From Macrostomum lignano (Eukaryota): DNA of 64,000 nt. Under the pieces are notes generated by a model, which saw only the letters and a program-made list of their open reading frames with translations, was not told the DNA's origin and did not search any database. The position numbers and the translations under genes were made by a program. Positions within the stretch are counted from its first letter, which is position 1; the number at the start of each line of letters is the position of its first letter. This document shows positions 1-64,000 of this stretch, one piece after another. The stretch lies in contig NIVC01003687.1 of NCBI GenBank assembly GCA_002269645.1, forward strand, positions 1 to 64,000, written 5' to 3'.

Positions 1-2005
1 TTCGCCGAGTCAGCAGCGTCGGAAGCTTACAGCCATACAAAGACGTCGTTGCAACCAGAGCCTGTAAACAACTTCAGCTCGGACTCTCTGCTCACCAGCC
101 AAAACACGCATGTCACAATGAGTTTTCAGCCGACGACTCAACATTTTCCTACACGGAATCGCCAGTCGAGTCCCTGGCCAGTCCGTTGGAGGACGAGCTG
201 CAGCAGCAGCAGCAGCAGCCAATCCTGGAGAAGCAACTCGGCGGCAGGCGGAACAGCCGAAGCGGCTCCTGCTGATGCTGCCGCCAGCGCCGGTGCAGAC
301 GCTGCTGGCCCACCAGCCGATGTGGTGCGCGCTCTTCCAACTCAGCGACCGCGCCGTCAGCATCAAATCATCGAGCAGCCAGCACAGCGCCGCACTCCGG
401 CCAGCAGCGGCGAAGCAGGAATTCGCGCAACTGCTGCGTTGCAGTGGCATCTCAGCGTCTTTGCATGGCAACCGACGGTCGCTTCGCCTGGCAAAGTCCG
501 GCCTGGGCCGCAGCGCTTCTCGTTGCAGCCGGGCGTGCAGCCAGTGGCTGTTCGTTGGGACCGGCGGCAGACAACCGCCAGAGAGCTCCTGGAGCGCTAC
601 ACTGCTGGCTTATCTTCGAACAAGTCGGCCCGACGATGAGCCTCAGACAGGCGGCCGTGGAAGCCGCCTCCACCGCTGCCGTTGGCCTCTGCTGGTGACG
701 TCACCGGATCCGCAGACCGCACTGCGATTCGTCACCGCAGCTGCATCGGCGCCGGAGCCCGTGAAGGCACCGCTCCGCCAGCGGTGCCCGTCTTTTGGCG
801 CCATGACACATCGGCCACAGCCGGGTTCCAGCAGTCGCAGCCGCCGCTGTACCGATGGCCGCCGCCACCCGCCGGCTCGCTAATCGGATCGCCCAGCTCG
901 CAGACGGCCGCCTCTGCCAGCAGCAGCAGCGGTGGCTGCGGTCGATCGAGCGGCGTCACGGCGTCTGTCGGGCGCGAGAAACTCCAGCAGCAGCGGCAGC
1001 TTCGCCGGATGGTGCAGGTGATGCAAATGCGCCGAAAGCCTAGCGACACGAGTTCGTCGTGCACCGACGCGCGGCGACAGCTGTCGGAACGGCTTCTGCC
1101 GCCGACGATGCGACCTGCTCGAAGATCTGCTCCGACGCCGGGACGAAATCGACGATATGCTGACGGCGCTGCAGCCCAGCCCGTGCCACTCGCCGACATC
1201 GTCGCGTTTCTATTCTTTCGGCGCTGCCAGCGGCGTTGATGGCGGAATCTCCAGCAGCGCTACGGACAGCGAGTTCGCCGCTAGCCGCTCCGATGACGCC
1301 AACAGCATCAACAGCGTCTGCAGCAGCAGCAGCAGCGGCAGCGGCAACAGCCATTCGTACTTCGTCACGCCAAGCAGCGCGCTCGGCCGGACGGCAAACA
1401 ACAACGCAGACGTCGGCTGTGGCGAAGGCGCCGTGGACAGTCACCGGAGACGCCGGACGTACTACGCCCGACGGTGCATCGTTCGGCTGGAGGAGAGCGC
1501 GGCTCTGCTGGTCCAGGAGACCGCCTGCCGGGCCAGCAGCGTGGTGTCCACCTGCTCGGTGCAGCAGGACTCTGCGGACAGCGAAAGCGGCCTCCTGAAC
1601 TCCTCTTCCGCGGTGCAGCCGGCGCTTCAGGCGGTGCGGCTCGGCCAGAATCTGCAGGCCCTGGAGCGGCGGACGCTGCGCCGGGCCTGGGACCGGCCGC
1701 CCCTGGCGCCGTCCAGCTTGGCCGCTCTGGACCCCACGGTGGCCAGCTTCATCTGGTGGAGCCTCATCCCACTAGGCCGACGGCTGAAGCCCGACGAGCC
1801 GGACACCAAAAAGCCCGTTACGACCGCGATTCCGCTGCATCCGCGCTGGCTGCGGCCGCCGACACTGCCGTGCCCGGCCAAGACCGAGATGGAGATGTGG
1901 GCGGAGTCCGGCGACTCGGCGATGAGCAGCGGCGCCGGAGGTCACGTGACCTCCGCCGCCATTGGCCAGCAGCTGGTGCTTGACGTGCCAGTTGGCCCGC
2001 TGTGA
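1..2005 (+). CDS. Uncharacterised GC-rich coding-like block, apparently frame-disrupted; best ORF about 1090-2005
   Basis: Frame 2 is open from about 1020 to TGA at 2003-2005 and reads like protein (DLLEDLLRRRDEIDDMLTAL...RAWDRPPLAPSSLAALDPTVASFIWWSLIPLGRRLKPDEP). Upstream protein-like segments lie in frames 1 and 3. An AT-rich tract follows the stop. No family recognised. Confidence 0.4.
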
Positions 2006-2419
2006 CGTCGAATTTTTTTTTATTATTTTTGTAATTTTTTATAAAACGATTTTAATTCGCAGTTTGAAGCACCGCCATTGAATGCATTCGCAATTCCAAG
2101 AAATCCGCGACACTGCCTCGCTTTGAGTCTGAAGTACTTAGCAGTGGCAGAGTAGCCGCTTTTTAAGTTGGATGAGTTGTTTTTTAGTCGCTAAATATTT
2201 ATTGGCTGCTTTGTAAAATTAGTCTTTACAATATGTTCTATTAAATTCTAATTTGAAATCCGGAGTGACTGAAGTACTTGACTGAATGAGAGTGACAACA
2301 GAGTGACTGAAGAGCAATGCCTGAGTGACATTAGAGTTATTGTTCAGCCGGACCAGCCGGCTTTGTCTCACAATCTGTAAGAGTAGTTAGAGTCAGCACC
2401 CAGTCTTGCTGCTTGCCAA

Positions 2420-3666
2420 ATGACACCAGAGTGATGCCAGAGTTATGCCAGAGTAATTGCAGAGTGACACTAGAGTGACGCCAGAGTGACACTAGAGTGA
2501 TGCCAGAGTGACGCTAGAGTGACGCCAGAGTGACACTAGAGTGATGCCAGAGTGATGCCAGAGTGATGCCAGAGTGATGCCAGAGTGATGCCAGAGTGAC
2601 ACTAGAGTGATGCCAAAGTGATGCCAGAGTGATGCCAGAGTGACACTAGAGTGATGCCAGAGTGATGCCAGAATGATGCCAGACTGACACTAGAGTGATG
2701 CCAGAGTGACACTAGAGTGATGCCAGAGTGACGCTAGAGTGATGCCAGAGTGATGCCAGAGTGATGCCAGACTGACACTAAAGTGATGCCAGAGTGATGC
2801 CAGAGTGACACTAGATTGATGCCAGAATGATGCCAGAATGATGCCAGACTGACACTAAAGTGATGCCAGAGTGACACTAGAGTGATGCCAGAGTGACACT
2901 AGAGTGATGCCAGAGTGACACTAGAGTGATGCCAGAGTGACGCTAGAGTGATGCCAGAGTGACACTAGAGTGACGCTAGAGTGATGCCAGAATGATGCCA
3001 GAGTGACACTAGAGTGACGTCAGAGTGATGCCAGAATGATGCCAGAGTGATGCCAGACTGACACTAAAGTGATGCCAGAGTGACACTAGAGTGATGCCAG
3101 AGTGACACTAGAGTGATGCCAGAGTGACACTAGAGTGATGCCAGAGTGACACTAGAGTGATGCCAGAGTGACACTAGAGTGATGCCAGAGTGACACTAGA
3201 GTGATGCCAGAGTGACACTAGAGTGATGCCAGAGTGATGCCAGAGTGACACTAGAGTGATGCCAGAGTGATGCCAGAATGATGCCAGACTGACACTAGAA
3301 TGATGCCAGAGTGATGCCAGAGTGATGCCAGAGTGACACTAGAGTGATGCCAGGGTGATGCCAGAGTGATGCCAGAGTGATGCCAGAGTGATGCCAGAGT
3401 GATGCCAGAGTGATGCCAGAGTGACACTAGAGTGATGCCAGGGTGATGCCAGAGTGATGCCAGAGTGATGCCAGAGTGATGCCAGAGTGATGCCAGAGTG
3501 ATGCCAGAGTGATGCCAGAGTGATGCCAGAGTGATGCCAGAGTGACACTAGAGTGCTGCCAGGGTGATGCCAGAGTGATGCCAGAATGATGCCAGAGTGA
3601 TGCCAGAGTGATGCCAGAGTGATGCCAGAGTGACACTAGAGTGATGCCAGGGTGATGCCAGAGTGA
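2420..3666. repeat. 11-bp minisatellite (GAGTGATGCCA / GAGTGACACTA), intergenic
   Basis: Two interleaved 11-mer variants, about 110 units. Confidence 0.95.
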
Positions 3667-4067
3667 GAACGTGACAACAGGATGAGACTGAAGAGTGAAA
3701 AGAGTATGAGAAGTGTAGTTGAGAATAAGCTATTTAACTGAGATCTGTATTTTTCAACATTATTTAAATGTGCCGGATTGCTGACACTGTGAAACACACT
3801 TTAAGTTGGTGAAATCAGCAAATTGCGGCAGTAGAACAAAGGTGCAAATTTAAATAAGCTTTCTACTGAAGAAAGTAGTTCGGCTAGTGTATGGCTTAAC
3901 AATTTTCTTATGGCTTATTAACAATGGAAGGCTGTCTGTCTATATATAGAGAATCAGTGAGCCACGCCAGGGGCTGCTGGTGAAGTCCGCAAGCTGTTCT
4001 CGAGCCGCTGCTGAGCCATGGGCTGCGTGTTCCCCGGCCGGGCCCGCACCGGCACTCGGCCACCCGA

Positions 4068-6762
<2,695 letters not shown>

Positions 6763-6779
6763 ACATTTGAAACTAGTGC

Positions 6780-7750
6780 AGAGAGTGAGATTGGGAGAGT
6801 GAGATTGGGAGAGTGAGATTGGGAGAGTGAGAATGGGAGAGTGAGAATGGGAGAGTGAGATTGGGAGGGTGAGATTGGGAGAGTGAGATTAGGAGAGTGA
6901 GGTTGAGAGAGTGAGATTGGGAGAGTGAGATTGGGAGAGTGAGATTAGGAGAGTGAGGTTGAGAGAGTGAGGTTGGGAGAGTGAGATTGGGAGAGTGGGA
7001 GAGTGAGAAAGTGAGATTAAGAGAGTGAGAGTGAGAGAGTGAGGTGAGTTCAAGAGAGTGAGAAGGTGAGAAGGTGAGATCAAGAGACTGAGAGTGAGAG
7101 AATGAGAAGGTGAGATCAAGAGAGTGAGAGAGTGAGAGTGAGAGAGTGAGAGTGTGAGATCAAGATACTGAGAGACTGAGAGTGAGAGAGTGAGAAGGTG
7201 AGATCAAGAGAGTGAGAGACTGAGAGTGAGAGACTGAGAGTGAGAGACTGAGAGTGAGAGACTGAGAGTGAGAGACTGAGAGTGAGAGACTGAGAGTGAG
7301 AAGGTGAGATCAAGAGACTGAGAGTGAGAGACTGAGAGTGAGAGACTGAGAGTGAGAAGGTGAGATCAAGAGACTGAGAGTGAGAGACTGAGAGTGAGAG
7401 ACTGAGAGTGAGAGACTGAGAGTGAGAGACTGAGAGTGAGAGACTGAGAGTGAGAGACTGAGAGTGAGAGACTGAGAGTGAGAGACTGAGAGTGAGAGAC
7501 TGAGAGTGAGAGACTGAGAGTGAGAGACTGAGAGTGAGAGACTGAGAGTGAGAGACTGAGAGTGAGAGACTGAGAGTGAGAGACTGAGAGTGAGAGACTG
7601 AGAGTGAGAGACTGAGAGTGAGAAAGTGAGATCAAGAGACTGAGAGTGAGAGACTGAGAGTGAGAGACTGAGAGTGAGAGACTGAGAGTGAGAGACTGAG
7701 AGTGAGAGACTGAGAGTGAGAAGGTGAGATCAAGAGACTGAGAGACTGGG
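6780..7750. repeat. GA-rich 14-bp then 12-bp array (GAGAGTGAGATTGG; GAGAGTGAGACT-like) just after the globin stop
   Basis: Directly visible tandem units. Confidence 0.93.
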
Positions 7751-8291
7751 AGAAAGGTTGAGACTGAGTGAGCGAGATAAAGAAAGTGGCAGAGAAGAAA
7801 TGGCATTCTGACATTGTCCATAAACAAGCCGAAGTCCTCAGCTGAACCAATAATGCTTATCCAGTTACTCAATTTTTTCACTTGTGCGCCAAGCTGCAGT
7901 GAAAAGCAAATAAACCTGTTGCTAAAGAAGCGGGAGCAGCAGATGCTGCGCCAGCATGTACCCGCATTGCCTGCTCTCTGCAGGAAGAACGCGTCCGAGC
8001 CAACTGGGAAATGAGGCTGGGGGGCTGTGCAGGAAATGACAGCACAAGGTAGCGAGCCAACCGTCTCTGATTTATGTTTCTGAGGATAACTGCCTGATTT
8101 AAAAGGCGTTATGTCCTTGTCCCAGTGGGATGTTTCATTGCCCCTGTGTTCTAACTGTTTCGAGCGACATGTAGATTAATTAATGTCAAAGAGATTTATT
8201 AAAGATAGTAGGTGTACATGATATTGAGAGAACAGTTGGTCTCTTCAGGGACTCCAGTTTTCTGCATCTCAAGGTCAATCATTTTTCGATT

Positions 8292-10465
8292 TTATGTAGC
8301 TCTCGGTAGCTCAGGGTCACTTCTTTTCTGATTGGCTGGGTGACGTACATTCTCAAGGTCACTTCTTTTCTGATTGGCTGGGTGACGTACTTTCTCAAGG
8401 TCATTTGTTTTCTGATTGGCTGCGCGGTGTGTTGCCTGAAGGTCAATCGTATTCCGATTGGTTGTGACTTTCAGTTTCTTCCCAAGGTCACTCGGTCGCT
8501 GATTGGCTGGGCATCGTGTATTCTCAAGGTCATTTTTTACACTCGCTTCCTGATTGGCTGTCGCCCCTGGCAGTTGAAGGCCTGGGTGAAACTTATCGTC
8601 TATCTCAGTCTGCAAGTCTGCGCCGGAGCCCCGGGCCCTGCTGGCCACGAGCCTCACCGGCCGGCCGGTGGAAGTTTGGGACGTGGACGCCACGGAAGCA
8701 GCTCCGGCTCCAATCGCTGCCTTGGTGGCCGCCGCCGACCACTCAAGTCGGAGGGTGAGTAGCGAAATCGCCGCGGCAACGAGCTGGCCAATCAGAGCGG
8801 CCGCTGCCAGGCCGAACGACAAGTCGAGAAAGCCGCTCTGGTGGCCGGCCAGGTCAGCCGAGGCCGTTGCGACCGCCTCGGACCAGGCAGCGAACAGGTG
8901 GAGCATCAGGCAGCAGAGAGCGAACCCGCAGGCCGCTGCGGGACCGAGCGTGTGAAGAATATTGCAGCCTCCCTAATCCCGGTCTTGCAAGCATATTCCG
9001 TAAATTCCAGCATCCCCACGATTCCCCATCATCAATCCACATGATCCCAGTGACCCAGCATCCCATCATCAATCAACCTGATCCCAGTGACCCAGCATCC
9101 CATCATCAATCAACCTGATCCCAGTGACCCAGCATCCCCATCATCAATCAACATCATCCCAGTGACCTGCAGCATCCCATCATCAATCAACCTGATCCCA
9201 GTGACCCAGCATCCCCATCATCAATCAACATCATCCCAGTGACCCAGCATCCCCATCATCAATCAACATCATCCCAGTGACCCAGCATCCTCATCATCAA
9301 TCGACATGATCCCAGTGACCCAGCATCCCTATCATCAATCAAACTGATCCCAGTGACCCAGCATCCCAATCAACTGATCCAAAGTATCCAGCATCCCGTA
9401 GCCATTATCATCACTACGATCCCAGAAATCCCCAGCCCCGAAGATCCCCATCATGAGCGCGATCCCAGCGGCCCAGCATCCCAACAATCCCCATCAGCTG
9501 TACCCGCCACTCCGGACGCAGCGGCAGAGGCGCACAGCAGGGGGTCGAGTCTCTCGCCGCAGCAGCAGCCGCAGCCGGCGAGGCATCTGGGCTTCCGGGC
9601 TGCCAGCCTGACAGCGGATGCGGCCTGCAGAGCCACGGATACTGCGGACGCCAGGACGGCCGATACGGAGAGAACCTGGCAGGCGAGCTGCAGGACTGGA
9701 AATGGAATGTGCGCGTTCAAAATTTGTTTTGAGTTCTTTTTGCTTCTCATCAGTGCCAATTAGAACTCATAATCGGTGCCAAACAGAACTCATAATCGGT
9801 GCCAAACAGAACTCATAATCGGTGCCAAACAGAACTCATAATCGGTGCCAAACAGAACTCATAATCGGTGCCAAACAGAACTCATAATCGGTGCCAAACA
9901 GAACTCATAATCGGTGCCAAACAGAACTCATAATCGGTGCCAAACAGAACTCATAATCGGTGCCAAACAGAACTCATAATCGGTGCCAAACGGAACTCAT
10001 AATCGGCGCCAAACGGAACTCAAAATCGGTGCCAAACGGAACTCATAATCGGCGCCAAACGGAACTCAAAATCGGTGCCAAACGGAACTCAAAATCGGTG
10101 CCAAACGGAACTCAAAATCGGTGCCAAACGGAACTCAAAATCGGCGCCAAACGGAACTCAAAATCGGTGCCAAACGGAACTCAAAATCGGCGCCAAACAG
10201 AACTCGAATCCTAACAAACAAGACTCATCCTCAGCACGGCATCCCGAAGCCACTAACCGGCCAGAGTCGCCCCGGCGCCGCTGCCGCCATCAATCATGAG
10301 GTCGACAAAGACGCCCAGGCTGAGCACCGGACTGGCCGGCGTTGGCAGGCGCAGCTGAACGGCCAGCCGGGCCCAGCTCGGCCAGACGGTGGCGGCCAGC
10401 CAGCAGCCGGCGGAAGCAGCCAGCAGCAGGGTGAGCACAGCTCTGAGCAGCACCGCTGGCTTCAT
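8292..10465 (-). CDS. Four-TM claudin/PMP22-superfamily-like membrane protein, 3 exons, about 347 aa
   Basis: Exons 10465-10258, 9695-9504, 8935-8292 join in phase 1/1. TM1 LLRAVLTLLLAASAGCWLAATVW is followed by W..SLGVF; TM2 QVLSVSAVLASAVSVAL; TM3 LLCASAAASGVAAACGFALCCLMLHLF; TM4 is preceded by LDLSFGLAAAALIGQLVAAAISLL, resembling claudin G.SF.LA. The second donor (GTACAG) is weak. Confidence 0.7.
9020..9400. repeat. About 37-bp minisatellite in claudin-like intron 2
   Basis: Unit ATCCCAGTGACCCAGCATCCCATCATCAATCAACCTG with variants. Confidence 0.9.
9750..10205. repeat. 23-bp minisatellite in claudin-like intron 1
   Basis: Unit AATCGGTGCCAAACAGAACTCAT, about 19 copies. Confidence 0.95.
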
Positions 10466-10739
10466 GCCGGTTGTTACGTACGGAGCAGCCGCGGGTGAGG
10501 GAACACTTTATTTGGGGATTAATTTCCCACCAAAGCGATAGGATCTCTTTGCCAGAAGTCAGCCGAGCGAGAGGCTGATTGTTCGTCAGCGCGATTTTGC
10601 GGGAAATTTCTGAAGCTTATCGGCTGCGGATATCTCAGCGGGTTACCGCAACTCCGTCACGGCTGACTTGAGACCTGTGGCCGACTTTGCTGACTCTGGC
10701 TTGAGCCCCAGTTGTGGCTTCCCTGCTCTGCCTCCCATT

Positions 10740-12470
10740 CTATCCCATTCTGTCCCAATCCCCATCCTCTAGTGTCTCCAATCCCCATCCTCTAGTGTCT
10801 CCAATCCCCATCCTCTAGTGTCTCCAATCCCCATCCTCTAGTGTCCCCAATCCCCATCCTCTAGTGTCTCCAATCCCCATCCTCTAGTGTCCCCAATCCG
10901 CATCCTCTAGTGTCCCCACTCCCCATCCTCTAGTGTCCCCACTCCCCATCCTCTAGTGTCCCCAATCCCCATCCTCTAGTGTCCCCAATCCCCATCCTCT
11001 AGTGTCCCAATCCCCATCCTCTAGTGTCCCCAATCCCCATCCTCTAGTGTCTCCAATCCCCATCCTCTAGTGTCCCCAATTCCCATCCTCTAGTGTCCCC
11101 ACTCCCCATTCTCTAGTGTCCCCACTCCCCATCCTCTAGTGTCCCCAATCCCCATCCTCTAGTGTCCCCAATTCCCATCCTCTAGTGTCCCCAATCCGCA
11201 TCCTCTAGTGTCCCCAATTCCCATCCTCTAGTGTCTCCAATCCCCATCCTCTAGTGTCCCAATCCGCATCCTCTAGCTTCCCAATCCCCATCCTCTAGCG
11301 TCCCCAATCCCCATCCTCTAGTGTCCCCAATTCCCATACTCTAGTTTCCCCAATCCCCATCCTCTAGTGTCTCCAATCCGCATCCTCTAGTGTCCCCAAT
11401 TCCCATCCTCTAGTGTCCCCAATTATCATCCTCTAGTGTCCCCAATCCCCATCCTCTAGTGTCCCCAATCCCCATCCTCTAGCGTCCCCAATTCCCATCC
11501 TCTAGTGTCTCCAATCCGCATCCTCTAGTGTCCCCAATTCCCATCATCTAGTGTCCCCAATTCCCATCCTCTAGTGTCCCCAATTCCCATCCTCTAGTGT
11601 CCCCAATTCCCATCCTCTAGTGTCCCCAATCCCCATCCTCTAGTGTCCCCAATCCCCATCCTCTAGCGTCCCCAATTCCCATCCTCTAGTGTCCCCAATC
11701 CGCATCCTCTAGTGTCCCCAATTCCCATCATCTAGTGTCCCCAATTCCCATCCTCTAGTGTCCCCAATTCCCATCCTCTAGTGTCCCCAATTCCCATCCT
11801 CTAGTGTCCCCAATCCCCATCCTCTAGTGTCTCCAATCCGCATCCTCTAGTGTCCCCAATCCCCATCCTCTATTGTCCCAATCCCCATCCTCTAGTTTCC
11901 CAATCCGCATCCTCTAGTTTCCCAATCCGCATCCTCTAGTTTCCCAATCCCCATCCTCTAGTGTCCCAATCCCCATCCTCTAGTTTCCCAATCCGCATCC
12001 TCTAGTTTCCCAATCCCCATCCTATTTTGCTCCAATCCCCATCCTCTAGTTTCCCAATCCGCATCCTCTAGTTTCCCAATCCCCATCCTCTAGTGTCCCA
12101 ATCCCCATCCTCTAGTTTCCCAATCCGCATCCTCTAGTTTCCCAATCCCCATCCTCTAGTTTCCCAATCCCCATCCTCTAGTGTCTCCAATCCGCATCCT
12201 CTAGTGTCCCCAATCCCCATCCTCTAGTTTCCCAATCCGCATCCTCTAGTGTCCCCAATCCCCATCCTCTAGTTTCCCAATCCCCATCCTCTAGTGTCCC
12301 AATCCGCATCCTCTAGTTTCCCAATCCGCATCCTCTAGTTTCCCAATCCCCATCCTCTAGTGTCTTAATCCCCATCCTCTAGTGTCTCCAATCCGCATCC
12401 TCTAGTGTCCCCAATCCCCATCCTCTAGTGTCCCAATCCGCATCCTCTAGTTTCCCAATCCCCATCACTA
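10740..12470. repeat. 22-23-bp minisatellite, intergenic
   Basis: Unit CCCCATCCTCTAGTGTCCCCAAT, about 75 copies. Confidence 0.95.
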
Positions 12471-12954
12471 GTGGCCCTCACTCAAAATCAAGTTACTCGT
12501 CAGAATAGTGAAGCTGCACATTTCCTTTGGACCGATGCCAAACAAGTGTCAGGTTCCTTGAAACCTGCAGGAATGGCATATTCAAACCCAAAACTCAAAA
12601 TTTATGTACTAGCACATATGTATTTATATGTGAAAAATATGTGCAAGCAAAAAATTATAGCACAGTGTTCAGTGCTAATTGAATTTACAGTTGAATCTGA
12701 TTGGCTTGTGTTGAAATTTAAAATACGGTGAGCAATAAAGGATGAGACACTCGAGTGCGGTTGGTTAACTGGCAGTGTATGCCTGGGAATGCCGTCGGTC
12801 ATTGGAGCTGTCAATCTAAGTAGCAGCAGTGAATTAATCTTAAATAGGAACAAGAGCATATCATTTAGGTTTGTATACATCTATAAATATATGTTCAAAT
12901 TATAGAAAATTCTGCCTTTTTGCAGCACTCAACAAACTAGGCAATGTAGTCTTT

Positions 12955-13310
12955 TTTAGAATTTTAGGGAATTCCATGTATATACGTGAGTACAGGGTCT
13001 ATTTTTAGAATATTAGGGAATTCCGTGAATAAACGTGAGTACATTGTCTATTTTTAGAATATTAGGGAATTCCGTGAATATACATTAGTACAGTGCCTAT
13101 TTTAGGAATATTAGGGAATCCCGTGAATATACATGAGTACAGTGTCTATTTTTAGATATTGTTAGAAAATCCCGTGAATATACGTGAGTACAGTGTCTAT
13201 TTTTAGAATATTAGGGAATCCCGTGAACATATATTAGTACAGTGCCTATTTTTAGAATACTAGGGAGTCTCGTAAACCAACCTGTGTACACTGCCTATTT
13301 TAGAAAACGA
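12955..13310. repeat. 49-bp AT-rich degenerate tandem repeat
   Basis: Unit GTCTATTTTTAGAATATTAGGGAATTCCGTGAATA..., period 49, about 7 copies. Confidence 0.85.
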
Positions 13311-13919
13311 CGCGGATTGCCCTATTGTAAAGTAAATCTGCAGCAAACAAATTGAATTGCAGATCAGCAGGTGCTGGTACAGAATAAAATCTGATCAATC
13401 AGCAGCAGCTGCTCAACATGCAAGCTGAAGAAAACTTAAGTTGTCGGAAGAATGGAATCAGTAAAAGCCATAAAAACGTCAAAACACAAAGCAAAGAAAT
13501 ACTAATGGGAAAACGGAAACGTTACAAAAAAGGCAACAAAGGGTCGCAGAAAGCGCCATGAAGTTAGCAGGGAAACAATTTGGCATTTTGATTCATGCGG
13601 AAGAGTTTCAGGATATAACAGCAGCAAACCAGGGATCCTATGTTGCTAGGGGATTCAACGACAGCAAGGAAACGTCAGGTTGCTAGGCGGTCTAAAGGAA
13701 CTCTATTTTATAGGGTAGTTCCACTTTTTATATGGGAATCTCAAAGTTTTTAGGGGAATGTCATCGTTCTCCTTTAAAATATCCTCCAGGGGAATCCAAT
13801 AAGCTTCTGAGGGACTCTCAAAGGGAATCCCAAAATGGAAAAGGGAATCCCAAAAGTTATCAAGGAAAGTTCTGAAGGGAATCTCCATTTAAAGGAGAAT
13901 AGTACGTTTCCAGGAGAAT

Positions 13920-14090
13920 CTTTCGTTTCCAGGGGAACCTCTCGTTTCCAGGGGAACCTCTCGTTTCCAGGGGACCTCTCGTTTCCAGGGGACCTCTCGT
14001 TTCCAGGGAAACCTCTCGTTTCCAGGGGACCTCTCGTTTCCAGGGAACCTCTCGTTTCCAGGGGAACCTCTCGTTTCCAGGGAACTCAAG
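13920..14090. repeat. 18-19-bp minisatellite near the MTUS-like 3' end
   Basis: Unit GGGAACCTCTCGTTTCCAG. Confidence 0.88.
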
Positions 14091-14202
14091 CTAGCTCGTA
14101 TTAGGGAAATTTTTGCAGGAGAATTTCTTGTTTCCGGTGGGAATATCAAATTTTCGGGGAATCCAGGGGAATCCCCAAGTTTCTGGGGAAGCCAGCTGCA
14201 CT

Positions 14203-17200
14203 CTATTCGTTATCGTCGCCGTCCATCAGCGCCGCCGAGAAGGCCGCAGCAGCCGCGGCCACCACCGCGGAATCGCGCGCCCCGCCGTCGCCAGCCGTTG
14301 AAATGGTGCGCCGCTTGTTCCGGTCGTGCTGCAGGCCGCGGCGACGAGCTGCGCCACCGCTGCCACCGCCGCCGCCGCTGGTGCCGCCGCTGCTTGGCAC
14401 GTACATCGAGCGCGACATCAGCGAGGAGCCGGCAGCGGAGTCGCTGTCTTCCGCCCCGCTGCTGCCGCCGCCGCGGCCCTCGGGCCCGGAGAAGGCCGGC
14501 CCGCCGCCCAGGGTTGAAAAGCCTCGCGGAGAAGTCACCGACAAGCTTCTAAATTTGGAAACGGGTGGTAAAATTTTGGGGAATCCAATCAGCCAGCATC
14601 AGTTGAAGGAGGCAGTCAACTAGACCCAACTAACCAATTTCACAATGCATCAATGGTTAATAAGTGCTCACAAGTCCGCCATGCTCTGGGCCCGCTCGAT
14701 GGACTCAAGTTTGAACTTCAACTCGTCATAATTCATGCTGATCTTGCTTTTGGCCTTGTTCTCCTGGTCCAGCCGCTTCACCAGCTGCTGGTAGCGATCG
14801 TGCAGGCTCCTGCGAGCGGCAGAGTCGGGTTGCTCAACTGCTGGCAGACCTGATGGCCTCTTCCGCCATGCACTAAGCCTACCCAGGCTCCTCTCATCTG
14901 ATTCCAGACCCTCGCAGACCTCCCCCACCCTCTCCCAGGTCTTCCCCACCCTCTAACAGAACTCCCCCACCCTCTCCCACGCCTTCCCTACCATCGCCCA
15001 GAACTCCCCCACCCTCTCCCAGACCTTCACCACCCTCTCCCAGACCTTCCCCACCCTCTCCCAGGTCTTCCCCACCCTCTAACAGAACTCCCCCACCCTC
15101 TCACACGCCTTCCCTACCATCGCCCAGAACTCCCCCACCCTCTCCCAGACCTTCACCACCCTCTCCCAGACCTTCCCCACCCTCTCCCAGGTCTTCCCCA
15201 CCCTCTAACAGAACTCCCCCACCCTCTCCCAGACCTTCACCACCCTCTCCCAGGTCTTCCCCACCCTCTAACAGAACTCCACCACCCTCTCACACGCCTT
15301 CCCTACCATCGCCCAGAACTCCCCCACCCTCTCCCAGACCTTCCCCACCCTCTCCCAGACTTTCACCACCCTCTCCCAGACCTTCCCCACCCTCTTCCAG
15401 ACCTTCCCCACTATCTGCATCTTCACCACCCTCGAGAGACTTCCCATCCTACCCTCCCTTCCCCATCCTACCCTCCCTTCCCCATCCTACCCTCCCTTCC
15501 CCATCCTACCCTCCCTTCCCCATCCTACCCTCCCTTCCCCATCCTACCCTCCCTTCCCCATCCTACCCTCCCTTCCCCATCCTACCCTCCCTTCCCCATC
15601 CTACCCTCCCTTCCCCATCCTACCCTCCCTTCCCCATCCTACCACCCCATTCCCCATCCTCACTTCTCATTCTCGGTCTTCTGCGCGACGACGGCCTCCA
15701 GGTTCTCCAGCCGGCGCTGCAGCAGGGCGTTCCGCTCCCGCGTGTCCCGCAGTGCCTGCAGTTTCTCGTCCGATTCGGCGAGGCGGCGCCTCAAATCCGC
15801 CAGCTCGGCGTTGCGGAGCTCCAGCATCGAGCTCAGCGAGCTGATCTCGTCTGGCAGGTGGCGGCGACTCGACTGGGAGGGATGAGAGTGGGGATAATTA
15901 TGGATTTGGTCAGGCTGGGAATCAGTTTGGTCAGGTTGGGGATCAGTTTGGTCAGGTTGGGAATCAGTTTGGTCAGGCTGGGGATCAGTTTGGTCAGGTT
16001 GAGGATCAGTTTGGTCAGGTTGGGAATCAGTTTGGTCAGGTTGGGAATCAGTTTGGTCAGGTTGGGGATAAGTTTGGTCAGGCTGGGAATCAGTTTGGTC
16101 AGGTTGAGGATCAGTTTGGTCAGGCTGGGAATCAGTTTGGTCAGGCTGGGGATAAGTTTGGTCAGGCTGGGAATCAGTTTGGTCAGGCTGGGAATCAGTT
16201 TGGTCAGGCTGGGAATCAGTTTGGTCAGGCTGGGAATCAGTTTGGTCAGGCTGGGAATCAGTTTGGTCAGGCTGGGAATCAGTTTGGTCAGGCTGGGAAT
16301 CAGTTTGGTCAGGCTGGGAATCAGTTTGGTCAGGCTGGGAATCAGTTTGGTCAGGCTGGGGATAAGTTTGGGGATCAGTTTGGTCAGGTTGGGGGATCAG
16401 TTTGGTCAGGTTGGGAATCAGTTTGGTCAGGTTGGTGATAAGTTTGGGGATCAGTTTGGTCAGGTTGGGGATCAGTTTGGTCAGGCTGGGGATAAGTTTG
16501 GGGATCAGTTTGGTCAGGTTGGGGATCAGTTTGGTCAGGCTGGGGATAAGTTTGGGGATCAGTTTGGTCAGGTTGGGAATCAGTTTGGTCAGGTTGGGAA
16601 TCAGTTTGGTCAGGCTGGGAATCAGTTTGGTCAGGTTGGGGATCAGTTTGGTCAGGTTGAGGATCAGTTTGGTCAGGTTGGGAATCAGTTTGGTCAGGCT
16701 GGGAATCAGTTTGGTCAGGTTGGGAATCAGTTTGGTCAGGTTGGGAATCAGTTTGGTCAGGTTGGGAATTAGTTTGGTCAGGTTGGGGGATCAGTTTGGT
16801 CAGGTTGGGAATCAGTTTGGTCAGGTTGGGAATCAGTTTGGTCAGGTTGGGAATCAGTTTGGTCAGGTTGGGGGATCAGTTTGGTCAGGTTGGGAATCAG
16901 TTTGGTCAGGTTGGGGATCAGTTTGGTCAGGCTGGGAATCAGTTTGCAGGTTGGGAATCAGTTTGGTCAGGTTGGGGATCAGTTTGGTCAGGCTGGGAAT
17001 CAGTTTGGTCAGGCTGGGAATCAGTTTGGTCAGGCTGGGGATCAGTTTGGTCAGGCTGGGGATAAGTTTGGGGATCAGTTTGGTCAGGTTGAGGATCAGT
17101 TTGGTCAGGCTGGGGATAAGTTTGGGGATCAGTTTGGTCAGGTTGGGAATCAGTTTGGTCAGGCTGCGAATCAGTTTGGTCAGGTTGGGGATCAGTTTGG

Positions 17201-20200
17201 TCAGGTTGGGGGATCAGTTTGGTCAGGTTGGGAATCAGTTTGGTCAGGTTGGGGATCAGTTTGGTCAGGCTGGGAATCAGTTTGCAGGTTGGGAATCAGT
17301 TTGGTCAGGTTGGGGATCAGTTTGGTCAGGCTGGGGATCAGTTTGGTCAGGCTGGGAATCAGTTTGGTCAGGCTGGGGATCAGTTTGGTCAGGCTGGGGA
17401 TAAGTTTGGGGATCAGTTTGGTCAGGTTGGGGATCAGTTTGGTCAGGCTGGGGATAAGTTTGGGGATCAGTTTGGTCAGGTTGGGAATCAGTTTGGTCAG
17501 GTTGGGAATCAGTTTGGTCAGGCTGGGAATCAGTTTGGTCAGGTTGGGGATCAGTTTGGTCAGGTTGGGGATCAGTTTGGTCAGGTTGGGAATCAGTTTG
17601 GTCAGGCTGGGAATCAGTTTGCAGGTTGGGAATCAGTTTGGTCAGGTTGGGAATCAGTTTGGTCAGGTTGGGAATCAGTTTGGTCAGGTTGGGGGATCAG
17701 TTTGGTCAGGTTGGGAATCAGTTTGGTCAGGTTGGGGGATCAGTTTGGTCAGGTTGGGAATCAGTTTGGTCAGGTTGGGAATCAGTTTGGTCAGGTTGGG
17801 AATCAGTTTGCAGGTTGGGGATCAGTTAGTCAGGCTGGGGATCAGTTTGGTCAGGTTGGGAATCAGTTTGGTCAGGTTGGGGGATCAGTTTGGTCAGGTT
17901 GGGAATCAGTTTGGTCAGGTTGGGGGATCAGTTTGGTCAGGTTGGGAATCAGTTTGGTCAGGTTGGGGGATCAGTTTGGTCAGGCTGGGGATCAGTTTGG
18001 TCAGGCATGAAAATTCTGCTTAATTCTGCTTAAAAATCTGCTTTTTATATTACTGTAAGTAAAAATGATGGAACATTTTTGTTTCAGAAGAATGAAAATA
18101 TTCAGACCTGCCCTGTGCTGTCCTCAGGCAGCGAGGCGAACTGCGCATGCAGCAGCTGCAGGTTGCCCGGCGACACGACTCGATCGTCGTGCGACACGGT
18201 GGAGGACGGACTGGCGCACGCCTCGCCTGAGCTCGTTGAATTTGGCCGGAACGGCGACTCCCCGTCTGGCGACTGGGAAATGGGATTGCGGATTGGGATT
18301 TGAGGGAAGGGGCGAAATGGGTAACGGTATTTATTCTTGGTGGCGGCGTTGGAGACCTAAGGAAGGGAAATTGAGGATGGGGAAGTGGGGATGGGGAAGT
18401 GGGGATGGGGAAGTGGGGATGGGGAAGTGGGGATGGGAAAGTGGGGGTTGGGGAAGTAGGGATGGGGAAGTGGGGATTGGGGAAGTGGGGATGGGAAAGT
18501 GGGGATGGGAAAGTGGGGATGGAAAATGTGGCGATGGGGAAGTGGGGATGGAAAAGTGGGGATGGGAAAGTGGGGATTGGGGAAGTAGGGATGGGGAAGT
18601 GGAGATGGGGAAGCGGGGATGGGGAAGTGGGGATGAGGAAGTGGGGATGGAAAATGTGGCGATGGGGAAGTGGGGATGGGGAAGTGGGGATGGGGAAGTG
18701 GGGATGGGGAAGTGAGGATGGGAAGTGGGGATGGGAAGTGGGGATATGGGAATGGCAAACAGACCTTGGCATCTGAGCTGTCGCTGAAGCCACTCCTTAT
18801 CTTGAGCTCAGCGTAGGCGGCCTGCAAATCCTGCAGCTTTTTCTGAAAGAAGCAGATTAGTGACAGATTAGTGACAGATTAGTGACAGATTAGTGACAGA
18901 TTAGTGACAGATTAGTGACAGATTAGTGACAGATTAGTGACAGATTAGTGACATATTCAGATTAGTGACATATTCAGATTAGTGACAGATTCAGATTAGT
19001 GACAGATTCAGATTAGTGACAGATTCAGATTAGTGACAGATTAGTGACAGATTAGTGACCGATTAGTTACAGCTGAGTCCACAACTCGATTATGCGGCAG
19101 GAAAATCGATCAGCAGCTTACGGTGAGGTGCGACTTCATGGCGTCAAATCGAACGCCGAGCTCGCGGACTTTGGCCTCGTGTTGGCGCTGCAGATCTGCG
19201 GGCGAGAGGCGAGAGGGAGGGGTAGATAGAGAGGGAGATTTGGACTGAGAGGATCAGGGAGACAGAGAGGAAGATGAGAAACAGAGAAGGCAGAGAGGGA
19301 GAGAAAAAGGGAGACAGAGAAGTAGGCAGAGAGGGAGACACAGAGGTTGAAAGAGGGAGAGAGGGAGACAGAGAGACAGAGAGGGAGACAGAGGGAGACA
19401 GAGAGGGAGACAGAGGGAGAGAGGGAGACAGAGAGACAGAGAGGGAGACAGAGGGAGAGAGGGAGACAAAGGGAGAGAGGGAGACAGAGGGAGAGAGGGA
19501 GAAAGGGAGACAGAGGGAGAGAGGGAGACAGAGAGGGAGACAGAGAGGGAGACAGAGAGAGGCAGAGAGGGAGACAGAGGGAGGCAGAGAGGGAGACAGA
19601 GGGAGGCAGAGAGGGAGACAGAGGGAGAGAGGGAGACAGAGGGAGAGAGGGAGAAAGGGAGACAGAGGGAGAGAGGGAGACAGAGGGAGAGAGGGAGACA
19701 GAGGGAGAGAGGGAAAAAGGGAGACAGAGGGAGAGAGGGAGACAGAGGGAGAGAGGGAGACAGAGGGAGAGAGGGAGAAAGGGAGACAGAGGGAGAGAGG
19801 GAGACAGAGAGGGAGACAGAGAGGGAGACAGAGGGAGAGAGGGAGACAGAGGGAGGCAGAGAGGGAGACAGAGGGAGGCAGAGAGGGAGACAGAGGGAGA
19901 CAGAAGGAGACAGAGAGGGAGACAGAGGGAGAGAGGGAGACAGAGGGAGGCAGAGAGGGAGAGAGAGGGAGACAGAGGGAGACAGAGAGGGAGACAGAGG
20001 GAGACAGAGAGGAGAGGGAGACAGAGGGAGGCAGAGAGGGAGAGAGAGGGAGACAGAGAGGGAGAGAGAGGGAGACAGAGGGAGACAGAGAGGAGAGGGA
20101 GACAGAGGGAGGCAGAGAGGGAGAGAGAGGGAGACAGAGGGAGACAGAGAGGGAGACAGAGGGAGACAGAGAGGAGAGGGAGACAGAGGGAGACAGAGAG

Positions 20201-23200
20201 GGAGACAGAGGGAGACAGAGAGGAGAGGGAGACAGAGGGAGGCAGAGAGGGAGAGAGAGGGAGACAGAGGGAGACAGAGAGGGAGACAGAGGGAGACAGA
20301 GAGGAGAGGGAGACAGAGGGAGACAGAGAGGGAGACAGAGGGAGACAGAGAGGAGAGGGAGACAGAGGGAGGCAGAGAGGGAGAGAGAGGGAGACAGAGA
20401 GGGAGACAGAGAGGGAGACAGAGAGGGAGACAGAGAGGGAGATAGAGAGGGAGACAGAGAGGGAGACAGAGAGGGAGACAGAGAGGGAGACAGAGAGGGA
20501 GACAGAAAGGGAGATAGAGAGGGAGACAGAGAGGGAGAGAGAGGGAGACAGAGGGAGACAGAGAGGAGAGGGAGACAGAGGGAGACAGAGAGGGAGACAG
20601 AGAGGGAGACAGAAAGGGAGATAGAGAGGGAGACAGAGAGGAGAGGGAGACAGAGGGAGGCAGAGAGGGAGAGAGAGGGAGACAGAGGGAGACAGAGAGG
20701 GAGACAGAGGGAGACAGAGAGGAGAGGGAGACAGAGGGAGGCAGAGAGGGAGAGAGAGGGAGACAGAGAGGGAGACAGAGAGGGAGACAGAGAGGGAGAC
20801 AGAGAGGGAGATAGAGAGGGAGACAGAGAGGGAGACAGAGAGGGAGACAGAGAGGGAGACAGAAAGGGAGATAGAGAGGGAGACAGAGAGGGAGACAGAG
20901 AGGGAGATAGAGAGGGAGACAGAGGGAGACAGAGAGGGAGACAGAGGGAGACAGAGAGGGAGACAGAGAGGGAGACAGAGAGGGAGACAGAGAGGGAGAT
21001 AGAGAGGGAGACAGAGAGGGAGACAGAGAGGGAGACAGAGAGGGAGACAGAAAGGGAGATAGAGAGGGAGACAGAGAGGGAGACAGAGAGGGAGATAGAG
21101 AGGGAGACAGAGGGAGACAGAGAGGGAGACAGAGGGAGACAGAGAGGGAGACAGAGGGAGGCAGAGAGGGAGATAGAGGGAGACAGAGAGGGAGACAGAG
21201 AGGGAGACAGAGAGGGAGATAGAGAGGGAGATAGAGAGGGAGACAGAGGGAGACAGAGAGGGAGACAGAGGGAGACAGAGAGGGAGACAGAGAGGGAGAC
21301 AGAGAGGGAGATAGAGAGGGAGACAAAGGGAGACAGAGAGGGAGACAGAGAGGGAGACAGAGAGGGAGATAGAGAGGGAGACAGAGGGAGACAGAGAGGG
21401 AGACAGAGGGAGACAGAGAGGGAGACAGAGGGAGGCAGAGAGGGAGATAGAGGGAGACAGAGAGGGAGACAGAGGGAGACAGAGAGGGAGACAGAGGGAG
21501 ACAGAGAGGGAGACAGAGAGGGAGACAGAGAGGGAGACAGAGAGGGAGATAGAGAGGGAGACAGAGAGGGAGACAGAGAGGGAGATAGAGAGGGAGACAG
21601 AGGGAGACAGAGAGGGAGACAGAGGGAGACAGAGAGGGAGACAGAGGGAGACAGAGAGGGAGACAGAGGGAGGCAGAGAGGGAGATAGAGGGAGACAGAG
21701 AGGGAGACAGAGGGAGACAGAGAGGGAGACAGAGGGAGACAGAGAGGGAGACAGAGAGGGAGACAGAGAGGGAGATAGAGAGGGAGACAGAGAGGGAGAC
21801 AGAGAGGGAGACAGAAAGGGAGATAGAGAGGGAGACAGAGAGGGAGACAGAGAGGGAGATAGAGAGGGAGACAGAGGGAGACAGAGAGGGAGACAGAGGG
21901 AGACAGAGAGGGAGACAGAGGGAGACAGAGAGGGAGACAGGTGTGAGTGAGAAGTCCAGTTAGCCACAGCAAGCCAGATTTTGGATTCAATGTGCGCAAG
22001 CTAGGGGGGGGGGTGGCAAAGTAGTATCCCAGAGGCAGATGTCAGTCAGTGCGGACACCTTGCTCCAGCTCTGCCAGCTGCCGCTGCGCAGCCGCCAGTT
22101 CTTCATCGTGCCGTTGTCGCTCCTCGTCGAGCTCGTCCTGCCGGGACTCCGCAACCGCCGACAGCTGCAAGCGGGGCGGCAGTGGGGGGTCAGGCCGGGG
22201 GTCAGTCATTAAGCGCAGTGCCGGAGGGGGGCTACCAGCAGGTGATGGCTAATGAGTTTAATCTCACACTGTCAAACAGTTAGCGGCAAACGGTTCGGTT
22301 AGAAAACTGGCTCATTAATTATGATAATTAGTTAACCTTCCATGGCCAGGCGGTGCTGCAGTTTGCACTGTTCAAGCCGCTTGTCCGTGACTTTCTCCGA
22401 GGCCGTCTGGTGCGCGTCGTCCACGCTGGACCGGTGCCTCAGCTGGCGGCGGGTGGCGGCCAGTGCGATGGGGCCTCTGAGCCGCTGTCTGTTCCCCATC
22501 TGCCCTTCGCTTGCCTTCCTGACCGATTCTGACTTTCTTGTCTCCCGCTCTCCCTCCCTCTCTGTCTCCCTCCCCATCTCCCCCTCTTTCCCCTCTGTCT
22601 CCCTCTCTGTCTCCCTCTGTGTCTCCCTCCCGATCTCCCCCTCTGTCCCCTCTGTCTCCCTCTCTGTCTCCCTCTCTGTTTCCCTCACTGTCTCCCTTTC
22701 TGTCTACCTCTCTGTCTCCCTCTCTGTCTCCCTCTCTATCTCCCTCTCTGTCTCCCTCTCTGTCTCCCTCTCTATCTCCCTTTCTGTCTCCCTCTCTGTC
22801 TCCCTCTCTGTCTCCCTCTCTGTCTCCCTCTCTATCTCCCTCTCTGTCTCCCTCTCTGTCTCCCTCTCTGTCTCCCTCTCTGTCTCCCTCTCTATCTCCC
22901 TCTCTGTCTCCCTCTCTATCTCCCTCTCTGTCTCCCTCTCTATCTCCCTCTCTGTCTCCCTCTCTGTCTCCCTCTCTGTCTCCCTCTCTGTCTCCCTCTC
23001 TGTCTCCCTCTCTGTCTCCCTCTCTGTCTCCCTCTCTGTCTCCCTCTCTGTCTCCCTCTCTGTCTCCCTCTCTGTCTCCCTCTCTGTCTCCCTCTCTGTC
23101 TCCCTCTCTGTCTACCTGTCTCCCTCTACTCAGCGCTGACAGCCCCAGCTCACCTGGGCCTGGTGCGTGCTCTCCACAGCCTCCATCTGTTTGCGGTGCT

Positions 23201-26200
23201 GCTCCGCCAGCCGACTCAGCGCCTCGTCCCTCTCCTTCTCGATCATCAGGCGAGTGTTGCGGACCTCCCGGATCTGCGCCTCCCTGGCAGCGGCCAGCTC
23301 AGCCCGCTGGCAGCGGTCCCGCTCCGCCAGGTGTTCGGCGAAGCGACTCCGCGCCTCCGCCTCGCTTGCCTCGGCCGCCTCGGCCCGCCGCCGCTGCCGC
23401 TCCGCCTCCCGGCGCAGCCGAGGAGCCGAAAAGCCGTCCAGCTCGGCCGCCCGGCCGCACACCACCGCCAGGGCGTCGAAGGCCAGAAGGAGACGGCGCT
23501 GCTCTGCCATGGCGGCGTCCAGACTGACCTCCTTGTCCGCCAGCAGCACCTGCGGCGGAGTCCAGGGGATACAGCGTTTGAATTGCAGCCTTTTATGTAG
23601 AGCCTTGCCCATCTTCATCGGAATCCCCAGGTTCCACATCAGAATTGTCAGGTTCCACATTGGAATCCTCAGGTTCCCCATCAGAATCCTCAGGTTCCAC
23701 ATCGGAATCCTCAGGTTCCACATCGGAATCCTCAGGTTCCACATCGGAATCCTCAGGTTCCACATCGGAATCCTCAGGTTCCACATCGGAATCCTCAGGT
23801 TCCACATCGGAATCCTCAGGTTCCACATCGGAATCCTCAGGTTCCACATCGGAATCCTCAGGTTCCACATCGGAATCCTCAGGTTCCACATCGGAATCCT
23901 CAGGTTCCACATCGGAATCCTCAGGTTCCACATCGGAATCCTCAGGTTCCACATCGGAATCCTCAGGTTCCACATCGGAATCCTCAGGTTCCTCATCGGA
24001 ATCCTTAAGTTCCCCATTGGAATCTTCAGGCCCCCATCGTAACTCCAGCCCCACCCCATCCCCAGTCCCACCGCGCCACCGTCACCTGCAGGTCGCAGGC
24101 GGTCTGCTGCACGGAGTCCAGCTGAGCCCTGGCCGATGCGAGCTCCACGATGGTGGGCCGCCGGTGCTGCAGGACGCCTCCGTGATGCTGCTGAGTCAGG
24201 TGATGCTGGGAGCCGCCGGCCGGGGAGCTGCAGCCAGACGAGGCCTTCGAACTGTTGGCGATCGAGCCGCGGCGTCCGGCACTGACGGCCGAAGGAGGCG
24301 GCCGCGCCCGACCAGGGGCTGACGGTGCGGCCTGAGAGGGGTTGGCGGGGCTCTGTGAGGATGCCAGGTGGGATTTGAGTGTCTGCAAGGTAGGTGTGCA
24401 GAGGTGTGCAGAGGTGTGCAGAGTTGTGCAGAGTTGTGCAGAGGTGTGCAGAGGTGTGCAGAGGTGTGCAGAGGTGTGCAGAGGTGTGCAGAGGTGTGCA
24501 GAGTTGTGCAGAGGTGTGCAGAGGTGTGCAGAGGTGTGCAGAAGCGTGCAGAGGTGTGCAGAGGTGTGCAGAGGTGTGCAGAGGTGTGCAGTAGAGGTGT
24601 GCAGAGGTGTGCAGCAGAGGTGTGCAGAGGTGTGCAGAGGTGTGCAGAGTTGTGCAGCAGAGGTGTGCGGAGGTGTGCAGAGGTGTGCAGAGTTGTGCAG
24701 AGGTGTGCAGCAGAGGTGTGCAGAGGTGTGCAGAGTTGTACAGCAGAGGTGTGCGGAGGTGTGCAGAGGTGTGCAGAGGTGTGCAGAGGTGTGCAGCAGA
24801 GGTGTGCAGAGGTGTGCAGAGTTGTACAGCAGAGGTGTGCAGAGTTGTGCAGCAGAGGTGTGCAGAGGTGTGCAGAGGTGTGCAGAGGTGTGCAGAGGTG
24901 TGCAGCAGAGGTGTGCAGAGGTGTACAGGGGAGATTTTAAAAGGTTTGTATAAAATATTTTGACAGAATCAGTTGAAATTACCAATAGGATTTGATGATT
25001 AGCAAATAAGAAAATGTCGCCGAATCTATAAAAACATTTTTACGTTCACGAAATCACGGAACTAGCTACTGATAGCCACTACCACTAGTAGTATGCAGCG
25101 TGCTTGAATATTAATAAAAAAAAATATTTGAGCAAACAGTGAGGACAATGGGAACATAGAAGCTCTCTACCTGGATCGAAGGATAGGTCCCGTTAGTCTA
25201 AAACAGCACCGCCAGAGCTCATAATAAGGTAAGGCAAAAGTTTCACACTGAAAAAATATTCACGCAGAATTTAACAACTCTGACAAACCTTCGACAACTT
25301 TTTAGCGACCCCGGCGGCGCCGCTGCGGCTCGAGGAAGCCACTGACGAAGTTGAGGAGACCGCCGTGACGGGGGAGCCGGTTGCCTTGGCAACCAGACGC
25401 GACTGCTGCGGAACCCCTGACGGCCGAACTGCAGCGGGCATGGGGAATTTTTTGGAGTTTAACAACGGTCTTCAAATAGATTTTTTCGAATTTTCAATTG
25501 GGAAAAAAAGTGGACCTAGCGGGGCTCGAACCCGCGACCTTTGGATTTTAAATCCAACTTTCTAACCAACTGAGACTACAGGCCCGCTGACAAATCGAAA
25601 CTTTTTGTTGCATTTAATTTGACCACTTCATCATAAACTTTTTACTTGGGAATTCCAATCACCAATATAGCTTCAATACGCCAAACTCCTACTGACAGTA
25701 GGAAATGCGCACATTTGCTGTATTACGCCCTGCCAGTTAGATCTATTTTTAGACTGACAGGCTCCGCCTATGCACCGGCTTGCTTTTACGCCGATAAAGT
25801 TTCGCAGAGTGCAATGAACAACCATAGCCAGCTAACTTAAAAAAGTTCATTCTTCTAAAAAATACTCTTGAAATGCTCAGTAAGAAACAAGCGCGATTTC
25901 ATGGATACACTGGGTTGTTTATCCCACTCTTTTTAATCCCCATTTTCCTTGTTATCCAGTCGAAAGTCGCTCACCGCCAGGTCTGGCCAGCGATGACGAG
26001 GCACAGGCAGCTGCCGTCGGGACCGCCCGCTTGACTGCCTGGCTGCCGACCGCCTGAGGCAGCGACTTCAGCTTTGTCGGCGCTGTTGCAGTTGACGGAG
26101 TCGGCAGGGCCGACTGTCGCCTTGACGACGCGGTCGTTGAACTCTTAGTCGCAGCGGCAGACGCGGCGGTGCTGGCGGCGCTGGCAGCTTCGGAGGCCGG

Positions 26201-27612
26201 CACGCTGGCGCGCCGATTTGAATTCGAACTTGAAGCATTCGAAGTCGGCGTCTTCAAATTCGGTGGCTTTGAAGCTGCCGCTGTTGCTGCTTGCCTAGCA
26301 ACCGCTGCCGGTCTGGCCCCGCCGACAGACGAGGGAGGCGGAAGGCCGCTGGACCGCCTTGCTGCCGGCGACGGTGACGAAGTGACAGTCGGGGACGCCA
26401 CAGCTGCCGCCGACGTTTTGGTCGATTTTGGCGTCACCGGCGTCACCGTCTGCGGCTTTCGCAGTCCCGTAGGGGTTTTTAGCGAGGTTGCTGGCGCTGG
26501 CGCAGGTGCTGGCGCTGGCGCGGGCGCTGGCGCGGGCGCTGGCGCGGGCGCTGGCGCGGGCGCTGGCGCGGGCGCTGACGCGGGTGCTGGCGCAGGTGCT
26601 GGGGTGGATTCAAAGCTGTCAGCTGTGGTGCGAGTGGTCCTGTCATCCGATTCTGTAGGGCAGTAGCCTGAAGATTGAGAATGGTAAAATATGAGAAAAT
26701 AGCGCCTTAAAAATCTGCAGGGTGTTCTGCAGGATGTCTGCATGTGTCTCAGGGTGTCTCAGGGTGTCTCAGAGTCTGCAGGGTGTCTGCACGGTGTCTG
26801 CAGGTTGTCTCAGAGTCTGCTGAGTGTCTGCAGGGTGTCTGCAGGGTGTCTCAGAGTTTGCAGGGTGTCTTAAAGTCTGCAGGGTGTCTGCAGGGTGTCT
26901 TAGAGTGTGCAGGGTGTCTTAAAGTCTGCATGGTGTTTGTGTCTGCAGAGTGTCTCAGTATCTGCAGTATGTCTCAGAGTCTGCAGGGTGTCTACAGGGT
27001 GGTCTGTGGGGTGTCTCAAAGCCTGCAGGCCCCCAGCGCACCCGTATCGGCGCTGTCGGCGGCTCCCTCCATTTCGGCCACCGCGGCAGCCACCGCGGCC
27101 GCCTCAGCGACAATGATGTCGTGAAAGTCGGCGTCGCTGGGCGGCTCCGGCGGCTCGAGGCTGAAGGTGTTGCGCCGCTGCCGTTGGCGAGGCGTGGTCG
27201 CTGCAGCGTCGCCGTCCTCGTCGCTGCAGTTGGCGTCAGCAGCGGTGGCGTCGGCGGCCGCGGGCTGCGGCGGATTCTCCGCGGGTACCGCCTTCTGCGC
27301 CGAGACTGTCGGCAGCTTTGACGAAGCCGACGAAGGCGCCAGGACTCGAACTCCGGACGGTGCCGACGGCAGGGTGAGGCGCGACTTCTTGCCGGGGTAG
27401 CCGACGGACAGCTCTGTCCCGGAGTTTGGCGAGCAGCTGGACTCTGACTGGCCGCTGCGACCGGCGGCGGGGTCGGGCGGGCTGGCCGGCACGAACACCT
27501 TGTTGGGGTGCTGCATGCGCAAGGGGGACACCAACCCGCTGCCGCTGCCGTTGCTGCTGCCGGAGACGGTGGAGACGCTGCCTGGCTGAGGCAGTCGAGA
27601 AGTGCGACAGTC
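14203..27612 (-). CDS. MTUS1/MTUS2 (ATIP/CCDC69-family)-like microtubule-associated coiled-coil protein, at least 12 exons, about 1050 aa
   Basis: Exons 27612-27042, 26667-25975, 25428-25289, 24331-24086, 23549-23154, [22442-22337 or 22164-22059], 19195-19122, 18842-18765, 18272-18108, 15872-15664, 14809-14672, 14548-14203 are all phase-consistent. [23 protein letters not shown] and [23 protein letters not shown] match recalled MTUS1 motifs (FEALxVVI, [37 protein letters not shown]). The N-terminus is S/P/A-rich with SxLP motifs. No in-frame ATG at the 5' exon boundary. Confidence 0.8.
14925..15660. repeat. C-rich intronic arrays (CCCCACCCTCTCCCAGACCTT; CCCCATCCTACCCTCCCTT)
   Basis: Two adjacent 19-21-bp arrays in an MTUS-like intron. 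Confidence 0.9.
15905..18005. repeat. 21-bp intronic minisatellite
   Basis: Unit GGTCAGGTTGGGAATCAGTTT, about 100 copies. Confidence 0.96.
18360..18750. repeat. G-rich about 14-bp intronic array
   Basis: Unit GGGGATGGGGAAGT. Confidence 0.9.
18855..19070. repeat. 11-bp intronic array
   Basis: Unit AGATTAGTGAC. Confidence 0.9.
19205..21940 (+). repeat. 10/12-bp GA-rich array (GAGGGAGACAGA)n
   Basis: Intronic, about 2.7 kb; reverse complement of the 22530-23125 array. Confidence 0.96.
22530..23125 (-). repeat. 10/12-bp CT-rich array (TCTGTCTCCCTC)n
   Basis: Intronic, about 0.6 kb; inverted copy of the 19205-21940 unit, including its variants. Confidence 0.96.
23620..24030. repeat. 21-bp intronic minisatellite
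   Basis: Unit CAGGTTCCACATCGGAATCCT, near perfect. Confidence 0.95.
24390..24925. repeat. 10-bp intronic array
   Basis: Unit GTGTGCAGAG. Confidence 0.95.
25511..25585 (-). tRNA. tRNA gene or tRNA-like element, anticodon TAA (Leu), short variable loop
   Basis: Minus strand GGGCCTG-TA-GTCTCAGTTGGTTAGAAAG-TTGGA-TTTAAAA-TCCAA-AGGTC-GCGGG-TTCGAGC-CCCGC-TAGGTCC-A. It has a 7-bp acceptor stem (2 G:U), a perfect T-arm with B-box and a perfect anticodon stem, and is followed by a T7 Pol III terminator. The D-stem is imperfect (1-nt insertion, one mismatch). Confidence 0.75.
26715..27020. repeat. Degenerate 10-11-bp intronic array
   Basis: GGGTGTCTGCA / GGGTGTCTCA variants. Confidence 0.8.
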
Positions 27613-27639
27613 CTGAAGTTCGTTTGCGGTTAGCGACTT

Positions 27640-27708
27640 AGACAGATAGACAGGCAGACTGACAGACAGATAGACAGGCAGACTGACAGACAGACAGACA
27701 GACAGACT

Positions 27709-27796
<88 letters not shown>

Positions 27797-27820
27797 GGCA
27801 GACAGACAGACAGACACAGG
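27640..27820. repeat. (GACA)n microsatellite just upstream of the first detected MTUS-like exon
   Basis: Directly visible. Confidence 0.93.
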
Positions 27821-30379
27821 TCATAAAGCCATAGCAACTGTAAATGTGTAAAACCGGCAAGAGCTACAGCTACGAGTACAAGCAGTTTTATTGCGCCAAG
27901 CGAGCTAAAAATAGAAGCCTGAGGCTAAGCGCAAATGAACTGAGGCGTGAGGCGGGACGAGCTCAGTTCGCACGCCGACAGTCAGAGCAGGGCAGAGAAC
28001 AATGGAACCACCTGACCCTTAGCCATGCTCTCGGCTACTCAATACACAGTCTGGAAATGTTTATGAAGCGCCATACAGCCAGCCGAGACAGCAGAGACCC
28101 CTTGAATTACATTGAGAGCAGTAAGCCGGGGCTTAGAGACTGGCATGCTCCAACAAGCTCACAACAGCCCAGTCTGACAAAGCCACCCACCCCGAGTCTT
28201 AACAGACGTTGCATTAAGCGAATAATTAAACGGACATTCTGGTTTGCAGCTCCAACAAGACTCAAGAACTCCGAGGCTCTTGGCCTCGGCCATCCACACT
28301 GGACCCACCACTAATCTAATTTAATACATTGTGGCAGCCTAGGCTGCCCTTTATTTTCAAGAATAGATTGCTAATGTCGATTGCATTAAAACTCAAAGCA
28401 GGGAATACAAAGAGTCATAGAAATTCAAATACTTCTGATTAGAGCATTAAAATAGTAAAAAAATCGGCATGAATGCATACAAATGTGAAGGGAAATGACT
28501 TGAAAAGTACACAAAAACTTTATAAAAATTAATTAACAAACTAATGCTAGTCTCTAATGAATTCTTTTGTCATACAAAAATTTAATTCTGATTCAAAATT
28601 TTTATTTGAATTCTAAAAATATTTTTTAAATTGAGATTTAGCTGTGAAAAAATGCATTTTCTAAGGTTACCATATGAATTTAAGCAATAAAATAATCAAT
28701 AAAAGAATAGGCCTATTAGATGCACCTGTACAAAAATAATTTTTGCTATGTTACAATTGATAATTTTGTTGATACCTTTCTTTTCAATTCCTAATTTTGA
28801 AAAACAAGTTGATAAAATTAAATATTTCATTAGGCATACTGTGCTCCTATTCTAATAAATAGATAGCTATAAAACCTAGTACTACTTTATATTCGAGTTA
28901 AGTTTGCTCTAGTATCGACTAGTGGCGCTTAAATATCAGTCAAAGAAAAAACAAAACATATGATTATGAATAATGAATTAGTATTTATGTTTTAAAGAGA
29001 ATACACATAGACCATGAATATGCGAATTCCTAATAATACACACTTTTAAAGAAACCACATGTATATGAGATGGATTCTGTTAAAATATAATATAAATTGA
29101 ATGAAAGTAGATATTCGAAGTTAAGGAAGTCATCTAACTTCTGCTTTCATGATTATGAAGAGAGTCGCGAGTCGCGACCAAAGAGTCTTAATGTAAAAGT
29201 AAATAACATTTATTAATTATTGAATAACTTTCTCGCAGAATTTCTTTCGCTGAGTTTACGATTTAATGCCGAAAAATCATATAAAAGAGTGTTTCAGTTT
29301 CAGATTATGCTGACGCTCTGACAATGAGGTATTTGATATATGATTATTGTATTCACAATACACTAAATCTCTAAGACATGTTTTGTCCAGTATTTTAGTC
29401 TTAGTACTATGTAATAGATTTATTATTTTTAGGTACAGTCAAGGTATCAAGATCAAATTATCGAAGGGAAGCCATACAGTGTCTTAAAAAAGCCTTTGTA
29501 ATTTATTATGGCGCACTAAAGCGTATATGAAAGCATTTTTGGGGTAATATGATTAAAGATGCGTGCAAGAACTGTTATTACTGCGCTCTACTTTGTTATA
29601 ACGGAGTTTCGTAATAATATGCAAATTGGTGAGCTCCGAGTAAAGCGCTTTGATCATACTCGTACCGACTAATAAAGGCAGACAGCAGTCTAATGCAAGT
29701 TTTTCCATTTAATTTGAGACTCTTTTGTTGGTTTGGGAAATGGAACTATAAGTTGAGTTGTTAGAGATTTTATTGCATACACATGCACTTATTTTCGTTC
29801 GTGCAATTATGTTTACGTACATGTATGTATAATTGTTACATGAAGGCCAAAAAACGCGTAGGTTCTCATTCTTATAGTATCAGACATATTACACGAGTAT
29901 ATTTTTTGTGTGTACCTAACTGATTCGACGAGATGATAAATTCAACTAGGTGTATTTCAATGTCTTGTTTTTGACGCCAGTGAAATACGATTGCAAGTCG
30001 TGCGACACAAAAAACTAAGGCAAAACTCTACTTTTATGAAATTATTCAACTCTGAAGTTTATTATGTAACAATTTGAAACTGTTAGCGGCTTCTGTGCTT
30101 ATGTATTTTTGAGTTTTCAGTTACAATCAATAACATCATAGAGGCAAAACAGCATGAAACCTTCAAGCAGGAAAACTGTCAAAGTAAAAATCGATACGAA
30201 GAGTTCCTACAAAAAACAAAGCTTTCCTGTCGAAAGTCCGCTGACCAGAGAGTTAAAGCTAAGCAGATGGCAAGCTCTAGCGAGCAAAACTGTTGCGCTC
30301 ACGCAGAAATCGGGATTGTTACTCGATTGCGATCAATCCTTGCATCTCTACTACAAGTAGGCTGAAAGCACCGGCTGCA

Positions 30380-33300
30380 CTAGCTGGAGTCCGACTGGGC
30401 CACGCCGACCGCCCGACAAAAGCCGGGCAGGTCGCGCGCCTCAACCAGCGCTTTCAGGGCCGTCACGCGGTCGCCAGTTGACGAAGTGGACGATGGTTCG
30501 AAGGCCATCCGAGCCACGGTCTGTCTGGCGAGGTTCCACACCGAGCTGTCGGACTGACGGCCAGGCTGCAGCAGCCGCAGGGCAGAAGCGTAGTTGCTGA
30601 GGGCCTGCGCGAGTTATGAAGGAAAATACGCTGTTTGTTTCGTAGAAATGTTAAAAAATAGCTCAGACTGTAGCCTTATTATTAGCTCAGACTGTAGCCT
30701 AGTTATTAGCTCAGACTGTAGCCCAATTATTAGCTCAGACTGTAGCCTAACTATTAGCTCAGACTGTAGCCTAACTATTAGCTCAGACCGTAGCCTAACT
30801 ATTAGCTCAGACTGTAGCCTAACTATTAGCTCAGACCGTAGCCTAACCATTAGCTCAGACTGTAGCCTAGTTATTACTGGTAGCTCAGACTGCAACCTAA
30901 TTATTAGCCCAGACTGTACCCTAGTTATTAGCTCAGACTGTAGCCTAGTTATTAGCTCAGACTGTAGCCTAACTATTAGCTCAGACTGTAGCCTAACTAT
31001 TAGCTCAGACCGTAGCCTAACTATTAGCTCAGACTGTAGCCTAACTATTAGCTCAGACCGTAGCCTAACCATTAGCTCAGACTGTAGCCTAACTATTAGC
31101 TCAGACTGTAGCCTAATTATTAGCTCAGACTGTAGCCTAATTATTAGCTCAGACTGTAGCCTTATTATTAGCTCAGACTGTAGCCTTAATATTAGCTCAG
31201 ACTGCAGCCTAATTATTAGCCCAGACTGCAGCCTAATTATTAGCTCAGACTGTAGCCTAATTATTAGCCCAGACTGCAGCCTAATTATTAGCTCAGACTG
31301 TAGCCCAATTATTAGCTCAGACTGTAGCCCAATTATTAGCTCAGACTGTAGCCCAATTATTAGCTCAGACTGCAGCCTAATTATTAGCTCAGACTGCAGC
31401 CCAATTATTAGCTCAGACTGCAGCCTAGTTATTAGCCCGGACCGTAGCCTAATTATTAGCCCAGACTGTAGCCTAATTATTAGCTCAGACTGCAGCCTAG
31501 TTATTAGCCCGGACTGTAGCCTAATTATTAGCCCAGACTGTAGCCTAATTATTAGCTCAGACTGCAGCCTAGTTATTAGCCCGGACTGTAGCCTAATTAT
31601 TAGCCCAGACTGTAGCCTAATTATTAGCTCAGACTGCAGCCTAATTATTAGCCAAGTCAATTATCTCAAACCTGGTCGTAGGCGCGCAGACTGTGGCAGG
31701 CGATGCCCAGATTGGCGCGGGCGCGCACAAAGCCGGGCGCCAGGCTGAGGGCGCGCCTGTAGGCCTGCACAGCCTCCTCGTGACGGCCACTGTTAGCCAG
31801 AGTGGCGCCCAGCTTATTCCAGCTTAGATAGTCATCTGGCTGCACCTGTGAGAGTGGTGAAATATCAGATTCCTATATTAACTACTACCTAACCGGCTGG
31901 GCTAGCCTATTGACTAAAAGTTAAGCTGACTGGCTGCGGTTAGTACGCGAGAGTGCATTTGCCTGACAATTAGAAAGTCAAGTGCCGCTGTAAACCCTGT
32001 GTGAGCGCGTGTATAAGTGCAGTATTGGCGCTACCAAACTACCAATTTGCTATGCCATTTGGCACGCCTCTAAGCCTCACCCAGTGCCAGTGCAAATCAT
32101 TCTCACCTGCAGCGCAGCCTTGAAGGAGTCCACAGCCCGCTGGAAGTCGCCGTGCAGGTTGTACAGCACACCCAACGCCAGCTGCAGCTCCGGGTCAGGC
32201 GAGCCGGCCGTCTGCCTCGCCGCCGCGGCCAGCAGCAGCCGCTCGCAGCGGGAGAACTCCGCGTAGGTGGCGAACCCGCCAACGGTTGGCGCGGCGGCTT
32301 CGGCGGAGTCGGCGGAGGCACCGGCCAGCAGGTCGGAGTAGGCAGGATTGGCGGCCAGCCAGGACAGCAGGGCGTGGACGGCCTCGGAGTTGCGCAGCTC
32401 GTTGGTGAAGCTGCGCGCCAACGACAGCAGGGCCGGGCGGTCCTGCGGCGACAGAGACAGGCAGCGCTGGCAGGCGGTGATGGCGTCCGGCTCGCGCTCC
32501 GCCTCGGCCAGGCTGATGCCCAGGTGGCGCCACGCCTCCGCGCTGTCCGGGGCGCGGGCGGCTGCCGCCTCAAACAGCAGGACGGCTTCGGGCACGCGGC
32601 CTTGGCGCATCGCGGCCAGCCCTGCGCCCAGCGGGTCCGCCTCCTCCGCGTGTGGGTTGTCTGCCTGGGGGGGGGGGAGGGGAGGATCTGTGAGAGTGGC
32701 TGAGGGTCTGTGAGGGTGGCTGAGGATCTGTGAGAGTGGCTGAGGATCTGTGAGGGTGGCTGAGGATCTGTGAGAGTGGCTGAGGATCTGTGAGGGTGGC
32801 TGAGGATCTGTGAGAGTGGCTGAGGATCTGTGAGGGTGGCTGAGGATCTGTGAGAGTGGCTGAGGATCTGTGAGGGTGGCTGAGGATCTGTGAGAGTGGC
32901 TGAGGATCTGTGAGGGTGGCTGAGGATCTGTGAGAGTGGCTGAGGATCTTTGAGGGTGGCTGAGAATCTGTGAGAGTGGCTGAGGATCTGTGAGAGTGGC
33001 TGAGGATCTGTGAGGGTGGCTGAGGATCTGTGAGAGTGGCTGAGGATCTGTGAGGGTGGCTGAGGATCTGTGAGAGTGGCTGAGGATCTGTGAGGGTGGC
33101 TGAGGATCTGTGAGAGTGGCTGAGGATCTGTGAGGGTGGCTGAGGATCTGAGAAGACAGTAGCCCAGCCTGAGGATCTGTGGGTGTCCTTGAGGAGCTGA
33201 GAAGACAGTAGCCCAGCCTGAGGATCTGTGGGTGTCCCTGAGGAGCTGAGAAGACAGTAGCCCAGCCTGAGGATCTGTGGGTGTCCCTGAGGAGCTGAGA

Positions 33301-36291
33301 AGATAGTAGCCCAGCCTGAGGATCTGTGGGTGTCCCTGAGGAGCTGAGAAGACAGTAGCCCAGCCTGAGGATCTGTGGGTGTCCCTGAGGAGCTGAGAAG
33401 ATAGTAGCCCAGCCTGAGGATCTGAAAAGGTGACAGTGGCCAGAGCATCTGGACAGGCTCACCTGAAAGACGTATTCACGTTTCGTCTCGCTGGCGGACG
33501 CAGTGGCAGAGGCGGCGCCGGCCGCTCCCAGGGTGTCGTCGTCCAGGTACTGGGACCAGGTGCGGGACAGGTCCTCCCAGAAGCGGTCCTTCTCGGCGTC
33601 AGTCTCCGTGTAGGTGCCGGACCGCAGCTGCTCCAGAGCGCTGGCCAGCCGCTCCTCGGGCTGGTGGTCCATGTCAGTGTCCATGTCGTCGGTCAGTTGG
33701 GCGGAGTCGGCCGGCAGCAGCAGGTGGTCCCGCTCGGCCAGAAAGTTGGCGCCCCAGCTCGGCTGTTGCACGGAGGCGGCGGCCGGCGGCGCGGCCGGCA
33801 GCAGCATCGGGGCGGAGGGCCCGCGCAGCATCATCAGGGGGAGGCCCAGCGACTGCGGCGCGGCCGCAGCTGAGGATTGGCCAGACATTCTGTTGACTTG
33901 CCAGCTTGATATTCCCTATCGCAATCTAATCTCACCCTTATCGATCTAATCTCACCCTTCCCAATCTAATCTCACCCTTCTCAATCTAATCTCACCCTTC
34001 TCAATCTAATCTCACCCTTCTCGGTCTAATCTCACCCTTCTCGGTCTAATCTCACCCTTCTCGGTCTAATCTCACCCTTCTCAATCTAATCTCACCCTTC
34101 TCGGTCTAATCTCACCCCTTCCTTAATCCAATCTCAACCCGCATTTTTAATAATATTATTAAAGGAATAATAGACCATCTATTATCTAATCTAACCATCT
34201 CGGGCAATCATATTTCATCATTCTAGCTGTCTCATATCACACCATTATTCCAACCTTATCTCAGCCTTTCTGATAATCTCACCACACCATCCCAGCCAAG
34301 CCTCACCGGTGGCCGCTGACGGCAGAGAAGGTGTGGACGCGGACACGTGAAACGCAGAGGCGGCGGAGGCAGCCGAGGATGTCGCTGCTGCTGCGGCGGC
34401 TGCCGGCACAGACGAGGCGGCAGAGAAGGCGAGCGCTTCAGCCAGCAGAGCCTGCATGTTGAACGTCTGCGGGGCCGCAGTCGCCGCCGTAGCACCCTGG
34501 TGAGGGGGGGGTTTTGAGCTTGGTGAGCTGCATGTTGCACCCAAATCCTCCGCCCTAATCCTCGGCCCTTCAATCCTCGAACCCCCAATTCTCGGCCCTC
34601 AACCCTCAGCCCCTCAACCCTCCCCCCTCTCAATCCTCAGCCCGTCAACCCTCCCCCTCCCCAATCCTCCACCCTCCCAATCCTCCACCCTCCCCAATCC
34701 TCCCCTCCCCAATCCTCCACCCTCCCCAATCCTCCCCCTCCCCAATCCTCCCCCTCCCCAATCCTCCACCCTCCCCAATCCTCCAACCTCCCCAATCCTC
34801 CACCCTCCCCAATCCTCCACCCTCCCCAATCCTCCACCCTCCCCAATCCTCCAACCTCCCCAATCCTCCACCCTTCCCAATCCTCCACCCTCCCCAATCC
34901 TCCAACCTCCCCAATCCTCCAACCTCCCCAATCCTCCACCCTCCCCAATCCTCCAACCTCCCCAATCCTCCACCCTCCCCAATCCTCCAACCTCCCCAAT
35001 CCTCCAACCTCCCCAATCCTCCACCCTCCCCAATCCTCCAACCTCCCCAATCCTCCAACCTCCCCAATCCTCCACCCTCCCCAATCCTCCAACCTCCCCA
35101 ATCCTCCACCCTCCCCAATCCTCCAACCTCCCCAATCCTCCAACCTCCCCAATCCTCCACCCTCCCCAATCCTCCAACCTCCCCAATCCTCCACCCTCCC
35201 CAATCCTCCAACCTCCCCAATCCTCCACCTCCCCAATCCTCCACCCTCCCCAATCCTCCACCCTCCCCAATCCTCCACCCTCCCCAATCCTCCACCCTCC
35301 CCAATCCTCCACCCTCCCCAATCCTCCACCCTCCCCAATCCTCCCCCCTCCCCAATCCTCCACCCTCCCCAATCCTCCACCCTCCCCAATCCTCCACCCT
35401 CCCAATCCTCCACCCTCCCCAATCCTCCACCCTCCCCAATCCTCCCCCTCCCCAATCCTCCCCCTCCCCAATCCTCCACCCTCCCCAATCCTCCAACCTC
35501 CCCAATCCTCCACCCTCCCCAATCCTCCACCCTCCCCAATCCTCCACCCTCCCCAATCCTCCAACCTCCCCAATCCTCCACCCTTCCCAATCCTCCACCC
35601 TCCCCAATCCTCCAACCTCCCCAATCCTCCAACCTCCCCAATCCTCCACCCTCCCCAATCCTCCAACCTCCCCAATCCTCCACCCTCCCCAATCCTCCAA
35701 CCTCCCCAATCCTCCAACCTCCCCAATCCTCCACCCTCCCCAATCCTCCAACCTCCCCAATCCTCCAACCTCCCCAATCCTCCACCCTCCCCAATCCTCC
35801 AACCTCCCCAATCCTCCACCCTCCCCAATCCTCCAACCTCCCCAATCCTCCAACCTCCCCAATCCTCCACCCTCCCCAATCCTCCAACCTCCCCAATCCT
35901 CCACCCTCCCCAATCCTCCAACCTCCCCAATCCTCTAACCTCCCCAATCCTCCACCCTCCCCAATCCTCCACCCTCCCCAATCCTCCACCCTCCCCAATC
36001 CTCCACCCTCCCCAATCCTCCACCCTCCCCAATCCTCCACCCTCCCCAATCCTCCCCCTCCCCAATCCTCCACCCTCCCCAATCCTCCACCCTCCCCAAT
36101 CCTCCCCCTCCCCAATCCTCCACCCTCCCCAATCCTCCGCGAACCTGCAGCTGCTGCGCCCGCACGGCCTGCTGGCCGACCTCCTGCCTGTGCGTCTGGT
36201 CGCCACGGGTCACGTGCTGGCTGAGGCTGACCAGTGCGTTCTGGCCGGAGCAGCCGGGCTCGGCCAGCCGACGGGCCAGGGACTCGGCCAT
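30380..36291 (-). CDS. PEX5: Peroxisomal targeting signal 1 receptor PEX5, 6 exons, about 566 aa
   Basis: Exons 36291-36145, 34496-34307, 33869-33463, 32664-32107, 31845-31672, 30604-30380. N-terminal [12 protein letters not shown] carries the conserved ubiquitinated Cys; [12 protein letters not shown]; WGANF (WxxxF); FWEDL; TPRs ([48 protein letters not shown]); C-terminal ARDL. Confidence 0.96.
30660..31655. repeat. 24-bp minisatellite in PEX5 intron 5
   Basis: Unit ATTATTAGCTCAGACTGTAGCCTA, about 41 copies. Confidence 0.95.
32690..33425. repeat. 20-bp array followed by a related 49-bp array in PEX5 intron 3
   Basis: GAGGATCTGTGAGAGTGGCT, then GAGGATCTGTGGGTGTCCCTGAGGAGCTGAGAAGACAGTAGCCCAGCCT. 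Confidence 0.93.
33920..34135. repeat. 20-bp array in PEX5 intron 2
   Basis: Unit TCTAATCTCACCCTTCTCAA. Confidence 0.88.
34560..36138. repeat. 17-bp C-rich (sense G-rich) array in PEX5 intron 1
   Basis: Unit CCCCAATCCTCCACCCT, about 90 copies. Confidence 0.95.
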
Positions 36292-36789
36292 GGATGATCA
36301 GAGCAGAGGGTAGCGGGTTTGGATGAATGCAAATTCTGAGTTCCTTAATTATCTGCTACTCCAGTTCCTGTGATAAGATTAACTGTCTATAATAAAAGAA
36401 AGACAGTAATTAAAAGTGTTTAAAATAACAAATGTATTTCAATCGATTGCACTGCATTAGGATCTGGGGAATGCTTCTGTATAGAAAAAATTGAGCCAAT
36501 TTGATTTAAAAAATCACAAAATGGAAGAAACCTAGCTTTAGTAAAAATGATACAATGATAGAAAACTGCTCGAATCAGATTTGAATAAAAATTGATGCCT
36601 TCCTTATTACTGTAATATTTATCAGAATAATTAAATAGGGCACCAAACAGCGCTAATAAAACAAAAAAATGAATGCTGCAAATTGTAAGCAAATCCAGAA
36701 AATCAACCCCCAGAACTCCAGGCTTTATCCAGGGTTTACCAATTTTGGATTTTTATAGGTCGTAAAATCTGTTAATTCCCTAATTAAGT

Positions 36790-37000
36790 ACAGCCAGTCC
36801 AAGAGCTTTCTAGAAGTCCCTGATTCAGCTTAACCAGTCCAAGAGCTATGTAGAAGTCCCTAATTTAGTCCAGCCAGTCCAAGAGCTATCTAGAAGTCCC
36901 TAATTCAGTCCAGCCAGTCCAAGAGCTATCTAGAAGTCCCTAATTCAGTCCAGCCAGTCCAAGAGCTATCTAGAAGTCCCTAATTCAGTCCAGCCAGTCC
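36790..37000 (-). repeat. 40-bp tandem repeat overlapping the WASHC1 stop codon
   Basis: Five units of sense GACTGGCTGGACTGAATTAGGGACTTCTAGATAGCTCTTG. Confidence 0.92.
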
Positions 37001-39654
37001 TGATCGTCGCCATCGCTGCCGTCACCGGCTGCCGTCTCAGCGGCCTCCTGAGCAATCATTGCGCTTACGGTGTCGAACATCGAGTTGCCCGTGCCGCCGC
37101 TGCCTCCGCCATTGCCGTTGCCACCACTGCCGCCGCCGCCGCCGCCGCCGCCCGCGATGCCCTGTCGCCGCTTACTCAGCCGCATCTTCAACTGCGCCAT
37201 CATGTCCATGCCGCCAGCCTCCGCTCCGCCACCGCCGCGCCCCCCACCATCGTCGGCGCCAGCGTCGGCGGTTTCCCGATCGTCGCGAATCCGACGTTTC
37301 CGTTCGAGTTTTCGCTCCTTCACGGACTTCAGCTTGGCTTTGCCGGCGCCGCCAGCCTGTCGAATGGCGTCCAACAGACTGGCGCGAGACGCGTCCGGCG
37401 CCGCCACGGCGCCAGGCAGATCGCCAGGCGGAGGTGGCGGAGGCGGCGGTGGCGGAGGAGGCGGAGGGGGAGGCGGAGGGGGCGGCGGAGGGGGAGGCGG
37501 CGGCACGCCAGCGGAAGGCGGAGGCGGAGGCGGTGGAGGGGGCGGAGGGGGCGGAGGGGGCGGAGGGGGCGGAGGAGGGGCCGGCTCAGAAGCCGCAGCG
37601 GAGGCAGGCGGAGGCGGCGGAGCGCTGGGTAGGTCGCCGAGGCTGCTGAGGATGTTGTCGGCAGCGGACGGGGCGATGCCGGGCCCGAGGTCGCCGAGGT
37701 ATTGGACATTCTCGGCCACCCCGGCCAGCTGGGGCAGGCGGGCCGGCAGGCTCTCCATGTCGGGCACGGCGCCCAGGGTGGGCACGTACAGCAGGGAATC
37801 GGCGCCGGGCGCCTCCAGGCGGTCGCCCAGCAGGATGCTGTCGGGCGCCTGGCCGGGCGTGGCGCCGCCGCCGCCGCTGGAGTCGTCGGATTGAACGGCT
37901 CGAACTCGGTGGACAACGCCGAGCGGATCCAGCAGGCTGTACTTCCGGTAGGGATTCTCGGCAGTGTTGAACAGCAGCAGGCCGCTGAGCGACCGCAGCC
38001 CTGGCGGCGGCCGGCCGAGGCCTTCGGCGGCTGCCGCGCGCTTGGCGCCGGGAGGGCGCAGCGGCAGCATCATGTAGTGCCGCTTTTCGGCCAGCAGCGC
38101 CTCCGTCAGCGCCTCGTGCTGGGCGGCCACACGACGGACCGCCGTCTGGACCTCCCCCACTGCAGCAGTCGCGGCAGCGCCCTCGCCTTCCGGCGCGAAG
38201 GGCGACAGAAAAGCTGGCGCCGAGTCGCCTCCGGCGGGAAATTTCGGGACCGCAAACACCTGCGGGATCATTTGGATGGCATTTTTATCCCAACAGCTCG
38301 CAAATAACCTGAGTCTCCTTATCACTTGACTCTCATTCCCATCATCTGACTCTCATTCCCATCACCTGACTCTCATTCCCAACACCTGACTCTCATTCCC
38401 AGCACCTGACTCTCATTCCCATCACCTGACTCTCATTCCCAACACCTGACTCTCATTCCCATCACCTGACTCTCCTTCCCATCACCTGACTCTCATTCCC
38501 AACACCTGAATCTCATTCCCATCACCTGACTCTCATTCCCAGCACCTGACTCCCATTCACAACACCTGACTCTCATTCCCAACACCTGACTCTCATTCCC
38601 AACACCTGACTCTCATTCCCAACACCTGACTCTCATTCCCAGCACCTGACTCTCATTCCCAGCACCTGACTTTCATTCCCAACACCTGACTCTCATTCCC
38701 AACACCTGACTCTCATTCCCATCACCTGACTCTCATTCCCAGCACCTGACTCCCATTCACAACACCTGACTCTCATTCCCAACACCTGACTCTCATTCCC
38801 AGCACCTGACTCTCATTCCCATCACCTGACTCTCATTCCCAACACCTGACTCTCATTCCCAGCACCTGACTCTCATTCCCATCACCTGACTCTCATTCCC
38901 AACACCTGACTCTCATTCCCATCACCTGACTCTCCTTCCCATCACCTGACTCTCATTCCCAACACCTGAATCTCATTCCCATCACCTGACTCTCATTCCC
39001 AGCACCTGACTCCCATTCACAACACCTGACTCTCATTCCCAACACCTGACTCTCATTCCCAACACCTGACTCTCATTCCCAACACCTGACTCTCATTCCC
39101 AGCACCTGACTCTCATTCCCATCACCTGACTCTCATTCCCAACACCTGACTCTCATTCCCAACACCTGACTCTCATTCCCATCACCTGACTCTCATTCCC
39201 AGCACCTGACTCCCATTCACAACACCTGACTCTCATTCCCAACACCTGACTCTCATTCCCAGCACCTGACTCTCATTCCCAGCACCTGACTCTCATTCCC
39301 AACACCTGACTCTCATTCCCAGCACCTGACTTTCATTCCCAGCACCTGACTTTCATTCCCAACACCTGACTCTCATTCCCAACACCTGACTCTCATTCCC
39401 AGCACCTGACTCCCCCGCACCTGCACAGCCCGAGTCGTCCCCTTCAAAAAGTCGATCTTGGCCTGGCAGTCGGCGGCTCTGCGCCGCAGGCGGTCGCACT
39501 CGGCCCGCTGCTCAGCCAGCCGGCTGCCCAGCCTGTCGAACACGGCCTCGGCCACCCCGGCCACCTCGGCCAGCGAGTCAGCAGACTGCACCAGCAGCTC
39601 TTCGTGGCGCAGATCGGCTGATGGCGGGCGCACCTGCAGCGGCTGAGCTGGCAT
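36985..39654 (-). CDS. WASHC1: WASH complex subunit 1 (Arp2/3 nucleation-promoting factor), 2 exons, 502 aa
   Basis: Exons 39654-39421 and 38259-36985. WAHD (DLRHEE...AKIDFLKG...VFAVPKFP; LLLFNTAENPYRKY..LDPL), long polyproline, WH2 (RASLLDAIRQAGGAGKAKLKSVKERK), central helix (MDMMAQLKMRLSKRRQGI) and acidic DDQDWLD end. Confidence 0.96.
38330..39412. repeat. 20-bp minisatellite filling the WASHC1 intron
   Basis: Unit TCTCATTCCCAACACCTGAC, about 54 copies. Confidence 0.96.
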
Positions 39655-39834
39655 TGAATCGCTGGGCTGCGGGATTGAGCATGGGATTAACTACACTGCT
39701 CAGCTTTAGTTCCTCTCAATTTCAAGATAGCTCACAGACGGCTTATTTTGGCCTTTCAGCATTTTTATTGTCTCAGTGACGCCATCTGACATTTTGACAG
39801 TTTTTAACTGCTTCTCAACCAAAAATACTGTCGT

Positions 39835-40745
39835 GGAGAGAGGGAACTAGGTGGAGAGGAGGGGAATCAGGTGGAGAGGAGGGGAATCAGGTGGAGAGAG
39901 GGGGGAATGAGGTGGAGAGAGGGGGGAATGAGGTGGAGAGAGGGGGGAATCAGGTAGAGAGAGGGGGGAATCAGGTGGAGAGAGGGGGGAATCAGGCGGA
40001 GAGGAGGGGAATTTGGTGGAGAGGAGGGAAATCAGGTGGAGAGGAGGGAAATCAGGTGGAGAGGAGGGAAATCAGGTGGAGAGGAGGGGAATTTGGTGGA
40101 GAGGAGGGAAATCAGGTGGAGAGGAGGGAAATCAGGTGGAGAGGAGGGGAATCAGGTGGAGAGAGGAGGGGAATTAGGTAGAGAGGGGAGGGGAATCAGG
40201 TGGAGAGAGGAGGGGAATCAGGCGGAGAGAGGAGGGGAATCAGGTGGAGAGGAGGGGAATCAGGTGGAGAGGAGGGTAATCAGGTGGAGAGGGGAGGGGT
40301 ATCAGGTGGAGAGAGGAGGGGAATCAGGCGTAGAGAGGAGGGGAATCAGGTGGAGAGGAGGGGAATCAGGCGGAGAGGAGGGGAATCAGGTGGAGAGAGG
40401 ATAATCAGGTGGAGAGGGGAGGGGTATCAGGTGGAGAGAGGAGGGGAATCAGGCGGAGAGAGGAGGGGAATCAGGCGGAGAGAGGAGGGTAATCAGGTGG
40501 AGAGGAGGGTAATCAGGTGGAGAGGAGGGGAATCAGGTGGAGAGGGGAGAAGAATCAGGTGGAGAGAGGAGGGGAATTAGGTAGAGAGGGGAGGGGAATC
40601 AGGTGGAGAGAGGAGGGGAATCAGGTGGAGAGGGGAGAAGAATCAGGTGGAGAGAGGAGGGGAATTAGGTAGAGAGGGGAGGGGAGTCAGGTGGAGAGAG
40701 GAGGGGAATCAGGTGGAGAGGAGGGGAATCAGGTGGAAAGGAGGG
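39835..40745. repeat. GA-rich about 20-bp array upstream of WASHC1
   Basis: GAGGGGAATCAGGTGGAGAG variants. Confidence 0.9.
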
Positions 40746-41244
40746 ATTGTTGTGTGCTAGCCATAGGAATCAGTGCAGAGAATTCAATGCTCAGATAAAA
40801 GTCAGTATAGAGGACGCTTTCTTTAGCAAACGGTTGGCCCTACAAAGAGTGTATTTACAAGTAAAAACAGGATAAAGACCTGAAAAAATATCCACTCAAA
40901 ACAAGCGCCAAGTTCTGACGGAAGTAGCGGCAGTTAGTAAAAAGGAATTCTGCTATTGGCTCTGGAAACAAAAATTAATCAATTTTTTTATTTGAAAATT
41001 TGTTGGCAAGCTGGTGCACAATGCAGCAATACGCCAATTATATGTTAATGAGTAATTATATAATGAGCTAATACAAGGCGAGGCTCCGGTCCAAGCATGA
41101 GGATTCTGGGACTGCATGGAATCTGCTATTCCTGCTTAGTGATGACAGAGCAAATAGCTGTTTGAGAATAATGGCCAAATGCGGTGGTCGCCGCTTCATA
41201 AGCAGCTGGAAGCCAAGGAGAAGTGGAAAGAGTTAACCAGATTC

Positions 41245-42035
41245 TGAGGTAATTTGAGGGCGATTCTCAGGTAATTTAGGGCGATTTTCGGGTCATTTAA
41301 GGGCGATTCTCAGGTCATTTAGGGCGATTCTCGGGTCATTTAGGGCGATTCTCAGGTCATTTAGGGCGATTCTCATGTACATTAAAAGCGATTCTCAGGA
41401 CATTTAAGGGCGATTCTCATGTACATTAAAAGCGATTCTCAGGACATTTAAGGGCGATTCTCATGTACATTAAAAGCGATTCTCAGGACATTTAAGGGCG
41501 ATTCTCATGTACATTAAAAGCGATTCTCAGGACATTTAAGGGCGATTCTCATGTACATTAAAAGCGATTCTCAGGACATTTAAGGGCGATTCTCAGGTCA
41601 TTTAAGGGCGATTCTCAGGTCATTTAAGGGCGATTCTCATGTACATTAAAAGCGATTCTCAGGACATTTAAGGGCGATTCTCAGGTCATTTAAGGGCGAT
41701 TCTCAGGTCATTTAAGGGCGATTCTCAGGACATTTAAGGGCGATTCTCAGGTCATTTAAGGGCGATTCTCAGGACATTTAAGGGCGATTCTCATGTACAT
41801 TAAAAGCGATTCTCAGGACATTTAAGGGCGATTCTCAGGTCATTTAAGGGCGATTCTCAGGTCATTTAAGGGCGATTCTCAGGACATTTAAGGGCGATTC
41901 TCGGGTCATTTAGGGCGATTCTCAGGTCATTTAGGGCGATTCTCAGGTCATTTAGGGCGATTCTCATGTACATTAAAAGCGATTCTCAGGACATTTAAGG
42001 GCGATTCTCGGGTCATTTAAGGGCGATTCTCAGGT
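41245..42035. repeat. 21-22-bp intergenic minisatellite
   Basis: CATTTAAGGGCGATTCTCAGGT / ACATTAAAAGCGATTCTCAGG variants. Confidence 0.93.
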
Positions 42036-42539
42036 GACTAAAACTATCAGAGAGCTTGCATTTCCTTCCAGTTCAAAAGCAACATTCCTCACACCCTAGC
42101 CGCAGCCGCAGCAAGCTGGATAAACACAGTTATGAATATGAGCAAGCATCTACTGATGAACGAAATATGACACAATATTGAAGAAAAATATTAAACATGA
42201 AGTGAATGACAGTGGAATAGGGAATGGTGAGGCTGGAGCTACAGCGCATGATACCAACGGGGACCACAGGTTATCAATAACTCACTATCTTATACTTTTA
42301 AATCTTCCTTAGACATGTTAACAGGCGTGTAGAAATTGCAATAAATTGCAGCCGGCAACATGACACAATCTGCAGTCTGAACTGCTGCAAGCATTCCATT
42401 GTTAATTGCAAGCAAAATTCTTTTGTTGCCAAAAACTTCGTTAAGTGAGCTGCTGACCTGGCTCACACGGCTTCAAATATTGCTACCGCAATGAAACACA
42501 CTGGGATATGCAAAACTGGCAGATCGAAAAGCACTCGAA

Positions 42540-43050
42540 GGGTCTTGAAGAACCTTGAAGAACCCTGAGGATCCTTAAAGAACCCTGAAGAACCCTGAAG
42601 AACCCTGAAGAACCCTGAAGAACCCGAAGAACCTGAATAACTCTGAAGAACCCTGAAGAACCCTGAAGAACCCGAAGAAATCTGAAGAACCTGAAGAACC
42701 TGAACAACCCGGAAGAACCTGAAGAACCTGAAAAACCCTGAAGAACCTGAAGAACCTGAAAAACCCTGAAGAACCTGAAGAACCTGAAAAACCCTGAAGA
42801 ACCCTGAAGAACCCGAAGAAACCTGAAGAACCTGAAAAATCCTGAAGAACCTGAAGAACCCTGAAGAACCCGAAGAAACCTGAAGAACCTGAAAAATCCT
42901 GAAGAACCTGAAGAACCTGAAGAACCTGAAGAACCCTGAAGAACCTGAAGAACCTGAAAAACCCTGAAGAACCCTAAAGAACCTGAAGAACCCTGAAGAA
43001 CCTAAAACCCCGAGAAACTCTGAAGAACTTTGCGGAACTCTGAAGAACCC
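42540..43050. repeat. 9-10-bp array downstream of TFCP2
   Basis: GAAGAACC(C)T variants. Confidence 0.9.
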
Positions 43051-43144
43051 TGGACCGCCTTAACGCCAAGTTATAAAACAAAGAGCAAAACTCATAAAAC
43101 AAAGAGCAAAATTGCATTCGCGAAGAGAAGAGGGACAGTTCCAG

Positions 43145-46100
43145 CTAGGCTGGCGAAGACTCCTGCGCACCGCTGTTGCCGCCTTTAGCGCAGTGGTGGC
43201 GCCGCTCGCGCATGAAGACGCGGAAGCGGCCGGGGTCCGCCAGATCTGGCTGCACATGCAGCGTGTACTTTGACTCGCTCTCCATCTGTGCGACCATCTG
43301 GTGAGAGAGTGGAGAAATAAATATTATATGTTTAGACCCGATAAGCTCTTCTCGGTACTCGATAAATAGATTGGCAGTTGGATGAGTAGATTAGCAGTTG
43401 GATAAGTAGATTGGCAGTTGGATAAGTAGATTGGCAGTTGGATAAGTAGATTGGCAGTTGGATAAGTAGATTGGCAGTTGGATAAGTAGATTGGCAGTTG
43501 GATAAGTAGATTGGCAGTTGGATAAGTAGATTGGCAGTTGGATAAGTAGATTGGCAGTTGGATAAGTAGATTGGCAGTTGGATAAGTAGATTGGCAGTTG
43601 GATAAGTAGATTGGCAGTTGGGTGAGTAGATTTGCATTTATATAAGTAAATTAGCAGATAGATGAGCCTATTGGTAGATGGATGGGAAGATAAAGATTTC
43701 GTTTTATTTGTAAAATAAGTTGCAGCACCACCACTTTCGAGTCTGGCTCACCTCATCTGTAATGCACACGGCAATGCTGGTTGGGCCATAGACAAGCACC
43801 TGAGAGATCTTGTCGCCGTCAGCTTGAAACAGGCTGGTGATTCGGTTGAACAGTTCCTCGTAGGTGAGCTGGGACAGGTAGACTGGGTGGAACACTGCAG
43901 TGGGCGGGATTGAGAACAGTGGGTTGTAGGACAAATCTCAGGCAGTGTGTAACTAGAGTCTCAGGCAGTGTGTGACTGGAGTCTCAGGCAGTGTGTGACT
44001 GGAGTCTCAGGCAGTGTGTGACTGGAGTCTCAGGCAGTGTGTGACTGGAGTCTCAGGCAGTGTGTGACTGGAGTCTCAGGCAGTGTGACTGGAGTCTCAG
44101 GCAGTGTGACTGGAGTCTCAGGCAGTGTGTGACTGGAGTCTCAGGCAGTGTGACACAAAGTGTACTATTAGCACAAAACGTGGCACCACTTGCACCGATC
44201 CTGGCTAACCAGTGTACCAAAACTATTTAGCTATTCGGGCCGAAAAGCCCGACTGTGGCGCCACCCAATCCGTCACACCTGGCCGCACAGAAAAGGTCGC
44301 TAAACAGGCTTATCTCAGCTGAGAATTTGCACACGGATTGGCTGGCCTGGGCCCATATAGGACACTCGTGGCCGCACAAAGAAAGGCCAGCTTATCGGTC
44401 AAAGCCGGGGGCTGACGCAGACAAGAGAATAGAGAAATACTTGCAGACAAACTATACAAGTCCGGCTGTTCGAGTTTGAAAAACAACATAACTTTTTCAA
44501 GTACAGACATAAACTTTAAATACCAAAAAACAGTACAGTGAACTGAAGGTTGGTACATTTGTAAGAGTAAGGCGGTGAGGAGAGGAGTGGGAGTCGAGAG
44601 GGTTGGGGGCGAGTTAGGTAGAGGAACTCAGGCGGAGGGGAGTCAGGCGGAGGGGAGTCAGGCGGAGGGGAATCAGGCGGAGGGAAGTCAGGCGGAGGGG
44701 AATCAGGCGGAGGGGAGTCAGGCGGAGGGGAGTCAGGTAGAGGGGAGTCGGCGGGGAGGAGTCAGGAGGGGAGTCAGGCGGGGAGGAGTCAGAAGGGGAG
44801 TCAGGCGGGAAGCAGTCAGGAGGAGGGGAGTCAGGCGGGGAGGAGTCAGGACGGGAGTCAGGCTGTGGGGAGTCAGGCGGAGGGGAGTCAGGCGGCGGGG
44901 GGTCAGGCGCAGGGGAGTCAGGCGGAGGGGAGTCAGGTGGAGGGGAGTCAGGCGGAGGGGAGTCAGGCGGAGGGGAGTCAGGCGGAGGGGAGTCAGGCGG
45001 AGGATAGTCAGGCGGAGGGGAGTCAGGCGGAGGATAGTCAGGCGGAGGGGAGTCAGGCGGCGGGGTGTCAGGCATAGGGGAGTCAGGTGCAGGGGAGTCA
45101 GGCCATGAGCTCACCGCTGTCAGTCTCCTGGCTGACGAAGAAGACGAGCCGGGAGCGGCAGGGGCGCTGCAGGATGGCGTTGGCCAGGCGGATGCCCTCC
45201 CCCACGCCGCAGATTTCGGTCAAGTCATTGCGGGACAGCCGCAGCAGGTCGTAGCCGGAGAAGTTCTTGAAGACGCCAGTCAGCGTGTTGAACCGCTGGC
45301 GGCGCAGCCAGTCGGCCACCTGGCGGGGCGAGCAGTTCGCGGTCAGTTCCGTCACCGACGGCTCTGCTTGGCTCAGCGGCTGCGGCGGCGGCGGAGGCGG
45401 GAGCGGCGGCGGCGGCGGCGGCGGCGGCGTGGGCTCCAACTGAGGACTTCTCGGCGAGGCGGTCGAACCCGACAGCGGTGGGCTGGGCGCTGCGCCGTTG
45501 CTGACGATGACGCCGCGTGGACGGCCCGGCCCGCTGGGCGGGTGGCTGCCAGGGGCGAGTGTGGTCGAGCTGGCGAGCGAGGGATCGTTTGAAGATTGTT
45601 AGTTTGATGGGTAGATTGGTAGTTGGATGGGTAGATTGGTAGTTGGATGGGTAGATTGGTAGTTGGATGGGTAGATTGGTAGTTTGATGGGTAGATTGGT
45701 AGTTGGATGGGTAGATTGGTAGTTGGATGGGTAGATTGGTAGTTGGATGGGTAGATAGGTATTTTGATAAGTAGATTGGTAGTTTGATGGGTAGATTGGT
45801 AGTTGGATGGGTAGATTGGTAGTTTGATAAGTAGATTGGTAGTTTGATGGGTAGATTGGTAGTTTGATGAGAAGATTGGTGGTTTGATGAGTAGATTGGC
45901 AGTTGGATGGGCAGATTGGCAGTTGGGTTGGCAGATTGGCAGAAATAACCGTTGGCTCACATAGCGATGGGTCCCTGCTGTCTCAGCTGCTTTGTCGGAG
46001 GCGCCGCAGTCTGCTGCTCAAGGGAGTCGGCCGCGGCCACCGTCAGGAAAGGCGTGTAGGGCAGCGGAGTCTGGTACTTGCCGCCGTGGTCGCCGCGCCT

Positions 46101-49100
46101 CTCCATCTTCTCCCTGTCAGTTTTGTGCTTCCTGTCCGCGCCCTTGGGCTTGAACACTTTCACCTGGGCTGCGCAGGTGCACAGGTGCTCGCCGGTGACC
46201 TGGTCGGAGGTGTCAATCTGCAGACGGAACGGGACGCCCTTCTCGCCGCCGTGCTTTCTGGCGGTGAATTCGGTGCTGACGCAGTGCAAACGGAGAAACA
46301 GTCCGCAGTCCGAGCCGGACACGGAGCTGGCGGTGAGCGGAGTGGGGGGCGGCGCCGGCTGCAGAATCATGGCGCACCTGACCGATGGCCTTCCATAATG
46401 TGTCAAATAAAGCCAAAAATATTCACAGAGTTACTGGAGATTTATTAAATAGCGCCTGAAATTCGTTTCTGAAGTTAAAAGTAAAAAACGGCAAAATCAT
46501 TGTTAGAAATCCGACCGATCGAAAACTGCCTGAAACACACGACTGGACCCCTGAAACACACGACTGGACCCCTGAAACACACGACTGGACCCCTGAAACA
46601 CTCGACTGGACCCCTGAAACACACGACTGGACCCCTGAAACACACGACTGGACCCCTGAAACACACGACTGGACCCCTGAAACACACGACTGGACCCCTG
46701 AAACACACGACTGGACCCCTGAAACACACGACTGGACCCCTGAAACACACGACTGGACCCCTGAAACACACGACTGGACCCCTGAAACACAAGACTGGAC
46801 CCCTGAAACACACGACTGGACCAATGAAACACACGACTGGACACCTGAAACACACGACTGGTCCCCTGAAACACACGACTGGACCCCTGAAACACAAGAC
46901 TGGACCCCTGAAACACAAGACTGGACCCCTGAAACACACGACTGGACCCCTGAAACACACGACTGGACCCCTGAAACACACGACTGGACCCCTGAAACAC
47001 AAGACTGGACCCCTGAAACACACGACTGGACCAATGAAACACACGACTGGACACCTGAAACACACGACTGGTCCCCTGAAACACACGACTGGACCCCTGA
47101 AACACAAGACTGGACCCCTGAAACACAAGACTGGACCCCTGAAACACACGACTGGACCCCTGAAACACACGACTGGACCCCTGAAACACACGACTGGACC
47201 CCTGAAACACACGACTGGACCCCTGAAACACACGACTGGACCCCTGAAACACACGACTCGACCCCTGAAACACACGACTGGACCCCTGAAACACACGACT
47301 GGACCCCTGAAACACACGACTGGACCCCTGAAACACACGACTCGACCCCTGAAACACTCGACTGGACCCCTGAAACACACGACTGGACCCCTGAAACACA
47401 CGACTGGACCCCTGAAACACACGACTGGACCCCTGAAACACACGACTCGACCCCTGAAACACACGACTGGACCCCTGAAACACACGACTGGACCCCTGAA
47501 ACACACGACTGGACCCCTGAAACACACGACTGTACCCCTGAAACACACGACTGGTCCCCTGAAACACACGACTGGACCCCTGAAACACATGACTGGACCC
47601 CTGAAACACACGACTGGACCCCTGAAACACAAGACTGGACCCCTGAAACACACGACTGGACCCCTGAAACAAACGACTGGACTTCTAAAATAAGACTGGA
47701 CCCTTTAAAACACACAAAGATCCTAAAAGAGAAGACACCCTGAAAACACAAACATGACCTTAAACAGTGAAACACACAACAGACCTCACTGAAACACACA
47801 ACAGACCCCACTGAAACACACAACAGACCCACTGAAACACACAACAGACCCACTGAAACACACAACAGACCCCACTGAAACACACAACAGACCCACTGAA
47901 ACACACAACAGACCCCACTGAAACACACAACAGACCCCACTGAAACACACAACAGACCCCACTGAAACACACAACAGACCTCACTGAAACACACAACAGA
48001 CCCCACTGAAACACACAACAGACCCACTGAAACACACAACAGACCCACTGAAACACACAACAGACCCCACTGAAACACACAACAGACCCCACTGAAACAC
48101 ACAACAGACACCACTGAAACACACAACAGACCTCACTGAAACACACAACGGACCCCACTGAAACACACAACAGACCCCACTGAAACACACAGCAGACCCC
48201 ACTGAAACACACAACAGACCTCACTGAAACACACAACGGACCCCACTGAAACACACAACAGACCCACTGGAACACACAACAGACCCCACTGAAACACACA
48301 ACAGACACCACTGAAACACACAACAGACCTACTGAAACACACAACAGACCCACTGAAACACACAACAGACCTACTGAAACACAACAGACCCACTGAAACA
48401 CACAACAGACCCACTGAAACACACAACAGACCTACTGAAACACACAACAGACCCCACTGAAACACACAGCAGACCCCACTGAAACACACAACAGACCTCA
48501 CTGAAACACACAACGGACCCCACTGAAACACACAATAGACCTCACTGAAACACACAACAGACCTCACTGAAACATAACAGACCTCACTGAAACACACAAC
48601 AGACCTCACTGAAACACACAGCAGACCTCACTGAAACACACAACAAACACACAGCAGACCCCACTGAAACACAACAGACCCACTGAAACACAACAGACCT
48701 CACTGAAACACACAACCGACCTCACTGAAGCACACAACAGACCTCACTGAAGCACACAACAGACCTCACTGAAGCACACAACCGACCTCACTGAAGCACA
48801 CAACAGACCCACTGAAACACACAACCGACCTCACTGAAACACACAACAGACCTCACTGAAGCACACAACAGACCCACTGAAACACACAACCGACCTCACT
48901 GAAACACACAACAGACCTCACTGAAGCACACAACAGACCCACTGAAACACACAACAGACCCCACTGAAACACACAACAGACCCCACTGAAACACCCAGCA
49001 AACACACAGCGGACCTCCAGAACCCCATCACCGCAACCCACCCCTCGCCACCGCCCTCCCAGACGGCCTCCACAGTGCTGATGTCCGCCTGAGAGGCTTT

Positions 49101-51770
49101 GAGATCGCGAAGGCCGTAGGACAGCGCAGCGTCAGCGTCCAGGATGCGCTCGCCAGGCCGGCTGTGGCGCCAGTAGTCCAGGTGCTCCCTCTCCATGAAC
49201 TGCATTCGCCGCTCGTGAAAGCTGACCCGGAATACGCTCTGAGGGATTGCCGCGTTATTGGCGAACCGCTCGCTCGCTTTCTCTAATCTCGGGAAATCTC
49301 CCTGTGCAGCAAGCAGCTTCGGTTGTTTCACCTCACTGTTCCACTCAGAAAGTCCCTGCATCACACTGAACTCGCACCAATCTTCACCTCACACCAATCT
49401 CGTATCAACCTCACCTCCGTTTCACCTCAATATCATCTTCACCTCAGCTCCATTTCATCTTCATCTTATCTCAACCAAACCTCAACCTCATCTCGACGCC
49501 TTCTTCATCTTACCTAAACTACATCTCAATCTCTAATCTCTATTTCATCTCACATAAATCTATATCATGATCTATATCATAATTATCTAAATCATACATC
49601 ACATGAATCTATATTTCACCCCACATCAACATTATCTCAATCTCGTCTCAATCTTTTCTCAATCTCATCCCAATCTAATCTCAATCTTCTCTATCTTATC
49701 TATCTCATCTCAATCTCATCTCAATCTCATCTCTAATTCATCCATTTCATCTCAATATCATATAAATCTAAGTATCTCTATCTTTATCTTAATCTTATCT
49801 CTATCTCATTTATTGCATATCAACCTCATCTTACGAGATCGTAATCTTATCTCTATCTGATCTAAATCTCACCCAACCTATATCTCATCTTGATCTTAGC
49901 ACAGTCGCATCTGAATCTCATCTGAATCTCGCTGTGAATCTCACAGCAATCTCAGTATGATATTGATCACAGGTGTCCCCAACTCTCAGTGCCAGCAGGG
50001 CCGGCAGCACACACAGGCCCAAGTTCCCAATTCACTCACCCGGAGCAGCCTGGGCTTCTCCTGCGGTAGCGCGCAGTACGTGAGCTTGACCTCGTAGGCC
50101 TGGCCTGCATTGAAGTGGCGCGCAGACGGGAAACCAAAAAGTAAAAGTCAGCCAACTGTCACTCAGAGCGATCGCAATCTGCCCGCTTTAAAACCAATAA
50201 TCAGTTTTCAATGGTTTAAAAGCGGCTCACTTTAGTGGCCCTGAAAATGGCAGTTGTTTGGAACTGGATAAAATCCCAATTCCGAATGCCGCATTGCTAC
50301 GAAATCCCCAATTCTGAATGGCCGAAAAACGAATTCGGTTTGATTTTGATTTTCTAATCATCAGGCATGTACACTCCGTGCTTTGAGGGTTGGCCCTCTT
50401 TAGGCTGCACAAGCCCTGCACAAGCACAAGCCCTAAATAAAAGTGCCCCCCCCCCCCCGAATGAGCTAAGTCCCGAATTCCATACAGTTCAAGTCCCGAA
50501 TTCCAAACAGTCCAAGTCCCGAATTCCAAACAGTCCAAGTCCCGAAATCTAAACAGTCCCAAGTCCCGAGATCTAAACAGTCCAAGTCCCGAAATCTAAA
50601 CAGTCCAAGTCCAGAGATCTAAACAGTCCAAGTCCAGAGATCTAAACAGTCCAAGTCCCGAAATCTAAACAGTCCAAGTCCAGAGATCTAAACAGTCCAA
50701 GTCCAGAGATCTAAACAATCCAAGTCCCGAAATCTAAACAGTCCAAGTCCCGAATTCCAAACAGACAGTCCAAGTCCCGAAATCTAAACAGTCCAAGTCC
50801 CGAAATCTAAACAGTCCAAGTCCAGAGATCTAAACAGTCCAAGTCCAGAGATCTAAACAGTCCAAGTCCAGAGATCTAAACAATCCAAGTCCCGAAATCT
50901 AAACAGTCCAAGTTCCGAATCGAGAACATTCCAAGTCCCGAAATCTAAACAGTCCAAGTTCCGAATCGAGAACATTCCAAGTCCCGAAATCTAAACAGTC
51001 CCAAGTCCCCAAATCTAAACAGTCCCAAGTCCCGAAATCTAAACAGTCCCAAGTCCCGAAATCTAAACAGTCTCAAGTCCCGAAATCTAAACAGTCCAAG
51101 TCCCGAAATCTAAACAGTCTCAAGTCCCAAAATCCAAACAGTCCCAAGTCCAGAGATCCAAACAGTCCAAGTCCCGAAATCTAAACAGTCCCAAGTCCCG
51201 AAATCTAGACAGCCTCAAGTCCCAAAATCTAAACAGTCCAAGTCCCGAATTCTAAATAGTCCCAAGTCCCGAATTCTATACAGTCTAAGTCCCAAAATCC
51301 AAACAATCCAAGTTCCGAAATCCAAACAGCCCGAGTCCCGAAATCCAAACAGCCCGAGTCCCAAACCCCGTCAAAGACACGGAAGCGAACCCGCGCCCAC
51401 ACCGGTCGCGCTCACCCTGGTTCAAGTAGGTCAGCGGCTCCTCGTTAATCCGTACAGCGGGCGACGTGCCGGCAGACAGGGAGAACTTCAACCGCTCGCC
51501 TCCAGCCGGCGGATCCCGACTGGCCGCTGCCGAGAGGTCGGCCTGCCCCAGAGAGCCGAGGCCGAGCTGCCGCTCCAACAGGGAGTAGCTGGGCGAGCCG
51601 CTGGCAGCGCCAGTTGGCAGAGCTCTGCTGCCACAATCGGGAGAAGCCGGTCCGATGTTGAAGCTGGCGGAGGACAGGTCCAGGCTGCTGAACCCGGTCA
51701 AGGAGCAGTCGAGGTGGCTCGCCAAGCCCCGATCAACCAGCTCGTCTACAGGCCAACCGTTGGCATTCAT
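43145..51770 (-). CDS. TFCP2: TFCP2/UBP1/LSF (CP2 family) transcription factor, 7 exons, about 577 aa
   Basis: Exons 51770-51416, 50104-50040, 49238-49042, 46326-45961, 45569-45115, 43894-43752, 43297-43145. [69 protein letters not shown] and a SAM-like domain ([11 protein letters not shown]...GEGIRLANA) indicate the LSF rather than the grainyhead subfamily. The exon 3/4 junction is the least certain. Confidence 0.93.
43365..43635. repeat. 20-bp array in TFCP2 intron 6
   Basis: Unit TTGGCAGTTGGATAAGTAGA. Confidence 0.95.
43935..44155. repeat. 21-23-bp array in TFCP2 intron 5
   Basis: Unit GGAGTCTCAGGCAGTGTGTGACT. Confidence 0.9.
44575..45105. repeat. 15-bp G-rich array in TFCP2 intron 5
   Basis: Unit GGCGGAGGGGAGTCA. 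Confidence 0.9.
45595..45945. repeat. 20-bp array in TFCP2 intron 4
   Basis: Unit TTGGTAGTTGGATGGGTAGA. Confidence 0.93.
46530..49000. repeat. Two related 20-21-bp arrays in TFCP2 intron 3
   Basis: CCCTGAAACACACGACTGGAC (46530-47690) and CACTGAAACACACAACAGACC(C) (47765-49000) share a TGAAACACAC core. Confidence 0.96.
50480..51360. repeat. 23-bp array in TFCP2 intron 1
   Basis: Unit AAACAGTCCAAGTCCCGAAATCT. Confidence 0.93.
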
Positions 51771-51962
51771 TGTTTGAGCCAATTCAAAACAATCTTTGTC
51801 AATTATTGTAGAAAGTCCCGTCTGCCTCCGACTCTGTGCAGCAAGAGAACCGAGCGAGCAAGTCGCGGTGCAGAGCAAATCTGAATTGAGGAAAAAATCG
51901 CGTCTTAAAACGGGGCTGGCGCTTTCTGGCGCAGCGCTGCGCACTTAAATACTGGCAGCGGC

Positions 51963-51992
51963 CTTATCTGGCTTATCTGGCAATCCTTATCA
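51963..51992 (-). promoter_or_regulatory. Cluster of three GATA motifs upstream of TFCP2
   Basis: AGATAAG x2 and TGATAAG within 30 bp, about 200 bp 5' of the ATG. Motif match only. Confidence 0.3.
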
Positions 51993-54831
51993 GCTAATGC
52001 TGATTGAATTTAGCAACAACACGAGCTGAGCTCTGGCACCGCAGTGTGGGCTAAGCCGCTAAGATTCAGTTTTCCTACAAGACTGTTTTTTTAACTAAAT
52101 GGCCGGCAGATAACATCAACTGACAACTAAAGCGCTGGAATTCCATGTTGCTCCCGTCCCTCCCCTCTCTAACTCTCCCCAATGTTAAAGTTACGAAAAA
52201 ATTCTTTAAAGACATGAACTGAGGTTAAAAAAAAACATTTTTAAGAACAATTGTTTAGGACGACTTAAGAGCAGATACTCGCCAATATTGGGACAAATTT
52301 CTAGAAGTCTGCCTTGACTCAATGCACCTACGAGTATGTGGACTGCGAGATCAAAGATCCCTTAGGAGAATAGGACCGCCTAAAGTGGTATGTAGGAGTA
52401 GAAAGTGAAGTTTACTTCCTGTTTAAGTGCAGTTGCAACTTTCACAGTGCTGCCCATGATAAATTTGAACTCAGAATTCAGAATTCAGAATTTTACTAAA
52501 AACCTTACTGCAGAGGATAAGTATTTTACCTAATCACTCAAGAAGATGGAGATGTAATGAAAATACTAGTAAAATTTATCAAAGACATAGCACAAGCTAG
52601 AATACAAATGCCCTGAGCCCTCACAAAAAGCTTGAATACTCAAGAATGTTTTTGAAAAAAAATTATTTACTATCTCTTTGTATTCACTTTTTTGCTATAT
52701 TAATTAGTTTGCCTCAAATAATATCATGAAAGTCAATACCCTCAGCATTTAATAATAATGTTCACTAGGTTCCTCATGCCACAGGCTTTTTGAAACATTG
52801 GGTATTGAAATAATTATGCATAAATTATTACCCTATTATCATAGGTCTAAAAAAATAACAAAGGGTGCTTTATAAATTATTGAGAAGTTTTATGAAATAT
52901 TGATTTGCTTTTTACTTGAGCTATTCAAATAAATACTTAATTGACAAAAATGAACATAAATTGCCAAGTTGCTTTCTATTAAAAAGTTGTTTTTTTCTAT
53001 CTTTATGAGAAACAAAGCAGAAACCACAAGATCTCTAAATATATTAATTGATTTTAGCTCTTTCAATATTTGCAAAATTTTTAAATATATTTCATAGTGA
53101 ATTCATAGTCAATTATAGTCATTATAGAACTATTATTAATATTATATCAAGATAAATAGCCTAAATACTCATATATTAAAGAAACATAGAATAGGACTAA
53201 AAGCTTATATTAAATGTTATAAATTGAATTTTATAAACTTTTATTGATTTGATTGATCTTATATACATCATTTATCTTTTAACTAGGCCTAACCAATTTT
53301 TCTATGATTCTATACTTTTAATAACTATAAGAAATAAAGTTAAAAAGCATTTAAAATATCATCATCACAAAAGTAACAACATTATAATTATAAATATATT
53401 TATAGTTTTATATTGATTAATAATGATTACAAACCTAAATTAAATATAGAATTTATTAGGCATTGAATTGTAGAAATTTAAACCTTTTAAAAATTTCTAT
53501 TTCTAATATAGTTATAATAATATATAACTACTTATAAAATTCATAGCTATGTGGATATCCCAATTTAGATATTTAAACAAATATTTGAAAGGGACCACTT
53601 ATAAATTCTAAAAAAAATATCTAATATATAGACAATTATTAATGCTTATTATTGCTTAATGCTTAATGCTTTTTTAGACTAATGATTTAGACTAATATAT
53701 ATAACCTCCTAAATTTAATTGGTTAGTATACCAGTTTTCTTTAAAAGTGCAATATATTTATATCTATATAAGGAGTTTTTTGCAACATGGCTTTATTCTC
53801 GCTATAGTATAGTTATATAAAAAGCCTTTTTTCAATAACTTCTCTTATGTTTTTTGTATTTTTGCTTTGTTTATTCAGTTTTCTACTTTTTTGTTTTTCA
53901 CTTCATTCCTTTGGCTTTATAACTTTTTAAGGCTTGATTGATTGATTGGTATTGCAATAAATTTGCTTTGAATAGTGTGACAATAATCCCATATAATACT
54001 AGGATGGGGCTAGTAAAAACTGACCTTTATTTAGTATCTTTACCATTTGATTTAGTCAATAAAAGGAAAGCCCAAATATCAACAAAAATTTCAGATCTCT
54101 GTATTATTGTCCTTAGATTATTCAATATATTTCATATTCCAAGATTTTCCTGACTATATATATGGTAACCCTATCTACATGTTGATTGTTGAGTATTTAC
54201 TATTTTTAATAAAAACAGTTTTAGTAGCAAATAATTAAAGTATTCTAAAAGTTAGCACAAAAACTTTGAACTAATAGAAATCTGTCCTTTTTATGAAATA
54301 AGCACTAGCTTATATTTATAATTATAAAATATAAGCCCTACATACATTAGCCAGGCCATGGCCTGGCCTAGAGTAGAGGTTTATTTCAGAAGAATTGAAG
54401 CTGTTTTGTTTAAATTAGTTAAACTAGAAAGCTATACCAAGTGAAAATGTTTTCATTATTTTTGTTTTGTCTAAATCCTATCCTGCTAGCATAGAGTGGA
54501 CTTATTAGTTTTTTTCTGGTTTTACGTCTTTTTTTCGAAAAAAATATGTGAGTTCTTGGAAAAAGGTGCATTTAAAATGTTACCATTTCTAATATATAAC
54601 CTGTTTCTTTGAAAAAATATCTTAGCGAACATTTATAAAAACTAGTTAAGCATAGTAAAATATCCTTTGCTGCATTATCAGAATTATTCTTTTAGTCAGG
54701 CTTTGCTTTGTTCAAATGATTACTTTGACTAGTTACAAGAATCATTTGAATTCGAAATACACGAAACTAATTTATCGTTGACCCCAGAAAAGAATCTCTT
54801 CGATGCCGTATTTGCGAGTTATGCTATAAAC

Positions 54832-57572
54832 ATGCCAGCAACAAATCTGAGCAGGGACGTAGTTAAGTGGCTTCAGAGTTTAGACTTGTCGTGGCAAGTT
54901 AAGAATCCTAAATGGTACGTTCTTTTAGTCATGTGTTGTTTGTTTCGTTTCGTAGTAATATTTAAAGAAAGTTTTTACGCATTTACTTTTACACCGGACA
55001 TCTTTTGATTTGTTTCAGGGATTTTTCGAACGGCTACCTCGTGGCTGAAATACTGTACTGGTATTTCTCAAGCGAAATAACAATGCATTCATTTTATAAT
55101 GGAAAGTCAATTGAAACGAAACTAAAAAACTGGCACTTACTGAAAGAGTGCTTCAAAAGGCACGAATTCAACATTCCTGAAGAAATAATCGAGGGAACGA
55201 TTCATTGCAAGGAGGATGCCGCAGTTGCTTTGGTTAATCAGTTGTACGAAACTCTGACTCGCAGAAGGTAGTACAGCAGGCTTTAATACACTTAAATAAC
55301 GATTTTGGTTTTACAATAACTTGCATGTACGTAATGTAAAAATTCCTTCTGCAGTCCGCAGACTTTTGGCAAGCCCACTTTCGACGACTCTCGCTATCAG
55401 CAAACACTAGAGCCCATCGCCAGGTCGAACGCCGTGAAGGCGTTGAAGAACAACATCAGTGTTACCGAGCTCAAAGTACAGCAGGATATTCTGACGAACC
55501 AACAGAAGGTAATCGTAGAAAGGCTAGAAGCTAGAATATGATTCTCCATAGACTAGACCTAGAATATGATTCTCCCTAGACTAGAAAGCTAGAATATGAT
55601 TCTCCGTAGACTAGAAAGCTAGAACATGATTCTCCCTAGACTAGAAAGCTAGAATATGATTCTCCCTAGACTAGAAAGCTAGAATATGATTCTCCGTAGA
55701 CTAGAAAGCTAGAATATGATTCTCCATAGACTAGAAAGCTAGAATATGATTCTCCCTAGACTAGACCTAGAATATGATTCTCCCTAGACTAGAAAGCTAG
55801 AATATGATTCTCCCTAGACTAGAAAGCTAGAATATGATTCTCCGTAGACTAGAAAGCTAGAATATGATTCTCCCTAGACTAGAAAGCTAGAATATGATTC
55901 TCCATAGACTAGACCTAGAATATGATTCTCCCTAGACTAGAAAGCTAGAATATGATTCTCCGTAGACTAGAAAGCTAGAATATGATTCTCCCTAGACTAG
56001 AAAGCTAGAATATGATTCTCCCTAGACTAGAAAGCTAGAATATGATTCTCCGTAGACTAGAAAGCTAGAATATGATTCTCCCTAGACTAGAAAGCTAGAA
56101 TATGATTCTCCCTAGACTAGAAAGCTAGAATATGATTCTCCCTAGACTAGAAAGCTAGAATATGATTCTCCCTAGACTAGAAAGCTAGAATATGATTCTC
56201 CGTAGACTAGAAAGCTAGAATATGATTCTCCCTAGACTAGAAAGCTAGAATATGATTCTCCCTAGACTAGAAAGCTAGAATATGATTCTCCCTAGACTAG
56301 AAAGCTAGAATATGATTCTCCGTAGACTAGAAAGCTAGAATATGATTCTCCCTAGACTAGAAAGCTAGAATATGATTCTCCGTAGACTAGAAAGCTAGAA
56401 TATGATTCTCCGTAGACTAGAAAGCTAGAATATGATTCTCCCTAGACTAGAAAGCTAGAATATGATTCTCCATAGACTAAACCTATATGATTCTCCATAT
56501 ACCAGAGCTATATGATTCTCCATAGACTAAACCTATATGATTCTCCATAGACTAGACCTATATGATTCTCCATATACCAGAGCTATATGATTCTCCATAT
56601 ACCAGAGCTATATGATTCTGCATAGTCTAAACCTATATAATTCTACATAGATCAGACCAAGAATGATTCTCCATAGACTAGACCTAGAATGGTTTCCCAT
56701 AGACTAGACCTAGAATAGGATTCTTCATAGACTAAGACAATTCTCCATAGACTAGACCTAGAATGGTTTCCCATAGACTAGACCTAGAATAGGATTCTTC
56801 ATAGACTAAGACAATTCTCGATAGACTAAATGTACATGTAAAACAGAATCGAATAGAATTACACCTAGCGGCCATCGCACCTCAACCATTAAAAGTTCTG
56901 TATCCATGTCCAGTGACCTTATATTTGCCCCCAATCAAAATACATGTAAGCCACAAAGCTCAAAAAACCGCTCAAAACCCGCGCCAACGCCAACCCGCAG
57001 GCGCAGGCAATTCTGCACCAGCACGTGGAGAATCGGGCCAACGAGAGGCTGGAACAGCCGGGCCGGTTCGGCATCAAAATGAGCCCCGGCCAGCGCTGCC
57101 TGCGCAAGCACCCCGGCCCCAACTACCAGGAGGAGCCGGTCGCGGCAGCGGACCTCGGCGGATTCGTTCGAGCAGACGAGAGCCGAGGTAACTGCGCACT
57201 GCATTGGCTCAGATAAAGGTTTTAGAGCAGATGAGCAACCCGCCCTCCCAGAACATGTCAATCAATTTGAGTGGTTATGATGAATTGCCAAATTTTGCTT
57301 TTCAAACCAACAACTGGGTATTGGCTGCCGAAATTTATCATGTGACACCGAAATGAATGTGTGCATGCTTAGGGTTCAGTGGGAGGGGCCTGACTGCTGG
57401 CTTTGCGCCCACAGCCCCCTGCAAACTGGCTAGGGAATCCAGCCCGACACTGATGAAGCTAATTAATCCCATTGCAGCTCCGGCCGCAGCGCAAGAGGTC
57501 CGTGACGATTCGATGATCCGTGAGCTGCACGTGAGGCAGCAGCCAAAGTACGTGAACCCCGCCAATGCCTAG
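54832..57572 (+). CDS. SPATA4: Spermatogenesis-associated protein 4 (CH-like domain, ciliary), 5 exons, 276 aa
   Basis: Exons 54832-54914, 55019-55267, 55355-55508, 57001-57187, 57415-57572. LSRDVVKWLQSLDL, DFSNGYLVAEI, TKLKNW, GTIHCK, YQQTLEPIARS..KALKNNI match SPATA4 as recalled. Confidence 0.9.
55520..56830. repeat. 30-bp array (degenerating 3') in SPATA4 intron 3
   Basis: Unit CTAGAAAGCTAGAATATGATTCTCCCTAGA. Confidence 0.95.
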
Positions 57573-57959
57573 CCTAGATATTCGCTAAGTTACTCTTTAT
57601 TAACATGCAGGCTATGTACCAACAGAGACATGTCCTAAACTCTCTTTGACAAAGCTATGACTCAAAATTTAAATCTTATTTTGCTACAAAGCCTATTTGT
57701 AAGTTGTAACCCTGATGCCACAGATTGTCGTGTCGCTTTTGTGTGAATAGAATTATGACTTCAAATACTCGAAATAAACTTGAGAAACCGCAACCGAAAT
57801 AGGATTCACTCTTTTACACTACACATGGAATCGTTTCTTTTTGTTGCGTTCAACACTAACCCCTTCAAGGCAGCGTGAAGTACTCATACATCAAGTACAT
57901 CAAGTACTCTTATACTCATCGCGAGTCCTCAGCTATGAGGTCTCTGGGTGGCCGCGAGT

Positions 57960-58290
57960 TCGGTTCCAGTCCGAGAATCTGGGAGTCCTCGATAAGAGTC
58001 CCCGGATAGACATAGGACTGTTTCCAGTCCAAGAATCTGGGAGTCCTCGATAAGAGTCCCCGGATAGACACAGAACTGTTTCCAGTCCAAGAATTTGGGA
58101 GTCCTCGATAAGAGTCCACGAATAGACACAGGACTGTTTCCAGTCCAAGAATCTGGGAGTCCTCGATAAGAGTCCCCGGATAGACACAGAACTGTTTCCA
58201 GTCCAAGAATCTGGGAGTCCTCGATAAGAGTCCCCGGATAGACACAGAACTGTCTCCAGTCCAAGAATCTGGGAGTCCCCGGTAAGATTT
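57960..58290. repeat. 58-bp tandem repeat between the convergent SPATA4 and VPS52 3' ends
   Basis: Period 58, about 5.5 copies, starting CCAGTCCAAGAATCTGGGAG. Confidence 0.92.
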
Positions 58291-58586
58291 TCGGATCGAC
58301 GCTGCAGCTCTTTTTTCAGTCCAGAGTTATTCAGAGGTCCGTGCACCGCGCCAGTTAAAAGCATTATTGAACCCGTATACATTGAACCGGTGGAACCCAG
58401 TACACCAGAAAATGATCAGCTCAAAAATCGGTGCAAAATATTTAAATAAAATCATAATTTTCAATCTCATATTTCATATGGCTATATATATTAATGAGGC
58501 TAACCAGAGATGCGGAATGCGCTGGAGTCATGAATCAAATTGAGAACAATAACAAAAACACAGCAGTCCAGTCAGGCACAATCAGA

Positions 58587-61500
58587 CTAGAAAGTCGGTT
58601 TCAGCTTCTTCACCTCCACCATGATGTTGTGAATGTTGATGAGCTCGTTACGGCAGGCCATGGACCGGAACGGAGGCTGGGCCATGAGCTTGCCAAGGCG
58701 GGTGTAGTACTGCACCAGCTGGCTGAGTGCGGTCTGGCAACAGCGAGTTGGGGGGGGGGGGAGAGATGAGATCAGCCGTGTTAGGCTGCGGATTTATTAC
58801 AACAATTTCCCAGCGCCCCAACTAAACATTTCGAAAGGGGTCGATTTCACGGGCGCAAAATTTTCAAATTGTCGAAGAAAGTGAGCTTTATTAAGCTCGA
58901 AACTTCTCAAGCTCGAAACTTCACAAGCTCGAAACTTCACAAGCTCGAAACTTCTCAAGCTCGAAACTTCTCAAGCTCGAAACTTCTCAAGCTCGAAACT
59001 TCTCAAGCTCGAAACTTCTCAAGCTCGAAACTTCTCAAGCTCGAAACTTCACAAGCTCGAAACTTCTCAAGCTCGAGACATCAGAAAGTCGAAACTCCAT
59101 AAGCTGGAAACTTCATAGGCTCAAAACTGACTAGCATGTGAAATTTCGAGCTGATAAAACTGCTGCCCCCCCCTTTGAGATGCAGGGGTGCCTAAGTTGG
59201 GGTGCCTAAGAAGTAACTTCTTTTTACACGTGACGCACCAAAACAACAGTAGTTGTTTCTTTGCTGATTCACACACTGGACAAGGGTAGATTTGTTCTTA
59301 ACTTCAACAAACGCTTACCTGGAAGACCTCGGTGAAGTTCCTGAGGTTGGTGAAGGACGCCATGATCTGCTGGTTCATCCGCTCGCTGTTCGCCTTCCAG
59401 TTGGCGTTGAAGTCGCGCACCACCTGAGCTACGCGGGCCTCGTCGGCCAGGTGGCCGGTTACGCCGCGCTCCAGGCCGCTCTCGGCGTCGCGGACGAAGT
59501 TGACGAGCAGGCCGAACTCCTGGCAGAGCAGCTCCTCAACGAACTCGGCCACCCGACGGGCCAGCGGCTCGCGGAAGCCGAGCCAGCCGGCCAGGGCGGC
59601 CTCGTCCGGCAGGGCCTCGGACAGCACGGTCAGGGGGATGTCGTAGTTGTTGATCAGGCAGATCAGGCGCTCCGCGAGTGCGGGAACTCCCTGGCCAGAC
59701 GCTGCAGGAAGGCGTCGACAGCGTCGCGTAGTTCGCCGAGCAGCGGTCGAAGCCGGGAGGCCTCCTCGCCGCTGGCCAGGACAGGTGGAGCGGCGGCGGG
59801 GGCGGCTGCGGAGGCGGCGGCGGGGGCAGCGCCGGTGGCTCCGCTGCCCAGGTCGGTGACGCTGAGCAGGGCGCAGATGAATTCTGCGTAGCGGCGCAGC
59901 ACGGGGTGCGGCCGGGTGTCCAGGTGGCTGAACTTGGACGGATCACTGCGGGCCACGCTGAGGGTGTGGCTCTGCACCAGCTGGGTGAACCTGGGCCATA
60001 TCAGGTCCGACATCAGAGTCCAGTAGCTGGGCAGGAGTGGAGGTGGTATATGCTTGAAAGGCTCATTCAGGATTCACTAAGGGCGGCCGTAGCCCGGTGG
60101 TCTGGCGCGGCGCTCTGAAGTGCCAGCGGCCCAGGCTCGATTCTACATGCAGTCAAATCAATTTGGAGCTAAATTGGAATCTCGGCTTGGCTCTGCTCGT
60201 GCAATTAATGGCCTTGAGGGCCAACTACCAAGGCACAGTGAAGTGTACATGTCTAACGATAAATAAAGTTATAGAGCCGCTGTACTCTCTTGCGGAATGG
60301 GCAGTAATGCCTCTCGCCGGGTTGTGTAGGGCTCACTATGCATGAGGTCACTCCAGAGCTTAAAAGAGGTCATTCTGGGTTCACAAAATCAATCGAGAAA
60401 TGATTGCAGCCCACCTGTCCAGCGCGGGCACCTGCCGCCGGTGCATGATGGCTTTGAACTTGGCCACCACCTGGATGCACAGGTACAGAGCGATAGCGTC
60501 GTGACAGTCGGAGAAGTAGGCCTCCAGGGCCTTGTGAAACAGGCTGAGGGTCTTGCCCATGACCAGGTTGAACATGTTGAGCGCCTGGTTGCCGGACAGC
60601 ACGAAGAAGTCGCAGAGGAAGAGATACTCGCGACAGCTGTTGTCTAGCAGGGCGTAGTGCAGTGAGCGAAACAGCGACTCGAATGTGAACTTCTGGTCCG
60701 AGGCCTGCGAAAGAGATAGCGGTGCGCGGTAGTCTACTTCAAGTAGAATAGATGGGGTAACAGTTGCTCATTTTGACAATGCGCCGATTAACATACCCTA
60801 TAGGTAAGAGAGTAAAAAACGAAAACATGAGATCGCTTGCTAGAATTTGATAGATTGACCAGCAGATTAAAGTCTATTATCAGCATATTGGCAAGGCGGA
60901 TGAAATAATTGACCGATATATAAGCAGATGGATGTGCAGATTGGCAGAGATCGATAAGCGAATAGGCAGATTGGCAGATAGATGAGCAAATTGCCAGATA
61001 GATGAATAGAATGGCAAATAGATTAGCAGATTGGCAGATAGATAAGCAGATTGACAAATAGATTAGCAGATTGGCAGATAGATGAGTGACTTGGCAGATA
61101 GATAAGCAGAATGGTAGATACATGAGCTAATTGGCAGATAGATGAGTAGAATGACAGCTAGATTAGCAGATCGGCGGATAAATGAGCAGCTTGGCAGATA
61201 GATGAGCAGCTTGGCAGATAGATGAGTGACTTGACAGATAGATGAGTGACTTGGCAGATAGATGAGTGACTTGGCAGATAGATGAGTGACTTGGCAGATA
61301 GATGAGCAGATTAGCAGATAGATGAGCAGAATGGAAGATACATGAGCGAATTGGCAGATAGATGAGCAGATTAGCAGAGAGATGAGCAGAATGGAAGATA
61401 CATGAGCGAATTGGCAGATAGATGAGCAGGCTATAAATAAGTGTCACACCTGCGCCGCATGCGGAATAATAATCGGCGCCTCCAGATCGGCGCCCACAAC

Positions 61501-63146
61501 GGCGCCCCGACTGCCCAGTGAGAAGACGGTGGCTTTGTTGCGCAGAGTCTGCCTGGAGCTGAACAGGCTGCGCCGTGTCGGCTCCTCCATGCCCATGACG
61601 TCATCTCGGTCGGCCAGGATGTTGAACTGCAGCTTCATGAGACGGCTCTGGTACTCCTTGAAGTAGGAGTAGTACATCTTGCTGGTGGTGTCCAGGTATT
61701 CGTCGCTGACCTCCTTCGCCACGTGGCGCTCGTTGTTGATGAGAAATTCGTTGAAGAATCTATCAGAGAATTTGGATTCAGTAGTTTGACAGACATTTTT
61801 GTGAAATCCGCTCGAAATATGCGGGATATTATATGTACTGATAGTTTGATCGGTTGATCAGCAAATTGATAGAATGACCTGCAGTTTGATAAATTGATCA
61901 GCCAGATAGATCTATCAGCAGATAGATGAGCATAGTGGCAGATAGATGAGCATAGTGGCAGATAGATGAGCACAGTGGCAGATATATGAGCATAGTGGCA
62001 GATAGATGAGAATAGTGGTAGATAGATGAGCACAGTGGCAGATAGATGAGCACAGTGGCAGATATATGAGCATAGTGGCAGATAGATAAGCACAGTGGCA
62101 GATATATGAGCATAGTGGCAGATAGATGAGCACAGTGGCAGATATATGAGCATAGTGGCAGATAGATGAGAATAGTGGTAGATAGATGAGCACAGTGGCA
62201 GATAGATGAGCACAGTGGCAGATATATGAGCATAGTGGCAGATAGATGAGCACAGTGGCAGATATATGAGCATAGTGGCAGATAGATGAGAATAGTGGCA
62301 GATAGATAAGAGTAGTGGCAGATAGATGAGCACAGAGGCAGATAGATAAGCATAGTGGTAGATAGATGAGCATAACGGCAGATAAATAAGCACAGTGGCA
62401 GATAGATGAGCACAGTAGCAGCTATAGATGGGCACAGTGGCAGATAGATGAGCACAGTGGCAGCTATAGATGGGCACAGTGGCAGATAGATGAGCACAGT
62501 AGCAGCTATAGATGGGCACAGTGGCAGATAGATGAGCACAGTGGCAGCTATAGATGGGCACAGTGGCAGATAGATGAGCACAGTAGCAGCTATAGATGGG
62601 CACAGTGGCAGATAGATTAGCACACTGGCAGCTATAGATGGGCACAGTGGCAGATAGATGAGCATCGTAGCAGTTACAGATGAGCACAGTGGCAGATAGA
62701 TGAATAGTACTCGCTCACCTGTACTTGAGCATGGTGTTCTGAGCATTCTGGTAATTAGTCATTGGCTTTCTAAAGCTGTAAATTTTCTGCATTAGAAAGT
62801 CGCGAATCTTGGAGATGGCCTTCAGCTTGAGCTTCTCCAGGATGTCGCGGACATCGGCGCAGGAGCGGGCCTCCTTGTAAGATTGCTCCTTGACGAAGTT
62901 GATCTTGTGATTGAGCTCGTGCAGCTGCTCAAGGAACTGACGCTCCGTGACTGGCGTATCCAGGATGTGGCTGATCATCTGCTCCGGCACCACCATTTCG
63001 TCGACAAACTGGCTGAGTTCGCCGCGGACAGCTTGGCGATTCTTCAGCTTGACATTCATGCGAACGGATTCCTGCTGCAGCTGCTGGATCTCCTGGCTCA
63101 TGTTGCCCAGGTCCGACTGGAACTCGCACAGCATCGCCTCCATGCG
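58587..63146 (-). CDS. VPS52: VPS52 (GARP/EARP subunit), 5'-partial, with a 1-nt frameshift at about 59672
   Basis: Exons 63146-62719, 61759-61450, 60704-60415, 60026-59319, 58733-58587. MEAMLCEFQSDLGNMSQEI, KIRDFLMQKIYSFRKP, FESLFRSLHYALLDNSCREYLF, RPHPVLRRYAEF, LICLINNYD and the C-terminal ELINIHNIMVEVKKLKPTF are present. Upstream exons lie beyond the window. Confidence 0.95.
58890..59090. repeat. 16-bp array in the last VPS52 intron
   Basis: Unit AAGCTCGAAACTTCTC. Confidence 0.92.
60930..61430. repeat. 20-bp array in a VPS52 intron
   Basis: TTGGCAGATAGATGAGCAGA variants. Confidence 0.9.
61915..62705. repeat. 20-bp array in a VPS52 intron
   Basis: GTGGCAGATAGATGAGCACA variants. Confidence 0.93.
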
Positions 63147-63179
63147 CTGCGAGGGGTGCAAAAGTTGGGCAGCTCAGCT

Positions 63180-63930
63180 GGTTGCTCACTTCAGTGACAC
63201 ATCTGGTTGCTCACTTCAGTGACACATCTGGTTGCTCACTTCAGTGACACATCTGGTTGCTCACTTCAGTGACACATCTGGTTGCTCACTTCAGTGACAC
63301 ATCTGGTTGCTCACTTCAGTGACACATCTGGTTGCTCACTTCAGTGACACATCTGGTTGCTCACTTCAGTGACACATCTGGTTGTTCACTTCAGTGACAC
63401 ATCTGGTTGCTCACTTCAGTGACACATCTGGTTGCTCACTTCAGTGACACATCTGGTTGCTCACTTCAGTGACACATCTGGTTGCTCACTTCAGTGACAC
63501 ATCTGGTTGCTCACTTCAGTGACACATCTGGTTGCTCACTTCAGTGACACATCTGGTTGCTCACTTCAGCGACACATCTGGTTGCTCACTTCAGTGACAC
63601 ATCTGGTTGCTCACTTCAGTGACACATCTGGTTGTTCACTTCAGCGACACATCTGGTTGCTCACTTCAGTGACACATCTGGTTGCTCACTTCAGCGACAC
63701 ATCTGGTTGCTCACTTCAGTGACACATCTGGTTGCTCACTTCAGTGACACATCTGGTTGTTCACTTCAGCGACACATCTGGTTGTTTACTTCAGTGACAC
63801 ATCTGGTTGTTCACTTCAGTGACACATCTGGTTGCTCACTACAGTGACACATCTGGTTGCTCACTACAGTGACACATCTGGTTGCTCACTACAGTGACAC
63901 ATCTGGTTGCTCACTACAGTGACACATCTG
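63180..63930. repeat. 25-bp array in a VPS52 intron
   Basis: Unit TCAGTGACACATCTGGTTGCTCACT, about 30 copies. Confidence 0.96.
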
Positions 63931-64000
63931 GCAAGGATCACTGTAGTAGAAGGACTTGGCTCTCATGAATCACGAAAAAAATGTTGAAAGCTGCTTTTCT

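Follow-up and report, generated by a model that had tools for sequence, protein, structure and literature searches.

A candidate pair of mutually exclusive 106-nt exons in an MTUS-family gene of Macrostomum lignano

We identified two adjacent 106-nt exon-like segments, called exon A and exon B below, in a single interval of a gene on the minus strand of a 64,000-nt stretch of the Macrostomum lignano genome (GenBank assembly GCA_002269645.1, contig NIVC01003687.1, positions 1 to 64,000, referred to as the window). In what we consider the best reading of the genomic sequence, to which we assign a probability of about 0.5, an exon of this gene was duplicated and its two copies are used in a mutually exclusive manner enforced by the reading frame, the choice of copy also changing the charge of the encoded helical stretch. 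The features of the locus are as follows, with a slash marking exon borders here and below.

23154 to 23549, minus strand: upstream constitutive exon, 396 nt, ending in ...STHQAQ in phase 0, donor cag/gtgagc, covered by the family alignment
22560 to 23131, minus strand: one of two inverted minisatellite arms, reading (GAGAGGGAGACA)n in the sense of the transcript, within the intron that precedes exon A
22337 to 22442, minus strand: exon A, 106 nt, phase 0 to 1, candidate alternative exon
22165 to 22336, minus strand: intron between exons A and B, 172 nt
22059 to 22164, minus strand: exon B, 106 nt, phase 0 to 1, conserved exon, ancestral as judged from its homologues
19250 to 21960, minus strand: the other minisatellite arm, reading (TGTCTCCCTCTC)n in the sense of the transcript and reverse-complementary to the upstream one, within the intron that follows exon B
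19122 to 19195, minus strand: downstream constitutive exon, 74 nt, phase 1 to 0, encoding (G) plus 25 residues
18842-18765, 18272-18108, 15872-15664, 14809-14672 and 14548-14203, minus strand: further downstream exons, the last with the stop

Guided by splice consensus and reading frame, we modelled the gene downstream of the pair, and we spliced the four combinations of exons A and B in silico. Exon A lies between the acceptor ...gccgccag/CTG and the donor GAAG/gttaac, and exon B between ...cgcttgcag/CTG and CAAG/gtgtcc; each is preceded by a pyrimidine-rich tract and CAG, opens with the codon CTG, and codes for 35 residues plus G. Our reading of the minus strand thus agrees with an earlier sequence-only reading, which had described both exons as 35 codons plus one nucleotide, running from phase 0 to phase 1 and starting at CAG/CTG. 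The same reading had held that exactly one of the two exons keeps the frame and that including both or neither breaks it, as the in silico splicing bears out. With A only or B only, the frame stays open as far as the stop at 14203; with A joined to B, a premature stop appears 21 codons into B, and when both are skipped, a stop is met within the 74-nt exon. The donors of both exons are weak. That of B reads gtgtcc, and that of A (gttaac), with T at +3 and A at +5, is the poorest in the gene; a G at +5, present in six of the seven constitutive donors, is absent from both.

The interval between the flanking constitutive exons measures 3958 nt and consists mostly of minisatellite, and within its non-repeat part an in-phase GT ends only two open-frame islands, namely, those of A and B. 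Throughout the 64-kb window, 136 segments of the form AG-[106 nt, open]-GT were counted on both strands, three of which fall in this interval and on this strand, namely, A and B themselves and a third that extends into the minisatellite. The observation of A and B together therefore exceeds chance. The abundance of repeats and the sizes of the introns in the window fit the M. lignano genome at large, in which simple and tandem repeats make up 15% and the mean intron is ~1.1-1.4 kb long (PMC5730564).

A phmmer search against 1.8 billion representative proteins returned 56 matches for the gene. Among the named ones are MTUS2 in Taenia solium, Patella and Lingula, MTUS1 in Biomphalaria and an MTUS1-like protein in Lytechinus, together with CAP-Gly or 'restin' fusion proteins from molluscs and arthropods. 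The matches to proteins annotated as MTUS1 or MTUS2 extend over the C-terminal domain with E-values from 1e-9 to 1e-21. In the same 1.8-billion-protein search, exons d4 and d5 of the window match the Taenia protein P0029 (E = 1e-9) and the Biomphalaria protein P0019 (E = 2e-11), both of which carry the precomputed Pfam annotation PF27558 (MTUS1_CCDC69_CC2), a family that we take to be the C-terminal helical domain common to MTUS1, MTUS2 and CCDC69. Our own Pfam search, run with a copy that lacks PF27558, found no family above threshold for the window, and the relatives annotated with PF27558 were likewise unmatched. Two further proteins of M. lignano, P0003 and P0005, are paralogous at 36-41% identity, and the window gene is thus one of at least three such paralogues in this species. 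The label 'MTUS-like' given to the gene from its letters alone is thus supported by the names of its relatives, and by its homologues the gene belongs to the MTUS1/MTUS2 family as one of its paralogues in Macrostomum lignano. MTUS1 (ATIP) and MTUS2 (TIP150) are microtubule-associated helical proteins. The window gene resembles other members of the family in having the 106-nt and 74-nt exons where Taenia and Biomphalaria have them and a 13-residue tail conserved with the cestode proteins, and it differs from them in that it is a flatworm paralogue with a probably duplicated exon, a second copy being found in no other member examined.

UniRef contains entries with the label Macrostomum lignano that agree fully with the window, one stretch after another, and that switch from frame to frame and also translate the intronic minisatellite. 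We regard them as ab initio models of this locus made on an error-prone assembly, which identify the species but do not attest to a transcript. Word-index protein searches yielded nothing but such frame-shifted models; as these searches overlooked even proteins with a known match, the lack of transcript-derived proteins among their results carries no weight. P0001 is the only public model that includes exon A; as it is such a frame-hopping model, with the intronic minisatellite translated, we rejected it as proof that A is expressed. A literature search returned nothing relevant on mutually exclusive exons in MTUS1 or in M. lignano.

The counterpart of exon B can be followed into other phyla. 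In the Taenia solium locus, the orthologous segment is a single exon of 35 codons plus G that begins in phase 0 and ends in phase 1, the next exon being one of 74 nt, and the Biomphalaria glabrata locus has the same 106-nt exon in the same phases, also followed by a 74-nt exon. Moreover, an iterated search showed that the 35-residue segment aligns ungapped in 38 retrieved homologues, ranging from flatworms to amphioxus. We constructed a position-specific profile from these 38 homologues, leaving out any sequence derived from the window. Exon B scores 21.0 bits against this profile, ranking first among all 48,062 stop-free 35-mers in the window, and it is also the top scorer among the 136 AG-106-GT segments. 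In BLASTP comparisons with the paralogue P0003, the B isoform aligns ungapped across B with 11 of 35 residues identical, while the A isoform needs two gaps and obtains a lower score. Judged by these alignments and by the gene structures, the 106-nt exon is an ancient unit whose size is fixed across flatworms and molluscs, and B is the ancestral exon.

The relationship of exon A to this unit is less direct. A and B share only 4 of 35 residues, with no detectable similarity at the protein level (BLOSUM shuffle p = 0.46), and their nucleotide identity of 29% lies under the codon-shuffle mean. However, B and the orthologous Taenia exon are equally dissimilar (p = 0.31), as are the P0003 and Taenia segments (p = 0.27), and by these comparisons the 106-nt exon is one that evolves fast. 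When A is compared with the 38-homologue profile instead, it scores 5.1 bits (shuffle p = 0.02), placing it in the top 0.33% of all 35-mers, and it ranks second among the 136 AG-106-GT segments, directly after B, the third-ranking segment scoring -0.4. As 2 of the 135 candidates other than B lie in the right interval, the probability that the best one would be found among them by chance is ~0.015. The two exons match the profile in complementary parts: residues 1-22 contribute -6.4 bits in A and +19.7 bits in B, while residues 23-35 contribute +11.5 bits in A and +1.2 bits in B. Correspondingly, the family residues found in B are L1, S2, H19, E21 and E22, and those found in A are H30, M34 and E35, which form a C-terminal H..ME signature that B has lost. 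The end of A, ATG GAA G/gt, is also the end of the Biomphalaria exon. Furthermore, the GC contents of A at codon positions 1, 2 and 3 (0.69, 0.37 and 0.86) resemble those of the other exons of the gene and place A in the top 3.6% of non-repeat open windows. Since several independent signals of moderate strength, namely, the rank against the profile, the H..ME end, the GC pattern and the exact length, point in the same direction, the most likely origin of A is an old tandem duplication, after which the copy has been preserved intact. The proposal of an old exon duplication in the sequence-only reading is therefore favoured in so far as A is second only to B against the family profile, but direct similarity between A and B is not detectable. 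If A is saturated in its divergence from B and has yet kept its exact length, its open frame, both splice sites and a coding-type composition, selection on the reading frame would be the simplest account of this; such selection would in turn imply that A is translated.

When the loci of Taenia solium and Biomphalaria glabrata were scanned with the profile, no second copy of the exon was detected, and among the annotated isoforms of Patella, Ruditapes, Lytechinus, Centruroides and Lingula, which vary in their N-termini and in small cassettes elsewhere, none shows an equal-length swap at this exon. Since the exon is single in Taenia and Biomphalaria and no swap appears in the five other animals, the duplication is, as far as these loci and annotations indicate, confined either to the lineage of Macrostomum or to this one paralogue. 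Conservation in relatives, which had been suggested as a check for both exons, accordingly holds for B, which has its orthologue in Taenia and Biomphalaria, but not for A, which has none there.

The two exons also differ in the charge of the encoded segment. B has a net charge of -7 and A a net charge of +1 with three histidines, so that the earlier description of B as strongly acidic stands, but that of A as basic-leaning is overstated, +1 being near neutral. In AlphaFold single-sequence models, both isoforms form one unbroken helix over residues 2-126, with pLDDT values of 92.5 (A) and 94.4 (B). Heptad analysis of the segment gave a weak, uninformative signal, in A and B no less than in the family consensus. 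Thus, a single continuous helix is predicted for each isoform, but the term 'coiled coil', which had been applied to this region, is a generous one.

These observations would fit the following scheme. One internal exon of the MTUS family, fixed in size at 106 nt, would have been duplicated in tandem in the M. lignano gene, after which the downstream copy B would have retained the ancestral N-terminal two-thirds, and the upstream copy A, having diverged N-terminally, would have retained the ancestral C-terminal third with the H..ME end. With 106 not divisible by three, exactly one copy would be required, and only mRNAs with exactly one copy would encode the conserved C-terminal domain. mRNAs with early stops are degraded by nonsense-mediated decay, and the products of double inclusion and of double skipping would be removed through this pathway. 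Steric exclusion between A and B is unlikely, as the 172-nt intron is too long for it, and the weak donors on both copies would fit competing, regulated splice sites. The exchange of exons would then replace a strongly acidic 35-residue helix stretch (-7) by a near-neutral, histidine-containing one (+1) at constant length, altering the charge on the surface of a helical rod in the way that the sequence-only reading had proposed. Tandem mutually exclusive exons that are enforced by frame and decay are a textbook class, exemplified by IIIb/IIIc of vertebrate FGFR2. A and B resemble such pairs in that they are adjacent exons in one interval with equal length and phase, the length not being a multiple of three, and in that one copy is near the ancestral sequence and the other has diverged. 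On the other hand, A and B have no detectable mutual similarity, which classic pairs usually keep, and their use in mRNA is predicted from genomic sequence alone.

Among the other explanations of exon A, the one that fares best is that B is constitutive and A is a decaying or regulatory relic, being either never spliced, or a poison exon included only together with B, in which case the frame would be shifted, the stop 21 codons into B would be reached, and expression would be lowered via nonsense-mediated decay. The premature stop of the A+B splice is what a poison exon would produce, and the donor gttaac being the weakest in the gene, the negative score of the first 22 residues against the family profile, and the absence of A from the Taenia and Biomphalaria loci and from the annotated isoforms of the five other animals would all suit an exon of this kind. 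However, a saturated relic would be expected to have lost the frame, the 106-nt length or a splice site, and A has lost none of these; it has also retained the coding-type GC periodicity and the most conserved C-terminal family residues, and a poison exon would have no need for a full-length opening in the upstream frame. Taken together, we consider this explanation, in its relic and poison-exon versions jointly, to be somewhat unlikely.

It is also conceivable that A serves as an alternative last exon, its donor being ignored, so that a truncated protein without the C-terminal MTUS domain would be made. The sequence-only reading had pointed out that reading through the donor of A gives GGT TAA, and this is indeed seen on the minus strand, the TAA lying at 22334-22332 directly after A, with stops in all three frames within 25 nt. 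The weak donor would be in keeping with such a use, as would the sharp fall of the GC content to 35% in the 80 nt after A and an ATTAAA at 22262-22257, 75 nt downstream. However, an ATTAAA arising by chance would not be unexpected in an AT-rich stretch of 170 nt, and a last exon would have no reason to keep the ancestral length of 106 nt and a GT in exact phase, so that we find this explanation very unlikely. Most improbable is that A is a chance intronic open frame unrelated to B, with coincidental length, phase and splice dinucleotides: the missing A-B similarity in protein and DNA, the extension of A's open frame upstream into the minisatellite with several other AG sites preceding its donor, and the frequent openness of GC-rich sequence would allow for it, but exon pairs that are truly orthologous, such as B and its Taenia counterpart, are no more alike, and A is the best family-profile match of the 135 non-B candidates in the window while lying in the right interval, is identical in length to an exon whose size is fixed across phyla, and has exon-like GC at its codon positions.

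The two minisatellite arrays, inverted relative to each other, enclose the candidate exon pair, one ending ~118 nt before A and the other starting ~99 nt after B. Within the window, the 12-mer unit is confined to these arrays, with 122 copies in one orientation and 30 in the other, and the arms of ~480 nt are ~80% complementary in many registers. A predicted fold of positions 21650-23135 pairs the arrays and loops out A and B together, with an energy of -922 kcal/mol. Intronic inverted repeats of such geometry favour exon skipping and back-splicing. The arrangement is similar to that of exons flanked by Alu-type repeats, which are looped out or form circular RNA, in that long complementary arrays lie close on both sides and are predicted to pair. 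It differs from them in that the arms are 12-nt minisatellite arrays rather than transposon copies; skipping or back-splicing of A and B is, moreover, a prediction from sequence alone. A further proposal is that the arrays pair in the pre-mRNA and act as a length-polymorphic switch, the looping out of the ~600 nt that contain A and B setting the balance among A inclusion, B inclusion, double skipping with ensuing decay, and back-splicing into a small circular RNA; we judge this to be quite unlikely. If it were true, differences in array length between gene copies or individuals would tune the MTUS isoform output.

By itself, the A/B pair would be a gene feature of an ordinary kind, whereas the inverted minisatellites around it are less usual. 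If confirmed by transcripts, mutually exclusive use of A and B would represent a lineage-specific pair in the MTUS family, in which none is annotated in the five other animals, and the complementary divergence of two copies within a fast-evolving helical segment of fixed length. It would also mean that acidic and neutral versions of the segment are available in one animal amenable to transgenesis, which would provide a handle on the role of this 35-residue stretch.

The candidate mutually exclusive exons A (22442-22337) and B (22164-22059) of the minus-strand MTUS-like gene lie between two inverted minisatellite arrays. These share a 12-nt unit, which reads GAGAGGGAGACA in one orientation and is reverse-complemented in the other, and within the window this unit is confined to the two arrays:

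19250-21960, minisatellite array flanking the exon pair
22560-23131, minisatellite array flanking the exon pair

The two arrays are predicted to pair with each other in the pre-mRNA, an arrangement in which exons A and B would be looped out. Almost all introns of this gene are occupied by minisatellites, each intron by a different one; their repeat units measure about 21, 11, 14 and again 21 nt, among other lengths:

23620-24030, intronic minisatellite
18860-19090, intronic minisatellite
18370-18740, intronic minisatellite
15900-17900, intronic minisatellite
14900-15650, intronic minisatellite

Several of these arrays are open in all three frames, and public ab initio models therefore translate them; for instance, the EDSDVEPE repeats in P0001, a frame-hopping M. 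lignano model of this locus, are translated minisatellite. Another public model, P0002, joins the 3' end of the TPR-repeat gene immediately upstream to the MTUS-like gene. This neighbor, which we take to resemble the peroxisomal receptor PEX5, is listed here with further coding regions of the window:

30400-33900 (approximate), minus strand, TPR-repeat gene, one exon matching TPR_1 (E = 4e-11)
36988-38352, minus strand, large exon encoding the WAHD domain of the WASH complex (E = 8e-29), along with a weak match to the WH2 motif
45100-45600 (approximate), minus strand, exon encoding a SAM domain (SAM_3, E = 1e-15), with a proline-rich PPDS repeat after it
59300-63200 (approximate), minus strand, VPS52 homologue, one exon matching Pfam Vps52_CC (E = 1e-51)

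Over 15872-15664, a single residue (ESDEKLQ versus ESDEELQ) separates the window from a further M. lignano model, P0004. This points to a second, near-identical genomic copy or allele of the MTUS-like gene, in line with the partial duplication of the DV1 genome.

In the family alignment, the helical region of MTUS-family proteins is internally repetitive. The segment at 23252-23148, just 5' of the exon pair, scores 20.9 bits against the profile of the 35-residue exon segment, and the homologues with two matches to this unit include P0030 of Helobdella and P0008 of Lingula. The 35-residue unit may itself derive from an older internal repeat.
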